DNA from: a candidate division WOR-3 bacterium
GTDB lineage: Bacteria; Hydrothermota; 32-111
DNA length: 64,000 bases
Assembly (NCBI GenBank): GCA_039804205.1
Contig: JBDRZY010000006.1
Span: 63,855 to 127,854, forward strand
Direction: 5' to 3'
Shown in pieces: positions 1 to 64,000 of this stretch. The notes beneath the pieces are model-generated. The model saw only the letters and a program-made list of their open reading frames with translations, had not been told where the DNA came from and did not search any database. Numbering within the stretch: position 1 is the first letter of the stretch; each line of letters opens with the position of its first letter. A program made the translations under genes and the position numbers.

Positions 1-1255
1 CGATCGTTTTTACTATTGCAAGACCAAGACCCATTCCAGGATATTTTTTCGAACTCGTCTGTTCAACCTGATAGAATCTGTCAAATATCTTATCGATTTT
101 ATCCGCAGGGATTCCAATTCCTGTGTCCTCAACTCTGATCACAGCATAAAGATTGTTGTTATCCATTTTTTCATATCCTGTTATAGTAATATTACCATCC
201 TTTTGAGTGAATTTCAAGGCATTATTTATTATGTTATCGAACGCTTCGATAAGAGCATTCCTGTCAGCATATATCGGTGTTTCAAGATTGGATGCATCAA
301 GAACAATCTTTATATTTTTTTCGGTAGCGATTGGAATATATGTGTCAACGATATCTTTTAAAACTTTTTTAAGATCGAAAATTTCTCTTTCAAGGTTTAT
401 ATATTCTGACTTTGCATACTTTATAATTTTGTCGATCTGGTTGAGTATAGAGTTTACATTTTTTATCACAACAGTTAAAGCATCCTTTTGAGATGGCTGC
501 AGTTCCCCCATTTTTTCAGAATACATATATTCAAGATACCCTTTAATTTTAGTTAACGGAGTTTTCAGTTCATGAGAAATATTTTCGATTACACTTGATT
601 TTGCACTATCCATCTCCTTCAGGGAAAAATTCTGATCCTTTAAAATACTTATAACTCCTTTTAACCTTTCAATTTCATTTTCTTTCTTTTTTATAATCTC
701 GTTTACAGTTGAGAATAAATCATAGAATTCATCATTCACATTTTTATTTTCAATCTTACCATTTCTTATAGATTCGATGATACTCAAAATATTCTTTTGT
801 CTCCTGTCTTTTAAAATGAACATAAAATAAAGGATAAAGATGAACAATGCACTTCCAAAAATAAACTGTAAAATTAAAGCAAATCTAAATTTTGATTGTG
901 TTTCTTTATATACAAAAAGTATCGATCTGTTCTCATTTGGAAGATTGTATTTATAAATTTTGGGATAAGATGAAAGATCTTTCATGTCGAACATATCATT
1001 TTTATAAACTATACTATTTTGATAGAAATTTTCATTATCAAAAACGATCACAGCAACGAGATCTTCATCGATCAAAGAAATCTGTTGTTTAGAGAGTGTT
1101 TGTTGAAGGTATCTCTCACTTTTATTTTTAAGATGTATATCAACAAGTTTATCAAGGATAAGATTTACAAGAACTGAAACAAAAAACCAAAAAATTAAAA
1201 AGGAAAATAAAAAAATCAGAAGATAAAAAAAAGTTTTATCCTTTTTCATTATCAT
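1..1255 (-). CDS. Sensor histidine kinase; C-terminal end cut off by the window edge
   Basis: Absent from the ORF track because it runs off the window. Hand translation of the minus strand from ATG 1255 (in-frame ATG also at 1249) gives an N-terminal TM segment. It also gives the H-box ENISHELKTPLTKIKGY (His codon 574-572) and the HATPase G-boxes EDTGIGIPADKIDKIFDRFYQ...GMGLGLAIVK. I checked that all of these lie in one frame. Confidence 0.8.
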   Translation of the reverse strand, partial: MIMKKDKTFFYLLIFLFSFLIFWFFVSVLVNLILDKLVDIHLKNKSERYLQQTLSKQQISLIDEDLVAVIVFDNENFYQNSIVYKNDMFDMKDLSSYPKIYKYNLPNENRSILFVYKETQSKFRFALILQFIFGSALFIFILYFMFILKDRRQKNILSIIESIRNGKIENKNVNDEFYDLFSTVNEIIKKKENEIERLKGVISILKDQNFSLKEMDSAKSSVIENISHELKTPLTKIKGYLEYMYSEKMGELQPSQKDALTVVIKNVNSILNQIDKIIKYAKSEYINLEREIFDLKKVLKDIVDTYIPIATEKNIKIVLDASNLETPIYADRNALIEAFDNIINNALKFTQKDGNITITGYEKMDNNNLYAVIRVEDTGIGIPADKIDKIFDRFYQVEQTSSKKYPGMGLGLAIVKTI

Positions 1256-1294
1256 AATTATAAAACTTTTTCTTTGAAAAGACAATAGAATAGA

Positions 1295-4200
1295 TTAAAA
1301 TCTAAACAGAGTCCAGAAACCCAAACTTATAAGTTGCCTTTTATCTCCCCTTTTTCTATCTTCACTTCTTGAAAATGTAAAATTGATACCACCTGATACA
1401 TTACTGGTAAAATTGTAATCCGCTCTCGGTTTGATATCGTAGAGGATTTTATCTTCAACAAGATTGTTGTTGGTGATATCAAGATCCTGAACTTTCGTAT
1501 AGGAGAAATCTATTCCAGTGTTTAAAGTTGATTTGAATTTTAAAACTTTATTGATGATCGGTAAATTGATCCCCGACGGTGAAGAAAAAGCATAGTTGAA
1601 AGATAAAGTGTTCGAATATGTTTTATTTTCTCGCGAAAGTTCAATCCCAGAATAAGAATTTGAAAGAGAATTTGTATAGTTAAAATTGTAATTGAAATTC
1701 AAATTGAAAAATGTTGCTCCCGATAAACCTATAAGTGGGTAAAAATCAAGAGAATTACTGTTTCTATTCAAAATTGTATCGTTCATAAAAGAGAATATTT
1801 CCCCTTTCGAAACACTTGTTGTCGCGTTCAAATATCTAAAGAATTTTTCGAGAGGTTTTATCTGTTCTATGTTAGATAATGTTAAAGAGATGTTTGGCCA
1901 CTTTTTATTTGTATCTTTAATAATATTCTGGTTCTGCGCACTTCTGTTAAAAGAAAAGGAATATGAACCTCTCACATCAAAATTCCATATCGAAAAACCT
2001 GATGAAAAAGAATATGAATAGTTGTTATTGTTTCTGATCTGAGAATATGATGAAAAATAATCGTATGGCAAACTATCAGAAATCCCTATTTTAAACAAAA
2101 ATGGTGGATTTCCTTTAACATAGTTGAAAGATAAAGTTCTATTTGTTGAGAATGAATAGTTCAGACCAGAAAAATTGTTCAAAAACTTTTCAAGGTGGAT
2201 GGCGATCCAGTGAGGAGAACCAGTCAAAGCGAGAGAATCTTTTGATTCATCCCTGATCTGTGTAACAAGTTTTAACATCTTCGCATAATCAAAGTTTCCG
2301 TTTAAAGATAGCCTTGTGTTCTGAGAAAGATCCGTTGAAAATAAAGAATCGAGAGAATAGAGATTCCTATTGTTTCTTTCAGAATAGTTTGTCGAAATAT
2401 TTAACGAGTGGGTCAGATATCTTATAAACACCGGGTTATAGTTTATATTAAAACTGTTGTTCTCCCCAACTTTTTTTCCTAAAAATCCCAAGAATTCATT
2501 ATCCTTCTGTAAAAGATCATGTATTTTACTCTCCGAATAATTGATCTCGAGGGATCTAAAAATCCTGTATCTTGTCGAAAAGGATCTGTTGAAATTCTTC
2601 AAAAAATTTTCCCCGACATTAACAAAACCATTTTCTCCAAGTAAAAATGATTTCGTTTCATTTGTTGAATAGGAAAGATTATAAGTGATATTCGAAGGGA
2701 AATAATAAAATTCAAAATTTCTGAAAAATTTTAGCGGCATAACATTAAAGTTGTAACCAAAATTTGAAGATACAGAATTCGTTTTTGTCGAATCTGTTCT
2801 GTTATATGTTAAATTGTTCGATGATGAGTTTGTATAAGACAGTGAAGGTATATCAAAAATATAATGTAAAAATCTGTTGGTAAAACTATTTGACCTTTTA
2901 ATACTTGCGCTGAAATTTGAAGATGTTGTGAAGTTCGAAAACCTTTTAATCTCTTCATTTGTAAGTGTATAATCTGAACCGACATAGTAAACAGGCCTGT
3001 TAGTCGATTTTGAATAGGAGAAAGTCAGAGGGGAAACGATCCCAAAAAATTCAGGCAGAAGTTTTTCACCGTTAAATGAGAAAGAAAATCTGTAATTGCT
3101 GTTAAAATTACCTGAACCATATTTATCGCTTATAGTTTTAAAATAAGGGTTTCTAACTCCCGTTAAAAATGAAATGTTTAAAAGTTCAGGAATTTCAAGG
3201 TTAGATGATATATCCCCCGCATAACCCATTTCATTCTTTGGATCAATCACCATTATATCATCGACCCAAATCTCAGTGGATTCAGCACTGTTTGCAATAT
3301 TTTGAACATAGAGTTCAAGATAACCAATATTTGTTAAAGATGGAGAACCAAAAAATCCGTATAAACCTTTTTCAGCAAAAGATTTATCAAGATTGTTCTT
3401 TTTCAAATTCACAAGTGAATCAAGAAAAACTGTAACCGTATCCCATTTGGAGGTTGGAGTATATTTTATGAAATAATAATTTAAAGAATCACCTCCAAAC
3501 TTCAAATAGAAATTGAACGAATCAGAGTTTGTTGACCTGATGTAAAACTGAAGTGTTCGATACCTTTCATAACTCTCCCTTACAGGTAAAACTTTATAAA
3601 CTTTTCCTGATTCGTTATGATAAAAATTGTTACAATAGATGACCATCGACTGTTCTCTTTTGGGTTTCCCATTAAAATCAACACCGGGATTATAAGGTGG
3701 ATAATAATCCGGATCCGTTTGATTGTTTTTTGCTCCAAAGAAAAATTTTGAACTGTCACCATTTACTATTTTACTTTTCCATTTGTTTGTTATCATTGAA
3801 ATTTGATATATTGAGAGTGTATCATTCCCTGAAACTCCATACCAGTAAAGACGTGCATATTTTATATATTTCAAATCCGGATTTCCAATTTTTTCTACAG
3901 TATTTGATTGTATAGGAATTCTGTAAAGTTTCCAGTTTGTAATTGGATTTTTGTAAACGAGGTTTTCATCAGAGGTTAAATTTATCGTAAACCTGTAATA
4001 ATCATCCCTGGTGTTCAAAGAACCATCTCTGTCGAGATCCTCTGTATCAAAAAGATTGTTGTTTTCAGTTCCATTTATTTTGTCATAATAGTATTGTTGG
4101 GATAATGAATAATAATAATCATCGTTACCATCATCACCCGGAACATTTAAAGAATCAGAACCATATACACCATCAAGCCCTGTATCCTCATTAACATCAA

Positions 4201-6715
4201 GGATCCCATCATTGTTTTTATCCTCAGTTTGTAAAATACCATCTGGACCAGCCAGAGTTTTATCCTTTCTTCTTCTGACCATATCTTCAGGAATATTTTT
4301 ACCAACCTCTAAAACAACGTTACCTTCATCTCCCTTAACCCAGATTTCCAAAAACATCATATCCGTAAGATCAATTCCTGTTCTTGAAACAAGTTGGTTC
4401 AAAGAGATGAATGTGTTCGTTGAGGAAACAGAGTTATCCATAAAGATTTTCATAACTGAAACATCTTTTGTTTTTTCTACATCAGGTAAGAGTGAATTTA
4501 TATTACCACCAAGTTCAATCGTGTTATACCAATAATACTTGTAAGATAGATTGTCTGGATCAAAACCAAAAGGCAGAGAACCGAAAACCCATGATTTCCT
4601 GTCTATGGAAAGATCATTCGAAACAATAACCGATTCCATATTTTCGATCGATGCTTTTTTAGCACTGTTATTCTCAGGTTTAGAAAGAGCCATTTTGGAA
4701 ACAAGTGAAAACTTTGATGGAGAAGTTGTATTATAGAATGGTAAAAAGTTGGCAAGATCACTTAAAGAATAAAAATTTTCATTGTATGAAACATCGCCCT
4801 CGCCAAGAAGTATCTCCTGTGGCTCTTCTCCTATTTTTGGATAATCTTCAAGATTGTATGAAAGAGTGTTGTACAACCAGTTCGAATTCGCAAAAAGTTT
4901 ATCGGAAAGTTGATAATCGAAATGCATTCCTAAAAGATTTTTAGATGTTAAAGAAAGAAATGGCGAGTACTGATAATCTATTGTTATCTGGGCGTTTGGG
5001 GAATTCACAATATCTGTTAAAAAATTCACTATTCCATATTCGTAATCGATAGTGTAATCCTTATCACGTGTTAATGTGATACCGTTAACTCTGACAACCT
5101 CGGAACCTTCGATGATGTTAAAAGTACCCAGTGAATAAACTGATTGACTACCACTATATTTTATATCAAGATAATATTTTCTGCCAACGGAAGTCCCACT
5201 TTCCATTGTCCAGTAGATAATAGAGTCCTTATCGATCAAACTATCAGAATCAAAAGGATAAAGAGATGGGAAAATCAAAAAACCTCTATTGAAATCAACA
5301 TAGTTTAGATCAACCTTTCCATCATTGTTTTGATCAAGTCCCAAAAGTTTAAGATAGGTTGTATTCCCCTGTAACTCATAATCCTCTCCTGATCCTGTAT
5401 TAACTTTTTTGATCGAAAGTTTAAAACTTTCTGGAATGATGTTTCTAGAGTTGAAAGAATAAACATTTTTCATCATATATTCCCAGGTTGGAGAGAAAGG
5501 ATAGTCATCCTTCTGTTTTATTATTTTTAAAACAAGTGTATCGACATATCCAAAATTTCCAACAGTATCGATTCGACCATTAGACCTTTTTACAATATAA
5601 GATATTCCAATCACTTCTGAAGATGCGAGAGTAGAAGTGAATTCGATGAACTGTCCATTTTTATAATAGATATAGTCCTTATCTTCACCCGGGATCATCA
5701 AAGAAAAATTACCAACAAAAAAAAGTGAATCCATGGTTGACGGATTAAAATATAGTTTCGCTGGCAACACTCCCTCTTCATCGTTATTTGTACCTATACC
5801 ATCATCCTTGTATACATTCAGAAGTATTATAGAATCTGAAGATGAAAGACCTAAAAGAAAAAACCTGTTTTTTTGATAATCAATATCGTATATTCTTATA
5901 GAATCAACACTCGTATTTCCTACAAACTGTTTCTGTTCATTCTCTCCCGATTCTTTTGATGCAACAAAAGTAAAATTCAACCCTCCAAGTTGTCCGCTTC
6001 CCTTTATTCCAAAAAGTCCTTTGTGTTGAGGCGTTCCACCGATAAGTTTTATTCCAGGTAAACTCAAAGAAACATCTCCCGCCTGAACGGTTTGCAGGAT
6101 ATCATCATCAAGCCCTTTGTACTCGAGAACAACAGTGTTGTCAGATTTTTTTTCAGTTTCACTGTTATGCTTCAGATTGACCTTTATCCTGTCTCCAACA
6201 CTTCCGGTCACATTGACTATAAGTTGTTGTTTCAGCATAAACTCAGGAATCCATGAAATGTTCGCTGTTCCCTTTTCAATAGCTGTAAGATCAAAAGTTT
6301 TACTACCTGAATAATCTATCCTTTCTGAACCTTCCACAACAAGTTTTCCACCTTCACCGAAAAATGATTTCATCTTTCCAAAAGTTATAGGAATATCTAT
6401 ATCACCTATGAGTCCAGTTGAAGTTGAAGTTCTAAACGATTCTTTGAAATTCGCAGTCAACATTTCTCTAATCATCTTTTCATTTTTTTGTGAAAAATAG
6501 AGGTCTTTTGTTTTTATCGAATCAATTCCCAAAAAATAATCTTTATAAAAACTTTTGAAGATAACAAGGTTGTTCACCTCGTCGAATTCAATCGTCTGTT
6601 TATAACCATCAAACTCTCTTTTGTATTCAAGAAATTTTTTTTCAAGATTTAAGGTTTCTCGAGAGAAAATAGATATGAAGAATATAACGGGGATAAGAAT
6701 TTTTAAAACTTTCAT
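1295..6715 (-). CDS. sprA: Giant outer-membrane beta-barrel protein, SprA/Sov-like type IX secretion translocon (1806 aa)
   Basis: The protein has a signal peptide (MKVLKILIPVIFFISIFS). The N-terminal block LIVNVTGSVGDRIKVNLKHNSE...VVLEYKG..DDILQTVQAGDVSLSLPG resembles the conserved SprA N-terminal signature as I recall it. There is an acidic NNDG/DxD-rich middle region and the motif NWKLYRIPI...IKYARLYWYG. A long N/S/Y/F-rich stretch of alternating beta-strands ends in a terminal Phe (TLFRF), the typical OMP beta-signal. Confidence 0.6.
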   Translation of the reverse strand: MKVLKILIPVIFFISIFSRETLNLEKKFLEYKREFDGYKQTIEFDEVNNLVIFKSFYKDYFLGIDSIKTKDLYFSQKNEKMIREMLTANFKESFRTSTSTGLIGDIDIPITFGKMKSFFGEGGKLVVEGSERIDYSGSKTFDLTAIEKGTANISWIPEFMLKQQLIVNVTGSVGDRIKVNLKHNSETEKKSDNTVVLEYKGLDDDILQTVQAGDVSLSLPGIKLIGGTPQHKGLFGIKGSGQLGGLNFTFVASKESGENEQKQFVGNTSVDSIRIYDIDYQKNRFFLLGLSSSDSIILLNVYKDDGIGTNNDEEGVLPAKLYFNPSTMDSLFFVGNFSLMIPGEDKDYIYYKNGQFIEFTSTLASSEVIGISYIVKRSNGRIDTVGNFGYVDTLVLKIIKQKDDYPFSPTWEYMMKNVYSFNSRNIIPESFKLSIKKVNTGSGEDYELQGNTTYLKLLGLDQNNDGKVDLNYVDFNRGFLIFPSLYPFDSDSLIDKDSIIYWTMESGTSVGRKYYLDIKYSGSQSVYSLGTFNIIEGSEVVRVNGITLTRDKDYTIDYEYGIVNFLTDIVNSPNAQITIDYQYSPFLSLTSKNLLGMHFDYQLSDKLFANSNWLYNTLSYNLEDYPKIGEEPQEILLGEGDVSYNENFYSLSDLANFLPFYNTTSPSKFSLVSKMALSKPENNSAKKASIENMESVIVSNDLSIDRKSWVFGSLPFGFDPDNLSYKYYWYNTIELGGNINSLLPDVEKTKDVSVMKIFMDNSVSSTNTFISLNQLVSRTGIDLTDMMFLEIWVKGDEGNVVLEVGKNIPEDMVRRRKDKTLAGPDGILQTEDKNNDGILDVNEDTGLDGVYGSDSLNVPGDDGNDDYYYSLSQQYYYDKINGTENNNLFDTEDLDRDGSLNTRDDYYRFTINLTSDENLVYKNPITNWKLYRIPIQSNTVEKIGNPDLKYIKYARLYWYGVSGNDTLSIYQISMITNKWKSKIVNGDSSKFFFGAKNNQTDPDYYPPYNPGVDFNGKPKREQSMVIYCNNFYHNESGKVYKVLPVRESYERYRTLQFYIRSTNSDSFNFYLKFGGDSLNYYFIKYTPTSKWDTVTVFLDSLVNLKKNNLDKSFAEKGLYGFFGSPSLTNIGYLELYVQNIANSAESTEIWVDDIMVIDPKNEMGYAGDISSNLEIPELLNISFLTGVRNPYFKTISDKYGSGNFNSNYRFSFSFNGEKLLPEFFGIVSPLTFSYSKSTNRPVYYVGSDYTLTNEEIKRFSNFTTSSNFSASIKRSNSFTNRFLHYIFDIPSLSYTNSSSNNLTYNRTDSTKTNSVSSNFGYNFNVMPLKFFRNFEFYYFPSNITYNLSYSTNETKSFLLGENGFVNVGENFLKNFNRSFSTRYRIFRSLEINYSESKIHDLLQKDNEFLGFLGKKVGENNSFNINYNPVFIRYLTHSLNISTNYSERNNRNLYSLDSLFSTDLSQNTRLSLNGNFDYAKMLKLVTQIRDESKDSLALTGSPHWIAIHLEKFLNNFSGLNYSFSTNRTLSFNYVKGNPPFLFKIGISDSLPYDYFSSYSQIRNNNNYSYSFSSGFSIWNFDVRGSYSFSFNRSAQNQNIIKDTNKKWPNISLTLSNIEQIKPLEKFFRYLNATTSVSKGEIFSFMNDTILNRNSNSLDFYPLIGLSGATFFNLNFNYNFNYTNSLSNSYSGIELSRENKTYSNTLSFNYAFSSPSGINLPIINKVLKFKSTLNTGIDFSYTKVQDLDITNNNLVEDKILYDIKPRADYNFTSNVSGGINFTFSRSEDRKRGDKRQLISLGFWTLFRF

Positions 6716-7545
6716 AACAAAGAATACAAAATTTTTAGATCGTGCTCATAATCTGCAACATCACCCGGGACTTCAATAACCATTGGATGATTTTTGAACC
6801 TTTTATCTTTCAAAAGCATTTCAAAAGATTTTAATCCTAAAAATCCTTTTCCAATGAATTCATGTCTATCCTTTCTCATAGCAAGATCATACTTAGAATC
6901 GTTTAAGTGAAACAATTTTAATTTTTTCAGACCTATTATCCTGTCAAAAGATTCAAATGTTTTTTCAAAGACATCCCGTTCTCTGATATCATAACCAGCT
7001 TCAAAAGTATGACATGTATCATAACACACAAACAATCTTTTTTCATATTTTGTTTTTGAAATTATATCCCTTAAATGTTCAAATCTGTATCCTATCGAAC
7101 TCCCCTGCCCCGCTGTAGTTTCAAGCAGTATGTTGCCATAAGCGATTTTTTCACATATTATATCAAGTCCTTCTGCGACTCTTTTTATACCATACTCCTC
7201 CCCCTCACCCAGATGATTACCTGGATGGAAAACAACATCATCTATTTTTAGTTTCTCCGCCCTTTTGAGATCATCGACCAGATTATCTATACTCTTTTTG
7301 AAAATTTCTTTATCTTTTGATGCAAGGTTTAAAAGATAAGAAGCATGAATGTTCACATATTTAACATTAGAAGATTTGAAACCTTTTTTGAAATCATCTA
7401 TTTCATCTAAATCAAAAAATTTACTTTCCCATCTCCTCTGATTTTTAGCAAATATTTGAACCGCTGAACATTTGATCATGTCAGCGGTTTCAAACATCTT
7501 TAAAAAACCTTCAGAAACTGAGAGATGTGCACCTAAAAATGGCAT
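6712..7545 (-). CDS. nfo: Deoxyribonuclease IV (endonuclease IV, AP endonuclease family 2)
   Basis: It begins MPFLGAHLSVSEGF...AVQIFAKNQRRW and carries the metal-ligand motifs HASYLLNLAS, VFHPG and YDTCH. Length is 277 aa. Confidence 0.9.
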   Translation of the reverse strand: MPFLGAHLSVSEGFLKMFETADMIKCSAVQIFAKNQRRWESKFFDLDEIDDFKKGFKSSNVKYVNIHASYLLNLASKDKEIFKKSIDNLVDDLKRAEKLKIDDVVFHPGNHLGEGEEYGIKRVAEGLDIICEKIAYGNILLETTAGQGSSIGYRFEHLRDIISKTKYEKRLFVCYDTCHTFEAGYDIRERDVFEKTFESFDRIIGLKKLKLFHLNDSKYDLAMRKDRHEFIGKGFLGLKSFEMLLKDKRFKNHPMVIEVPGDVADYEHDLKILYSLL

Positions 7546-7552
7546 ACTATTC

Positions 7553-10354
7553 CTATTGACTGATTAAAGTTTCAACTTTTTCTTCATCCAAAACTTTATC
7601 ATTTTTATCAACACCACGGGGGTATTTATCACTTAAAGTTTCGAGTCCTTTTCTTTTACCCCACATTTTTACCTCTTCCCTTATCTGCTTTATCTGCTCA
7701 TCTCCGGGTTTTATGACATCCCAAAGGTCAAGCAATCTGCTTAAAATTTCAGGTTCTTCTTTTTCCATATAGAAGAATCCTATGACATTTCCGAGAAGTT
7801 GTAAATCGGTTTTCAAAGTTTGAACTATCTTTTCGAAATTCGCAATATCGCCCTGTTTATAATAAACCTTCAAAAGACCTGATAAAAACATCGCATTTTT
7901 TGGATTAGTATCAACATATTTTTTGAACAACTCTAAAGATTTTTGATAATCGTTCAATTTTAAATATATCTGTCCAAGAAGAAAATCGAATATCTCCGTC
8001 TTTTCCCCCTTTTTATCAATTGATTTACCATATATTATTTCTTTCTCCGCCTCTTCGTATTTCCCTAAATCCATAAGAAATCTTGTGATCTGCAAAGTAA
8101 CAGCGTTTCTGTCATAAACATAAAATTTACGACCTTCTCTTAAATACTCGATCGATTTCTCAAGGGAATCTATCTGTGCATAATAGATTCCAAGTTGCAA
8201 AAATCCAGCAGCGTAGTTCGTCATTATTCTATCGATGTTATCATCCTTAACAATTTTTTCATCAAGTATGTATTTGTATTTATAAACGTTATAGATGTTA
8301 TGTTTTGTTCTTTCAACATCTATCAGGTAAGGATATTTCTTTGCTTCTTCAGTAGAAACTATTCTGTATGCTAAACCTTCAAGGACAGAATTCTGTTTGT
8401 AAGCCATCCTCGCATCATCTGAAACTGTAACTGAAAAATAGATCTCAATTGAATCAGGTTTATACTTATCAAGAACCAGAAATTTAAACAAATCTGTACT
8501 CGCATAAAGGATATCTTTTGTGCATTTTATTCCAGAAGTTGTACATATCATATTTCTTATCGCGAGATCTCTAACATAGAGTATTTCTCCATTCGGTATC
8601 CTGACAGGCATAAGATTATCTATCTCTTCATCTGTAAAACTGATCGGAACTCCAAAAGATTTCATCTGTTTTATATACCATGGAGTATTTAAAAGTGAAA
8701 GGTTACATACCATAACACCTTTTCGATTTTTTCTATCTAATGTTCTATAATTTCTAACAACCTGTTCAAACCAGAGTGGATATGTATCATTATCACCGTT
8801 TGTAAAGATAACAGCGTTATCCCTTGGTGTATCAAGCATATTTTTCGCATATTCATCTGCAATCCAGTTGTTTCTTCTGTTTGCATTTGATCTCATATTT
8901 GCAAAAATTGGTGAAATCGATATTACAACAATAAAAACGGTCAAAAATATTGAAGCGAAGTTAATACGATTTTTATTGTTCTTTGCTCTTTCAAAAAATT
9001 CTCTCATTCCAAAAGCGAAGAAAAAGAAAAATAAAAAATAGGAAGGTCCATAGAAATAATCCCTTTCTCTGACCTCTTTTTCAACATGTAAAGGATTCGG
9101 ATCTGACGGAGAATATTTCAGATTTAGATATGTTATGAGGCCAAAAGAAAGAAGAAGTAAAACTATACCGATGAGTATGAAAGTTTTTTTCTCGTTTTTG
9201 TAATGAATATATATACCATAAAAACCTATTATCGTGGTTATTGAAACTATAAGCGAAGATAAAATCTTTAACAAAATTGATGGGTGTAAAACTTCTTCAG
9301 GCCTATATACTGGAGAGAATTGCCATGTATAATACCTGATAAAGACCTTGACTTGCTCTATGTATGCTGGTATCGTTCCTATACCGTAATCTGTCTTTCT
9401 TGGTAAAAGATTCATCGGTCCATACTGCTTCCTGTTGAAAACATCCCAGAGATCTCTCAATGTCACTGGTGCTGCTATATTTATATAGGGGTTTTGTTTC
9501 GCTCTGATAATCAAAACAGCGTAAGTTGATACAGCGATTAAAATCAAAAAAGTATAAATTCCAAGATAAGAAAAAACCTTTTTATAATTTACTTTTCTTT
9601 GTGAATTGAAAGAATCGATCATCACAACAGTAACAATCGACAGAAATAAGCCAACTATTAGCAGAACCATATTTTCTTTTGTAACAGCAAGATAAAGAAA
9701 TGAAAACAAAACACCAAAAGATATGAGAGAAACTGAAAGATCATAATATTTTTTCCATGCAACAACAATAAAAAATATTAGAGCAGCAGGTAAAGCGAGA
9801 AGTGAAAGCATATGTATACCTATAGAAAGCAAAGTTATATAGATAACAAGCATCACATACCTATCATCATTTTTGTCATCGATTTTATCCCACCATACAA
9901 GACACAAAAAAATTGAGATCAGAATCATCAAAACAGCAGGGTTATAAACTTCAGCTTCAACAGCAGATTGCCAGAATGAATATATAAAAGAAGCAAAAAG
10001 AGAAGAGAAAAAAGCGGAAATATAATTCCATTTTTCATCTTTGAAAGTTTCTACTCTCCTGAAAACCTTTAACATTATAAAGAAAAGAAAAACCGATGCG
10101 AGTGCACTCGAAATTGAGGCAAAAAGGTTTACCCTTAAAGCGACCTCTTCAACAAAGAAAAGTATTCTTATGATCATGTTTCCAAGAAGTATCATCAAAG
10201 GAGTTCCTGGAGGATGGGGAACACCTAAAGAATACGAACAGGAAATAAATTCTCCACAATCCCAGAATGGAAGTGTTGGAGTAACAGTATAAAGATAAAC
10301 TGAAAATACGATCACGAAGAGTAAAATTCCCAACAGATAATCAAACTTTTTCAT
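7553..10354 (-). CDS. DUF2723 (TMEM260 / glycosyltransferase-117-like) polytopic membrane protein with C-terminal TPR repeats
   Basis: The N-terminal motif TPTLPFWDCGEFISCSYSLGVPHPPGTPL is characteristic of DUF2723. There are roughly 12 hydrophobic segments. The C-terminal third has TPR-like repeats (YYAQIDSLEKSIEYL, LGQIYLKLNDYQKSLELFKKY). Confidence 0.7.
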   Translation of the reverse strand: MKKFDYLLGILLFVIVFSVYLYTVTPTLPFWDCGEFISCSYSLGVPHPPGTPLMILLGNMIIRILFFVEEVALRVNLFASISSALASVFLFFIMLKVFRRVETFKDEKWNYISAFFSSLFASFIYSFWQSAVEAEVYNPAVLMILISIFLCLVWWDKIDDKNDDRYVMLVIYITLLSIGIHMLSLLALPAALIFFIVVAWKKYYDLSVSLISFGVLFSFLYLAVTKENMVLLIVGLFLSIVTVVMIDSFNSQRKVNYKKVFSYLGIYTFLILIAVSTYAVLIIRAKQNPYINIAAPVTLRDLWDVFNRKQYGPMNLLPRKTDYGIGTIPAYIEQVKVFIRYYTWQFSPVYRPEEVLHPSILLKILSSLIVSITTIIGFYGIYIHYKNEKKTFILIGIVLLLLSFGLITYLNLKYSPSDPNPLHVEKEVRERDYFYGPSYFLFFFFFAFGMREFFERAKNNKNRINFASIFLTVFIVVISISPIFANMRSNANRRNNWIADEYAKNMLDTPRDNAVIFTNGDNDTYPLWFEQVVRNYRTLDRKNRKGVMVCNLSLLNTPWYIKQMKSFGVPISFTDEEIDNLMPVRIPNGEILYVRDLAIRNMICTTSGIKCTKDILYASTDLFKFLVLDKYKPDSIEIYFSVTVSDDARMAYKQNSVLEGLAYRIVSTEEAKKYPYLIDVERTKHNIYNVYKYKYILDEKIVKDDNIDRIMTNYAAGFLQLGIYYAQIDSLEKSIEYLREGRKFYVYDRNAVTLQITRFLMDLGKYEEAEKEIIYGKSIDKKGEKTEIFDFLLGQIYLKLNDYQKSLELFKKYVDTNPKNAMFLSGLLKVYYKQGDIANFEKIVQTLKTDLQLLGNVIGFFYMEKEEPEILSRLLDLWDVIKPGDEQIKQIREEVKMWGKRKGLETLSDKYPRGVDKNDKVLDEEKVETLISQ

Positions 10355-10368
10355 CCATCCTCCTATAT

Positions 10369-11223
10369 TTATCTTTCAAATCTCAATTTCGAAAAACCTT
10401 TAAAATCAGGCAGATAACCTATAGTTTCTACAAGATTATAAAGTATATTATCTTTTTTCACAAGATTTTTTTTGATTAATGGATATATGTCAACATTAAC
10501 ATAAAACTCATATCCAGCCATATATATCCACCATGGCCATTTTGTATAATATTCTGAGTTTCTAAACATCTCCCTGTTGAAAGACCAATAAAAAGTTACA
10601 TTTTCAAGGTATCCATAATGTTTGAGTAAAGCATTTAAAACTCCCAGAATGTTTGCTGTAAGATCATAAACACTAAAACCTTCTCCTTTCTGATGACCAT
10701 CCATATACTCTTCAAGAATTCCAAACCCAACTATAACGGAAGAAGAAAGAATAACAGACCAGTTCGAAATCTTTTTAGAGATTTTCCCTGTTGTCATAAT
10801 GTTATAAGATCTATCAAAAAGTGTTGCCAGAGGAAGAACAGGAAGATACGAAAAAATAAAATGGACACCTTTATCACATTGTGTCTCCTGTGCGATCTCT
10901 TCTGACAATGGTTTAAAGTAAAAATCTCTCGCCTGTGAAGGATCAGCATGGTTTGGACTTGTGAACCTTGTCCACCTATCAGCAAAATACCATCTCAAAT
11001 CTTTGTTGAGGGATATAAGAACAACTCCTCCTACAACTATAGTTGGAACTGCAATCTTCATAACATCGGAAAAATACTGATTGTTAAAAACAGTTAAAGT
11101 ATCCTCAAAATTTTCATCCGTCTTGCTTTCAAATGAAAAAATGTTTATGAACACAAAAGAGATGAGAATAATTTTAAAGATAAAATCTTGAAATCTCTTT
11201 TTCAAGGGTTTGTGAATCAACAT
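10369..11223 (-). CDS. Hypothetical membrane/exported protein (possibly DUF2279-like)
   Basis: It has an N-terminal signal/anchor (KKRFQDFIFKIILISFVFINIFSF) and internal hydrophobic segments. The DKGVHF...GFSVYDLTANILGV pattern weakly recalls DUF2279 lipoproteins; this is from memory and unverified. The ATG at 11223 lies 50 nt inside the cdaA 3' end. Confidence 0.5.
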   Translation of the reverse strand: MLIHKPLKKRFQDFIFKIILISFVFINIFSFESKTDENFEDTLTVFNNQYFSDVMKIAVPTIVVGGVVLISLNKDLRWYFADRWTRFTSPNHADPSQARDFYFKPLSEEIAQETQCDKGVHFIFSYLPVLPLATLFDRSYNIMTTGKISKKISNWSVILSSSVIVGFGILEEYMDGHQKGEGFSVYDLTANILGVLNALLKHYGYLENVTFYWSFNREMFRNSEYYTKWPWWIYMAGYEFYVNVDIYPLIKKNLVKKDNILYNLVETIGYLPDFKGFSKLRFER

Positions 11224-11917
11224 CTCTTTTCAAAACTCCTTTTTCAGCAATCGAAATCATCCTTCTTTCCTCTGATATAACTATCACAAGTGCATCAGTT
11301 TCCTCTGAAAGTCCAAGAGCAGCCCTGTGTCGTGTTCCAAGAGTTACTCCCTGTATTGGATTTTCAGATAAAGGTAAAATAGCGGATGCGGCAACTATCC
11401 TTTCATCTTTTATTATCAAAGCACCATCATGGAGTGGAGATTTAGGAGAAAATATTGACACTATAAGATCAGAGTTGATAGCAGAGTTTAAAGTTGTTCC
11501 AGTTTCGTAAAAATGTTTAAGACCAACATCACCTTCAAGAACTATCAGTCCGCCAAGTCCTCTATCAACAAGTTTCTGAACACTTTTAACTATTTCATCT
11601 ATATAAGTTTTTCTTTCTTCTTTTATAAAATATCTCACGAACTTTGACTTACCCAATATCGTAAGAACCCTTCTGATTTCAGGTTGAAAAACAACTATAA
11701 AAAATATTATCCATATCGATTTAAGACCGTTTAATATCCAGGTTAAACCTCGAAAGTTTAAAATATCGGAAACAAAAGTTACAAGAAAGATCAGGAATAT
11801 TCCTATAAACATTTGGACAGCTCTTGTCCCTTTTAAAAATCTCAACGCCTGGTAAACGATGGTTGAAACTATGATTATGTCCAGTATATCAAGGATATTG
11901 ATTTTTATCAGTGACAC
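11174..11917 (-). CDS. cdaA: Diadenylate cyclase CdaA (membrane-anchored DisA_N/DAC domain)
   Basis: Three N-terminal TM helices are followed by the DAC motifs LHDGALII and GTRHRAALGLSEETDALVIVISEE. Confidence 0.9.
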   Translation of the reverse strand: MSLIKINILDILDIIIVSTIVYQALRFLKGTRAVQMFIGIFLIFLVTFVSDILNFRGLTWILNGLKSIWIIFFIVVFQPEIRRVLTILGKSKFVRYFIKEERKTYIDEIVKSVQKLVDRGLGGLIVLEGDVGLKHFYETGTTLNSAINSDLIVSIFSPKSPLHDGALIIKDERIVAASAILPLSENPIQGVTLGTRHRAALGLSEETDALVIVISEERRMISIAEKGVLKRDVDSQTLEKEISRFYL

Positions 11918-13092
11918 AAAACCTCCGATGCAATTTTTAGAGCATCATAATTTTCCTTAACGTTGTGAACTCTGAAAATTTTTGCACCATTAAAAAAACC
12001 ACAGACGTTTGCTCCCACTGTTCCAGATAATCTTTCTTCAGGTTCTCTGTTCAAAATTTTTCCTATGAAACTTTTGTTTGAAACTCCAAGTGTTATAGGT
12101 TTTTTAAGTGATCTAAAGATATCAAGGTTGTTCAAAATTTTCAAATTATCTTCGACAGTTTTACCAAATCCAATGCCAGGATCAAGAGAGATCTTCAATG
12201 GATCAACACCTGAAGAAACAGCACACTCAACACTTTTTTCAAGATACTCAACTATTTCAAGAAGAAGATCTTCATATGCTGGATTTAATTGCATATCTTT
12301 TGGTGTTCCCTTTATATGCATCAATATTACAGATGAATTTTTATTCGCAACAACATTTTTCATCTCATGATCAAAATTTAAACCACTTATATCGTTAACT
12401 ATCTTGACACCCGCTGATAAAGCATAGGATGCAGTTTTTGAGTTGTATGTATCTATTGAAAGCAGAAGTTCTGGAAACCTCTTTAAAACATTTTCGATGA
12501 CAGGCATAACCCTTTCGATCTCCTCATCAACACTTACAGGTTCACTAAAAGGTCTTGTCGATTGACCACCTATATCTATGATATCAGCGCCCTCTTCGAC
12601 CATCTGTTCAACCCTTTTCAACGCTTTTTCAATTTCATTGTATCTTCCACCATCATAGAACGAATCGGGAGTGACATTTAAAACTCCCATGATCAAAAAA
12701 TTTTTTTGAGATAGTAAATCTTTACCATCAACAAAAAAACAATCTTTGTACTCAATAAGCTCAATAATCTGGTTCATACTTTTTTCAAGTGAGAACGGTT
12801 GTCCTTTCAATTTATCCTTCATCTTGAAAATTTGGGATAGTGTTGCAGAGAGAAGAATGTCCGATTTATCTGCTTTCCCTGAGATAACATCTTTTGCTAT
12901 AGAACAGTCACAACCCACAGATAGTGCAGTTTGTTTTAAAATGTTTGCAAATTCTATTCTCGCATCTTTGAAAAAAATAATGTACGAATATGTTTTCTTT
13001 TCCATCAACTCAATAGAATATGGATCACATTTTGTTTTCTCGATCCATTCTTTAAAACTCTTTTTATCCTTTTTCAAAACATATATTTTCAT
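11908..13092 (-). CDS. folP: Dihydropteroate synthase with an extra N-terminal domain of about 130 aa
   Basis: The pterin-binding domain starts at IMGVLNVTPDSFYDGGRY and includes DIGGQSTRP, VNDISG and LGVSNKSFIG. Residues 1 to about 130 lie outside the canonical domain. Confidence 0.9.
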   Translation of the reverse strand: MKIYVLKKDKKSFKEWIEKTKCDPYSIELMEKKTYSYIIFFKDARIEFANILKQTALSVGCDCSIAKDVISGKADKSDILLSATLSQIFKMKDKLKGQPFSLEKSMNQIIELIEYKDCFFVDGKDLLSQKNFLIMGVLNVTPDSFYDGGRYNEIEKALKRVEQMVEEGADIIDIGGQSTRPFSEPVSVDEEIERVMPVIENVLKRFPELLLSIDTYNSKTASYALSAGVKIVNDISGLNFDHEMKNVVANKNSSVILMHIKGTPKDMQLNPAYEDLLLEIVEYLEKSVECAVSSGVDPLKISLDPGIGFGKTVEDNLKILNNLDIFRSLKKPITLGVSNKSFIGKILNREPEERLSGTVGANVCGFFNGAKIFRVHNVKENYDALKIASEVLCH

Positions 13093-13679
13093 CTGGTCTC
13101 ACCTGCTTTTATCAGATTTAACGCTTCTTCCCTTGTGATCGGTTTTTTCATCACACCTCTTATAGCACTCGTTGTTGTATAAACTCCAGGTTTTTTTATT
13201 CCCCTCATGTAAAGACACATCTGTTGTGCTTCAACTATAACCAGAATACCCATCGGTTTTAAAAGTTTGTTCAGAGTATCAGCGATATCTGTTGTCATCC
13301 TTTCCTGTATCTGTGGTCTTTTAGCAATCGTATCAACTACCTCTAAAAGATTCGAAAAACCTGTTATTTTGTTGTTAGCAGGTATATATGCAATATGAAC
13401 ATAACCAAAAAAAGGAAGAAGATGGTGCTCACACATTGAAAAGAATGGAATATATCTTAACACTATCATTTCGTCCTGATTTTTAGTTTCAATAAGTTTA
13501 ATCTCTTTGTTGACATCTTTGAACAAACCTGAAAATATTTCCTCATACATCAAAGCAACTCTTCTGGGAGTGTCCCTCATTCCATCTCTGTTTATATTAT
13601 TCCCAAGTGCATCAATTATGAGTTGAACACCTTTTTCTATCTTTTTCAAATCTATACTTCTTTTAGACAGCCTCTTCAT
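13089..13679 (-). CDS. folE: GTP cyclohydrolase I
   Basis: Motifs seen are RDTPRRVA, FFSMCEHHLLPFFGYVHIAYIP and QIQERMT. Length is 196 aa. Confidence 0.92.
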   Translation of the reverse strand: MKRLSKRSIDLKKIEKGVQLIIDALGNNINRDGMRDTPRRVALMYEEIFSGLFKDVNKEIKLIETKNQDEMIVLRYIPFFSMCEHHLLPFFGYVHIAYIPANNKITGFSNLLEVVDTIAKRPQIQERMTTDIADTLNKLLKPMGILVIVEAQQMCLYMRGIKKPGVYTTTSAIRGVMKKPITREEALNLIKAGETR

Positions 13680-15534
13680 TTTTTACCTCTTTTTTTTCAT
13701 TATCTTTTTTCAAGGGTTCAAGTTCTTCACCTCTCATTATTCTATCGATATCATCACTATCCAGTGTTTCCCTTTCAAGCAGGTAGTTTGCCATTTTGTT
13801 GAGTTTATCGAGATTGTTTTTAAGGATATCCAGTGCCCTCTGCATCGCTTCATCAACTATTTTTTTCACCTCTGAATCGATCAATCTTGCAGTTTCCTCT
13901 GAAAAATCTTTCCTTTGAGTTATTTCACGACCAAGGAAAATTGAGTCGTGTGGGTTTGAATATTGTATAGTTCCAACCTTCTCGCTCATTCCCCATTCAC
14001 AAACCATCTTATGGGCAATTTCGGTTGCTTTTTCAATATCGTTACTCGCACCTGTTGTGATATCTCCAAGAGCAAGTATCTCTGCCGCTCTTCCCCCAAG
14101 CAGAGAAACAAGATTATCGAGCAGATAATTTTTTGAATACATGTGTCGATCATCTATTGGTAAAAACTGTGTCACTCCCAAAGCCATACCTCTAGGAATA
14201 ACCGTAACTTTGAACACAGGATCAACATTTTTTAAATTCTTTGAAACGATAACATGACCTGATTCATGATATGCACTTATTTTTCTCTCGTTCTCAGATA
14301 TAACAGCTGATTTTCTTGCAAGTCCCATCAGTATTTTATCTTTTGCTTCTTCAAACTCTTCCATATTAACTTCATTTTTATCTTTCCTTGCCGCAAGAAG
14401 TGCTGCCTCATTTACCATATTAGCGATATCAGCACCTGTAAAACCGGGAGTCGCTTTTGCGAGGATTGAAAAATCAACATCCTTTCCAAGTGGAATCTTT
14501 CTTGTGTGTATCACAAAAATTTCCTCTCTTCCTTTTACATCAGGTCTATCGATTACTATCCTTCGATCAAACCTACCGGGTCTCAGGAGTGCAGGATCAA
14601 GTATATCAGGTCTGTTGGTAGCAGCCATAACAATTACCGCTTCATCCGTCTGAAATCCATCCATCTCAACGAGTAACTGGTTCAACGTCTGTTCTCTTTC
14701 ATCATGTCCACCACCTATACCTGCTCCCCTGTGTCTTCCAACAGCATCGATCTCATCGATGAAAACTATACACGGTGAATTCGCTTTTGCTCTTTGAAAC
14801 AGATCTCTCACTCTTGAAGCCCCAACTCCAACAAACATCTCAACGAAATCTGAGCCGGATATTGAAAAGAATGGGACTTTTGCTTCACCAGCAACAGCTT
14901 TCGCCATCAATGTTTTACCTGTTCCAGGAGAACCTAAAAGTAAAACTCCTTTTGGAATCCTTCCACCTAAACGAATATATTTACCTGGATGTTTTAAAAA
15001 ATCTATTATCTCCTGTAATTCTTCCTTTGCCTCTTTAGCACCAGCAACATCGTTGAAAGTAACTTTTGGTGTCAAAACCATCACAGCGTTTGATCGTCCA
15101 AAAGTGAAAGCACGATTCTGACTGTTCGAAATCGATCTTGTAAAGAAATAGAAGAGAACAAAAAATGTGATCAATGGAATCACATAAGGTAAAACTTCTC
15201 CCCAGAAATTTGAAGGGATCTTAACAGTTATCTTTACATTCTGTTCAACCATCTTCTGAACAAGTGTATTATCATCATAAGGGATGATGGTCCTAAACTG
15301 TCCTCCATCTTTATAATCACCAGAGATATTTCTTTCAACTATCGTGACACTCTTGATCTTACCATTCATCAATTCATTGTAAAAAGTCGAATAATCTATC
15401 TGTTTCACCTGAGAGGTGAAGATACTTATTATGTTCGGTAAAAAAAGTAGCAGAAGAAGTGTTATTATCCAGATAGTCCACTTCGCTTTATCCTCATTTC
15501 CTTTGTATATTTTTTTTATGTTCCTTTTCTTCAT
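13663..15534 (-). CDS. ftsH: ATP-dependent zinc metalloprotease FtsH
   Basis: It has Walker [10 protein letters not shown], Walker B IVFIDEID, the SRH region and the zinc site HESGH. There are two N-terminal TM segments. Confidence 0.97.
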
Positions 15535-15538
15535 AAAC

Positions 15539-16066
15539 TTATTCCTCCTTTAAGATACCGATATATGGCAGATTTCTGTACATCTGTTTATAATCAAGAC
15601 CATAACCAACAACAAAATGGTCATCGATAACGAAACATGAATAATCCGGGTTTTCATTTACCTTTCTTTTACATTTTTTATCAAGAAGTGTGACCAGTTT
15701 TAAACTTTTTGGAGAGTTCGCAAGAAGTTTTAACTTCAAATGTTTATAGGTTAAACCTGTATCTATAATATCCTCAACAACAACAACATCTCTACCTTCA
15801 ATATCTATACTGATATCCTCTTCGATCCTCACTTTCCCGGAACTGGTTTTTTCACCTTCATAGGAACTTATTATCATAAAATCAACATTCAAAGGGAAAG
15901 TCAATTTTGTAATAAGGTTTGCAGCAAAAATAAAAGCACCTTTTAGAATGACTATAAATACAGGTTTTTTATCTTTGTATTCTTCATTCAGAATCTCTGC
16001 CAATTCATCTATCTTTTTTTTGATCTCATCTTCGGTGATAAAAACTTCAACATACTCTTTTGACAT
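15539..16066 (-). CDS. hpt: Hypoxanthine phosphoribosyltransferase
   Basis: The PRPP-binding loop VVVVEDIIDTGLT is present. Length is 175 aa. It sits in the conserved tilS-hpt-ftsH arrangement. Confidence 0.9.
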   Translation of the reverse strand: MSKEYVEVFITEDEIKKKIDELAEILNEEYKDKKPVFIVILKGAFIFAANLITKLTFPLNVDFMIISSYEGEKTSSGKVRIEEDISIDIEGRDVVVVEDIIDTGLTYKHLKLKLLANSPKSLKLVTLLDKKCKRKVNENPDYSCFVIDDHFVVGYGLDYKQMYRNLPYIGILKEE

Positions 16067-17402
16067 AAAACTGTATACACTCCTTTTCTTTCAGAAAATC
16101 AACAACATAAAGGTTGCTTCTCTTCAAATCTCCCAAAAGCAAAATCTCATTTTTTTCGTTTACAATAACCGGTAACCGTTCTCTTAAATCTTTTTCTACT
16201 TTTAAATCTATCAATATTTTACTTATCTTCCTTTCATAACCACAATTAAACAATGTCATCCTATCACCTTTTTCATATCTTTTTAAAAAGAATCTTGTTC
16301 CACAATCGAGCGTGAAATAGAATCTGTTTTTTTCAAACCTAACATTTTTTGACTTGACTTTTTTCACAGAAACTTCAAAATCGTTGAAAAAAATTTTTTC
16401 ATTCAATTTTATTTCAGCAAAATCCTGCAAATCTTCCTTTTCTTTTGTTTTATATATCTTTACAATGTTATACTTTCTTTCTAAGTAAAAATCTCCGATC
16501 TTTTTTTCAATGTTTTTCTTATCGGATAGAATTATTTTTTCAACTTCATCTAAGATGTTTCTGTTTACATAAAAAAATTTTGAAAGAGCGATATATATCA
16601 AAATTTTTCTTAATTTTTTATTATAACTCAAAATCTTTAAAATATCAATAATAAGTGACCCATTTTCATATTGAAAAATGTTTAAATATTCAAATAAAAG
16701 TTGTTCAAAACCAACTTCAAACTCTTTCAAATTATCAAAGAAAATTTTGAAAGAGTATATCCCGTTTTTCAGGGAATTTTCAAGAACAGGGATAAGATCA
16801 TGTCTTATCCTGTTTCTGACAATATTTTTGTTCAAATTTGTAGGATCTTCAATGTATTCTATATTTTCTTTTTTCAAACTGTTCAATATATCATTCTTTT
16901 TTAAAAAAAGTAAAGGTCTTATGAAAACATTTTCAACAGGATCTATCGATGAAGCACCTCTAACTCCAGTATTCCTCTGAAGGTTTATAAAAAATGTTTC
17001 AACAGCATCCGTTAGATTATGTCCTGTAAATATATAGTCAAACTTTTTCTTTTTAAAAATATCAAGAAGATATTTTTTTCGCAGTTCTCTTGCTGCCCTT
17101 TCAAAACCCAATTTTTTTGTTTCCTTTAAATCCAAAACCTTTTCGCTTCTGTAATTCAATCTGACATTGTTATCTTTACATATCTTTTTTACAAAATCTT
17201 CCTCTTTTAAAACATCTTCCCTTTCATTATGGTTAAGATAAAAACATTCAAAATATGTGTTGAAATTTTTTTTACAGTAAAGTAAAAAATGAAATAACAG
17301 AGTCGAATCTGGTCCACCTGAAAAACTTAAAAGTACCCTTTTATCTTTTAATTCAACGCTGTTATCTTTTAAAAACTTTAAAATTTCCTCAAAAAGTTTC
17401 AT
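16047..17402 (-). CDS. tilS: tRNA(Ile)-lysidine synthetase
   Basis: The PP-loop LLSFSGGPDS is present. The ORF-track start at 17420 is a TTG codon. The first ATG (17402, MKLFEEIL...) gives a typical TilS N-terminus, so either start is possible. Confidence 0.85.
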   Translation of the reverse strand: MKLFEEILKFLKDNSVELKDKRVLLSFSGGPDSTLLFHFLLYCKKNFNTYFECFYLNHNEREDVLKEEDFVKKICKDNNVRLNYRSEKVLDLKETKKLGFERAARELRKKYLLDIFKKKKFDYIFTGHNLTDAVETFFINLQRNTGVRGASSIDPVENVFIRPLLFLKKNDILNSLKKENIEYIEDPTNLNKNIVRNRIRHDLIPVLENSLKNGIYSFKIFFDNLKEFEVGFEQLLFEYLNIFQYENGSLIIDILKILSYNKKLRKILIYIALSKFFYVNRNILDEVEKIILSDKKNIEKKIGDFYLERKYNIVKIYKTKEKEDLQDFAEIKLNEKIFFNDFEVSVKKVKSKNVRFEKNRFYFTLDCGTRFFLKRYEKGDRMTLFNCGYERKISKILIDLKVEKDLRERLPVIVNEKNEILLLGDLKRSNLYVVDFLKEKECIQFYVKRVC

Positions 17403-17544
17403 TTTATTAGTATAATTCAAAATAGTGTAATATCAATAGGAAGTGATGATACTTTTGGGGATAGTGCCTGGCTTTTTATATGAAATTTTACCTGCATGAT
17501 CAGTTAAAAAAACAGAAAAAGGGTTATGGCTCTCACACTTATCA

Positions 17545-18720
17545 TCAAAAAATTATTCTGTTCCCTTTTATCTTCCTATCACTCACATAAAGATCTCTAA
17601 GTGTTAAAATTGATGATTCTCCATATTTGTTTCTTATCATTTCAATATGTTCTTTCAATCTTTCTTGTTTATCAAAAACTTCATTAAACGATAACTCTTG
17701 ATATATTCCTCTATCTCTTATTCCTCCTATCGATATTCCGACCAATCTCACAGGTAAAGTCAAATTTATTTTTTCGAATATTTTTTTTGTTTCCTCAAAA
17801 ATATCTTTCCAATCGTGGATGTATCTTTCAAGTTTTTTTTGCTTTGTAAATGTCTGGAAATTTGAATATCTCACAGTTAAAGTTATTCTATTCCCCTCAA
17901 AAAAATCTTCAAGCAACCTTGTTTCTATATGTTTTGATATCAAGGAAATATAAGATAGAATCTTTTCTTTATCAAAAGTATCCTCTGAAAACGTGTGTGT
18001 GTTACCAACAGATTTTGCCGTATCGATTTTTCTATAAATATCATCACTTATTTTTAAATTCGTTAATCCTTTCAAAAAATAGGCATAATGTTTAAAATTT
18101 TTTTTCAAAACAGAAAAAGGAATCTCATCGATCTGTCTAACATAAAATATACCATACGATTTCAATTTTTTTTCCATCTTTCTTCCTATCCCCGGGACCT
18201 TCTCTATCTCCTTATCTTTTATGTATTTCAAAGGGTCATCAACCACAAAAAAACCATCTGGCTTATTTTCATCGGACGCTATTTTCGCAACGATTTTTTT
18301 CGTCGATATACCACACGATGCTGTGATTTTCAGTTTTTCTTTTATTATTTTTTTTATCATAAGTGATTCTATGATCAGATCATCTTTTTTCGGGGAACAA
18401 AAAAAACATTCATCTATGGAATATGGAGACACATTACCTGCTATATCCTGAACCGTTTGAAAAACTTCTTTTGATATCGATAAATATTTTTCGATATCTG
18501 GCTTTATAACTACCAGATATGGACATTTTGATAATGCCTCATAAACAGGCATCCCTGCCTTTATACCATATTCTCTGGCTTTATAGGACGCAGAAGTTAT
18601 AACGGTTCTTGAATGTTCACTTCCACCAACAGCAACAGGCATATCCCTATAATAGGGTCTTGATGCGATCTCAACCGAAGCAAAAAAAGAATCGAGATCA
18701 AGATGAGCCCACCATATCAT
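17545..18720 (-). CDS. dinB: Y-family DNA polymerase IV (DinB type, catalytic residues present)
   Basis: Motifs AHLDLDSFFASVE and YSIDECFF (catalytic D..DE) are present. I place the start at ATG 18720 (MIWWAHLDLD), which forms an ATGA overlap with the stop of the upstream 80-aa ORF. The track's 18753 start adds an unlikely Cys-rich extension. Confidence 0.9.
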   Translation of the reverse strand: MIWWAHLDLDSFFASVEIASRPYYRDMPVAVGGSEHSRTVITSASYKAREYGIKAGMPVYEALSKCPYLVVIKPDIEKYLSISKEVFQTVQDIAGNVSPYSIDECFFCSPKKDDLIIESLMIKKIIKEKLKITASCGISTKKIVAKIASDENKPDGFFVVDDPLKYIKDKEIEKVPGIGRKMEKKLKSYGIFYVRQIDEIPFSVLKKNFKHYAYFLKGLTNLKISDDIYRKIDTAKSVGNTHTFSEDTFDKEKILSYISLISKHIETRLLEDFFEGNRITLTVRYSNFQTFTKQKKLERYIHDWKDIFEETKKIFEKINLTLPVRLVGISIGGIRDRGIYQELSFNEVFDKQERLKEHIEMIRNKYGESSILTLRDLYVSDRKIKGNRIIF

Positions 18721-18959
18721 AAGATCGCACTCTCCACATCTACAATGTACCATCTGTTCGTTGAAAGTGAATAAACAAGATGATAATAGAAAGAACCTGA
18801 TACAGTTGAAAAGTGTATCTTTATTCCATCCTCATCAACAGTTTTCCATGAATAAGTCAACTTCTCTACCTTTATAGTTTTACCTTTCCAGAAAAATGTT
18901 TTTGGAACTATTTTACCTTTTCCAAAGTACGCAAGAACAAAAATTTGCTCTCTGTTCAT
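18717..18959 (-). CDS. Small uncharacterised protein (80 aa) between lexA and dinB
   Basis: The ORF is flanked on both sides by verified ATGA start/stop overlaps. The sequence is Trp/Tyr-rich and looks all-beta (FFWKGKTIKVEKLTYSWKTVDEDGIKIHFSTVSGSFYYHLVYSLSTNRWYIVDVE). I could not assign a family with confidence. Confidence 0.6.
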   Translation of the reverse strand: MNREQIFVLAYFGKGKIVPKTFFWKGKTIKVEKLTYSWKTVDEDGIKIHFSTVSGSFYYHLVYSLSTNRWYIVDVESAIL

Positions 18960-19546
18960 AACTTTTTCAAAACTCCAACAACTTTTCCAAAAGGTTGAAA
19001 ATCATCATCATTCTTTATCTCTATGAGAGGATATTTCGGATTTTCCGCTTTTAAATAAATTTTGCCTTTTTCAACGATAAACCTTTTCAATGTGAATTCA
19101 CCGTTTAAAAAAGCAACTATTATATCCTTATTTTTCACATTTTCACTTTTTTCAACAAGAACCATATCCCCATCATATATCATGGCACCTTCCATACTGT
19201 CACCTTTAACTTTAAGAAAAAACTTTCTTTCAACACCATCTGGAAAAAGAAAACTATCTTCGATATTTTCTTCAGAGATTACAGGTTTTCCCGCAGATAT
19301 ATTTCCTAAAACAAAGATTTTTTCCATTTTGAAATGTTTTTTTATTCTTATTCCCCTTGATAGACCTTTCAACCTTTCAATATATCCTTTCTTTTCAAGA
19401 TTCATAAGATGAACAAAAATACCTTTTGTGCTTTTTTTCTGTAAACCAGAACATATCTCTCTGACAGTTGGAGGATAACCATTTTTTTTATTGTAAGAGT
19501 TTATGAACTCCAGAACCTCTTTTTCTTTTTCACTCAAAAAATCCAT
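18956..19546 (-). CDS. lexA: LexA repressor (SOS regulator, S24 peptidase)
   Basis: It has a winged-helix N-terminus (GYPPTVREI) and an A-G cleavage site (NISAGKPV). The catalytic Ser is in KGDSMEGA and the Lys in FTLKRF. The track start at 19552 is GTG. The ATG at 19546 is preceded by AGGAG with a 5-nt spacer, so I use it. Confidence 0.9.
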   Translation of the reverse strand: MDFLSEKEKEVLEFINSYNKKNGYPPTVREICSGLQKKSTKGIFVHLMNLEKKGYIERLKGLSRGIRIKKHFKMEKIFVLGNISAGKPVISEENIEDSFLFPDGVERKFFLKVKGDSMEGAMIYDGDMVLVEKSENVKNKDIIVAFLNGEFTLKRFIVEKGKIYLKAENPKYPLIEIKNDDDFQPFGKVVGVLKKL

Positions 19547-19557
19547 AAACACTCCTA

Positions 19558-19575
19558 TGTAAACATTTGTTTACA
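19558..19575. promoter_or_regulatory. Candidate LexA operator (SOS box): TGTAAAC-ATTT-GTTTACA
   Basis: This is a perfect 7-4-7 inverted repeat. It lies between the predicted lexA -10 element and the RBS. Its AAC-N4-GTT core matches the core of the Gram-positive GAAC-N4-GTTC box. Confidence 0.55.
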
Positions 19576-19602
19576 TTATCAACATTTTTTGAAAAAAGTC
19601 AA
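19575..19602 (-). promoter_or_regulatory. Putative sigma-70 promoter of the lexA-orf80-dinB operon
   Basis: On the minus strand it reads TTGACT (19602-19597), a 16-nt spacer, then GATAAT (19580-19575). The -10 abuts the palindrome. Confidence 0.4.
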
Positions 19603-19608
19603 GATCTA

Positions 19609-19636
19609 TTGACCTGCATCTTTTTGGATATATAAT
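19609..19636 (+). promoter_or_regulatory. Putative sigma-70 promoter of the radical SAM gene (near-leaderless transcript)
   Basis: It reads TTGACC (19609-19614), a 16-nt spacer, then TATAAT (19631-19636). The ATG at 19645 lies only 9 nt past the -10, and no SD sequence intervenes. Confidence 0.45.
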
Positions 19637-19644
19637 TTTTTCTT

Positions 19645-20634
19645 ATGGAAAATAAAATTTCCTATTTCTACAAAAAACTTGATAACAAAAAGGTTCAATG
19701 CACACTGTGTCCCCATTTTTGTACACTCTCTCCCGGACAAACAGGTTTATGTTTTGGAAGAGAAAATATAGATGGAGAACTCATAGCGATAAATTATGGT
19801 AAAGTTATGACGATCGCTGATGATCCAATCGAAAAAAAACCTCTTTACCATTTCCATCCAAAAGAGTATATAATATCTGTGGCACAGTTTGGTTGTAACC
19901 TGAAATGCCCATTCTGTCAAAACTATAACATATCACAAAACTATTTCGATGCTGAATTCATTCCAGTTGATGGACTTTACAGGTTGATAAAAAACAAGGG
20001 TAGAAAAAGAATAGCGTTCACATATACTGAACCTTTGATGTGGTATGAATATATTCACGATTTCGGTCAATCATATTCAAAACAGATAGATATAGTTCTT
20101 GTAACAAATGGAACTATAAATGAAGAACCAGCAAAAAAACTGTTACCTTTTGTAAAAGCTGCAAACATAGATCTTAAATCTTTTAATAGCGATTTTTATA
20201 AAAAAGAACTCAAAGGTGATCTTGAAAGTGTAAAAAATTTTATAAAGTTATCATACGAAATGGGAGTTCATATAGAAATCACAAACCTTCTGATCCCACA
20301 AAAAAACGATAACCCAGAAGAATTCAAACTCATGGTTGATTTCATAAGTTCAGTTTCAAACAAAATACCCTTACATATATCAAGATACTTCCCAAACTAT
20401 AAATATAAAATTCCACCAACACCACCTGAAAGGATGATCGAATTTTATAATTTAGCAAAAGAAAAACTGCACTATGTATATCTGGGGAACCTTTTTGACA
20501 ACAACTATTCGAACACCTATTGTCCTGTATGCTTTAACCTGTTAATAGAAAGAAACTTTTACGATATAAACATGATAGGGATCAATGACAAAAAATGTTC
20601 AAAGTGTAATTCTTCAGTTGATATAATACTATGA
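19645..20634 (+). CDS. AmmeMemoRadiSam-system radical SAM enzyme (AmrS-like)
   Basis: The N-terminal block CTLCPHFCTLSPGQTGLCFGR...DPIEKKPLYHFHP is followed by the radical SAM cluster motif GCNLKCPFCQNYNIS. There is a C-terminal Cys pair. Confidence 0.8.
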   Translation: MENKISYFYKKLDNKKVQCTLCPHFCTLSPGQTGLCFGRENIDGELIAINYGKVMTIADDPIEKKPLYHFHPKEYIISVAQFGCNLKCPFCQNYNISQNYFDAEFIPVDGLYRLIKNKGRKRIAFTYTEPLMWYEYIHDFGQSYSKQIDIVLVTNGTINEEPAKKLLPFVKAANIDLKSFNSDFYKKELKGDLESVKNFIKLSYEMGVHIEITNLLIPQKNDNPEEFKLMVDFISSVSNKIPLHISRYFPNYKYKIPPTPPERMIEFYNLAKEKLHYVYLGNLFDNNYSNTYCPVCFNLLIERNFYDINMIGINDKKCSKCNSSVDIIL

Positions 20635-20648
20635 AAAATTTTTCATAG
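20629..20648. repeat. Perfect 20-nt palindrome CTATGAAAAATTTTTCATAG spanning the radical SAM gene stop codon
   Basis: Read directly from the sequence. Its centre is about 90 bp upstream of the sigma-54 -24/-12 element. Function is unknown; an enhancer-binding-protein site is possible. Confidence 0.6.
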
Positions 20649-20725
20649 TTTTTCAGAAATAGTGCACTTGTCAAAAAAGATTTTTCTTAACTTGAGCAAA
20701 ATAATAACTTAAAATAAAAAGTTTC

Positions 20726-20741
20726 TGGCATAAAATTTGCT
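20726..20741 (+). promoter_or_regulatory. Sigma-54 (RpoN) -24/-12 promoter: TGGCAT-AAAAT-TTGCT
   Basis: GG and GC have the canonical spacing of the consensus TGGCAC-N5-TTGCW. The element ends 27 nt upstream of the first pilin-like ATG (20768). An AAAGGAG RBS lies in between. Confidence 0.65.
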
Positions 20742-20767
20742 TTTTTAGTTTTAAAAAGGAGTTTTGT

Positions 20768-21190
20768 ATGGTCAGAAAAGGATTCACAATGATAGAAACA
20801 CTTGTTGTGATAGTTATTATAGGGATGATTCTTGGTTTTGCAATTCCTCGATTCAATTCAAGACAGGCAAAGTTTAACAGTACTGTTAACAACATCATTG
20901 ATCAGTTGAACATGGCAAGACAGGAGGCTGCAACCAAAAACATTACAACAACATTTTATCTCGCAAAAGATTCTTTCAAATATGGAAACACAGTTTACAG
21001 ATTTCCTACAAGAGTTTTCACTTACGATTTTATAAACGAACAGGACTTTTCGTTTGACTCACCCATAGAGTTTATGCCAGGAGGGAAAACCGATGCTGTA
21101 TATGCTATACAGGTTATAGATTCAGCGACTTCAAGACAGAGTATGATTTACATTTTTCCATCAGGATATATTTTAAAAGGTAGCGAATAG
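20768..21190 (+). CDS. Minor (pseudo)pilin, FimT/FimU/GspH-like
   Basis: It has the class III signal and N-methylation motif MVRKGFTMIETLVVIVIIGMILGFAIP. Length is 140 aa. A following helix (NNIIDQLNMARQEA) is typical of GspH/FimT. Confidence 0.8.
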   Translation: MVRKGFTMIETLVVIVIIGMILGFAIPRFNSRQAKFNSTVNNIIDQLNMARQEAATKNITTTFYLAKDSFKYGNTVYRFPTRVFTYDFINEQDFSFDSPIEFMPGGKTDAVYAIQVIDSATSRQSMIYIFPSGYILKGSE

Positions 21191-21198
21191 GAGGAACA

Positions 21199-21573
21199 AT
21201 GAAAAAAGGTTTTACACTTCTTGAACTTTTAGTATCATCGATAATACTTGCAATTGGAATACTTGGACTTGCTGCACTTTTTCCTGCAGCTATGAGATCA
21301 ACACTTCTCACAAGGCAGAACACACAGGCAGTTGAAATCTGTCAGGCAACAATAGAATATTTAAGAACTTTACCCATAACTTCAGATGAACTAGAAGAGG
21401 GAACACACGGTCCAGATACAATAGATTCAAAATTCGTGAGAACCTATACTGTTACAGATAACCATCCAGCAACAAACATGAAATTTGTTGAGGTGACCGT
21501 ATCATGGCAACAGGTTGGTGGAAGTGGAGGGTTGAACCATTCTCAGACGATGAAAACTTATATTTCTAAATAA
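21199..21573 (+). CDS. Minor (pseudo)pilin, PilV/GspI-like
   Basis: It begins MKKGFTLLELLVSSIILAIGILGLAAL, the PilV-type N-terminus. Length is 124 aa. It has its own GGAGG RBS. Confidence 0.8.
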   Translation: MKKGFTLLELLVSSIILAIGILGLAALFPAAMRSTLLTRQNTQAVEICQATIEYLRTLPITSDELEEGTHGPDTIDSKFVRTYTVTDNHPATNMKFVEVTVSWQQVGGSGGLNHSQTMKTYISK

Positions 21574-21585
21574 TAAGGAGATATT

Positions 21586-24165
21586 ATGAAAAACAAAGGT
21601 TTCACTTTGCTTGAACTCCTTCTGGCAATCACAATATTTTCAATAATAGTTGGTGCTGCCATCACAGTGTTTGTGAACTCTCAAAATTCAAAACAAAAAG
21701 TTGATCTTATGACACAGGCACAACAATCAGCGAGAATCGCAGTCGATTATATGATAAGGGATATAAGGGCTGCTGGTTACAGTATCGATGTTGATGAAAC
21801 ATCAACATCACCACAGAGAAGATTGGTTTACGCTTCACCTTATGAACTGATTTTCAATGCAAATCTTTTGCCTTATCAGGATACACCTGATAATCCACAG
21901 GAACCGAGAGCGATGAAGGTTACCTCATCTCTTGATGAAAGACCAGCACATTATTATCCACCAATTCAATATCAAACAGGTGCTGAAACAGTTGTTTATA
22001 CACTCGACTGGAACAACGATGGTATCATAAATCAGGATGATAGGGATAACTCCCCTGCTTCTTTAACAAAGAATCCAAACGATTACTGTCTTGTCAAAAG
22101 AGTTTATGGACTTTACGACTCAGGTTTGAACATTGAATATATCCTGCCACCAGGTTCTCCATTTGACTGGTCGAACCATCAGGTAGTCTCAATCGTTTCA
22201 GGTCCTGATAGGTATCCAGCACAAACAACAGGAACACCGATCTTCCATTACTGGTATGATGATGATGGAGATCCCACAACTCCGTTAAAACTCTATGGTG
22301 ATGCAAACAACGATGGAGAACTCAGCCAAAATGAGGCAAACGCATTAACACCGATAACCGATTATGAAATGCTCGATAAGATTCAAATTGTTACAGTTAA
22401 AGTAACTGGAGTATCCCAGACACCCTTTAGAGGAAAATATTTAACTTCCTCTGTACAAACGGATGTTAATATAACAAGAAATACATCAATAGATGTTTTT
22501 GTTGTTAAAGGCCATGTTTATGTTGATGAAAATAAAAATGGAGATTACGATTCTGGAGAAGATGGTATTGAGGGGATGAAAGTAAAACTTTCAACAGGAG
22601 AAGTCGCTCTTACAGATGAAAATGGAACCTGGGTTTATGCTGTTGTTCCTGGAGTTTACACTGCTTCGATAACACCACAACTTTTCTATAGACCAACTAC
22701 TCCATCAAATTTTGATTTCACGATTACGAACTCATCAAGAGATTTTAGAAATGAGGATGATTATAAAAAATTCTTTGGAATGGAGGAGACACCTGCTGCT
22801 AAAGTTTCAGGAATCGTGTTCGAAGATCTCAACGCTGATGGTTTCTGGCAAAAGGATTCAGAACCAGGTGTTCCAGATTTACAGGTTGCTGTATGGAACA
22901 ATAGCACAAAATCATACTCATCACCTGTCGATTCAGTAGGTATTTTTCACCTTGATGTAAACGCTGGAGAGTCATTATACATCTGGGTAACACCTAATGA
23001 TAGTTTCGGTCCAAGTAATGTTGATCTTAACGATCAACTTAGTTTCACACAGGGCACCCCTCTTCTTTCAATACTTTCATCTTCCGCTGTTTTGGGTTAT
23101 CTTGATGAAGGAGAGGAAGGTTATATAGCATTTGGAATGTTAAAAGCAACCGGCACACGACCAACTTTAAGAGTTTTAGTTCCAAACGGTGGAGAATTAT
23201 GGCACACGGGCTCTTCCTACGATATAAAAGTTTACGCAACACCAAACGATTCAGGAGAAGTAATAAAGAAATTGATTTACTATTATTCTGTTGATGGTGG
23301 AGATAACTGGAGATACATAGATGAACAATCTTATCCAACACCATCTTCAGGAGATACATTATATACATACTACTGGAATATTCCTGATTCTGTTCAGGGT
23401 AGTCAGATATGCCTTGTAAAAGTGATATGTATAGATGAGGGAAACTGGTCTGTTTACGATATATCTGATAACTATTTTATGATCGTTAACCAGGCAGGTT
23501 ACACATACCTTTTTTTAACAAACGAATATGTTGATTCACTGTATGATGATACTCTATATCTTTACGCTTTTGGTGGAACTTATTATTCCGGTGTTGGAAC
23601 ATCAGGGCAATATCCACTTCCAAGATATATGAACACAGTAAACTCAAGAGTGATGGGTATTGCAGGTGATTCGATTGAAACATTCAATGTAATGATCCAT
23701 AAACCATTCAAAACACAAATTGGTATGAAAGCAGAATGGATAACAAAAAAAGGTATTCCTTATGCTGATACAATTTATCCCGGTATATGGAGGTTTGTTG
23801 GTTATGGAATGACTTACGATCCAGATGTTACAACAAAACCAAAATATTTTAACATTGAAGTTTACAAAACTGACTCTTTTGGTTCAAGAACTTCAAGAGT
23901 TTTATTATTCTCAACTCTAAACGCTGCAACTTATGATTCTATAAAAAGAACAGGTTCTATCATGAACGATGAGGATGAGTCATCAATGGATATATACATA
24001 AATAGAGGATTCTCGATCTCAAGAGCAGATAGGTTGTATATAAAAGTATACTATTCTGGTATTTTTTCAAATACAGGTGGACCTTCTGGAAGTATATCCC
24101 CAAGGATATGGATGACTTTTGGTGAAACAAGAGGAACAAAACTTTCACTTCCACCTAAAAAGTAA
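21586..24165 (+). CDS. Giant minor-pilin-like protein: PilW/GspJ-like N-terminus fused to adhesin-like domains (859 aa)
   Basis: It begins MKNKGFTLLELLLAITIFSIIVGAAITVF and has the PilW-like helix ARIAVDYMIRDIRAAGY. It carries two 12-residue EF-hand-type loops: DWNNDGIINQDD at 22006-22041 and DANNDGELSQNE at 22300-22335. Two SdrD-B/CnaB-like repeats lie at about 22501-22674 and 22801-22992. An Asp-box SVDGGDNW lies at 23287-23310. Confidence 0.75.
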   Translation: MKNKGFTLLELLLAITIFSIIVGAAITVFVNSQNSKQKVDLMTQAQQSARIAVDYMIRDIRAAGYSIDVDETSTSPQRRLVYASPYELIFNANLLPYQDTPDNPQEPRAMKVTSSLDERPAHYYPPIQYQTGAETVVYTLDWNNDGIINQDDRDNSPASLTKNPNDYCLVKRVYGLYDSGLNIEYILPPGSPFDWSNHQVVSIVSGPDRYPAQTTGTPIFHYWYDDDGDPTTPLKLYGDANNDGELSQNEANALTPITDYEMLDKIQIVTVKVTGVSQTPFRGKYLTSSVQTDVNITRNTSIDVFVVKGHVYVDENKNGDYDSGEDGIEGMKVKLSTGEVALTDENGTWVYAVVPGVYTASITPQLFYRPTTPSNFDFTITNSSRDFRNEDDYKKFFGMEETPAAKVSGIVFEDLNADGFWQKDSEPGVPDLQVAVWNNSTKSYSSPVDSVGIFHLDVNAGESLYIWVTPNDSFGPSNVDLNDQLSFTQGTPLLSILSSSAVLGYLDEGEEGYIAFGMLKATGTRPTLRVLVPNGGELWHTGSSYDIKVYATPNDSGEVIKKLIYYYSVDGGDNWRYIDEQSYPTPSSGDTLYTYYWNIPDSVQGSQICLVKVICIDEGNWSVYDISDNYFMIVNQAGYTYLFLTNEYVDSLYDDTLYLYAFGGTYYSGVGTSGQYPLPRYMNTVNSRVMGIAGDSIETFNVMIHKPFKTQIGMKAEWITKKGIPYADTIYPGIWRFVGYGMTYDPDVTTKPKYFNIEVYKTDSFGSRTSRVLLFSTLNAATYDSIKRTGSIMNDEDESSMDIYINRGFSISRADRLYIKVYYSGIFSNTGGPSGSISPRIWMTFGETRGTKLSLPPKK

Positions 24166-24176
24166 AGGAGAATTGT

Positions 24177-25670
24177 ATGGAAAAGAAAGGAATCGCACTC
24201 GTTACAACAATAATGATCCTTTTAATGTTATCACTTCTTGCAGCTGGAATGTTTTTCACAATAAAAAATGAAACAGCGATATCAATCTATCAGGCACAAT
24301 CGGTTCAGGTTATATCTGTTGCTGAATCAGCACTTGATGAGATCAAACACAGGATGAATCTTCCACCTTCAGATCCAGCATTTATCGGAGATACTTCTGT
24401 TCCTTTGAATCCAAACTGGACAACAGTGATACTTTTTGAGGATCATTCTGATCAGGATGATTCAACAGCAGGAATTTTTTATAAAACTTCACTTCAAACT
24501 AATCTTGATGATTTTGATCCTGACAACCCTGAGATGGATTATACAACAAAAGAATATGAAGAAGGTGTTTCTTTAACGATAAGACATAAAACAAATGAGG
24601 ATAAAACTCAAATCTATTATTATGATTCAAAAACTGAAAAACAATTCCTGGGACCTCCATCACTTGTTGTTGAATACCCTCCAGTTGAACTGGTTGAAAT
24701 AACAGCAAGGTCTGGCAAAGCTGTTAAAAAGATTCTCGCAGAGATTTCAAAACAGGAAGTTAACATAAAAGTTCAATCAGCATTGTCATCTTCAACAATC
24801 GCCTGGCAGATGACAGGTAACACTGATGTTTATGTTTGTGGACATAACCATCTTTTATCAACACCATACAATGTCTGTCCTTTTGATCCAACAACCTCTG
24901 CTCCACATCAACCAGGATCTTCAGCCCCTGCTGTTTCATGCTGGGCAGTTCAATCGGGAACAGGATCATATGCAACAGGAAAGCCACTTTACCATGTTGA
25001 GATAGATTCAGTTGATTCACATCCTGGAAAGAACCATTACTTCTATAATTATTATAAACACACATGGAACATAAACCGTCTTGAATATGATCCATACTGC
25101 ACAAGAGCCGGATGTCTTGCAGGTATTGCAACAACATCTTCAAGTGTTGGTAACTATGGAGCAACAAAATCACACATTTTTGGAAATCCTGATATCATAA
25201 TTAAATACGATCTTGTGATACCTGAACTCTACGAAGTACTTGGATACTCTTCTGAGGCAGAGATGAATGAAGCGATAAACTGGGAGACATCACTTGTGAG
25301 TGATCCTGTGAATATCAGATATTTTAAGTTAGGTTCAGGACCAGGTTCAGTAATAGAAATACCAACAATCAACTCTCAAACAGTTGGAATCATCTGGATC
25401 AACGGTAGTGTCAGATTAAGGGCTGGATCAAGGAGTTTTCAGCACAAAGGACTTTTATATATTCAGGAAAATCTTTTGGAAACATCAACACCTGGTGGTA
25501 ACTACGATTTCTGGGTTTTGGGTGCCATGATGGTCAAGGGTTATATCGATGATATACATACATCTGGTAACAAGCGAATGTTCTTTATGTATTCAAAAGA
25601 TGCTCTGTCGCAGACAGTTGAACAGGATCTGAGATTTTACAAACTAATAGGCTGGAAAGAGGTTTATTGA
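24177..25670 (+). CDS. PilX/GspK-like pilus assembly protein with large C-terminal domain (497 aa)
   Basis: The N-terminus MEKKGIALVTTIMILLMLSLLAAGMFF is PilX_N/GspK-type: a hydrophobic helix with no Glu at +5. About 450 further residues contain six Cys and match nothing I recognise. Confidence 0.65.
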   Translation: MEKKGIALVTTIMILLMLSLLAAGMFFTIKNETAISIYQAQSVQVISVAESALDEIKHRMNLPPSDPAFIGDTSVPLNPNWTTVILFEDHSDQDDSTAGIFYKTSLQTNLDDFDPDNPEMDYTTKEYEEGVSLTIRHKTNEDKTQIYYYDSKTEKQFLGPPSLVVEYPPVELVEITARSGKAVKKILAEISKQEVNIKVQSALSSSTIAWQMTGNTDVYVCGHNHLLSTPYNVCPFDPTTSAPHQPGSSAPAVSCWAVQSGTGSYATGKPLYHVEIDSVDSHPGKNHYFYNYYKHTWNINRLEYDPYCTRAGCLAGIATTSSSVGNYGATKSHIFGNPDIIIKYDLVIPELYEVLGYSSEAEMNEAINWETSLVSDPVNIRYFKLGSGPGSVIEIPTINSQTVGIIWINGSVRLRAGSRSFQHKGLLYIQENLLETSTPGGNYDFWVLGAMMVKGYIDDIHTSGNKRMFFMYSKDALSQTVEQDLRFYKLIGWKEVY

Positions 25671-26191
25671 TGCATAACTATTTACAGGATGAATTGAACC
25701 TTTACGGTGAATTTATAGAAGAGGTTGATATAGCAAAATTTATAATACAGGCACATTCAGGGCCTTTCCATATTTTAAGGGAAAGGCCCGATATAAAATT
25801 TATAGGTGAAAAAATAAAAAATGAGTATCTTTCAAACCATCAGATGATAAGAACAAATGAAATTTTTCAGCAGATTTCTGATAAGTGCACCCGTGTTCAT
25901 ATTACACCTTTCCTGAGAAAGTATAAATCAGCAAAACTTTTGGCTGAACTTTTTTTACAAAATTTTGATTTTTATTCAGATGAGTATATACTTCCAATAG
26001 ATGAGAACATTATAAATTTAATTCTGTCACAGTTACATAACTATAACACTGACATAATAAAAAATCTTTTGATAAAATACAACAAAGAAGGTTTTGTGCC
26101 ACATCATTCTGAAAGATACAAAAACAATGTCCATCCTTCCTACCTTGTATTTTTGAATGAAGTTATTAAACAGAACATAACGATTTTATGA
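25667..26191 (+). CDS. Hypothetical cytoplasmic protein (174 aa)
   Basis: Its start overlaps the pilX-like stop by 4 nt. It has no TM segment or signal peptide. No family was recognised (C-terminal GFVPHHSERYKNNVHPSYLVF). Confidence 0.5.
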   Translation: MMHNYLQDELNLYGEFIEEVDIAKFIIQAHSGPFHILRERPDIKFIGEKIKNEYLSNHQMIRTNEIFQQISDKCTRVHITPFLRKYKSAKLLAELFLQNFDFYSDEYILPIDENIINLILSQLHNYNTDIIKNLLIKYNKEGFVPHHSERYKNNVHPSYLVFLNEVIKQNITIL

Positions 26192-26979
26192 AAAATAAAA
26201 AATTCCATATTTTATTTTTAATATTTTTACTTTTTCTTGTCACCATTTATTTAACCTATACAAAATATCAGAATAAAACAATCTTTTCAATCGATGATAA
26301 AAGGATTTCCTTTGAGTATTTCTTAAAATACAAAGAGTTTTATAAAAAGATAAATTCTCTTGATCACGTTCTTGATTGTAATATAGTAGATGAGATAGTT
26401 AAAAACTATATTTTCTTCAAAATTGCAAAAGAGGAAGGTATCGACGTTTCAGATAAAAGTATAGATTATCATTTTAACATGCATAAGGATGATTTAAAAA
26501 TCGATTTTGAAAAAATTAAAAAAAGTTTTAATGAGGAAGAAATTTTTGAATTTTTTGAAAAACCATTCGTTGTAAAAAATCTTCTCATAGAAAAGATTAA
26601 ATATGATTCAACAGGTATACAGAAAGAGAGGTATATGTATTCAAAAACGATTTTCAAAGGATGGGATGGAAAAAGTGTTGATAAAAATTTTTTAAACGAA
26701 TTTACCGAATATGTTGAACAGCATCTGGAAAAAGAGAACATAAACGGATTTGAAACAGGTAAAAAAAACTTTTCTGAAGATGATGGTTTTTATTATGTTT
26801 TTTCTTCTAACAAAAATGTACTATTTGGATATAGAGTTTACAAAATTCCATCGGATGAATATTTAGAAAAAAAATACAAGAAAAAATTTATATTAAAATT
26901 TTTGGATGATAAAGATAAGAGGGCATTTTTATTGGTTAACAAAGACAAACTCCTTGACACAATCGTTGAAGTCAGATGA
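26188..26979 (+). CDS. Hypothetical membrane-anchored protein (263 aa), possibly SurA-N/PpiD-like chaperone fold
   Basis: It overlaps the upstream gene by 4 nt. It has a single N-terminal TM helix (FHILFLIFLLFLVTIYLTY). The rest is Lys/Glu-rich and helical, loosely resembling SurA N-terminal domains; this is weak. Confidence 0.5.
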   Translation: MKNKKFHILFLIFLLFLVTIYLTYTKYQNKTIFSIDDKRISFEYFLKYKEFYKKINSLDHVLDCNIVDEIVKNYIFFKIAKEEGIDVSDKSIDYHFNMHKDDLKIDFEKIKKSFNEEEIFEFFEKPFVVKNLLIEKIKYDSTGIQKERYMYSKTIFKGWDGKSVDKNFLNEFTEYVEQHLEKENINGFETGKKNFSEDDGFYYVFSSNKNVLFGYRVYKIPSDEYLEKKYKKKFILKFLDDKDKRAFLLVNKDKLLDTIVEVR

Positions 26980-27872
26980 AAGATATCTTTTTCACCGATG
27001 AATTTATAGAATTTTTCCAGCTTTCAAAAATTGAGACTGATGCTTTTCTTTATCCATTTTTAATGGTTGATTTCAGCGGCCATAAATCTATTTCCTCCTT
27101 AGGTTACCAGGGTATCCTGATCAAGAAAAATTATTCAGATAACGAACTCAAAGAATTTTATGCTGAATTAAAAAATTTTAGAAAAAAAAATCAAATCGTA
27201 TGTGAATTCATAAGGTATAATCCATTTTTAAACAATATACTCCAGCTCGATCAACGAAACGAATCATCAACATTTTTCGTAATAGAAACCGATAAAAATC
27301 CTTCTTCATATTTTGAAAACTTACCATCAAGAACAAGGTATTCGATTAAAAAAGCAAAAGAAAAAATTACAGTAAAAAGTGATAAAACCCTAGGGATTCT
27401 CAAAGGGACTTTAAAATATAAAAATGAATTTTTCTATGATGAGGGAAGTTTGAAGCGTCTGCTCGATGCACCCTTCAGTATAAAATTTTCAGCATTATTT
27501 AACGATGAAGAAGTTGCTTCAAGTTTATTCTTTTGTTCAGATGATACATCATATTACATCGCTAACTTTTCGACAGAGGAAGGTAAAAAAAACAATGCAA
27601 ATATATTTTTAATCTATGAATTTTACAAATTTTGCTTCGAAAGAAAAATCAAATACATCGGACTTGGTGGTGGATTTAATGATAATGACTCTTTATCGTT
27701 TTTCAAAAGTCAATTTTCAACCTATACAACAAAAATTATCCACTCAAAATTGGTGCATGATCAAAAAATCTATAATAAACTTAATGAAAACTTAAAAGAG
27801 AATTATTTCCCACCATACCTTTCAGAAAAAAATCTATTAAAACTTTCCAATAGCTGCAGCAAAAGCGATTGA
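26976..27872 (+). CDS. FemAB-like / GNAT (Acetyltransf_6-type) acyl- or aminoacyl-transferase family protein
   Basis: It overlaps the upstream gene by 4 nt. The C-terminal pattern YYIANFSTEEGKKNNANIFLIYEFYKFCFERKIKYIGLGGG...DSLSFFKSQF fits the FemAB-like/BioF2-like acetyltransferase signature as I recall it. Confidence 0.55.
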   Translation: MKDIFFTDEFIEFFQLSKIETDAFLYPFLMVDFSGHKSISSLGYQGILIKKNYSDNELKEFYAELKNFRKKNQIVCEFIRYNPFLNNILQLDQRNESSTFFVIETDKNPSSYFENLPSRTRYSIKKAKEKITVKSDKTLGILKGTLKYKNEFFYDEGSLKRLLDAPFSIKFSALFNDEEVASSLFFCSDDTSYYIANFSTEEGKKNNANIFLIYEFYKFCFERKIKYIGLGGGFNDNDSLSFFKSQFSTYTTKIIHSKLVHDQKIYNKLNENLKENYFPPYLSEKNLLKLSNSCSKSD

Positions 27873-28730
27873 CATCATTTTGTTCTTCTCATTATCAGAT
27901 CGTGAAATCAGAACGATAGGGGCTTTCGCTCCAACTATAGCACCAGCGAATTTACAATCAGTCCAGTAAATAAGTGCTTTCGCCATAATGTTTCCACATG
28001 CAATATCTGGAACAACCATTACATCAGCATCTCCTGCAACATCACTTGTAACTTTTTTATGTTTTGCTGATTCTATTGAAACAGTTACATCAAAGGATAA
28101 TGGGCCATCCACAATACAATCTTTTATTTGGCCTTCCCTGTTCATTCTTTTTAGGTTATCCGCATCAACAGTTTCAGGCATGTCGGGATTGACTTTTTCG
28201 ATAGCAGCGAGGATTGAAACTTTTGGATTTTGAACACCAAATTTTTTCATAACCATAATAGCGTTGTTGATTATGTTCACTTTCATTGAAAGGTCTGGCT
28301 TTATAATAAAACCACTATCAGTCAATATAAAAGGTTTATGATATCTGTCGATTTCAAAAAGTGAAACATGGGAAAGGACATTGCCCGTTCTTAATCCCCA
28401 CTCTTTGTTCAAAACCGCCTTTCCAAGAACTGATGTATCAACAAAACCTTTCATCAAAAAATCAGCTCTATCATCTCTCACAAGTTTAACAGCCTTTTCG
28501 CATGCCAGAACTCTGTCCTTTTCATCAACGATCTCAAACAGATCTTTTTCAAGATTGTTTTTTTCTATGATCTCGTTGATCTTTTCTCTATCTCCGACAA
28601 AGATTGGAGTGCACAGGTTTTCTTTGTATGCATCATAACACGCCTTGATAACAGTTTCATCATCAGCACAAGCAACAGACAAAATCTTTTTACTCTCTTT
28701 CGCTTTTATTACGATATCGTTAAATTTCAT
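27837..28730 (-). CDS. ptb: Phosphate butyryltransferase / phosphotransacylase (PTA_PTB family)
   Basis: Length is 297 aa. Motifs seen are FVDTSVLGKAVLNKEWGLR, GDADVMVVPDI..GN and PIVLISRSDNEKNKMMSIAFAA. Confidence 0.85.
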   Translation of the reverse strand: MKFNDIVIKAKESKKILSVACADDETVIKACYDAYKENLCTPIFVGDREKINEIIEKNNLEKDLFEIVDEKDRVLACEKAVKLVRDDRADFLMKGFVDTSVLGKAVLNKEWGLRTGNVLSHVSLFEIDRYHKPFILTDSGFIIKPDLSMKVNIINNAIMVMKKFGVQNPKVSILAAIEKVNPDMPETVDADNLKRMNREGQIKDCIVDGPLSFDVTVSIESAKHKKVTSDVAGDADVMVVPDIACGNIMAKALIYWTDCKFAGAIVGAKAPIVLISRSDNEKNKMMSIAFAAAIGKF

Positions 28731-29817
28731 TCAAAACCTCCTTTAATTTTTGGACAAAAATTTTATTCCCCCTTTCAGTCGAAGTCGTTACTCTTAAAAA
28801 TGTGTCAAGTCCATAGTTATCTATTGGTCTTACGATAACTCCTTTTTTTTGTAATTTTTCAAAAATAGTTTTTCCACTACATCTACAATCAAAAGTTATA
28901 AAATTTGTATAACTACTGATAACATAAAAACCCATTTCTTTTAATTTTTCAGTTAAAAACTTTAATCCTTTATCGTTTAAAATTTTACTTTTCCTTATAT
29001 GTTCTTCATCATCTAAAGCAGCAAGGGCTGCCCTCTGGGCAAGAAGGTTAACATTGAAAGGTAATCTAACCTTTTGAAGGATAGAAATTATTTCTCTGTT
29101 TGAAATACCATATCCAACCCTTAAACCTGCAAGTCCATAAATTTTTGAAAATGTTCTCAATATTACAAGGTTTTTATACTTTTTTAGAAATTTTGTTGAA
29201 TCTATTCTTACATTTTCATCAAGGTAATCGTTGTAAGCTTCATCGAGTAAAATCAATGTATCGGTAGGAACATTTTTCAGCAAATACTTGAGTTCATCCT
29301 CAAAGATCATACTTCCAAGTGGATTGTTTGGGTTGTCAATGTATACAATTTTAAAGTTTGATCTTTTTAACATACTGACGATGAAAGATACATCCGTTTT
29401 AAAACCTTTATGTTGAACATCAATGACTTTACACCCATTTAAAATCCCTGAAATCTTAAACATTATGAACGAAGGTGTTGGACGTAAAACTTTATCATTC
29501 TTTTCAGTAAAAGAGAACACAAGATTGTTTATTATTTCAACCGAGCCGTTTCCTAAAACGATCATATCCTGGCAAACACCAATCTTTTCTGATAATCTTT
29601 TTTTAAGATAAAAATTGTTGTCATCAGGATAAAAATTCAAATCGTTTAGGGATTCTTTTATAACCTTTAACGCTTTTGGAGAAATTCCTAAAGGATTTTC
29701 GTTCGAAGCCAATTTATATATTTCCCCTTTCAAGTTAAGTTCCCGTTTGACCTCTTCTATGGGTTTACCGGGAATATAATTTTGAATATTTTGAAGTTGT
29801 TTTTTAAACTTTATCAT
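28720..29817 (-). CDS. hisC: Histidinol-phosphate aminotransferase
   Basis: Motifs seen are YIPGKPIEEV, KLASNENPLG and the PLP-lysine motif RTFSKIYGLAGLRVGY. Confidence 0.9.
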   Translation of the reverse strand: MIKFKKQLQNIQNYIPGKPIEEVKRELNLKGEIYKLASNENPLGISPKALKVIKESLNDLNFYPDDNNFYLKKRLSEKIGVCQDMIVLGNGSVEIINNLVFSFTEKNDKVLRPTPSFIMFKISGILNGCKVIDVQHKGFKTDVSFIVSMLKRSNFKIVYIDNPNNPLGSMIFEDELKYLLKNVPTDTLILLDEAYNDYLDENVRIDSTKFLKKYKNLVILRTFSKIYGLAGLRVGYGISNREIISILQKVRLPFNVNLLAQRAALAALDDEEHIRKSKILNDKGLKFLTEKLKEMGFYVISSYTNFITFDCRCSGKTIFEKLQKKGVIVRPIDNYGLDTFLRVTTSTERGNKIFVQKLKEVLNEI

Positions 29818-31843
29818 TTTTACTCCATTGAAATTTATTTTTTATCGCTTCAGCTATATTTGTTATATGGTCTCCACATCTTTCATATGAAGTCAGAATA
29901 TCTGTAAAAATTGCTGCTGAATCACTTGAACATGATTTGTTGGAAACTCTCAAAAGATGTGTTCTATTATATCTTTTCTCAAAATCGTTCAACTTTTCTT
30001 CAAGAACAAAAATTTCATTTACCCTTTCAAGAGAAAGATCCTCGATAGCAAAATATGCTTCCTTCATCATTTTTTGTAAAACTTCACTCATGCTTTTTAT
30101 CTCTTCGTATGCTTCTTTGGGAAGTTCGATCCTGTTATCTCTTATCATAGATGCGAATTCCAGTATATTTATCGAATGATCACCAACTCTCTCTATATCG
30201 TTTATGGAATGAATTAGAACCGGTATCTGTGAAAACTCCTGATCGGTTAGATCTTCTTTTGAGATCGAAATAAGATAGTTTGTAATCTCATTTTGAAGTA
30301 TATCGGTCTTCATCTCAAGTTTTCTAACCTGCTCAATAAATTCCTGATTTCCTTCAAGCAGAGTTTTCGTTGCAAGTTCTATCGATTGTGAAGCGACTTC
30401 AACCATCTCCATCATCTCTTTTTTTACATTGTAGAGTGCAAGATGTGGGTTTAACAGAAGATTTTTGTCAAGATATTTTGGTGCAAAGAAGTTATCTTTA
30501 ACAACCTTTTTATCCTTAATTATAAATTTACTGATACTTTCTAAAACTCCTGCAAATGGCAGGAACACTAACGTATTAAATACATTGAAGAATGTATGCG
30601 AATTCGCAAGATACCTTTGAATATTCTCTCCTGCGAAATTGTTCCCGGGAGTTATCAATTCGAGAAACTTGTAGTACAGAGGGATACCGTTTATTTTCAC
30701 AAAATATATACCAATCATCATATAAAAAACACCTATAACGTTGAACAAAGAATGTATTATGGCAGCTCTTTTTCCATTTATGTTGGATGAGAGTGATGCG
30801 AGAAGTGCGGTTATAGTTGTTCCAATATTTTCTCCCAAGATCAGCGGAACAGCGGTGTTGATACCAATCAGACCCTGAACAGCAAGCACCATCGTCAGAC
30901 CAACAGTTGCTGAAGATGATTGGACTATCATGGTTATTATCATCCCTGTCAACATCGAGAGTATCGGAGAATCTTCAAATTTCATCATGAATTCTACAAG
31001 TTTATGCGATTCTTTCAAAGGAGATATGGATGATGACATCAAACTTATTCCATAGAATAAAAGCCCAAAACCAAAGATCGTTTCACCAGCTATTTTTATT
31101 TTTCTTGACCCAAAAAGTATCATTAAAACACCGGTAGTGATAGCAGGTAAAGCAAGAGATTCAAACTTGAACGCTATCAGTTGTGCTGTCATTGTCGTTC
31201 CAATGTTAGCTCCCATAATTATGCCTATGGATTGTGTTAAAGTCATAAGTCCAGCGTTAACAAGACCAACAACGATGACAGTAGTAGCAGAGGATGACTG
31301 TATAAACGATGTCACTATTCCGCCAGTCAAAACACCAAAAAAAGTATTCTTTGTCATCTTCGTGATGAAAAATTTTATCCTTTCACCTGCAAAATTTTGT
31401 AAAGAGTCCGACATAAATTTCATTCCGAAAAGGAACAAACCAAGTCCTCCCAGAAGTGTCACTATTATTTCAATCCAGTTCAGGCCAACAACTTTAAAAT
31501 CAAACTTATCAACCTGATAGCCTTTATAGAAGACATTCGCTCTCAATATGTTGGTTCCCATCTTTTTTCCAACCTTTGGGTAAACACTGATTTCTCCATC
31601 TTCAAACTTTAAACTCTCCGGCTCAACCTCTATATCACCATAAACTTTTTCGAAAACAACGAGAAAATTATCTCCATCGATTGAATCCTGTTTTTCATGA
31701 TAAAGTTTTAATCTTATTGGCTCCTTCAACATTGAACTCGTTGGGCAATCAAATTTGTTTTTTTCAACTCTTATCTCATAGGGAAAAAGAAAATTAAAAG
31801 AAAAAGAAACTATAAAAATGAACAATACGAGTAATTTTTTCAT
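29804..31843 (-). CDS. Na/Pi cotransporter family protein with C-terminal PhoU-like repeats and an extra N-terminal exported domain
   Basis: It has duplicated Na_Pi_cotrans segments (SSSATTVIVVGL, QSSSATVGLTMVL) and PhoU-like helices (VGDHSINI, CGDHITNI). Residues 1 to about 115 form a signal peptide plus a beta-rich domain. Confidence 0.85.
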   Translation of the reverse strand: MKKLLVLFIFIVSFSFNFLFPYEIRVEKNKFDCPTSSMLKEPIRLKLYHEKQDSIDGDNFLVVFEKVYGDIEVEPESLKFEDGEISVYPKVGKKMGTNILRANVFYKGYQVDKFDFKVVGLNWIEIIVTLLGGLGLFLFGMKFMSDSLQNFAGERIKFFITKMTKNTFFGVLTGGIVTSFIQSSSATTVIVVGLVNAGLMTLTQSIGIIMGANIGTTMTAQLIAFKFESLALPAITTGVLMILFGSRKIKIAGETIFGFGLLFYGISLMSSSISPLKESHKLVEFMMKFEDSPILSMLTGMIITMIVQSSSATVGLTMVLAVQGLIGINTAVPLILGENIGTTITALLASLSSNINGKRAAIIHSLFNVIGVFYMMIGIYFVKINGIPLYYKFLELITPGNNFAGENIQRYLANSHTFFNVFNTLVFLPFAGVLESISKFIIKDKKVVKDNFFAPKYLDKNLLLNPHLALYNVKKEMMEMVEVASQSIELATKTLLEGNQEFIEQVRKLEMKTDILQNEITNYLISISKEDLTDQEFSQIPVLIHSINDIERVGDHSINILEFASMIRDNRIELPKEAYEEIKSMSEVLQKMMKEAYFAIEDLSLERVNEIFVLEEKLNDFEKRYNRTHLLRVSNKSCSSDSAAIFTDILTSYERCGDHITNIAEAIKNKFQWSKNDKV

Positions 31844-31844
31844 C

Positions 31845-32540
31845 TTAACTTTTCCTCCATATTACAGAAATATTACGTTTTTCTATGTCCCCTTCCCTAT
31901 AAGAAAAAAGTATATCTTTTCTACACACATTACAAAGTTCTACACTTTCTACATCAGATCGTTGCTTTAAAATATCAACTATTATTCCTCTTAAATTGAC
32001 TGAAAATTTTTTATCAAAATGTTTTATATAACTTTCACCAAACCTTTTCAAAAAAAGATTTTTTACATCTTCTTCAACTATGAAATGTTTATCACATATT
32101 CCCTGCAACACCAGAGTTTTTGTATCATTTCTGAAAAATTTCAAACTCTCTTCAACAATTCCTTCTATTATTCCTTTCCAGCCAGCATGCAAACATCCAA
32201 AAATCTTTCCATTATCGGTTGTAAAAAATATGTTATAACAATCGGCTGTTAAAAGATACAGAGCATAATTTTTATCTTCCGAAAATAAACCATCCCCTTC
32301 TTTTGTGATGCCCTTTTCAGCATTATGTATCAATTTTGAGTGTATCTGCCTGTTTCTGACTTTAAAAAGATTTTCGATTTTCAAATTTGAAAAAAATCTT
32401 TCTCTATTCTCTTGATTTTCTTGGAAATTAAAACTCATATCGTTTTCATTGATAAAACTTTTATCTCTCAATGATATTGCGATATTGTAATCGGAAAACA
32501 CATCGTCAAAAATCAAAAAATCTTTTTCCCTTTTCATCAC
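31845..32540 (-). CDS. pgeF: Peptidoglycan editing factor PgeF / YfiH (Cu-oxidase_4 family)
   Basis: Motifs seen are LTADCYNIFF and GCLHAGWKG. There is a C-terminal CNVC. Confidence 0.85.
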   Translation of the reverse strand: MMKREKDFLIFDDVFSDYNIAISLRDKSFINENDMSFNFQENQENRERFFSNLKIENLFKVRNRQIHSKLIHNAEKGITKEGDGLFSEDKNYALYLLTADCYNIFFTTDNGKIFGCLHAGWKGIIEGIVEESLKFFRNDTKTLVLQGICDKHFIVEEDVKNLFLKRFGESYIKHFDKKFSVNLRGIIVDILKQRSDVESVELCNVCRKDILFSYREGDIEKRNISVIWRKS

Positions 32541-34240
32541 TCTGACTCCATCATATCTATTATTCTTAATTGCAAAAGTATTTTTCCGCTATACTCATTT
32601 TTCATGATGTTATAAACAACATCAAACTGTTTCCCTGGTTGTGTCAACTTTGAGATCATCTCTTTACCATTGTTAAACCAGATAGCATCGTAAGAATAAT
32701 CTTCCTGTTTTAAACATAACCTTAAATGTTTATCTTTTAGCATCAATGGATAACCTACAACGTTAACATTTTTTGAAAGAAAAACTGGCTGGGGATTCAT
32801 ATAGCCAAACGGCTCAAGTTTTTCAAGTTTTTCATAGAAATCAAGGTCAATTTTATCCATCGGCAGGATACAATCTATATCAAGTTTTCTCTCATAATCT
32901 TTACCATCGTTCAAAACCTTTGCATACTCTTCAAATCTTCTTTTAAATTCATCTATTTTATCCTTTTTCAGTGTAATACCCGCAGCAAGACGATGCCCAC
33001 CGAAAGAGAGAAGAATCTCTTCAAGATCTTTTAAAGCATTATAGAGATGAAAATTTTGTGTCGATCTTCCTGAACCTTTACCTATATCATCAACTATCGA
33101 AATCATAATCGTTGGCTTGTTGTATTTTTCAACTATCCTACTCGCTACTATACCAATAACACCCTCATGCCAATTCTCCTTTGCTATAACTATCGTTTGT
33201 TTTTTGTGTAGAGATTCTCTTTCGATCATATCAACCGCTTCATCGAATACATCCTGATCGACTTCCTGTCTTAACCTATTCTTTTTGTTCAACTCTTTCG
33301 CCAGATCTTCCGCTTCCTTTCTATCATCGGTTATTAAAAGGTTAACAGCTTTTGTTGCATTATCCATCCGACCCATAGCGTTAATCCTTGGTGCAAGAAT
33401 AAAACCAACATGGTATGAGTTGATGAGATCTTTCTGTAAATCTGAAACCTCTATAAGAGATTTCAATCCATAGTTCTTAACATTTTTCAAATGTTTTAAT
33501 CCTATTGAAGCGATCGTTCTGTTTTCATCTATCAGCGGAACAACATCAGCGATAGTTCCCAGAGTTACAAAATCGATAAAATTGTCCAGAACCGAAAAAT
33601 CAACATTTAAACATTTCCCTAATGCCTGTAAAAGTTTAAATACAACACCACAGCCGGCAAGAGATCTAAAAGGATAAGTTTCATCATCTCTGTTGGGATT
33701 TATTATCGAGTAGGCCAGAGGTGTTTTATCTGAAAACTCATGATGATCTGTGATTATAACATCTATACCTTTTCTTCTCGCATAATCTATCTCATCAAAC
33801 GCTGTTATTCCACAATCAACAGTTATCATCAATGTAACATTTTTGCTTAAAGCATAATCGATACCATTTTTTGAAACACCATACCCCTCTTCAAGACGAT
33901 GGGGAATAAAAAAGTATGGGGTCAATCCAACCATCCTAAAAAATCTGTAAAGCATCGCTGTTGAAGTTATACCATCCGCATCATAATCCCCATAGATGAG
34001 AATCCTTTCATTCTTCTCGATCGCTTTCCTGATCCTTTCGACACTCTCTTTTATCCCGATCATTAAAAAAGGATCATAAAAATTTTTCTCATCAGGGTTT
34101 AAAAACTGTTCAAACTTCTCGGGTTCAACTCCTCTGTTTAAAAGTATTTTTAATATGTATTCATCAGTATTCAGACTTTTCGCTAAACCTTTTAAATCAT
34201 GATCATTTTCTATTTCTTTATATACCCAATTATAGATCAT
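32537..34240 (-). CDS. recJ: Single-stranded-DNA-specific exonuclease RecJ
   Basis: It has the DHH motifs GDYDADGITS, VDCG and ITDHH, plus a DHHA1 region (GGHRLAAG). Confidence 0.92.
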   Translation of the reverse strand: MIYNWVYKEIENDHDLKGLAKSLNTDEYILKILLNRGVEPEKFEQFLNPDEKNFYDPFLMIGIKESVERIRKAIEKNERILIYGDYDADGITSTAMLYRFFRMVGLTPYFFIPHRLEEGYGVSKNGIDYALSKNVTLMITVDCGITAFDEIDYARRKGIDVIITDHHEFSDKTPLAYSIINPNRDDETYPFRSLAGCGVVFKLLQALGKCLNVDFSVLDNFIDFVTLGTIADVVPLIDENRTIASIGLKHLKNVKNYGLKSLIEVSDLQKDLINSYHVGFILAPRINAMGRMDNATKAVNLLITDDRKEAEDLAKELNKKNRLRQEVDQDVFDEAVDMIERESLHKKQTIVIAKENWHEGVIGIVASRIVEKYNKPTIMISIVDDIGKGSGRSTQNFHLYNALKDLEEILLSFGGHRLAAGITLKKDKIDEFKRRFEEYAKVLNDGKDYERKLDIDCILPMDKIDLDFYEKLEKLEPFGYMNPQPVFLSKNVNVVGYPLMLKDKHLRLCLKQEDYSYDAIWFNNGKEMISKLTQPGKQFDVVYNIMKNEYSGKILLQLRIIDMMESE

Positions 34241-35565
34241 ACGATTTCCTTAATCTCTTTAATATTTTTTATTTTTATGATCTCTATATCCTTATCTGTT
34301 TGTATCTTTTCAACATAAGGTATGAAGATTGTTTTTATTCCAATATTTTTTAAATGTTTTATTCTCATCTCAATATTACTACTTGATCTTAAATCGCCAG
34401 TTAGACCGACTTCTCCGATAAAAGCGTTCTCTTTACTCACAATTTTATTTTTGAAGGAAGACAACATCGAAACTATTATCGGTAGATCTATCTGTGGATC
34501 TTTAATCGTTATTCCATTTGAAACGTTTATAAAAATATCCATATTCCCAAAACCAACTCCAAGATACTTTTCACATATCCCTACAAGCATCTGCATCCGT
34601 CTTATATTTATACCCGTAGGGACTCTCTGGGGAACACCATATTTTGAATAGAATATCAAAGATTCGATCTCTAAAGCCAGAGGCATACTACCTTCAACTG
34701 TGCAGGATATTGCCCTTCCTACTTTATCTCCACTTGTAAGATTTATCCTGTCGATGTTATCTAAACTCAAAAGCCCATTCTCTTCCATCTTAAATATTGC
34801 CATCTCATCGGTTGAACCAAATCTGTTTTTGTTGGATTTAAGTATTCTCAGATTCTCATGTTCCAAAGAATCAAGATAGAGAATCACATCCACAAGATGT
34901 TCAAGAGTTTTTGGCCCAGCGACACTTCCATCTTTAGTTATATGTCCTATCACGATAACTGAAATGTTCTTTTGTTTAGCAATTTTTATCAACTCTCCCA
35001 TTATGTATTTCACAGTTGTTGGAGAACCAGGAATAGTTGGAATATTCTCTGATCCAACCATCTGAATAGAGTCGATGATTACAACATCTGATGAATTTAA
35101 AACTTTTTCGTTATCAACCAGATCCTCAAAGAGATTTGAAGAGATTATCTTGAAATTCTTCTCTTTCAAAACTCTGACAGCTCTCAACTTTATCTGTTCG
35201 AAAGATTCTTCAGATGAAAAATAAAGAACATTAACATCATCTGGTAATTTTTCTATTATTTTCAAAGATAGTGTTGATTTTCCAGATCCAGGATTCCCGG
35301 CAAGAAGAACGATTGAACCTTTTACGAGACCACCACCAAAAACTCTGTTTAAAGAGTCATCCAGGAATTTTATCCTTGAAAAATTTTCAAGTTTTATTTC
35401 ATCAATGGATACAGGTTTTACATCCCTTTCTTTTTTGATATCATCCTTTTCAATGATAAAAGTGTCCCACATACCACATTCTGGACATCTCCCCAACCAT
35501 TTAACACTCTTAAAACCACATTCTGAACAAACAAAACTTTTACTTCCCTTTTTGCTCACAAACAT
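34237..35565 (-). CDS. radA: DNA repair protein RadA/Sms
   Basis: It has the zinc ribbon FVCSECGFKSVKWLGRCPECGMWDTF, Walker A GNPGSGKST, a KNRFG motif and a Lon-like C-terminus. Confidence 0.95.
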   Translation of the reverse strand: MFVSKKGSKSFVCSECGFKSVKWLGRCPECGMWDTFIIEKDDIKKERDVKPVSIDEIKLENFSRIKFLDDSLNRVFGGGLVKGSIVLLAGNPGSGKSTLSLKIIEKLPDDVNVLYFSSEESFEQIKLRAVRVLKEKNFKIISSNLFEDLVDNEKVLNSSDVVIIDSIQMVGSENIPTIPGSPTTVKYIMGELIKIAKQKNISVIVIGHITKDGSVAGPKTLEHLVDVILYLDSLEHENLRILKSNKNRFGSTDEMAIFKMEENGLLSLDNIDRINLTSGDKVGRAISCTVEGSMPLALEIESLIFYSKYGVPQRVPTGINIRRMQMLVGICEKYLGVGFGNMDIFINVSNGITIKDPQIDLPIIVSMLSSFKNKIVSKENAFIGEVGLTGDLRSSSNIEMRIKHLKNIGIKTIFIPYVEKIQTDKDIEIIKIKNIKEIKEIV

Positions 35566-36341
35566 CCCTTTACTATTTTATTTTTTTCGATTTCATCAAG
35601 TATCCTGTTCAACTTTTTCAAACTCTCGTTCAACCTTATATAAACTGTGTCCTCTCTGAGTATCCTTTTTACACTTCCACTCCCTTCGGAAAATATTTCT
35701 ATCTCTTTTTTCAATGACAACATCGCAGGATATAAAGAATCAACTATCATACTGACTTTATCTGAACTGTAGGAAAGTTTGGTAACTATACTGTTTATAT
35801 CTTTATCATTCTTTTCGACCAGATCATTTATTTTTTTCAATGCTGAAAAAAGTGTATCGACTATCTCTTCAACTCTCTCCTTCGATGGAATGGCGTTGAA
35901 AACCATTTCCCTTATATCAGAGATTATTATCCCTATCTCAGAAATGTTAAAATCTCTGTTAACTCCAATGAGTGTATCAAAGGGATATCTATAGAGTGTA
36001 TCCCCAGAAGGCTGGACGAATATGTATTTTGTTCCACCGATTATTCCAAGATCCTGTATAGCAACAAAGGAATTTTTTCCAACTTTAAAATCTTTTTTCA
36101 ACCATAATTTTAAAAGCACATAATCCTTTGTTAAAACAACATCGACAACCGTCCCACACTTCACTCCTCTATATCTTACCTCGTCGTTTACCTTTACACC
36201 ATCAGCATGAGAAAATTTCACCAGGACATAATTGTTGTCAGTAAAAAATCTCACCTTGTTCATAAAAAAACTTAAAAAAATCAATATAGCAATACCGATA
36301 AAAACTGTAAGACCTATTATAAAAATTTTTTTATCTTCCAT
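35556..36341 (-). CDS. mlaD: MlaD-like MCE-domain protein
   Basis: It has an N-terminal TM anchor and an MCE domain (GVKVNDEVRYRGVKCGTV). It sits downstream of mlaE and mlaF. Confidence 0.75.
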   Translation of the reverse strand: MEDKKIFIIGLTVFIGIAILIFLSFFMNKVRFFTDNNYVLVKFSHADGVKVNDEVRYRGVKCGTVVDVVLTKDYVLLKLWLKKDFKVGKNSFVAIQDLGIIGGTKYIFVQPSGDTLYRYPFDTLIGVNRDFNISEIGIIISDIREMVFNAIPSKERVEEIVDTLFSALKKINDLVEKNDKDINSIVTKLSYSSDKVSMIVDSLYPAMLSLKKEIEIFSEGSGSVKRILREDTVYIRLNESLKKLNRILDEIEKNKIVKGCL

Positions 36342-37068
36342 TTTGCCCTGCCATTTTTAAATATGATTTTGCAATCTCGTTTTCAAATAAAAAAAATTCA
36401 TCCTTCGTTCCCCAAAAAATTTCTTTTCCGTTGTCAAGCAAAAGTATATGATCAATAAAATCGATAAAACCTCTCAGATCGTGTGTAATAACTACTGTTG
36501 TTTTTTTTAATTTAATATGTATCTCTTTTATAAGTTCTATTATTTTATTTCCTGTTAAAGGATCGAGTCCGGTTATCGGCTCATCATAAAAGAGTATTGA
36601 AGGGTTTGTGATCAAAGATCTTGCAATAGCAACCCTTTTTTGCATCCCACCCGAAAGTTCTTTTATTTCTTTATTTCTAATATCAGGTAACGAGAGTAGA
36701 GTAAGAATGTTCAACACCTCTTCATTTAAAGTGTTAAGATCATAATCAGGATTATTATAAACAACAGGTAAAGATACATTTTCAAAAACATTCATGGAAT
36801 CAAAAAGAGCATTGTTCTGAAAGAGAACTCCCATCTTTTTTCTGACCTGTTTTAAATCTGAGTATTTTGCTTTATGAACATTAACTCCATCGATATAAAC
36901 TTCTCCCCTATCAGGTTTTATCAACCCAAGAATATTTTTTAAAAGTAAACTTTTACCTGAACCACTTTTCCCGATTATCGCACATATCGTTCCCTTTTCG
37001 ATCGAAAGGTTGATATCATAAACACCATCTTTACCAAAACTTTTTGTAAGATTTTTGACCTCTACCAT
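36331..37068 (-). CDS. mlaF: ABC transporter ATP-binding protein, MlaF-like
   Basis: It has Walker A GKSGSGKS, signature LSGGMQKRVAIAR and Walker B ILFYDEP. Confidence 0.85.
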   Translation of the reverse strand: MVEVKNLTKSFGKDGVYDINLSIEKGTICAIIGKSGSGKSLLLKNILGLIKPDRGEVYIDGVNVHKAKYSDLKQVRKKMGVLFQNNALFDSMNVFENVSLPVVYNNPDYDLNTLNEEVLNILTLLSLPDIRNKEIKELSGGMQKRVAIARSLITNPSILFYDEPITGLDPLTGNKIIELIKEIHIKLKKTTVVITHDLRGFIDFIDHILLLDNGKEIFWGTKDEFFLFENEIAKSYLKMAGQNGR

Positions 37069-37823
37069 AAAAATAGAATCCTTGTTATAAAATAATCAAG
37101 AATTATCACGGAAATAGAAGAAACCGTAACAGATGATGTTGTTGCCTTACCTACAGACCTCGCACCTGTTTTTGCTTTCATACCAAAAAAACAGGCAACC
37201 ATCGTTACGAAAATCCCAAAAACTATCGACTTGAAAAGACCACCATACAACTGATAAAAATAGAAACTTCTTTTTGTTCCTTCCAGAAATTCGTTAGGTG
37301 AAATTCCTAAAGTTACAACAGATATTATGAAGGAACCGAAAACTACCGAAAATTCACATATCAGAGTTAAAAAAGGGATTATGATCATCGTTGCTACAAC
37401 TTTAGGCATCACAAGGTATTCAACTGGATCTATCGACATAAGTTCGAGAGCATCGAGTTGATCAGTAATCTTCATCGAAGATATTTCAGCGGATGTCTGA
37501 CTCGCGACCTTACCGGAAAATCCAATTCCTGCAAGGAGAGGGCCTATTTCAAGTATAACGGCCTGTGTGATAAGTGTTGGGATATATATTAAAGGTAAAA
37601 AATTTCGTGCCTGATATGCTGTCTGATATGCAGAAACCATTCCAGCAAACAGGGATGCAAGCACAAATATTCCCAGAGATTCATTGATTATTTCAAACAT
37701 TTCGTATGCAACAATTTTTCTATTTTTAAACACTTTTTTTATCGATTTCAAAACTTTCCAGAAGAGTATAAAAAATTCACCAAAATTTATAATGAATTCT
37801 TGAAACAATAACTTCATAATCAC
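37062..37823 (-). CDS. mlaE: ABC transporter permease, MlaE-like
   Basis: Length is 253 aa with a multi-TM topology. The EIGPLLAGIGFSGKVAS motif is typical of MlaE/Ttg2B. Confidence 0.85.
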   Translation of the reverse strand: MIMKLLFQEFIINFGEFFILFWKVLKSIKKVFKNRKIVAYEMFEIINESLGIFVLASLFAGMVSAYQTAYQARNFLPLIYIPTLITQAVILEIGPLLAGIGFSGKVASQTSAEISSMKITDQLDALELMSIDPVEYLVMPKVVATMIIIPFLTLICEFSVVFGSFIISVVTLGISPNEFLEGTKRSFYFYQLYGGLFKSIVFGIFVTMVACFFGMKAKTGARSVGKATTSSVTVSSISVIILDYFITRILFLW

Positions 37824-39136
37824 ACTTTTTGCTTAAATAGAGTTCTTGCAGAATCAAAAAGAATCTCTATTTCACCAGTAGGGCCATTTCTCTGTTTTGC
37901 AATGATTAACGTAGCATCATCAAGGGTCGTTCCAGGCTTAAACTTTCTATGGATAAATATAACAACATCAGCATCCTGCTCTATACTTCCCGAATCCCTT
38001 ATATCGGAAAGTATCGGTTTTTCTTTTCTCTTCTCTGTTGATCTTGAAAGCTGTGCCAGAGCGATAACAGGTATGTGTAATTCTTTCGCAAGTAATTTTA
38101 ACGATCTTGAAATTTCTGATATTTCAACCTGTTTATTTTCCACCTTTTTGTCGAGATGCATCATCTGAATATAATCGATAATTATAAAATCTATCTTTTT
38201 ATCCAGAACCATTCTTCTCGATTTTGCCCTTATATCAAGTGGGGTTCCTTTTGTTGAATCATCTATATAGATTTCCGATTGAGAAAAATGTTTATACGCA
38301 ACGGAAAGGTTATGTATATCTTCTTTTTTTAAAATACCCTGCCTTAATGCAGTTCCAGTAATATTCGCATAAGAACACAACATTCTCTGTATCAACTGCT
38401 CTGAAGTCATCTCAAGTGAAAATATCAACCCCTTCTTCTTTTCCTCATCAGGATTCGTTTTTACACACTGGTTGATCAGAATGTTTAAAGCAAAACTCGT
38501 TTTACCAACTCCAGGACGTGCGGCTATAACTATAAAATCACCTTTCTGAAATCCTGTGGTCATCTTATCAAGATCCGAAAAGCCAGTTGGAAGGCCAGTC
38601 ACAGGTTCTTTCCTTGAGATATAGAAATTTATCATCTTCTCAATTTCACCTATCTTTTCAGAAACAGGAATAATATCTGATCTGTATCTTCCCTCTCTGA
38701 CTTTGAAGATCTCATTTTCTGCCTGTTCAATTATTGTATCAACCTCAAGATCACTTGCACAACTGTCACTGATCAGTTTTGCTGTTTTCAAAAGATGTCT
38801 TAACACATAATATTCTTCAACAATCTTGATGTATTCATCTATATGAGGTAAAAGATCAAGTTGATCGACAAGTTTCTGTAAATATTCATCACCACCAACC
38901 TCATTTAAAATATTTTCCCTTTTCAAACGGTTTTTCAATGTAACTATATCAACTTTCTCTGAGTTGTTATACATCTTAACTATCGTTGAATATATTTTTT
39001 TATTCTCACTGAAATAAAAATGCTCTTCTTTCAGTTTAGGAATTATATCGTTTAAAATATTTTGAGCATCAAGTATTATCCCTCCAAGAACAGCCATTTC
39101 AGCTTCCCTTGAATAAAAACTTTTTTCTCTCAACAT
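37820..39136 (-). CDS. dnaB: Replicative DNA helicase DnaB
   Basis: It has a DnaB N-terminal domain, Walker A ARPGVGKTSFALN, IIIDYIQ and QLSRSTEKR. Confidence 0.95.
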   Translation of the reverse strand: MLREKSFYSREAEMAVLGGIILDAQNILNDIIPKLKEEHFYFSENKKIYSTIVKMYNNSEKVDIVTLKNRLKRENILNEVGGDEYLQKLVDQLDLLPHIDEYIKIVEEYYVLRHLLKTAKLISDSCASDLEVDTIIEQAENEIFKVREGRYRSDIIPVSEKIGEIEKMINFYISRKEPVTGLPTGFSDLDKMTTGFQKGDFIVIAARPGVGKTSFALNILINQCVKTNPDEEKKKGLIFSLEMTSEQLIQRMLCSYANITGTALRQGILKKEDIHNLSVAYKHFSQSEIYIDDSTKGTPLDIRAKSRRMVLDKKIDFIIIDYIQMMHLDKKVENKQVEISEISRSLKLLAKELHIPVIALAQLSRSTEKRKEKPILSDIRDSGSIEQDADVVIFIHRKFKPGTTLDDATLIIAKQRNGPTGEIEILFDSARTLFKQKV

Positions 39137-39801
39137 AATTTTTCCATCCTCGATTTCAATCTTTTCAGATCTTTTGCTATCTGTTTTCTTATAACCTCTA
39201 ATCTCTCACCTTTTGAATGTAAAAGAACAGCAGGATGATATGTCGCAATCACAGGTATTTCGAAGAAAATAGAAACCAGATCCCGATCTAAATAATCTGC
39301 CATTTTCAAAGATTTTTCACCTGTAACAACACTTGCAGCGTACCTTCCCAAAGTCAGAATTATTTTGGGTTTTATACTTTCAACCTGTTTTTTAAGGAAA
39401 GGGAAGCAGTTTGATATCTGTTCAGGTTCTGGATCAGCGTTTCCTGGAGGTCTGCATTTCAAGATGTTTGCTATAAACACATCTTTTCTATCTATACCTA
39501 TATATTCAAGCATTTTGGTCAACTTTTCTCCGGCCCTTCCAACAAAAGGTAAACCTTCCCTGTCTTCATCTGCACCAGGGGCTTCACCGATTATCATAAG
39601 TTTTGCATCAAAGGGACCGGTTCCAAAAACTTTATTTTTTATAGTTTTTTGTATTGGACAACTTCTACAGTTCAAAACCTCTTCTTTCAAAATCTCCATT
39701 GGAGAAACAACAAAAATCTCTTCACTTAAAACAAATTTTCTGTTATAAAATTTTTTTTCAAATTTTAATATATCGGTTATGTTTTTTAAAATTTTATCCA
39801 T
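39130..39801 (-). CDS. Uracil-DNA glycosylase, family 4
   Basis: Motifs seen are CRSCPI, GEAPGADED and PFVGRAGEKL. Confidence 0.85.
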   Translation of the reverse strand: MDKILKNITDILKFEKKFYNRKFVLSEEIFVVSPMEILKEEVLNCRSCPIQKTIKNKVFGTGPFDAKLMIIGEAPGADEDREGLPFVGRAGEKLTKMLEYIGIDRKDVFIANILKCRPPGNADPEPEQISNCFPFLKKQVESIKPKIILTLGRYAASVVTGEKSLKMADYLDRDLVSIFFEIPVIATYHPAVLLHSKGERLEVIRKQIAKDLKRLKSRMEKLC

Positions 39802-40940
39802 TCAAAAACCTTTAAAGCTATTTCAAATTTGTCAAGATCTTCAATTTTTAAAATTTTCCCATCTTTTGAAACTATAACTACACTTCCTTTATCTTTTCCC
39901 AGATTGTTTTGGTCATTTACAATTATATAGTCAAGATTTTTTTCTTTCATTTTTTTCATACCATTATCAAGATGGTCTTCACTTTCAAGAGCAAAACCAA
40001 TTTTCAATATCTTCTTATCTTTAAAAGATTTTAAAATATCATCGGTTTTATGTAATTTTAATTCCAGATTATCCTTTTTCTTTATTTTGTTTTCACTGAA
40101 TTCGGGTTTGAAATCTGTAACAGCGGCAGCCATAACAAGGATATCATATTCATCGATTCTCTCTTCCAAAATCTTTTTCATATCTTCTGAACTTTCAACC
40201 TTTATATTTTCAGAAAAATGATAAGGTTTTTGATCGATTCTACCATGAACGAAAAGGATTTTTTCAGCCTTATTAAAATATGCCGCTTTTGCAAAAGAGA
40301 GAGCCATTTTACCTGAGGAAAGATTTGTTAAACCTCTAACAGGATCAATCTTTTCGAAAGTCCCACCACCTGTTATCACTATTTTTTTCCCTTTTAAAAA
40401 TTCATGGGGATAAAGTAACCTCTTTGTTAAAAGAAAAATTTTTTCGATTTCAGGAAACCTTCCCTTACCTTCCTCTCCGCATGCCAGGAAACCCTCTTCT
40501 GGTTCCATCACGAATATTCCTCTCTCTTTCAATTTTTTTATATTTTCTACTGTTGCTTTATTTTCATACATACTTTTGTTCATCGTCGGAACTATTAAAA
40601 TTTTTTTATCAAAAGAGAGAAAGGTTGTTGAAAGTAGATCATCAGCGATACCACAGGCAAATTTACCGATAATGTTTGCTGATGCTGGTGCAACCACAAG
40701 GATATCAGCCCATCTGCTCAAACTTATATGTTCTGTTGACCATTCATTTTCATCATCGAACAATGAAGTGTAAACTCTGTTTTCTGAAAGGGTTCTTAAA
40801 GTTAAAGGTGTAATAAATTTAGCACCATTCTGTGTAAGTATAACCTTTACCTCATCACCATTCTTTTTAAACTCTCTTATAAGCGAAGCGGCTTTATATG
40901 CGGAAATACAACCAGTTACTCCTAAAAGGATTTTATTCAT
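39786..40940 (-). CDS. coaBC: Bifunctional phosphopantothenoylcysteine decarboxylase / phosphopantothenate-cysteine ligase
   Basis: It has an N-terminal flavoprotein domain (LGVTGCISAYKA) and a C-terminal DFP domain (ITGGGTFEKIDPVRGLTNLSSGKM). Confidence 0.92.
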   Translation of the reverse strand: MNKILLGVTGCISAYKAASLIREFKKNGDEVKVILTQNGAKFITPLTLRTLSENRVYTSLFDDENEWSTEHISLSRWADILVVAPASANIIGKFACGIADDLLSTTFLSFDKKILIVPTMNKSMYENKATVENIKKLKERGIFVMEPEEGFLACGEEGKGRFPEIEKIFLLTKRLLYPHEFLKGKKIVITGGGTFEKIDPVRGLTNLSSGKMALSFAKAAYFNKAEKILFVHGRIDQKPYHFSENIKVESSEDMKKILEERIDEYDILVMAAAVTDFKPEFSENKIKKKDNLELKLHKTDDILKSFKDKKILKIGFALESEDHLDNGMKKMKEKNLDYIIVNDQNNLGKDKGSVVIVSKDGKILKIEDLDKFEIALKVFEWIKF

Positions 40941-41160
40941 AATCTTTTATTCTTTCATCAAGTAATCCATCGAAGAAATCGTTAAAAGCATCTTTTACAG
41001 GTTCGTTTTTAATAAGATTTTCCGGTTGTTTTTCATTTTTTGAATTAAAATACAAATAGTTTTCCTGATTGTATTTTTTTGCTCTTTTTGCAATAAGAAC
41101 AACGGCAAGATACTTGTTTTTCACTTTTTTATAAATCTCATCGATTGGAACAACTTTCAT
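40933..41160 (-). CDS. rpoZ: DNA-directed RNA polymerase subunit omega
   Basis: Length is 75 aa. The motif NKYLAVVLIAKRAK is present. It sits in the conserved gmk-rpoZ-coaBC position. Confidence 0.7.
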   Translation of the reverse strand: MKVVPIDEIYKKVKNKYLAVVLIAKRAKKYNQENYLYFNSKNEKQPENLIKNEPVKDAFNDFFDGLLDERIKDYE

Positions 41161-41731
41161 CTATATCCTCCTTTTTTTCTTTTTCTATAATTTCTTTTAT
41201 GTTTTGAAAAGCATCATCTATATTTCTGTTGACCACAGTATACTTAAAATGTTTTGAGAATTCAATCTCTTTTTTTGCATTCTCAAGTCGAACCCTTATA
41301 TCTTCAACTCCATCTCTACTTCTTCTCTTAAGTCGTTCCTCAAGTTCTTCCATGGAAGGAGGCATTATAAAGATCGAGACAGAATTTGGATATATTTTCA
41401 TAATGTTCATCGCTCCAACCACATCAATATCCATAACAACAATTTTACCTTTTTCTATCATATCATCCAAAAATTTTTTTGGTGTTCCATACCTTTTTCC
41501 ATGAACGATTGCAGTTTCAGCGAAAAAACCTTCCTTTTCTTTTTGTAAAAATTCTTCCTCACTTAAAAAATAATAGTCCTTTCCATCAGTTTCACCTTTT
41601 CTTTTTTCTCTCGTAGTCGCTGACACAGAGTAAACAGTGTCTTTTACATTTTCGAGTATCATCTTGCACAATGTTGTTTTTCCACCACCCGATGGAGATG
41701 ATAGAATAAGCAAAAAACCCTTACTCGACAT
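41138..41731 (-). CDS. gmk: Guanylate kinase
   Basis: It has the P-loop SSPSGGGKTT and the motifs TTREKRKGETDGKDYYF and YGT. Confidence 0.92.
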   Translation of the reverse strand: MSSKGFLLILSSPSGGGKTTLCKMILENVKDTVYSVSATTREKRKGETDGKDYYFLSEEEFLQKEKEGFFAETAIVHGKRYGTPKKFLDDMIEKGKIVVMDIDVVGAMNIMKIYPNSVSIFIMPPSMEELEERLKRRSRDGVEDIRVRLENAKKEIEFSKHFKYTVVNRNIDDAFQNIKEIIEKEKKEDIDESCSNR

Positions 41732-42536
41732 TCGCTACCTGCTCTTTCATCTTTTCAATTATCTCTTTTATTCTTATAACCTTTTCGATAATTCTTACAT
41801 CCTCTGACTTCGACGAAATAGTATTCGCTTCCCTTTGCAATTCTTGTAAAATAAATGTTATGGATGAACCGGACTCTTCTTTTTTCAATCTCCTGAGATG
41901 AATTTTAAACCTATCTATCTCCTCTGTTATATCAACCTTGTCAGCGTAAAGTATTAACTCATTTTTCAACTGTTCGTTGTATTCACCGAGAAGTTTTTTC
42001 AATTTTTCTTTTTTTTCTTTTACTATATTTTTTGAAAGGTTTTTAATCGAATTTATGTTTGAATTCAAAATCTTAATATACTGATGTATTATCTTTTTTA
42101 TCTCCATTCCCTCTTCCTCTCTATATTTTACAAAAGAGGAAAGTGAAAGTTTAAAAAGTTTTATAATTGAAAGCAGCGTATCCCTTTCAACCTTTTTTAC
42201 CAGTGGTATATAGTTTGATACATCTGAATATACAAGAGGCAAAAATTTTTCATATTTCTCCATTCCCATAACCCTTTCAAGTGATTTGATTCTTGTTTCA
42301 ACAAAATTTTGAATATATTCACTCGAGTAGTTAACAAAAAAATTTACCGAGATGTTTCCTTTTTTAATCTTTTTTGAAATTATTTTTCTGAGGTCATTTT
42401 CAAGTGTTGATAGTTCATAAGGTAATTTAAAAGTTGTGTTAAGTCCTTTTCCGTTAACAGACCTAATCTCACAAGTAACACTCCCATAACCTTTTATACT
42501 TTTCGAAAGTTTAACGTAACCTGTCATACTCTTCAT
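41721..42536 (-). CDS. yicC: YicC family stress-induced protein
   Basis: It begins MKSMTGY. The C-terminal DUF1732 motif QELQREANTISSKS is present. Confidence 0.85.
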   Translation of the reverse strand: MKSMTGYVKLSKSIKGYGSVTCEIRSVNGKGLNTTFKLPYELSTLENDLRKIISKKIKKGNISVNFFVNYSSEYIQNFVETRIKSLERVMGMEKYEKFLPLVYSDVSNYIPLVKKVERDTLLSIIKLFKLSLSSFVKYREEEGMEIKKIIHQYIKILNSNINSIKNLSKNIVKEKKEKLKKLLGEYNEQLKNELILYADKVDITEEIDRFKIHLRRLKKEESGSSITFILQELQREANTISSKSEDVRIIEKVIRIKEIIEKMKEQVANVE

Positions 42537-42976
42537 CAGAACTCCAGAATAAATGTTGCAGGCCCATCGTTTACAAGATGAACCTTCATGTATTCACCAA
42601 AACTTCCCTTCTCAGTTTTTATCTTCTGTTTAAATTTTTCATACATTTTTTCAAACAGAATCTTTGCTTCTTCGTATCCGAGAGAATCATCAAAAGATGG
42701 TCTGTTTCCATCAAAATTTCTACTCGCGAGAGTAAACTGTGAAACAAGCATGATCTCCCCTTTTATATCTTCTATCGATTTATTAAATTTTCTGTTCTCA
42801 TCCTCAAAAATCCGAAAATTCAAAACCTTTTTCACCACCTTATCAAAATTGATTTCATTTTTCAAATCATCCTTTTTAAAACATACAAAAATCAAAAGAC
42901 CTCTACCGGTTGATGAAAAAAGTTTCTCTTCCACAAAAATTTTACTTTCCAGAACTCTTTGGATCAAAAGTACCAT
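42536..42976 (-). CDS. dtd: D-aminoacyl-tRNA deacylase
   Basis: It reads MVLLIQRV... with SQFTL and GPATF motifs. I prefer the ATG at 42976 to the track's 42988 start. Confidence 0.9.
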   Translation of the reverse strand: MVLLIQRVLESKIFVEEKLFSSTGRGLLIFVCFKKDDLKNEINFDKVVKKVLNFRIFEDENRKFNKSIEDIKGEIMLVSQFTLASRNFDGNRPSFDDSLGYEEAKILFEKMYEKFKQKIKTEKGSFGEYMKVHLVNDGPATFILEF

Positions 42977-43562
42977 TGTAAATCTCAAAAAATTTTTTGA
43001 TCAGAAGATCAAGATTGTTGTTTGTCTGTGTTGTTATAAGATTTTTAGATGAAACTATGTCTCTATCAACATATTTGATTTTTTTATCCTTCACCTTTTC
43101 ATACAAAACGTAGATGTTTGTCATCGTTATATATTTACCATCAGTAACGTTCGCTTTTACAAGCAAAACTGGAGCAAAACCGATAGCTATGATAAATTTT
43201 TTATTCTGATCGCACTCTTTTATAAGCTTCAAAAGTTTCTTGTTTTCAATCTCGTTTAAAATTCCCTTACCACCAAGTATGATAAGATAATCAAAATCTG
43301 AAATTTTTATTGAGTCAAGGGATATATGGGGAACTATTTTTTCAAATGTTTCTGAAACACAAGTGTCAATTTTGTTGGAAAAAGTAAAATAATTCAAATT
43401 CAAAGAATCAAAAGTTGAGGTGAATTTAAAATAATCAACATAGGAAAACATTTTTTGCGGAACATATATAGCACCAACCGAATTCTCGATCTTTGATCCA
43501 GTTAACGCGAATAATGCTGTAAAAATAGATAATAAAATTATGATAAACATTAATTTTTTCAT
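42942..43562 (-). CDS. Exported DJ-1/PfpI-fold protein lacking the nucleophile Cys
   Basis: It has a signal peptide. The block DYLIILGGKG...KKFIIAIGFAPVLLVKANV...ITTQ aligns to the DJ-1/PfpI core, but Gly replaces the catalytic Cys (AIGFAP versus AIC..P). Confidence 0.6.
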   Translation of the reverse strand: MKKLMFIIILLSIFTALFALTGSKIENSVGAIYVPQKMFSYVDYFKFTSTFDSLNLNYFTFSNKIDTCVSETFEKIVPHISLDSIKISDFDYLIILGGKGILNEIENKKLLKLIKECDQNKKFIIAIGFAPVLLVKANVTDGKYITMTNIYVLYEKVKDKKIKYVDRDIVSSKNLITTQTNNNLDLLIKKFFEIYNGTFDPKSSGK

Positions 43563-43616
43563 AAAAAATAATTATATTAAAATTGATTCATACAGTCAAG
43601 AATTTTTAAAAAAATT

Positions 43617-45458
43617 CTATAAATCATCTTCATGCTCTTCCCTTTTATCACCCCTTAACCTTTTCCTTTCGAGGGATGATAAAATCTTTTTCCTCAAACG
43701 TATCGACTTTGGTGTCACTTCAATCATCTCATCATCTTTTATGAACTCCATCGCTTTTTCCAAAGTCATCGGAATTACAGGTGTTAAAATTATGGAATCA
43801 TCCTTTGAAACTGATCTCATATTTGATAACCTTTTCTCCTTCGTTGGATTAACGTTAAGATCATTCTCCTTGCTGTGTTCCCCTATTATCATCCCTTCGT
43901 AAACAGGATCGTTTGGAACTATAAAAAGCCGCCCTCTCTCTTCAAGATATGATAAAGCGTAAGCAACAGCCCTTCCATCATTTTCTGAAACAAGTGATCC
44001 TGTAGTTCTTGAAGGTATATCACCTTTATACTCTTCATACCCTTTCAGATAACCGTTTATAATACCTGTTCCTCTTGTATCCGTGAGAAATTCTGATCTA
44101 TAACCTATAAGCCCTCTTGAAGGGATTAAAAATTCTATTCTAACTCTTCCGTTAGCATTTGTAGAAAGGTTGTACATAATACCTTTTCTTAATGATAATT
44201 TTTCAGTTACTATACCAACATATTTATCTTCAGTGTCTATGAATATATGTTCTATAGGTTCAAAAGTTTTTCCATCCTTATGTTTGAAAATAACTTTTGG
44301 TCTTCCAACCGTCAGTTCAAATCCCTCTCTTCTCATACTCTCTATCAGTATTGATAATTGGAGTTCACCTCTTCCTTTCACTATAAAAGTATTCGGTTCA
44401 ATCCCATCTTCAACCTGGATCCCAACATTTTTCAATGTCTCTTTGTACAACCTTTCTCTCAATTTCCCCGACTGAACATTTGTTCCTTCCCTTCCTGCAA
44501 GTGGTGAAGTGTTAACTGTAAAAACCATGGATATTGCTGGCTCATCGATGAATATTCCAGGTAAACTTTCCGGGAAATCTTTATTGCAAATCGTATCACC
44601 GATTTTTACATCATCAACTCCCGCAAGAACTATTATCTCACCACTTTCAACACTATCCACCTCTTTTATCCTGTTCCCTTCATAAACCTGAAGTTTTGTT
44701 ACCGTTAGAGGTATTATCCTTTTTTCAGAATTTATACAGACAAGTTGATCATTTTTCTTCACATTACCGTTAACAACTTTTCCAATAGCTAACCTACCAA
44801 GATAATCAGAATATGATAGATCACAAACAAGCATCTGGAATATTTCATCATCTCTGTAAATTGGAGCCGGTATATAGTTACAGATGGTTTCAAAAAGTGG
44901 AGTAAGATCTTTTGAATCATCTTCGACTCTTCTTTTTGCTATTCCATCTCTACCGATAGCATATAAAACAGGATAGTCGAGTTGTTCATCCGTCGCATCG
45001 AGGGATATGAAAAGTTCAAATATTTCATCGGAAACTTCTTTTATCCTTGCGTCCTTTCTATCAATCTTATTTATAACAACGATGATCTTCAAATTCTTTT
45101 CGAGAGCTTTTCTCAAAACAAACCTGGTTTGAGGTAATGGACCTTCAGATGCATCAACAAGAAGTATCGCACCATCAACCATAAACAGAGCCCTTTCAAC
45201 CTCACTTCCAAAATCAGCGTGTCCCGGGGTATCGATTATATTTATTTTCACATCCCTATAATTTATAGCACAATTTTTTGCTGCAATCGTTATCCCTCTC
45301 TCCCTTTCAAGATCAAGGGAATCCATTATCCTTTCATCAATTCCATCTCTCACTTTAAAGATCCCACTCTGTTTAAACATTGAATCCACAAGTGTTGTTT
45401 TACCATGATCAACATGAGCAATTATCGCGATATTTCTAATATTTTTGTTAAATTTCAT
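43617..45458 (-). CDS. typA: Translational GTPase TypA/BipA
   Basis: It begins IRNIAIIAHVDHGKTTLVD and has DTPGHADF and NKID motifs. Length is 613 aa. Confidence 0.95.
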   Translation of the reverse strand: MKFNKNIRNIAIIAHVDHGKTTLVDSMFKQSGIFKVRDGIDERIMDSLDLERERGITIAAKNCAINYRDVKINIIDTPGHADFGSEVERALFMVDGAILLVDASEGPLPQTRFVLRKALEKNLKIIVVINKIDRKDARIKEVSDEIFELFISLDATDEQLDYPVLYAIGRDGIAKRRVEDDSKDLTPLFETICNYIPAPIYRDDEIFQMLVCDLSYSDYLGRLAIGKVVNGNVKKNDQLVCINSEKRIIPLTVTKLQVYEGNRIKEVDSVESGEIIVLAGVDDVKIGDTICNKDFPESLPGIFIDEPAISMVFTVNTSPLAGREGTNVQSGKLRERLYKETLKNVGIQVEDGIEPNTFIVKGRGELQLSILIESMRREGFELTVGRPKVIFKHKDGKTFEPIEHIFIDTEDKYVGIVTEKLSLRKGIMYNLSTNANGRVRIEFLIPSRGLIGYRSEFLTDTRGTGIINGYLKGYEEYKGDIPSRTTGSLVSENDGRAVAYALSYLEERGRLFIVPNDPVYEGMIIGEHSKENDLNVNPTKEKRLSNMRSVSKDDSIILTPVIPMTLEKAMEFIKDDEMIEVTPKSIRLRKKILSSLERKRLRGDKREEHEDDL

Positions 45459-45485
45459 AAGACCTCTTCTGGAACAGGTTATTTT

Positions 45486-45956
45486 CTATATTTTAAAATC
45501 CGGGTTTTCAAGTTTCAACAGGAATTCTTTCACTCTAATTTTCCCGGCGAAACCTCTTAAACCACCATCCTTGCCAATGACCCTATGACATGGAATGATA
45601 ATCGGGACATTGTTCTGTCTTAAAGCACTTCCAACAGCTCTGACAGCTTTTGGTCTTCCGATCAACTTTGCTATATCAGAGTATGTAGCAGTTTTCCCAT
45701 AAGGTATTTCACACGTTTTTTTTAAAACCTTTCTTTGAAACTCAGTTCCGCTGAAAAAAACCTTGATTGAAAAATTCTTTCTTTTCTTTTTGAAATACTG
45801 ATCAAGTTGTTCTATAACTTCTTTTAAAAGTTCACTTTTACGATTATTAATTTTTACATTTTTTCTTTTAACAAAATCAAGTTTCGTAATAACTCCATCA
45901 TTCTCCTCTACAAGTATAAGACCAACGGGAGATCTGTAATAAGTAGAATTCCTCAT
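45486..45956 (-). CDS. ogt: Methylated-DNA-protein-cysteine methyltransferase
   Basis: The active site IPCHRVIG is present, along with YGKTATYSDIA. Confidence 0.9.
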   Translation of the reverse strand: MRNSTYYRSPVGLILVEENDGVITKLDFVKRKNVKINNRKSELLKEVIEQLDQYFKKKRKNFSIKVFFSGTEFQRKVLKKTCEIPYGKTATYSDIAKLIGRPKAVRAVGSALRQNNVPIIIPCHRVIGKDGGLRGFAGKIRVKEFLLKLENPDFKI

Positions 45957-46507
45957 AAAGTATGCTCCATTAAAATTTTTATTCCGATACCAATAAGTAT
46001 CAAACCACCTACAAGTTCTGATTTATTGTTTAAAAGTTTATTGAAAAATCTTCCAAGAATCGTAAACATTATTGAGTCAAAAAATGTAATTATTCCGATC
46101 AAAATTGTTGTTTTAAGGACATCAAAACTTAACAATGCAAAAGATATTCCAACAGCAAGGGCATCTATACTCGTAGCTATTGAAAGTGTTAAAAGAACGA
46201 AAATTGAATCTGTATCAAAACATTTCTTTTGATCCTTTTTAAACGATTCGAACAACATTTTCGCTCCAACTGAAAGCAAAAGTAAAAATGCGATCCAGTG
46301 ATCGAAACTACTTATGAGGATCGAAAAACCAAATCCAACAAAATATCCAACAATGAACATCAACGACTGAAAAAATCCGAAAAAGGTTCCAAGTTTTATC
46401 GATAGTAGTAATCTGCTTCTTTTTTCATTCATACCACAAACAAGTGAAACAGCTGAGGCATCAAGAGAAAGTCCGAAAGCAACCAAAAGGACGGTTAAAA
46501 TATTCAT
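45953..46507 (-). CDS. mntP: Manganese efflux pump MntP (DUF204)
   Basis: It begins FGLSLDASAVS and has a repeated SIDALAVG motif. There are six TM segments. Confidence 0.85.
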   Translation of the reverse strand: MNILTVLLVAFGLSLDASAVSLVCGMNEKRSRLLLSIKLGTFFGFFQSLMFIVGYFVGFGFSILISSFDHWIAFLLLLSVGAKMLFESFKKDQKKCFDTDSIFVLLTLSIATSIDALAVGISFALLSFDVLKTTILIGIITFFDSIMFTILGRFFNKLLNNKSELVGGLILIGIGIKILMEHTL

Positions 46508-47571
46508 AATTTATCCCTATCAAGATCTATCAACATGTAATCTTTTAAACTTTCCCACTTTTTTGGAAATGTTATTATCACCTGTGGATAGGATTCAAAA
46601 ATTTCAAGAAGTTTACCTGTTTTTACCTTATCGAGTTCAGAGAAAGCATCATCGATCAGTATAACTGGATATTCCCCTATGTTTTCGTATATAAGGTTTA
46701 ACTCTGCAATTTTCAAAGTTATTCCAAGTAATGTTTTCTCCCCTTCACTTCCAAAATCACTTATCGGCTTCCCTTCCACAGTTATAACTATATCATCAAG
46801 ATGTGGACCAAAAATAGTTCTTCTTTTTTCTTTTTCAAGTGAAATGTTTGTTTCAAATTTTTCAAAAAGAGAGGTATTTTTAAAATCTCCATTATCCTTT
46901 GAGGAAAAATATTTTACCTTTACAAGACCTTTTTTTTCAAAAACTTTTTCATACAAATCGTTCAAAAGATCCTCAAAATATGAAATAAACTCTATCCTTC
47001 TTTCATAAATATAGTCAGATTTTTCTGAAAGTTGAATTGAATATGTTTCAAGCAACCTCTTATCACCATTCTCTTTAAGAATAAAATTCTTTCTTTTTAA
47101 AATCGAATGGTACTGAACTATATTTTCAAAATATTCGTTATCGATGGTTGATATCAATCTATCCATAAACTTTCTTCTGTATATAGCCATTCTGTCAGAA
47201 AGAAGTTTGTCGTATGTTGAAAAAATTACCGAAATGAAAAAACCAAAACCATCGGTTAACTTAACGGATCGGTTCCCGTTTATGGATAAAACTTTTTTGT
47301 TGTCCCTGTACAGAAGACCAACAGTAAAATCTTCTCCTTCTCTCTCCCCTTCAACGTTTATAACGAAATGATCTTCTCCAATCTTTACTACTTTTTTATC
47401 GTTACCTGTTCTGAAAGATTTAAAATTTGTTAAATAATATATCGCTTCAATAATCGATGTCTTTCCAGAACCATTCATTCCAGTGATAATGGTTCTTCTG
47501 TCAAAAGCAAAAACTTTACTTGAAAAATTTCTAAAATTAACTATACTTAACTTTTTAATAATCATTAACAA
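46504..47571 (-). CDS. recF: DNA replication and repair protein RecF
   Basis: Motifs seen are LSIVNFRNF, Walker A GMNGSGKTS, signature GSEGEKTLL and Walker B ILIDD. Confidence 0.9.
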   Translation of the reverse strand: MLMIIKKLSIVNFRNFSSKVFAFDRRTIITGMNGSGKTSIIEAIYYLTNFKSFRTGNDKKVVKIGEDHFVINVEGEREGEDFTVGLLYRDNKKVLSINGNRSVKLTDGFGFFISVIFSTYDKLLSDRMAIYRRKFMDRLISTIDNEYFENIVQYHSILKRKNFILKENGDKRLLETYSIQLSEKSDYIYERRIEFISYFEDLLNDLYEKVFEKKGLVKVKYFSSKDNGDFKNTSLFEKFETNISLEKEKRRTIFGPHLDDIVITVEGKPISDFGSEGEKTLLGITLKIAELNLIYENIGEYPVILIDDAFSELDKVKTGKLLEIFESYPQVIITFPKKWESLKDYMLIDLDRDKL

Positions 47572-47618
47572 AGATTACCAAAATTCTGTAAAAATTCAAC
47601 TCCAAAAAGGAGAAAAAG

Positions 47619-49316
47619 ATGAAAAAAAATTTTAAAAACCTGAATTTCGAAATAAAAGGATGGGATGATTTAAAAGAATATTATGATGATATTTTGAACA
47701 GGGAAATTAACAATGACGGTGACCTTTTAGAGTTACTTGAAGATTTTTCTTCGATATCCGAATTTCTTTCAGAATCTTATGGCTGGGCTTATATCAACAT
47801 GACAAGAGACACACAGAATAAAGAATACCGTGAAAGATTTCTTGTTTTCAACGATCAGATTGAGCCAAAAATGAAAGAGGTAAATTTTGAAATCTTAAAA
47901 AAGATCGTTAACTGTGAACACCTCTCCAAACTCGATCAATCAAAATGGGGAATTTTGATTAAAAGGTTCAAAAATGAAGTTGAAATATTCAGAAAAGAGA
48001 ATATTCAGATAGACACAGAGATAACAAAAAAAACTATGGAATATCAACAAACGATTGGTAGTATGGTTATAAATTTTAGAGGGAAAGAGTACACACTTCC
48101 ACAGATGGCATTGTTTTTACAGAGCAAAGATAGGGATGAAAGGAAAGAAGCTTTTGATGCTGTTGTAAAAAAAAGAATCGAATACGCTGATAGGATCGAA
48201 GATATTCTATCAGGGTTGACCGCACTGAGAAACAAAAAAGCAAAAAATGCGAACTTCAAAAACTATGTTGAATTCAGATTCAGAGAACTTGAAAGGTTTG
48301 ACTATGGAATCAAAGAATGTGAGGAGTTTCATAATTCTGTTCTTGATGTGGTAACCCCAATCTATGGAGAGATAGTTAAAGAAAAGACAAGGAAGATGAA
48401 TCTCGAAAAGATCAAACCATACGATCTATCAGCTACATTATCCGATGAAATAGTTTTAAAACCATTTGAAAACACAGAAGATTTTATAGAAAAATCCAAG
48501 AGAGTTTTCTACTCGGTAGATAAAAGATTTGGAGAAGTTTTTGAAAAAGTCGTTGAGAAAAAACATTTAGATCTTGAATCCCGTAAAGGAAAAGCCCCTG
48601 GTGGATACAACTATCCTTTATATAAAACAGGTTTACCTTTTATATTCATGAACAGTTCCGGAGTTCATTCCGATATGAAAACTCTCATGCATGAAACAGG
48701 TCATGCGGTTCATACCTTGGCTGTCAAAGATCTTTTTACATACTTTTATAAAAGTACTCCATCTGAAATTGCTGAATTTGCATCAATGGGAATGGAACTT
48801 TTGACATACGATAGATGGGACATATTCTATATAGATCAACAATCTTTAAAACAGGCAAAGAAAAAACATCTTGAAGGTATTATAAGTTTCTTCCCATGGT
48901 GTGCTGTTGTTGATAAATTTCAACACTTCCTTTATTCAAGGGAAAATATATCTCCATCTGAAAGAAAAGACTATTTCAAAAGTATATACAACGAATTTTC
49001 TGAAAAATTTGTCGATTGGTCTGATTATGATGATTATCTGAAAATATCATACCATAAACAGTTACACATATTTGAAATGCCTTTTTATTATATAGAATAT
49101 GGAATCGCACAACTTGGAGCTTTACAACTATGGATAAACTATAGAGAAAACCCGAAAAAAGCTATCGATGATTACCTTTCAGCGTTAAAGGCAGGCTCAT
49201 CGCTTACCATTTCTGAAGTTTACAGGATAGCGAATGTTAAATTTGATTTTTCAAAAGATATGATGGAAAAGTTGATCGGATTCACTTTTGATGAATACAA
49301 AAAGGTTGCCTGTTGA
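47619..49316 (+). CDS. pepF: M3B family oligoendopeptidase (PepF-like)
   Basis: The zinc motif HETGHAVH and a downstream EFASM are present. Length is 565 aa. Confidence 0.85.
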   Translation: MKKNFKNLNFEIKGWDDLKEYYDDILNREINNDGDLLELLEDFSSISEFLSESYGWAYINMTRDTQNKEYRERFLVFNDQIEPKMKEVNFEILKKIVNCEHLSKLDQSKWGILIKRFKNEVEIFRKENIQIDTEITKKTMEYQQTIGSMVINFRGKEYTLPQMALFLQSKDRDERKEAFDAVVKKRIEYADRIEDILSGLTALRNKKAKNANFKNYVEFRFRELERFDYGIKECEEFHNSVLDVVTPIYGEIVKEKTRKMNLEKIKPYDLSATLSDEIVLKPFENTEDFIEKSKRVFYSVDKRFGEVFEKVVEKKHLDLESRKGKAPGGYNYPLYKTGLPFIFMNSSGVHSDMKTLMHETGHAVHTLAVKDLFTYFYKSTPSEIAEFASMGMELLTYDRWDIFYIDQQSLKQAKKKHLEGIISFFPWCAVVDKFQHFLYSRENISPSERKDYFKSIYNEFSEKFVDWSDYDDYLKISYHKQLHIFEMPFYYIEYGIAQLGALQLWINYRENPKKAIDDYLSALKAGSSLTISEVYRIANVKFDFSKDMMEKLIGFTFDEYKKVAC

Positions 49317-49346
49317 CAATTGGTATAAGCAAGTTAGAATTATTTT

Positions 49347-51713
49347 ATGTTATCTAAAACATTCTTTCTTATATCAACATCGATTTACCTTTTAACTATC
49401 ATCTTTCAATTCAAAAAAAGAGGACTTTCCGAAAACAAGAAACTATCAAACTACATCATGTTTATAGTTCTTCTTGTGATTTCGTTATTTTTGATTTTAT
49501 CACTTTTTAATTATGATATTCATAAAACCCAGAGTGAAAACAGGGAAAAAAATCTTGGAGGTTTGATCGGTTATTTTATTTCTGAAAAAACATTTCAAAT
49601 TTTTGGAGTTGTTGCTTTTTTTCTACCAACTTTTTTACTCTATTCTGGACTGGGTTTGATTTTGAATTTCAGAAACATTTTTTTCCCATCAATCCTTTCC
49701 ATGATTCAGATAATCCTGCTTCCAATATTAACCGGGAACATCACAAATAATCCAGAACTAAGTGGATTCTTTGGAGATAAAACCTCAGCAAAACTTTCAC
49801 AATATTTTGGAAATATCGGGTTGACTTTGATAATATTGTTTGTTTTAATAATTTCCACACTCCTTTTAACAAACCCTGAATACATAATCGAATTCGTTAG
49901 TCGAATGCATCAAAAAATTTCAAAAAATAAGGACGAAGAAGAAAATCCTCAAGATGTTGAGGAGAATTTCAACGATCATCAAGATAACGAAGAAGAGCAA
50001 ATTGTTGAAAACGATAAAAGAAAAGAGAAAAAGAGAAAAAAAGTTTTAATAAGTTCACAGTTAAAACAGGATATAGATTACAAAGAACTTTTAAACGATC
50101 AATTTAAAAAAGAGTTTTTGGATTATCTTGAGGATCCTCCGAAAATAAAAGAGGGAGCGAATGAAGAAGAGATCAACCAGAATATAAAAATTTTAGAAGA
50201 AAAATTAAAATATTTTTCAGTGGATGGAAAAGTCGTCAATGTCAATGTTGGACCCGTCATAACAACCTATGAGTTTGAACCAGCACCAGGTATTAAAGTT
50301 AACAAAATTACCTCACTTTCAGATGATCTTGCGCTTGCCATGAAAGCAAAATCAATAAGGGTTTTAGGACATATACCCGGGAAATCAGCAGTTGGAATCG
50401 AGATCCCAAACAGAAACAGGGTAACGGTTTTTCTTAAAGGTCTCTTAACTGAAAAAGAGTTTCTGGAAAATCCTGATCCAACAACTGTTGTCATAGGAAG
50501 AGATACTGAAAATAATCCAATCTTCGCTCAAATATCCTCTATGCCACACCTTCTTATAGCTGGAACAACAGGGAGTGGAAAATCCGTGTGTATAAATGGA
50601 ATAATAGCATCAATCCTGTTCAAGGCACAACCTGAGGAGGTTAGATTTTTGATGGTTGATCCAAAAAGAATTGAACTATCCATTTACAATGGAATACCAC
50701 ATCTCGAAAGACCGGTCATAACAGATTCAAAAGAAGCTGTTTTGATGCTTAAAGAGTTGACAGAATGGATGGACTTAAGATATAAAGCTTTTGCAAAACT
50801 GGGGGTAAGAGATATAACAGAGTTCAACAAAAAAAGTGATAAGAAAAAACCATATATAATAGTCATCATCGATGAGATGGCTGATCTGATGATGACAGGT
50901 TCAAAGGAAATAGAAACACATATCATTAGGTTAGCACAGATGTCAAGGGCTGTTGGGATACACCTGATACTTGCCACACAGAGACCATCAGTGAATATAA
51001 TCACCGGATCTATAAAGGCCAATTTTCCTGTAAGAATATCTTTCAAAGTGCCATCGAAAGCTGATTCAAAAACAATAATCGATACCTCTGGTGCTGAAAA
51101 ACTTCTTGGAAAAGGTGATATGCTTTACATTCCACCTCAAAAAGGAATAATCGTTAGAGCACATGGTGCTTACATAAAAACCGAAGAGGCAACAAATATT
51201 GTAAATCTCTGGGCAGAAACATATATGAAAAAACTTTTTGAACAACAGATAAAAGATCCTTCAAAACTTGCAAAACTCATAATCGAAAATGAACTGATCC
51301 AATGCATAGCGAATCCATCAAATACACCGGGTTGCGAGTACAGGATAGAAGAGTTCGTCGAACAATACTATGATGAACTTCAAATAGAAAAAGAAAAACT
51401 GACAGAGATTTTAACACAGACGGTCTACCATATTCCTATAGAAGAATCAGGATATACTCAGAATATCAGAAACTCCCAAAATGTTGAAGGGAATTTCCAG
51501 GATGACGATGAACTTGATCCATTGTTTGAACAGGTGAAAGAGTTTGTATTAAAACATAAAGAGATCTCAACAAGTATGATTCAATCATATTTTAAACTGG
51601 GATACCCAAGGGCTGCAAAGATCACGAGACAACTTGAAAAAAACGGGATAATAGGTCCCGCGAACGGTTCAAAACCCAGAAAAGTTCTTCTGAACAATCA
51701 AAAAGATGATTGA
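49347..51713 (+). CDS. ftsK: DNA translocase FtsK/SpoIIIE
   Basis: It has N-terminal TM segments, an acidic linker, Walker A GTTGSGKS, Walker B VIIDEMADL and a C-terminal gamma winged-helix domain. Confidence 0.93.
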   Translation: MLSKTFFLISTSIYLLTIIFQFKKRGLSENKKLSNYIMFIVLLVISLFLILSLFNYDIHKTQSENREKNLGGLIGYFISEKTFQIFGVVAFFLPTFLLYSGLGLILNFRNIFFPSILSMIQIILLPILTGNITNNPELSGFFGDKTSAKLSQYFGNIGLTLIILFVLIISTLLLTNPEYIIEFVSRMHQKISKNKDEEENPQDVEENFNDHQDNEEEQIVENDKRKEKKRKKVLISSQLKQDIDYKELLNDQFKKEFLDYLEDPPKIKEGANEEEINQNIKILEEKLKYFSVDGKVVNVNVGPVITTYEFEPAPGIKVNKITSLSDDLALAMKAKSIRVLGHIPGKSAVGIEIPNRNRVTVFLKGLLTEKEFLENPDPTTVVIGRDTENNPIFAQISSMPHLLIAGTTGSGKSVCINGIIASILFKAQPEEVRFLMVDPKRIELSIYNGIPHLERPVITDSKEAVLMLKELTEWMDLRYKAFAKLGVRDITEFNKKSDKKKPYIIVIIDEMADLMMTGSKEIETHIIRLAQMSRAVGIHLILATQRPSVNIITGSIKANFPVRISFKVPSKADSKTIIDTSGAEKLLGKGDMLYIPPQKGIIVRAHGAYIKTEEATNIVNLWAETYMKKLFEQQIKDPSKLAKLIIENELIQCIANPSNTPGCEYRIEEFVEQYYDELQIEKEKLTEILTQTVYHIPIEESGYTQNIRNSQNVEGNFQDDDELDPLFEQVKEFVLKHKEISTSMIQSYFKLGYPRAAKITRQLEKNGIIGPANGSKPRKVLLNNQKDD

Positions 51714-51736
51714 TTTTTATAACCAATTATAAATTT

Positions 51737-54292
51737 TCAATCTTTCAATTCTTCAATCTTCTTTTTTATCTCATTTAAAAATAGCAGGGATTCAATCGGT
51801 GTAATATTGTTCAAATCTTTTTCGGAGATCATTCTGATAACATCTTCAAATTTTTCCTTACTTCCATCACTTTTGAAAAGTGAAAGCTGGGAGACAACTC
51901 TCATCTTTTCTTTTACATTCATCTCACTTTCCTTTAAAAGTAAAAGGATCTGAGAAGCATTCTCAATTATTTTTGATGGGAGACCAGCCATCTTTGCAAC
52001 CTCAATTCCATAACTTTCATCTGAACTCCCTTCAACAATCTTTTTTAAAAAAACTATTTTATCCTCATATTTTCTTACCTTTGCTGTCATATTGAACATT
52101 TTTGGTAACTTTGACCTCAACTCTGTTAACTCATGGTAATGCGTGGCAAACAAAGTTTTAGGGGATTTTTCAAGATCGTGTATGTATTCTATTATCGCCC
52201 ATGCTATCGATAATCCATCAAAGGTTGATGTTCCTCGTCCTATTTCATCAAGGACTATAAAACTTTTTTCAGTCATGTTTTCAATGATGTTTGAACATTC
52301 AAGCATTTCAGCCATAAATGTTGAAACACCTTTTGAAAGGTCATCGCTTGCCCCTATTCTTGTAAATATCCTATCAGTTAACGGTATCTTTGCTTTTTTT
52401 GCAGGGACGAATAATCCTATGTGAGCCATAAGTATTATCAGAGCGTTTTGTCTGAGATAGGTTGATTTACCTGACATATTTGGCCCTGTCAGTAGAATCA
52501 AAGATCTTTTTTCGTCCATGTAAAGAGAGTTTGGAACAAATCTTTCATTTCTGTTGACCATTTCTATCACTGGATGTCTTCCATCTTCAATATATAGTTC
52601 ATAGAAATCACCTATCTGGGGTCTCGTATAATCATTTTCATATGATAGAACCGTATAAGAATACAGAAGATCTATTCTACCTATATAGATCGAAACCTTT
52701 TTTAACTCAACATAGTATGATGATAACCTTTCTATAAGTTTATCATAAAGTTCTTTTTCGAGTTTATTCAACCTCTCTTCAGCAGTTAAAATTTCTATCT
52801 CATACTTTTTCAATTTTTCGTTAATAAACCTTTCTGCATTTTTCAATGTTTGTTTTCGGATATAGTCTTTTGGAACCTTATCAAGATTTGAGTTTGTTAT
52901 CTCAATATAATATCCCATCACTGTTGAATAACCGATCCTTAAATTGTTTATCCCTGTTCTTTTTTTCTCCTCATCTTCCATCATAAATATGGATTTCGAA
53001 CCTTCCAGGGATAACTCTTTTAATCTATCGTACTCCTGATCAAATCCTTTTTTAAAAAACTTTTCTTTTTCACCATCAAGAACTACATTTTCATCGATGG
53101 AAATATCGATCAACTGTATGACTTTTTCTACAACATTTTTTTCAATCTCAAAAATTTCAATTGACAGGTCTTTAACAATATCTATCATCCTGATAAAACC
53201 TTTTAAAGATTTTTTAAGGTTTATAAGATCCCTTGGGGTTGCCCTTTTTGATGCGATCCTTGCATTGATCCTCTCAACATCTCCCACTTCAGATAGAAGT
53301 GTTCCAAGAGATTTTACAAGATCGAATTTTAAAACCATTTTTTCAATGTTATTATAAATTTTATTTATAGTGTTTAGATCGTTATAAGGCGATTTCAAAA
53401 TTTCCCTTAAAGTTCTACCTCCCATTGGAGTTTTCGTTCTGTCGATAGCAAAAAGAAAAGAGTTTTCATATTCTCCATTACTTCTTGTAAATATTTCAAG
53501 ATTTCTTAAGGTCTGACTATCAAGGACCATTCTTTTCGATAGATCTATATACTCAAGATTTTTTACCTGTTGCAGATCAGTTGAGTATGTTTCTTTAATA
53601 AACAGCAACAACGCTCCACCAGCCCTTATGAGTTTTTCATTAAAATTTTTTATTCTTTCAACTTTTTCTATGCCAAACTGTGTTTTCAATACATCCAGAC
53701 AATCATCCAAATCAAAAAAATTTTTATCTATAACCCTTACTTCTTTTTCTTCGATTCTCAACTTTTCATTTGAAACTATCTCTTTTATATCTTTGTTTTT
53801 TAGAAAATCAACAATGTTTTCTCCATTTTTAAAATCATAAACGAACAGGTCTCCTGTTGAGATATCAAGAGTTGATACAACGGTTTTCCCATCAAATACA
53901 TAGACGAGAGCGAAATAGTTATTCTCCTTCTCAGAAAGCAAAGATTCCCTCATTATCGTTCCGGGAGTGATCACTTCAACCACTCCCCTTTTTACAAGTT
54001 TTACATTTTTCGAAGGTTCCTCAAGTTGATCGGCAATAGCAATCTTTTTTCCAGTTGACACCAACCTCCTTATATAATGATCTGCCGATTTTATCGGGAA
54101 GCCAGCAAGAGGTATCTTTTCTTCTCCATATTCCCTTGATGTCAAGGTAATATTGAGTATCGATGCTATAAACTTTGCATCATCATAAAAAGTTTCATAA
54201 AAATCTCCCATTCTAAAAAGTAAAATGGAGTCATTGAAATTTGATTTAATCTCCTTATACTGCTTCAATATCGGGACATCTTTCTCTTTCAT
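51737..54292 (-). CDS. mutS: DNA mismatch repair protein MutS
   Basis: It has the N-terminal mismatch motif FRMGDFYETF, Walker A TGPNMSGKST, DEIGRGTST and THYHEL. Confidence 0.97.
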   Translation of the reverse strand: MKEKDVPILKQYKEIKSNFNDSILLFRMGDFYETFYDDAKFIASILNITLTSREYGEEKIPLAGFPIKSADHYIRRLVSTGKKIAIADQLEEPSKNVKLVKRGVVEVITPGTIMRESLLSEKENNYFALVYVFDGKTVVSTLDISTGDLFVYDFKNGENIVDFLKNKDIKEIVSNEKLRIEEKEVRVIDKNFFDLDDCLDVLKTQFGIEKVERIKNFNEKLIRAGGALLLFIKETYSTDLQQVKNLEYIDLSKRMVLDSQTLRNLEIFTRSNGEYENSFLFAIDRTKTPMGGRTLREILKSPYNDLNTINKIYNNIEKMVLKFDLVKSLGTLLSEVGDVERINARIASKRATPRDLINLKKSLKGFIRMIDIVKDLSIEIFEIEKNVVEKVIQLIDISIDENVVLDGEKEKFFKKGFDQEYDRLKELSLEGSKSIFMMEDEEKKRTGINNLRIGYSTVMGYYIEITNSNLDKVPKDYIRKQTLKNAERFINEKLKKYEIEILTAEERLNKLEKELYDKLIERLSSYYVELKKVSIYIGRIDLLYSYTVLSYENDYTRPQIGDFYELYIEDGRHPVIEMVNRNERFVPNSLYMDEKRSLILLTGPNMSGKSTYLRQNALIILMAHIGLFVPAKKAKIPLTDRIFTRIGASDDLSKGVSTFMAEMLECSNIIENMTEKSFIVLDEIGRGTSTFDGLSIAWAIIEYIHDLEKSPKTLFATHYHELTELRSKLPKMFNMTAKVRKYEDKIVFLKKIVEGSSDESYGIEVAKMAGLPSKIIENASQILLLLKESEMNVKEKMRVVSQLSLFKSDGSKEKFEDVIRMISEKDLNNITPIESLLFLNEIKKKIEELKD

Positions 54293-54293
54293 A

Positions 54294-55034
54294 TCATTCT
54301 CCGTAAACTATCCAAGCTGGAACAGTTTCGGCTTTTTGAAAAATTTTCAAAAAACTTTTTGCATCCTGTTCGTTTTTAAACTTTCCGATTCGAACCTTGT
54401 AAAGATTCTCTTCAAAAACTATAAACACATCATAACTTTTATCCTTATATTTTTTGAATAAACTTTCGGCATTTTCCCTATTTTTAAAAGATCCTATCTG
54501 GATCGAATAAAATTTATCTTTTATTTGAGAATGTTTCGTTTTTTCACCAATAGAAAAATATTTTAAAAAAGCACTATACCCAACTTCGTTTGCAAAATTT
54601 GAGATCCAGTAATTGGCATTATTTATATCAGCATAATTTTCATATATCCCTATTATTCCCAAGTAAGCATACTCTATCGTCCTGTTATCTTTCAAAGAAA
54701 CCAATTTTCTATAATATGTTAACGCTTTCGAACTATCCCTGTAAAGCGTATAATATTTTGCAATTCGAAGAAGTGTTAAAGGATAAAAAGGTGAATCTTT
54801 ATACTTCTCCTCAACGATTTTATAATAGTTTAAAGATAATGTTACATCATTTGAAAGTTCTGCAATATAAAAATAGAGAGAACTCGGAATCTGATCATCC
54901 TCTTTGAAAGAATCAAGCATCGATTTTAACGTTTTGTAATCACCCTTCACATAAAGTTCTCTCAAATCTAATGTAAAAGAAGAATTAACGATCAAAAAAA
55001 TAATAAAAAAAATAATAAAATTTTTCATATTCAC
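54294..55034 (-). CDS. SPOR-domain protein with TPR-like N-terminal region
   Basis: It has a signal peptide. The C-terminal SPOR repeat reads YSIQIGSFKNRENAESLFKKY...YKVRIGKFKNEQDAKSF. Confidence 0.8.
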   Translation of the reverse strand: MNMKNFIIFFIIFLIVNSSFTLDLRELYVKGDYKTLKSMLDSFKEDDQIPSSLYFYIAELSNDVTLSLNYYKIVEEKYKDSPFYPLTLLRIAKYYTLYRDSSKALTYYRKLVSLKDNRTIEYAYLGIIGIYENYADINNANYWISNFANEVGYSAFLKYFSIGEKTKHSQIKDKFYSIQIGSFKNRENAESLFKKYKDKSYDVFIVFEENLYKVRIGKFKNEQDAKSFLKIFQKAETVPAWIVYGE

Positions 55035-56317
55035 TCCATCTTTATTCCAAAAGGAGTTATTCCTCTTATTTCCAATATTTTTACCATCAACCTATCTCCA
55101 ATATGGATATCTTCACCTGTCACAACAACACTCCGGTTATGTTTATCCCTTCCATAAAATTCGTTTTTATTCTTTTTGCTTAATTTTTCTATTATAACCT
55201 CTACTTCTTTTCCAGCAAGTTGTTTTAATTTGTTATCCTTTAACGATCTTTGTGTTTCTATAATTTTTTTCAACCTATCTGAAGAAATTTTTTGATCGCA
55301 ATCATCCATAAAATATGAAAGTGTGTTTTTTCTTTTTGAAAATTTATACATAAAAGCATCATCGAACTCAACCTCCTGAATCAGTTTGAGTGTTTCATTA
55401 AAATCTTCATCTTCCTCGTAGGGAAGCCCAACCATAATATCTGTAGTTATCGAAATATCCTGAAGGATTTTTCGTGATATTTCAATTTTCTTTTTATAAT
55501 CTTTTACAGTATAATCCCTGTGGAGGAGTTTCAAAAGTTTATCCGATCCAGTTTGAACAGGTAGATGAAGATGCGGGCAGACATTCTCATAATCAGCCAT
55601 CACTCTAACTATATCGGGAGAAAAATCTTTTGGATGTGAAGTCAAAAATCTTATCCTTAAATCTTTAAACTTTTTCGCAACATGTTGAAGGATCCTAACA
55701 AAATTATAGGAATCGTATCTATAAGAATTCACATTCTGTCCAAGAAGCATTATTTCTCTGGTTTTTTCGTTTCTGTTCAACTGTATATTTTTTATAACAT
55801 CTTCTTTACTGAAGGATATCTCTTGTCCTCTAAGGTAAGGGACTATACAGTAAGAGCAGAAATTGTTACATCCTTTCATAATTGGGATATTCAGAGTAAA
55901 ATCAGTATCCCTTACAACCGAAGAGTAATTACCATGTGAAATTAATTGAAATTCTTTAAAATTCTCCAATTCCAAAACCTGAGGAAGTTTTTCGTATTCA
56001 GTTGAAACTATGAAGGACTCATCGACAAGGATATTCTCATTCTCAAGTGCTTTAGCAAGACAACCGGCAATTATAAACCTTTTTTTCTTCTTTTTTCCTT
56101 TCAAACTCTGAATGAATCCTAAAGCTCTTTTATGTGCATGTTCCCTCACCGAACAACCATTGACAACAACGATGTTCGCATCCTCTATATCAAAAACTTC
56201 AAGAAAACCATTTTCCCTGAGTATTGCACTTATGACCTGGCTGTCATAATCGTTCATCTCACAACCATAAGTTACAATTTTAAAAGTTTCTCTCTTCACA
56301 GAAAACCTTCCCATCAA
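55031..56317 (-). CDS. miaB: tRNA-2-methylthio-N6-dimethylallyladenosine synthase (MiaB)
   Basis: It has the UPF0004 motif KIVTYGCEMNDYDS, the radical SAM motif GCNNFCSYCIVP and a C-terminal TRAM domain. Confidence 0.9.
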   Translation of the reverse strand: MMGRFSVKRETFKIVTYGCEMNDYDSQVISAILRENGFLEVFDIEDANIVVVNGCSVREHAHKRALGFIQSLKGKKKKKRFIIAGCLAKALENENILVDESFIVSTEYEKLPQVLELENFKEFQLISHGNYSSVVRDTDFTLNIPIMKGCNNFCSYCIVPYLRGQEISFSKEDVIKNIQLNRNEKTREIMLLGQNVNSYRYDSYNFVRILQHVAKKFKDLRIRFLTSHPKDFSPDIVRVMADYENVCPHLHLPVQTGSDKLLKLLHRDYTVKDYKKKIEISRKILQDISITTDIMVGLPYEEDEDFNETLKLIQEVEFDDAFMYKFSKRKNTLSYFMDDCDQKISSDRLKKIIETQRSLKDNKLKQLAGKEVEVIIEKLSKKNKNEFYGRDKHNRSVVVTGEDIHIGDRLMVKILEIRGITPFGIKME

Positions 56318-57464
56318 TAAAATCTAACACCTTCACTTTTATGATATCACCCTTTTTAAATTTATCTTCATATTTTAAATACCCATCAAAATATCTTTCA
56401 CTTTTCCCTTTAATCATATTATCCTTTATACTCTCGAAAATTATAGTTTCGTTGATACCTTTTAACGATTTCAAAAACTCTTCCTTTTTTTCTTTATGTA
56501 ATCTTCTCATAATCTCCATTTTCTCTTCCACTGGGATTTTAGCATCTTTTACCTTTTCAAAATAGTATGCCAAACTTTCCTTTCTTTTCGAGAAAGGGAA
56601 AATGTGGAAATGTGAAAAATAACCCTTTTGAAAGAATTCAACCATCTCCATAAAATCTCCGTCCGTTTCGAATGGGAAACCAACTATGATATCACAACCG
56701 AGCATCGGTCTATCAAAATTCTCTTTGAAAGCCAGCATGATTTCTTTAATTCTTTTAACATTGTATTTTCTTTTCATAATCATCAAAACTTTTTCAGAGA
56801 TATGCTGTAAAGAAAGATGGAAAAAAGGAACAAGTTTTTTCACCTTTGCCATTCTCTCAATACCCTTTTCATCGATTTCATTTATATCAAGTGATGATAA
56901 CCTGATCCTTTCAATCGGTTTTTCAGAAATCAGATTCACAAGTTCCACAAGGTTTTTCCCTTGATTACTAAATCTACCGATATGAACCCCTGTTAATACT
57001 ATCTCTTTCACATTATTCCTGGATAACTCTTCAACCTCTTTTAAAATCATTTTTACATCTCTACTTTTCTCTTCACCCCTATAATAAGGAACTACACAGT
57101 AAGAGCAAAAACTGTTACAGCCGATCTGTATCGGTATCTCAACTCTCGTCCTGTTGACATAAAATGTTTTTGATTGAAACACATGATTTTGATCTATATA
57201 TTCAATATTTTCATCAAGAAGATTTGTATCGTAACACCCTATAACCTTAATTTTTTTTTCAGGGAATCTCTTACTCATTCTTTTCAAAATTGTTTCAAAC
57301 TGCTTCTGTGAGGTATCAGTGACAATACAAGATGAGAGAAGGATTACATCTGCATCCTCTGGGTTATCACAAACAGTGTAACCCTGCTCTATGTTTTCTC
57401 CTACATATTTTTTTGTCAAGGTTTGATTCAACTTACAACCCATAGAATAGAAAAATATTTTCAT
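56280..57464 (-). CDS. mtaB: MiaB-like methylthiotransferase, probably MtaB (ms2t6A)
   Basis: It has MKIFFYSMGCKLNQ and the radical SAM motif GCNSFCSYCVVP, plus a TRAM-like C-terminus. I place the start at ATG 57464, which forms an ATGA overlap with the rfbD stop; the track start is 57512. Confidence 0.8.
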   Translation of the reverse strand: MKIFFYSMGCKLNQTLTKKYVGENIEQGYTVCDNPEDADVILLSSCIVTDTSQKQFETILKRMSKRFPEKKIKVIGCYDTNLLDENIEYIDQNHVFQSKTFYVNRTRVEIPIQIGCNSFCSYCVVPYYRGEEKSRDVKMILKEVEELSRNNVKEIVLTGVHIGRFSNQGKNLVELVNLISEKPIERIRLSSLDINEIDEKGIERMAKVKKLVPFFHLSLQHISEKVLMIMKRKYNVKRIKEIMLAFKENFDRPMLGCDIIVGFPFETDGDFMEMVEFFQKGYFSHFHIFPFSKRKESLAYYFEKVKDAKIPVEEKMEIMRRLHKEKKEEFLKSLKGINETIIFESIKDNMIKGKSERYFDGYLKYEDKFKKGDIIKVKVLDFIDGKVFCEERNF

Positions 57465-58312
57465 CCTTTCAAATCCACTTTTAAAAAATATTCTAAAGAT
57501 TCCATCCAGCACTTCATAAGGTTTATTCCATTATCTTTTAAAATTTTATTTTCGAGAACAGAATATGAAGGTCTTTCAGGAAAAAGCCCTTTCGAATCTC
57601 TTGCTTCTATTCTTATGTCAAGTTTCATAATCTTTTTTATCATAAGAGCAAAACCATACCAGCTCGTTTCCCCTTCATCTGTAGAATGGATAATACCGGA
57701 AAGATCATAATCTATAATTTTCTCCACCTGTTTCGCTATATTGTAAGTATAGGTTGGAGTTAGTACCTGATCGTCTACAACCGATACCGCTTCTTTATTT
57801 TCGGCTTTTCTTAAAATAAAGGAAACAAAGTTGTACCCTTTCGATTTACTCTCCCGTTTTCCATATAGACCACTAACTCTTAAAATTTTTGCATCAGGAT
57901 TGTTTTCAAGTATCATGAGCTCACCAATATATTTTGATAAACCATAATTGTTTAAAGGATCGCATCTATCCTTTTCTATATAGGGAGTTTTCTTTTTACC
58001 ATCAAAAACATAATCAGTGGAAAAATGAAAAAATCTAATTTTATTTTCATTACAGAATTTTGCAATAACTGCTGGAAGATTCGCATTCATCAAAAAAGCA
58101 TCTTTGATATATTTTTCACTTGATACAACATCAAGATACGCTGAGCAGTTTATAAGAATATCGTATTTATTTTTTATAAAATCCAGAAAATCATCAACCT
58201 TCTTAATATCAAACTTTTCCTTACCACCACCATCAACAACATATTTTTTGGAAAGCACCCTTTCAAGGTCATAACCAAGCTGTCCATTCTTTCCAATTAT
58301 GTAAATTTTCAT
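57461..58312 (-). CDS. rfbD: dTDP-4-dehydrorhamnose reductase (RmlD family)
   Basis: It begins [16 protein letters not shown] and has STDYVFDG and YGLSKYIGE (YxxxK). Confidence 0.85.
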   Translation of the reverse strand: MKIYIIGKNGQLGYDLERVLSKKYVVDGGGKEKFDIKKVDDFLDFIKNKYDILINCSAYLDVVSSEKYIKDAFLMNANLPAVIAKFCNENKIRFFHFSTDYVFDGKKKTPYIEKDRCDPLNNYGLSKYIGELMILENNPDAKILRVSGLYGKRESKSKGYNFVSFILRKAENKEAVSVVDDQVLTPTYTYNIAKQVEKIIDYDLSGIIHSTDEGETSWYGFALMIKKIMKLDIRIEARDSKGLFPERPSYSVLENKILKDNGINLMKCWMESLEYFLKVDLKG

Positions 58313-59121
58313 AAAGAGAATACCTTAAAAAGATCTTTTACAGAGTCACATACGATATCTATATCCAGATTTGAGTTTTTATAATCTTCAAGTTTGGTTT
58401 CTCCTGAAAGCACTAAAACGGATATAACCCCTGCATCAACAGCCATTCGCATATCAGTGTACAATCTATCACCAACCATAACCGCATCACCGTTTTCAAT
58501 CGAGTAAAACTTTAAAATATTTGTAAGCATTTCAACATTTGGTTTCCCGATGATTTCCGGTAACCTGTTGGTACATTTTTCGAACATGCTGATAAAACAG
58601 CCTATATCTGGAATAAAACCATCTTCGGTTGGACAGAGTATATCGGGATGTGTTGCAATATATCGTTTCCCCTGAATCAAAAATTTGTAAGCTTTTTCAA
58701 TCTTTTCATAGGTTAAAGTTTTATCAAAACCGAGTAAAACAACTTCAGGATCTTTATCGGTTATTATAAAACCATTCTCTTTTAACTCTTCCTCAAAGGA
58801 ATGTGTTCCGAGAGGAAAAATTTTTACAATATTCTCTCTTTTCATCTTCAAAATCGTTGCATTCAAAGATGTAAAAATTTCATCGATCGAAACTTCAAAA
58901 CCCATCTTTTTTAATTTCAGGTAATAATCTTTTCTGTTCTTTGAAGAATTGTTCGATAAAAACACTCTTTTTATCTTTAGATCCTTCAATCTGTTCAAAA
59001 ACTGAACTGAACCATCGATAAGTTTATCTCCAAGATATAGAGTGCCATCCATATCAAAGAAAAATATTTTGGGGAAACTATTCCCATTCGATAGTTGAAG
59101 GTGGTTTTGATGATATATCAT
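58309..59121 (-). CDS. HAD-IIA family hydrolase (NagD-like)
   Basis: Motifs seen are [22 protein letters not shown] and MVGDRLYTD. Confidence 0.85.
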
Positions 59122-60613
59122 ATACTACCCTGTTCACTCCTTTTACTTCGTTTATTATTCTGTTAGAAATTTTTTGAACAATCTCCCTTTCAAACCAGTA
59201 AAAATCAGCTGTCATTCCATCCGTCGAGGTAACAGCTCTAAGAGCTATCACATTCTCATAAGTTCTTTCATCACCCATAACACCAACACTCTGAACAGGC
59301 AGAAAAACAGCAAATGCCTGCCATATTTCATTATAAATTTTATTTTTTTTCAACTCTTCAATGTATATAGCATCAACTTTTCTTAAAATTTCAAGTTTTT
59401 CCTCGCTTACTTCTCCGATTATTCTTATCGCAAGACCCGGCCCAGGGAAAGGATGTCTGTTTATAAAATTTGATGGTATTCCAAGTTTTAAACCTATCAT
59501 TCTAACTTCATCTTTAAAAAGATCTTTCAAAGGTTCTATCAAACTAAAATTCATCCTTTCAGGTAAACCACCAACATTATGATGGCTCTTTATAACCGCT
59601 GAAGGGCCTTTTGTCGATTTTGATTCGATTCTATCAGGATATATAGTTCCCTGTAATAAAAACTTTGCATTTTTAATTTTTTTTGCTTCATCTTCAAATG
59701 ACTCAATAAAAAGTTTTCCTATGATTTTCCTTTTCTTTTCAGGATCGGTTACACCTTTTAAACTTTTCAAAAAAATTTCACTCTTATCAACATATTTAAC
59801 ATCAAGTTTTAATTTCTGATTGTAAAGTTCAATCACCTCTTTTGCCTCGTTCATCCTTAAAAGTCCTGTATCTATAAGAAATCCCTTCAACCTGTTTCCA
59901 ATTGCCTTTTTTACAAGCACTGCAGCAACAGTTGAATCGACTCCACCCGACAATCCACCTATAACATAACCATCGCCAACTTCTTCCTGTATATTTTCAA
60001 CAATACTCGTTATAAGATGCTTGCTCGTCCAGTTCTTTTTCGCTCCACATACTTCAAAAACAAAATTTTTTAAAATCTCTTTTCCAAATTCTGTATGGAA
60101 CACCTCAGGATGAAACTGTAATCCAAAAATTTTTCCATTTTTACTCTCCATCGAGCCATATTTACAGTTATGACTGTAACCTGTTCTATAAAAATTGTCA
60201 GGTAATTTCACAACATTGTCCGAATGTGACATCCACACATTTATCTGTTTAGGAATATTTTTGAAAAGTTTCTCACCCCTTAATATGACAAATTTAGCAA
60301 ATCCAAATTCTCTCTTTTTTGATCTTTCAACTTTTCCATTATATTTTTTTGCTAAAAGCTGCATCCCATAACATATACCTAAAATTGGGAGATCAAGTTT
60401 TATAAGATCGAGATCTATATCCGGAGAATCCTTATCGTACACAGAATTTGGACCGCCGGATAAAATCAGACCATAATAGTTTTTCAATTCAAGATCTTTT
60501 ATCCCATCGGGATGAACCATCTCTGAAAACACCTCAAGTTCTCTTATTCTCCTTGCAATGAGTTGAGTATACTGTGAACCAAAATCAACTATAAGAATTC
60601 CTTTCTTATTCAT
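59078..60613 (-). CDS. guaA: Glutamine-hydrolysing GMP synthase
   Basis: It has a GATase domain (GICYGMQ, QFHPE), the PP-loop GLSGGVDS and the C-terminal PPSTIEWE. Confidence 0.97.
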
Positions 60614-61253
60614 CTATAATCCTTTTTAAATTTTTTCTTATATCTCCGTTAAAAAGATATGAACCCGAAACTATCCAGTCAGCACCTGCCTTTATAGCAT
60701 CTTTTCCAGTTTTATCGTTTATCCCACCATCGATCTCGATTTTATAATTTCTGTTTCCTCTCAAGAGTTTCAATTTCCTTACTTTTGTTAAAGTGTATTT
60801 TAAAAATTTTTGACCTGCAAAACCGGGATGAACTGACATCACAAGAACATAATCAACATAATCAAGATAGGGTATTATCCTTTCAAGTTTAGTTTCAGGG
60901 TTTAATACAATACCTGCTTTTACCTTTCTTTTCTTTAATCTATTGATAAGAAGAACAGGATTTTTTGTTGTTTCAATATGGAACGATATGTGAGTAGCCC
61001 CAGAATCAATGAATCTATCACAATATTTATCCGGATTTTCTATCATAAGATGAACATCCAAATATCTATCGGTTAACTCTCTGACAACTTCTACAAAATA
61101 TGGACCAAAAGTTATATTATCGACAAAATGCCCATCCATAACATCGAGATGTAAAATTTTTACAGAAGAAGGTATATATGATATACTTTTTTGTAGATTC
61201 TTTATATCTATTGATAACAGGGATGGTATTATCTGAATATCTCTATCCATCAT
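60606..61253 (-). CDS. rpe: Ribulose-phosphate 3-epimerase
   Basis: Motifs seen are [34 protein letters not shown] and IEIDGG. Confidence 0.95.
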
Positions 61254-62038
61254 TTTCCTTTCAAAATCAATCTTAAAGTATCATCTTTTTTCAGATACTG
61301 TCCACTATCAGGGATCTGCTTTATAACATAGAAATTTTCCTGCTTACCCTTTATCGTATCGATCTTCAGATTGATATACCTTAAAAGTTTTGAGGAAACT
61401 ATCAAAGCCGAATCTGACGATAATCCAACAAAGTTCGGGATCTGAACATAGTTCTCTATTCTTCCTTTTGAAACATACAGAGAAATCGTTCCACCTTTTG
61501 AAATCAAACTGTTCTCGGAAGGTTCACTCCCCACAACTATATTTTCTGCATAGTTGTTATCGAAAACATAATTGGTATCGTTAACTATAATACCATTTTT
61601 TAAAAGCAGATCCGTTGCGTTCGAAATATGTAAACCTTTAACGAATGGAACCTTTATTTTTTCTGTTCCCTTTGAAACAATAACTTCAACTATTTTGTTG
61701 AACTTTATCGAACTGTTTGGCAATGGATTCTGAGAAATGATTATACCGCTTGGAACATTTTCTGAATACTCTTCACCTGCGATCCTCATGTCAAGGCCTG
61801 CGAGTTCGAGGTTAGTTCTTGCCTGACTTATCGTTATACCCGTAACATCTGGGACCCTGATTTCCTTTGATGTTTTCAACAATACAGGCATAATTATTTG
61901 ACCTAAAAACAACCCAACGAAAACAAAAAGTATCGCAACAAGTGTCAACAGACATCCCAATTTTTTACCTTTATTGTCAATATCAAGATTTTTTACTTCA
62001 TCCTTTATTTCGTTGACTTTAAAAAAAGATAATTTCAT
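61250..62038 (-). CDS. Membrane-anchored protein with three PASTA domains (no kinase or PBP domain)
   Basis: One TM helix is followed by three PASTA-like repeats, for example VPDVTGITISQARTNLELAGL...VIVSKG. I prefer the start at ATG 62038, which forms a verified ATGA overlap with the upstream stop and has a purine-rich RBS. The track start is 62059. Confidence 0.8.
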   Translation of the reverse strand: MKLSFFKVNEIKDEVKNLDIDNKGKKLGCLLTLVAILFVFVGLFLGQIIMPVLLKTSKEIRVPDVTGITISQARTNLELAGLDMRIAGEEYSENVPSGIIISQNPLPNSSIKFNKIVEVIVSKGTEKIKVPFVKGLHISNATDLLLKNGIIVNDTNYVFDNNYAENIVVGSEPSENSLISKGGTISLYVSKGRIENYVQIPNFVGLSSDSALIVSSKLLRYINLKIDTIKGKQENFYVIKQIPDSGQYLKKDDTLRLILKGK

Positions 62039-62823
62039 TCTCTTTCCTTGTTTATCCATATTTTTACACCTGTTCCTTTTTTGACTTTTGTTCCAGCTGC
62101 TGGCTGTTGTTTTATCACTATATCAAAAGGATATTCAACATCCGTGACATATATTATCTCTTCAACAAAAAGTCCAGCATTCGAAATTTTTAGTTTTGCA
62201 TCATCTTTGGTCAAAGAGTTAACATTTGGAACAACAACATTGACAACACCTTTTGAAACATTCAGATTAACAGCTGATCCAGCTGGTATTCTTACTCCTC
62301 CAACCGGATCGGTTGAAACAACAACATCGGTTCTATATTTTTCATCATCAACATATTTAACATCACCTATTTTCAATCCAAGATTTATTATTTCCCTTTT
62401 TACCTCATCTATATTCAACCCTACAAAATAAGGAAGAGTTATCAGTTTCTGAGAATCAACTTTCGTTTGTTCAACAACTTCTTTTCCAGAACTTATTACA
62501 ACATTGATCACACTATTTTTCATAACATTTGTGCCGGCAAACGGTGACTGTGAAAGAATTATTCCTTTTTCTTTATCACTAGTTTTTTCCGATTCTACAA
62601 AAAGGTTCAAACTTTTGTTAAGGAGAATAATCTTTGCTTTTTCATAATCAAGACCTTCAACCAATGGCACCTCTACCATTTCGACTGAACTCTTTTCTGA
62701 ATCTTTTTTAAAATCAGGTAAAAGAGGTGTTATGAAAACTACAGCAATAGTTGATACGATTACAGATACTATGATTGAAACTATCAGAGATATCGTGATG
62801 ATCTTACCCGTATTATCAAACAT
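62035..62823 (-). CDS. Membrane-anchored protein with three PASTA domains (paralogue of the downstream gene)
   Basis: It has an N-terminal TM helix (IITISLIVSIIVSVIVSTIAVVFI). Three repeats of about 65 aa follow, of the type VEVPLVEGLDYEKAKIIL...VVISSG. Confidence 0.8.
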   Translation of the reverse strand: MFDNTGKIITISLIVSIIVSVIVSTIAVVFITPLLPDFKKDSEKSSVEMVEVPLVEGLDYEKAKIILLNKSLNLFVESEKTSDKEKGIILSQSPFAGTNVMKNSVINVVISSGKEVVEQTKVDSQKLITLPYFVGLNIDEVKREIINLGLKIGDVKYVDDEKYRTDVVVSTDPVGGVRIPAGSAVNLNVSKGVVNVVVPNVNSLTKDDAKLKISNAGLFVEEIIYVTDVEYPFDIVIKQQPAAGTKVKKGTGVKIWINKERE

Positions 62824-62824
62824 T

Positions 62825-63997
62825 TTATCCTCCTGTTTTTCTTAGAAGTGCTCCATAACCACCATTGAACGGATCTCCAAATGTGAAAAACTGACTTATA
62901 AGTTTGTAATCTTTATTTTTTTTCAAAAAATTTTGAATCACTTCATGGTTTTCCTCTTTGAATATCGAGCATGTGATGTATAAAAGTAATCCATCCTCTT
63001 TGACGAATTCTTCAGCTTTTTCAACCATTCTGCTCTGTATTTCAACAAGTTCATCCATTTTCTTTCTATAGTTGTATTTCACATCAGGGTTTTTCCTTAT
63101 TGTTCCTGTAGAGGTGCATGGAACATCAAGTATCACAAGATCGAAAAGTTTATCAAGGTTCAATTTGAAAAGATCCGCTGCGAAAGTTGTAATGTTTCTC
63201 AATTTTAATCTTTTAATGTTTCTGTTCATCATTTCTATCCTTTCCGGATCTTTATCTATCGCTACTATTTTTGATTTTGGAAGAAAAGATTTCACAAGGA
63301 AACTTTTTCCACCAGGTGCAGCGCATAGATCCAGCACCTCATCTATTGTTTCCTCGAGTTGTAAAGATCTAAAAATGTTAAGATAAACAGGGTCAAGGAT
63401 ATACTCCTTTCTCGTCAACCTTTCATTATCCTTAAACTCTCTGTATTCAAGTTCATCTATTCTGAAAGCGTATGTGGAAGGTTTTGAATTGTAAAATTCA
63501 AGGAGTTGTTTTGTTCTTTCGAGCCCAACTTCCTGCAAAAGATACTCTATGAAATGTTCAGGGAATGAATATTTTATAGACAAACTTGATAAAGAATCAT
63601 CATCTGGTATTGATATTTTGTCCCTGTTTCTCAAGAACTCTCTTAAAACCCAGTTAACAAATTTTTCATTGTTCTTTGTTTGAGATTTTGCAATTTCAAC
63701 TATTGTTGATAAAACCGCATAATCTTTATGGTTCATATACAGAATTTCATATATGGCCATTCTTATAAGATTTTGAGTTTTTTTAGCAAGATCATGTACA
63801 TTTTTACCGGTTGTCTCTTTAATTATATGATCGAGTAAAAATTTGTTTCTAACAACACCATAAACAAGTTCTTTAATATAGGAAGCAGTTTTCTTATCTT
63901 TCCCCAAAACCCTTGTCTCATAGGATTTTTTAAGTGGGATGTTCTTTGTGAAAACATCTTCTAGAATATTGTATGAGATCAATCTTCTATCTTCCAT
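62825..63997 (-). CDS. rsmB: 16S rRNA (cytosine967-C5)-methyltransferase RsmB/Sun
   Basis: It has a NusB-like N-terminal domain, the SAM site DLCAAPGGKS and the catalytic motifs ILDVPCTSTGTIRKNPD and YITCS. Confidence 0.9.
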   Translation of the reverse strand: MEDRRLISYNILEDVFTKNIPLKKSYETRVLGKDKKTASYIKELVYGVVRNKFLLDHIIKETTGKNVHDLAKKTQNLIRMAIYEILYMNHKDYAVLSTIVEIAKSQTKNNEKFVNWVLREFLRNRDKISIPDDDSLSSLSIKYSFPEHFIEYLLQEVGLERTKQLLEFYNSKPSTYAFRIDELEYREFKDNERLTRKEYILDPVYLNIFRSLQLEETIDEVLDLCAAPGGKSFLVKSFLPKSKIVAIDKDPERIEMMNRNIKRLKLRNITTFAADLFKLNLDKLFDLVILDVPCTSTGTIRKNPDVKYNYRKKMDELVEIQSRMVEKAEEFVKEDGLLLYITCSIFKEENHEVIQNFLKKNKDYKLISQFFTFGDPFNGGYGALLRKTGG

Positions 63998-64000
63998 GTT

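Follow-up and report, generated by a model that had tools for sequence, protein, structure and literature searches.

In the minor-pilin/PilY1 operons of T4aP, such as fimU-pilVWXY1E of P. aeruginosa and clusters 1-3 of M. xanthus, four prepilin-type genes follow one another in an order of classes that is also that of the locus described here, and the K/X-class member lacks Glu5, as it does here. According to two published accounts, the minor pilins are presumed to prime pilus assembly and to form the tip (PMC7541494, PMC8833165), and we presume the same role for the genes considered below. The tip of the T2SS has the same gene order, GspH-I-J-K, and does without PilY1; its K-type cap is self-sufficient, and a "cis beta-strand" model covers the systems that have no PilY1 (PMC13533445). 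Two reports describe PilB and PilC of S. sanguinis as modular pilins, in which an adhesive or functional C-terminal module accompanies the pilin N-terminal module (PMC8179133, PMC9934059). Finally, minor-pilin cluster_1 of M. xanthus includes a lineage-restricted non-pilin gene, with overlapping or short stop/start distances, whose product, the periplasmic cytochrome c TfcP, has been demonstrated to affect the stability of PilY1 (PMC8833165). Lineage-restricted accessory genes in minor-pilin operons can be pilus-specific, as TfcP illustrates (PMC8833165), and this was counted against a reading of such genes as passengers.

Here, we analyze a locus in a 64 kb stretch of DNA (the window) from an uncultured WOR-3 bacterium, where seven co-directional ORFs on the + strand occupy positions 20768-27872, downstream of a sigma-54-type promoter (Table 1). 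Compared with the T4aP operons, it lacks pilY1 and pilE, its genes 3 and 4 are several times the size of PilW and PilX, its promoter is of the sigma-54 type and no family HMM for a globular domain reaches its cut-off. The first-pass annotation had already placed seven co-directional genes behind such a promoter, with a GGAG ribosome-binding site for each of the first four and gaps of 8-12 nt between them. Both the ORFs and the motif are indeed present, genes 1-4 being spaced by 8, 12 and 11 nt, each of them preceded by an AAGGAG Shine-Dalgarno sequence.

Table 1. Position of the features of the seven-gene locus in the window.
Feature	Position	Strand	Description
Sigma-54-type promoter	20726..20741	+	TGGCATAAAATTTGCT; TGGCAT-N5-TTGCT; -24 GG at 20727-8, -12 GC at 20739-40
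Palindrome	20628..20654	+	Perfect, 11+11 nt, ACTATGAAAAA / TTTTTCATAGT, then TTTTT; overlaps the stop codon of the upstream gene
Gene 1	20768..21190	+	140 aa; GspH/FimU/ComGD-like minor pilin
Gene 2	21199..21573	+	124 aa; PilV/GspI-like minor pilin
Gene 3	21586..24165	+	859 aa; giant modular prepilin, PilW/GspJ position
Gene 4	24177..25670	+	497 aa; large PilX/GspK-like protein
Gene 5 (orf174)	25667/25670-26191	+	174/173 aa; cytoplasmic all-alpha protein
Gene 6 (orf263)	26188..26979	+	263 aa; one N-terminal membrane span
Gene 7 (orf298)	26976..27872	+	298 aa; FemAB-family, GNAT-fold transferase-like

The three tail genes had been described as chained by 4-nt overlaps, and this is correct for the orf174/orf263 and orf263/orf298 junctions, both of which are ATGA, but not for that between gene 4 and orf174. 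Since the latter reads TAT TGA TG, the likely start of orf174 is the ATG at 25670 rather than the TTG at 25667. This start, whose equivalent ATG is the one called in the relatives, gives a 1-nt TGATG overlap and has an upstream AAGAGG Shine-Dalgarno sequence located within gene 4; genes 6 and 7 are preceded by none. At its 3' end, orf298 shares 36 nt with a convergent gene for phosphate butyryltransferase. GC3 is even across all the genes, and there is therefore no sign of a recent insertion.

Such an arrangement suggests that the seven genes are co-transcribed as one unit. The trio might instead have a promoter of its own, lying in the 3' portion of gene 4, and be simply packed closely into a small gene-dense genome. 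This would accord with the compactness of the genome, in which many housekeeping genes on the opposite strand overlap. It would also accord with the faster evolution and different amino-acid composition of the trio relative to the pilin genes, and with the junction between gene 4 and orf174, which in the six lineages examined varies from a 1-nt overlap to a 39-nt gap, some relatives having a gap of 20-39 nt and no overlap. Nevertheless, we consider a separate promoter quite improbable: no terminator-like structure was found between gene 4 and orf174, sigma-70-like hits are not in excess (52 versus a shuffled expectation of 42.7 +/- 6.1) and in the window the start of orf174 and the stop of gene 4 share a nucleotide.

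The consensus TGGCAY-N5-TTGCW has a single match in the 64 kb window, TGGCATAAAATTTGCT, and was matched in 4 of 100 shuffles; the predicted transcription start lies near 20752. The motif upstream of gene 1 is conserved in 10 lineages, while the surrounding intergenic DNA diverges. In the form TGGYAY-N5-TTGCW it stands ~42-45 nt before the called start of gene 1 in the window and in L001, L002, L004, L006, L011, L014 and L015; it is 22 and 11 nt before the listed ORF start in L025 and L026, where this start is probably miscalled. In Pseudomonas and Myxococcus, the major pilin gene pilA is documented to be under sigma-54 control; such control is not known for the minor-pilin operons of these genera. 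A promoter of this type would need an enhancer-binding activator, which would be encoded elsewhere.

The gene upstream of the palindrome encodes an AmmeMemoRadiSam radical SAM protein (TIGR04337, 274.6 bits; cut-off 220). L002, L004, L006 and L011 have the palindrome at an unchanged distance from the promoter (about -98), and in L004 it shows symmetric, compensatory changes (AATGTGAAGA..TCTTCACATT); in L001 and clade B it is degenerate. It is probably the intrinsic terminator of the radical SAM gene, which would insulate the pilin operon; alternatively, a dimeric regulator may bind to it, ~98 nt ahead of the sigma-54 element. A terminator-like hairpin between the operon and the upstream gene was counted in favor of the single-operon reading.

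That the first four genes form a minor-pilin set in the order H-I/V-J/W-K/X, as had been proposed from the sequence, is supported by the profile searches, in which genes 1-3 exceed the gathering score of Pfam N_methyl (21.2 bits) and gene 4 matches PilX_N below threshold. Genes 1-3 have canonical prepilin signals. Gene 1 (KG/FTMIE; N_methyl 25.7 bits) also matches the NCBIfam models GspH (39 bits) and ComGD (38.7 bits, aligned over residues 4-130), both under cut-off. Gene 2 (KG/FTLLE; N_methyl 28.5 bits), the most conserved of the four with 52-100 % identity, matches TIGR02523 PilV at 40.4 bits, under the cut-off of 52.2. In gene 3 (N_methyl 31.4 bits) an N-terminal pilin helix is followed by SdrD-B-type beta-sandwich modules (~287-442; SdrD_B 42.1 bits in two stretches, GA 29.7) and by a C-terminal part of ~400 aa with no family assignment; its matches to GspJ, HpsC and ComGE are limited to the N-terminal ~70 aa, and a PDB sequence search with the globular part gave no match. 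The signal of gene 4, G/IALVT, lacks Glu5; Cys/His motifs (CGHNH) are conserved in the protein, and at its C-terminal end a GWKE within the motif GWKEVY is invariant. The protein matches Pfam PilX_N in 6 of 6 lineages (best E 5e-5, under the gathering score) and NCBIfam GspK with E 0.0023, with no match in a PDB search. The class assignment of genes 3 and 4 is by position and N-terminal similarity only, no globular-domain model reaching its cut-off.

The 172 prepilin-type ORFs of 61 metagenome loci have a median length of 170 aa, with a 95th percentile of 330 and a maximum of 900; genes 3 (859 aa) and 4 (497 aa) are far above the usual size. Thermus ComZ is a modular pilin, and gene 3 resembles the proteins of this kind in having a putative functional module grafted onto the pilin N-terminal module. 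It differs from them in the nature of the grafts, which are SdrD-B-like modules and the ~400 aa without assignment, and in belonging to another phylum with a diderm envelope. The gene 3 product is a candidate tip adhesin.

The gene order, GspH as the best NCBIfam hit for gene 1, the weak GspK match of gene 4, the lack of PilY1 in the window and the ability of T2SS GspK homologues to cap by themselves (PMC13533445) would all suit a different reading, in which genes 1-4 encode the GspHIJK pseudopilus tip of a T2SS or a related non-pilus type-4 filament rather than part of a surface pilus. We give this reading little credence. The locus lies outside any gsp operon, with neither gspC-G nor gspL-M adjoining it as in typical T2SS operons; the best match of gene 2 is PilV, and PilX_N is matched by gene 4 in 6 of 6 lineages; and an 859-aa subunit with SdrD-B adhesin-type modules suggests surface display, unexpected in a periplasmic pseudopilus tip. 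Because all the scores are under the family cut-offs, neither the pilus nor the T2SS assignment is established.

The usual partners had been reported as missing from the window, and this is supported. No other prepilin motif exists in the 64 kb, and neither PilY1, a major pilin nor assembly machinery was found in the window. Pfam analysis of 29 further window ORFs (9 across 1295-16066 and 20 across 39130-61253, with three ORFs at 61250-63997 left out) gave housekeeping families only and no pilus/T2SS ATPase, platform, secretin or peptidase. The syntenic flanks of L011, for which the Pfam annotation was precomputed, likewise contain only housekeeping families and no pilus/T2SS machinery.

Among the tail genes, the product of orf174 matches no Pfam or NCBIfam family and has no hydrophobic membrane segment; its AF2 model is all helical (pLDDT 76), without a Foldseek match in the PDB. 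It belongs, as a diverged member, to a cytoplasmic family that is widespread and unannotated, occurs in bacteria and archaea, and has a length of ~160-190 aa and the motifs D..K..YQ...G..H, RVNL.P and HHS..Y+..Y.P.YRV. A profile search gave 64 hits, and the homology with the remote group is full-length (hhalign 99.1 %, E 7.5e-19); the C-terminal motif has diverged in the WOR-3 clade (HPSYLV where the family has PxYRV). The gene was present in 120 of 120 scanned loci of the family (Firmicutes, Bathyarchaeia, Asgard archaea, Marinimicrobia and others), not one of which has pilin, orf263-like or orf298-like neighbors. Elsewhere the family is found beside an ECF S component (22 loci) or fused to uridine-kinase/PRK-like P-loop kinases (~32 fusions to uridine-kinase-like domains) or, in one case, in the architecture GNAT-orf174-APH; a further WOR-3 lineage, L084, carries an orf174-like gene whose context is not that of a pilin locus.

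Neither orf263 nor orf298 has detectable relatives outside the WOR-3 clade. The former, the fastest evolving of the seven genes, encodes a single N-terminal hydrophobic span (residues ~3-27), followed by a domain that is probably periplasmic. Its AF2 model is unusable (pLDDT 40), and a PDB search gave no hit. The SurA-like match of orf263 is not robust, a SurA_N-type hit being found in 1 of 11 family members, below threshold. The FemAB-like character noted for one tail gene is confirmed in orf298 (Pfam FemAB 29.4 bits, gathering score 24), the family being matched in 15 of 15 relatives (best 3.6e-10) and Acetyltransf_6 in 12 of 15. Like the FemAB/FemX aminoacyl-tRNA-dependent peptidoglycan branch transferases (PF02388), orf298 has a significant C-terminal GNAT subdomain match, but it is 298 aa long against 335-420 aa and only ~80 of the 406 profile positions are aligned (307-386). 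Its best PDB hit, S. aureus FemX (6snr), is weak (E 0.23), and it has no hydrophobic membrane segment. The PEP-CTERM-associated FemAB-like family, a possible analogue, was set aside, since orf298 matches no NCBIfam model, that family included. The first-pass annotation knew of no described type IV pilus or T2SS locus that couples a minor-pilin module to a FemAB-type transferase, and the searched literature has no mention of minor pilins and FemAB together.

The first-pass annotation had suggested that the locus could be a module that modifies pilins or the pilus tip. The seven-gene arrangement is confined to one WOR-3 clade, where in every lineage, down to ~45-50 % housekeeping identity, the trio immediately follows gene 4, and where the housekeeping genes that flank the operon over ~30 kb (rSAM upstream; ptb, hisC, Na/Pi, pgeF, recJ, radA, mla and dnaB downstream) are equally syntenic. 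Because of this flanking synteny, conservation of the operon cannot prove a functional link, and pilins and trio offer no independent event of co-occurrence. The annotation had itself named a lack of pilin neighbors elsewhere as speaking against its proposal, and this is what the neighborhood survey gave for orf174 outside the clade (0 of 120 loci), while 61 distant PilV-like loci contained no relative of orf174, orf263 or orf298. A pilin-modifying role of the trio is thus unsupported, its link to the pilus being only positional.

A broader version of the proposal makes the trio a dedicated pilus accessory module, in which orf263 would be a membrane-anchored periplasmic chaperone for the very large pilins of genes 3 and 4 and the FemAB-like enzyme would, with orf174, modify pilins or the envelope locally for the assembly or passage of a bulky tip. 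The invariant adjacency to gene 4, with overlap or very short gaps in all lineages, and the restricted distribution that all seven families share at the sensitivity of the tools are consistent with it, as are the weak, concordant, sub-threshold matches of the window orf263 to three SurA_N families and Trigger_C and its predicted beta-hairpin followed by helices (low confidence). TfcP offers a precedent, being like the trio in its lineage restriction within a minor-pilin operon, but of the three additional proteins here, two are cytoplasmic. We regard a dedicated module as unlikely: besides the synteny and the absence of trio relatives from other PilV-like loci, the orf174 superfamily, found in archaea too, is never beside pilins elsewhere, the SurA_N signal does not extend to the other orf263 relatives, and neither a signal peptide nor a membrane segment is present in two of the proteins, the globular domains of pilins being extracytoplasmic.

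The reading that we favor, to which we would give somewhat better than even chances, is a sigma-54 minor-pilin tip operon with the trio as a separate envelope- or precursor-modifying unit on the shared transcript. Minor pilins of the GspH/FimU, GspI/PilV, GspJ/PilW and GspK/PilX classes would be cleaved by a prepilin peptidase encoded elsewhere and assemble at the inner membrane into an initiation (priming) complex that becomes the tip of the filament. With its large size and lack of Glu5, and with no PilY1-type adhesin in the window, the gene 4 protein would probably be the sole cap, with its last beta-strand provided in cis as in T2SS GspK and TadG/CpaL; the grafted SdrD-B-like modules would make the gene 3 protein, a "modular pilin", the likely adhesive part. 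Co-transcribed, and with genes 6 and 7 translationally coupled, the cytoplasmic orf174, the membrane-anchored orf263 and the cytoplasmic FemAB-like acyl/aminoacyl transferase would form a stoichiometric trio. We read it as a separate unit and not as dedicated to pilin modification because elsewhere the partners of the orf174 family are nucleoside-kinase-like domains and vitamin-type ECF importers, with no pilus. No new system is demonstrated; we take the locus to be a PilY1-independent, modular minor-pilin tip operon, a variant of a known system, and because its pilin genes evolve at the rate of the housekeeping flanks, they are a stable core trait.

This locus is best read as an operon under sigma-54 control that would encode a PilY1-independent initiation or tip complex of a type-4 filament, be it a surface pilus or a pseudopilus like that of a T2SS. 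The ORF listing of the window gives seven co-directional genes, four of them minor-pilin-like (genes 1-4) and followed by a trio of other genes (gene 5, orf174; gene 6, orf263; gene 7, orf298). The gaps within genes 1-4 are 8, 12 and 11 nt and AAGGAG precedes each gene, in agreement with the first-pass annotation, which had described gaps of 8-12 nt and a separate ribosome-binding site for each. The coordinates of these and the other features discussed are collected in the table.

Window-based coordinates of the operon, its boundaries and the other features discussed
Feature	Position	Strand	Match or remark
SprA/Sov T9SS outer-membrane translocon, 1806-aa ORF	1295-6715	-	TIGR04189, 366 bits (cut-off 200)
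TMEM260-like protein O-mannosyltransferase domain with TPR repeats, 933 aa	7553-10354	-	PF11028, E 1.5e-41
80-aa ORF	18717-18959	-	Between lexA and dinB-type polymerase gene; no family match on record
AmmeMemoRadiSam radical SAM (rSAM) gene	19645-20634		TIGR04337, 274.6 bits
Perfect 22-nt palindrome, then T-run (to 20654)	20628-20649		Overlaps rSAM stop codon
Sigma-54-type motif	20726-20741		
Seven co-directional ORFs	20768-27872	+	
Overlap of orf298 with convergent ptb	27837-27872		

The sigma-54-type motif, TGGCATAAAATTTGCT, is the sole TGGCAY-N5-TTGCW match in the window; it has GG at -24, GC at -12 and the exact spacing of the consensus TGGCAC-N5-TTGCW. A TGGYAY-N5-TTGCW sequence is found 5' of gene 1 in 10/10 lineages, namely the window and the related loci of other genomes L001, L002, L004, L006, L011, L014, L015, L025 and L026, and the first eight of these have it about 42-45 nt ahead of the point at which gene 1 is called to start. 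Since the motif has been kept while the rest of the intergenic sequence, otherwise unconserved, has diverged, there is good comparative evidence that the near-consensus promoter claimed at the outset is a real sigma-54 promoter. No Sigma54_activat-type protein was found among the window genes scanned; scans for sigma-70 promoters and terminators in this AT-rich DNA returned nothing informative.

Upstream of the promoter, the palindrome at the end of the rSAM gene recurs at an equal offset in four relatives, with symmetric substitutions in L004, and in several lineages it takes the form TGTGA-N8-TCACA. We read it as the rSAM terminator, which would insulate the pilin operon. It could instead be a site for a dimeric, CRP/FNR-like regulator or an activator site, although for the latter its appearance is more terminator-like. 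The rSAM gene stays immediately 5' of the pilin operon in L014, L015, L025 and L026 despite a synteny break farther upstream; within the window no AMMECR1 or Memo partner gene for it was identified.

The pilin character of the first four genes is clearest in their N-termini. Genes 1-3 carry class III prepilin signals (KG/FTMIE, KG/FTLLE and KG/FTLLE, respectively), each has a single N-terminal hydrophobic segment and each exceeds the gathering score of Pfam N_methyl; theirs are the only three G/FT[ML][IL]E prepilin motifs in the window. The signal of gene 4, which occupies the PilX/GspK position, is G/IALVT and lacks Glu5, like those of K/X-class pilins. Its protein matches PilX_N in six of six lineages (best E 5e-5), below the gathering score (18 versus 25.5 bits), and GspK at E 0.0023 (NCBIfam). 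The class-specific globular domains of genes 1-3 were not recovered, every NCBIfam score being under its curated cut-off: for gene 1, GspH 39 versus 80 bits and ComGD, aligned full-length, 38.7 versus 70; for gene 2, PilV 40.4 versus 52.2; for gene 3, GspJ 23.8 versus 64.85. Most of the NCBIfam alignments span the N-terminal helix only, and the GspJ, HpsC and ComGE matches of gene 3 are confined to its N-terminal 70 or so residues. The first-pass annotation had called genes 1-4 an H/I/J/K-like minor-pilin set and had proposed profile searches as a check; the signals and N_methyl domains of genes 1-3 uphold it, whereas the class families, PilX_N in gene 4 included, stay below threshold.

Two of these proteins are exceptionally large, as judged from 172 prepilin-type ORFs of 61 unrelated pilin loci (median 170 aa, 95th percentile 330 aa). 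Gene 3, in the PilW/GspJ position, encodes 859 aa with SdrD_B beta-sandwich modules above threshold and fits the concept of the "modular pilin" (PMC8179133). The other is the product of gene 4, whose C-terminus bears an invariant GWKE within the motif GWKEVY; the globular parts of both found no PDB sequence match. Where PilC/PilY1 is absent, K-family subunits give the final beta-strand in cis (PMC13533445), a design which a large gene 4 protein with a C-terminal GWKEVY would fit.

As had been claimed, the usual pilus partners are missing from the 64-kb window: among its scanned ORFs there is no prepilin peptidase, assembly ATPase, platform, secretin or major pilin, nor any T2SS machinery or PilY1. 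The remainder of the window consists of housekeeping genes; the homologue of the T9SS translocon SprA/Sov and the TMEM260-like glycosyltransferase stand out. The former match makes it probable that the organism has a type IX secretion system; the latter, some 10 kb away from the pilin operon, may act as a protein glycosyltransferase. The 80-aa ORF beside lexA, which has a 78-aa counterpart in an equivalent position in L011, is possibly part of an SOS operon.

The trio is joined to gene 4 and within itself in different ways. The junction of gene 4 and orf174 reads ...TAT TGA TG CAT, so that the likely start of orf174 is the ATG at 25670 rather than the TTG at 25667 of the mechanical ORF list; the gene calls of its relatives begin at the equivalent Met. 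This start gives a 1-nt TGATG overlap with gene 4, within which there is an AAGAGG. Hence, of the 4-nt overlaps that had been proposed to chain the trio, those of orf174/orf263 and orf263/orf298 are borne out (ATGA in both) and that of gene 4/orf174 is likely 1 nt. Shine-Dalgarno sequences are absent for both orf263 and orf298 which, together with the ATGA overlaps, argues for their coupling to orf174 by termination-reinitiation. From these junctions the trio is judged to be internally translationally coupled, and it is very probably co-transcribed. The 3' ends of orf298 and of the convergent phosphate butyryltransferase gene (ptb) share 36 nt, so that neither strand has space left for a terminator. 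In the more distant relative L217 orf298 and ptb are 3 nt apart and do not overlap.

The last gene of the trio, orf298, scores 29.4 bits against FemAB (PF02388; gathering threshold 24), and all 15 of its 15 relatives match the same family (best E 3.6e-10), 12 of them matching Acetyltransf_6 as well; the FemAB/GNAT-like assignment made at first sight is thereby sustained. The alignment covers profile positions 307-386 of 406, that is, the C-terminal GNAT subdomain alone, the region also aligned, though weakly, with S. aureus FemX (PDB 6snr, E 0.23). Orf298 had no NCBIfam match, the PEP-CTERM-type FemAB family, a possible analogue, included. No paper in the literature searched mentions minor pilins and FemAB together, in keeping with the first-pass annotation, which knew of no such locus. 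Orf263 has one N-terminal membrane segment, in line with its first annotation as a membrane-anchored protein. Its identification as a SurA_N/PpiD-type periplasmic chaperone is unproven: the window copy scored 18.3, 15.7 and 14.5 bits, all under the gathering scores, and SurA_N was matched by one of 11 relatives, the window copy itself. The PDB profile search with orf263 found no match, and its AF2 model (pLDDT 40) is unusable.

For orf174, Pfam, NCBIfam and the PDB yielded no relative, and a Foldseek search of the PDB with its AF2 model (pLDDT 76) found no structural neighbor at E<3. The PDB profile searches used both narrow and broad alignments, and a calbindin/EF-hand match (E 0.002) was dismissed as spurious, being a single helical stretch with no Ca-loop motif; the remaining matches were at chance level. 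An exhaustive hmmsearch, however, found 64 remote homologues at E<1e-3, and hhalign joined orf174 to this remote group (99.1 %, E 7.5e-19, 163 columns), with which it shares its motifs as a member of one superfamily. The family comprises proteins of about 160-190 aa with the motifs D..K..YQ...G..H, RVNL.P and HHS..YR..Y.P.YRV, and neither Pfam nor NCBIfam has an entry for it. A degenerate DNA pattern scan for the C-terminal motif gathered at least 120 loci (L036-L155), and 120 of the 120 retrieved encode a family member. The hosts include Clostridia, Bacilli, Erysipelotrichaceae, Bathyarchaeia, Asgard archaea, Marinimicrobia, KSB1, Fermentibacteria, Cloacimonadota and another WOR-3 lineage, among others. 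At about 32 of the 120 loci the protein is fused to a uridine-kinase/PRK-like P-loop kinase and at 22 its gene neighbors that of an ECF-transporter S component; there is a single GNAT-orf174-APH architecture, and DUF3842 is sometimes adjoining. Such fusions and neighbors suggest a role for the family in nucleoside or vitamin salvage.

The seven-gene arrangement itself has a narrow distribution. Word-indexed searches matched orf298 16 times and orf263 eight times (each figure including the window's own copy) and orf174 11 times, all in WOR-3-type MAGs. Among GTDB species representatives orf174 occurs in 10 genomes and the gene 4 family at 11 loci, in essentially the same genomes. A PilX-like alignment search of genome contigs returned the same clade only, and a PilV-like search of metagenomes only very distant generic pilin loci; none of these 61 loci has a relative of any trio gene. 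Several public MAGs with a WOR-3-type locus of this kind but labeled Acetofilamentum sp. (Bacteroidaceae), "uncultured Bacteroidales" or "uncultured Gammaproteobacteria" (L021/L030, DYMB01000001.1; L025; L033) are probably taxonomically mislabeled.

Within the clade the order is the same at every locus: rSAM, genes 1-7 and the convergent ptb-hisC-Na/Pi-pgeF-recJ-radA-mla-dnaB; farther upstream it differs by subclade (lexA-dinB-tilS versus LTD-methyltransferase-DAGK). Compared with the most distant subclade, protein identity is 43-54 % in genes 2-4, about 35 % in gene 1, about 44 % in orf174, about 25 % in orf263 and 31-37 % in orf298, as against 45-63 % in the housekeeping flanks. On these figures the pilin genes belong to the stable core of the clade, whereas the evolution of orf263 and orf298 is faster. 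We set aside synteny as functional evidence: the housekeeping flanks are also conserved at all of the 20 or more related loci (40-98 % identity) and co-linearity is therefore no independent sign of function. The lower G+C of the trio is likewise no sign of foreign origin. GC3 is uniform over all genes (0.23-0.32), which ascribes the difference to amino-acid composition, Phe, Tyr, Asn, Lys and Ile being abundant in the trio's proteins.

These observations bear directly on the earlier suggestion that the trio is a pilin- or tip-modifying module. The survey that was to look for orf174 homologues beside pilins elsewhere found none: 0 of the 120 family loci have a neighbor resembling orf263 or orf298, or a genuine prepilin gene, three prepilin-motif hits having been discounted for their implausible reading frames. 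With the remote orf174 homologues free of pilins and flanks equally syntenic, the suggestion is not supported. That the orf174 family works with kinases and importers in pilus-free organisms favors a role for the trio that is not pilus-specific; our committed guess is that it would modify an envelope or nucleotide-linked precursor via the FemAB-like transferase. TfcP of Myxococcus, the product of a clade-restricted accessory gene within a minor-pilin operon (PMC8833165), is a precedent for a true pilus accessory module, which we nonetheless consider unlikely here. A far more improbable variant would have the FemAB-like enzyme, aided by orf174 and anchored or guided by orf263, transfer an acyl group, or an amino acid taken from aminoacyl-tRNA, to the cytoplasm-facing N-terminal segment of the processed minor pilins, in analogy to L/F-transferase and replacing or supplementing N-methylation. 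It is compatible with the cytoplasmic location of two of the trio's proteins, with the processing of prepilin N-termini on the cytoplasmic side and with the fact that the seven genes never occur apart; if true, this would be a new post-translational control of type-4 filament initiation.

We know of no cultured members of the host candidate phylum. If the operon does encode a PilY1-independent tip complex, it would be a compact, sigma-54-gated tip-initiation set with adhesion built into oversized pilins, and a data point on how type-4 filament tips are licensed and functionalized. The orf174 family, widespread in bacteria and archaea, may merit study in its own right. The trio is the sole part of the locus that is possibly truly new: if it acts on pilins it would represent a new maturation step, and if it does not, its members would be unrelated genes riding along with a pilus operon.
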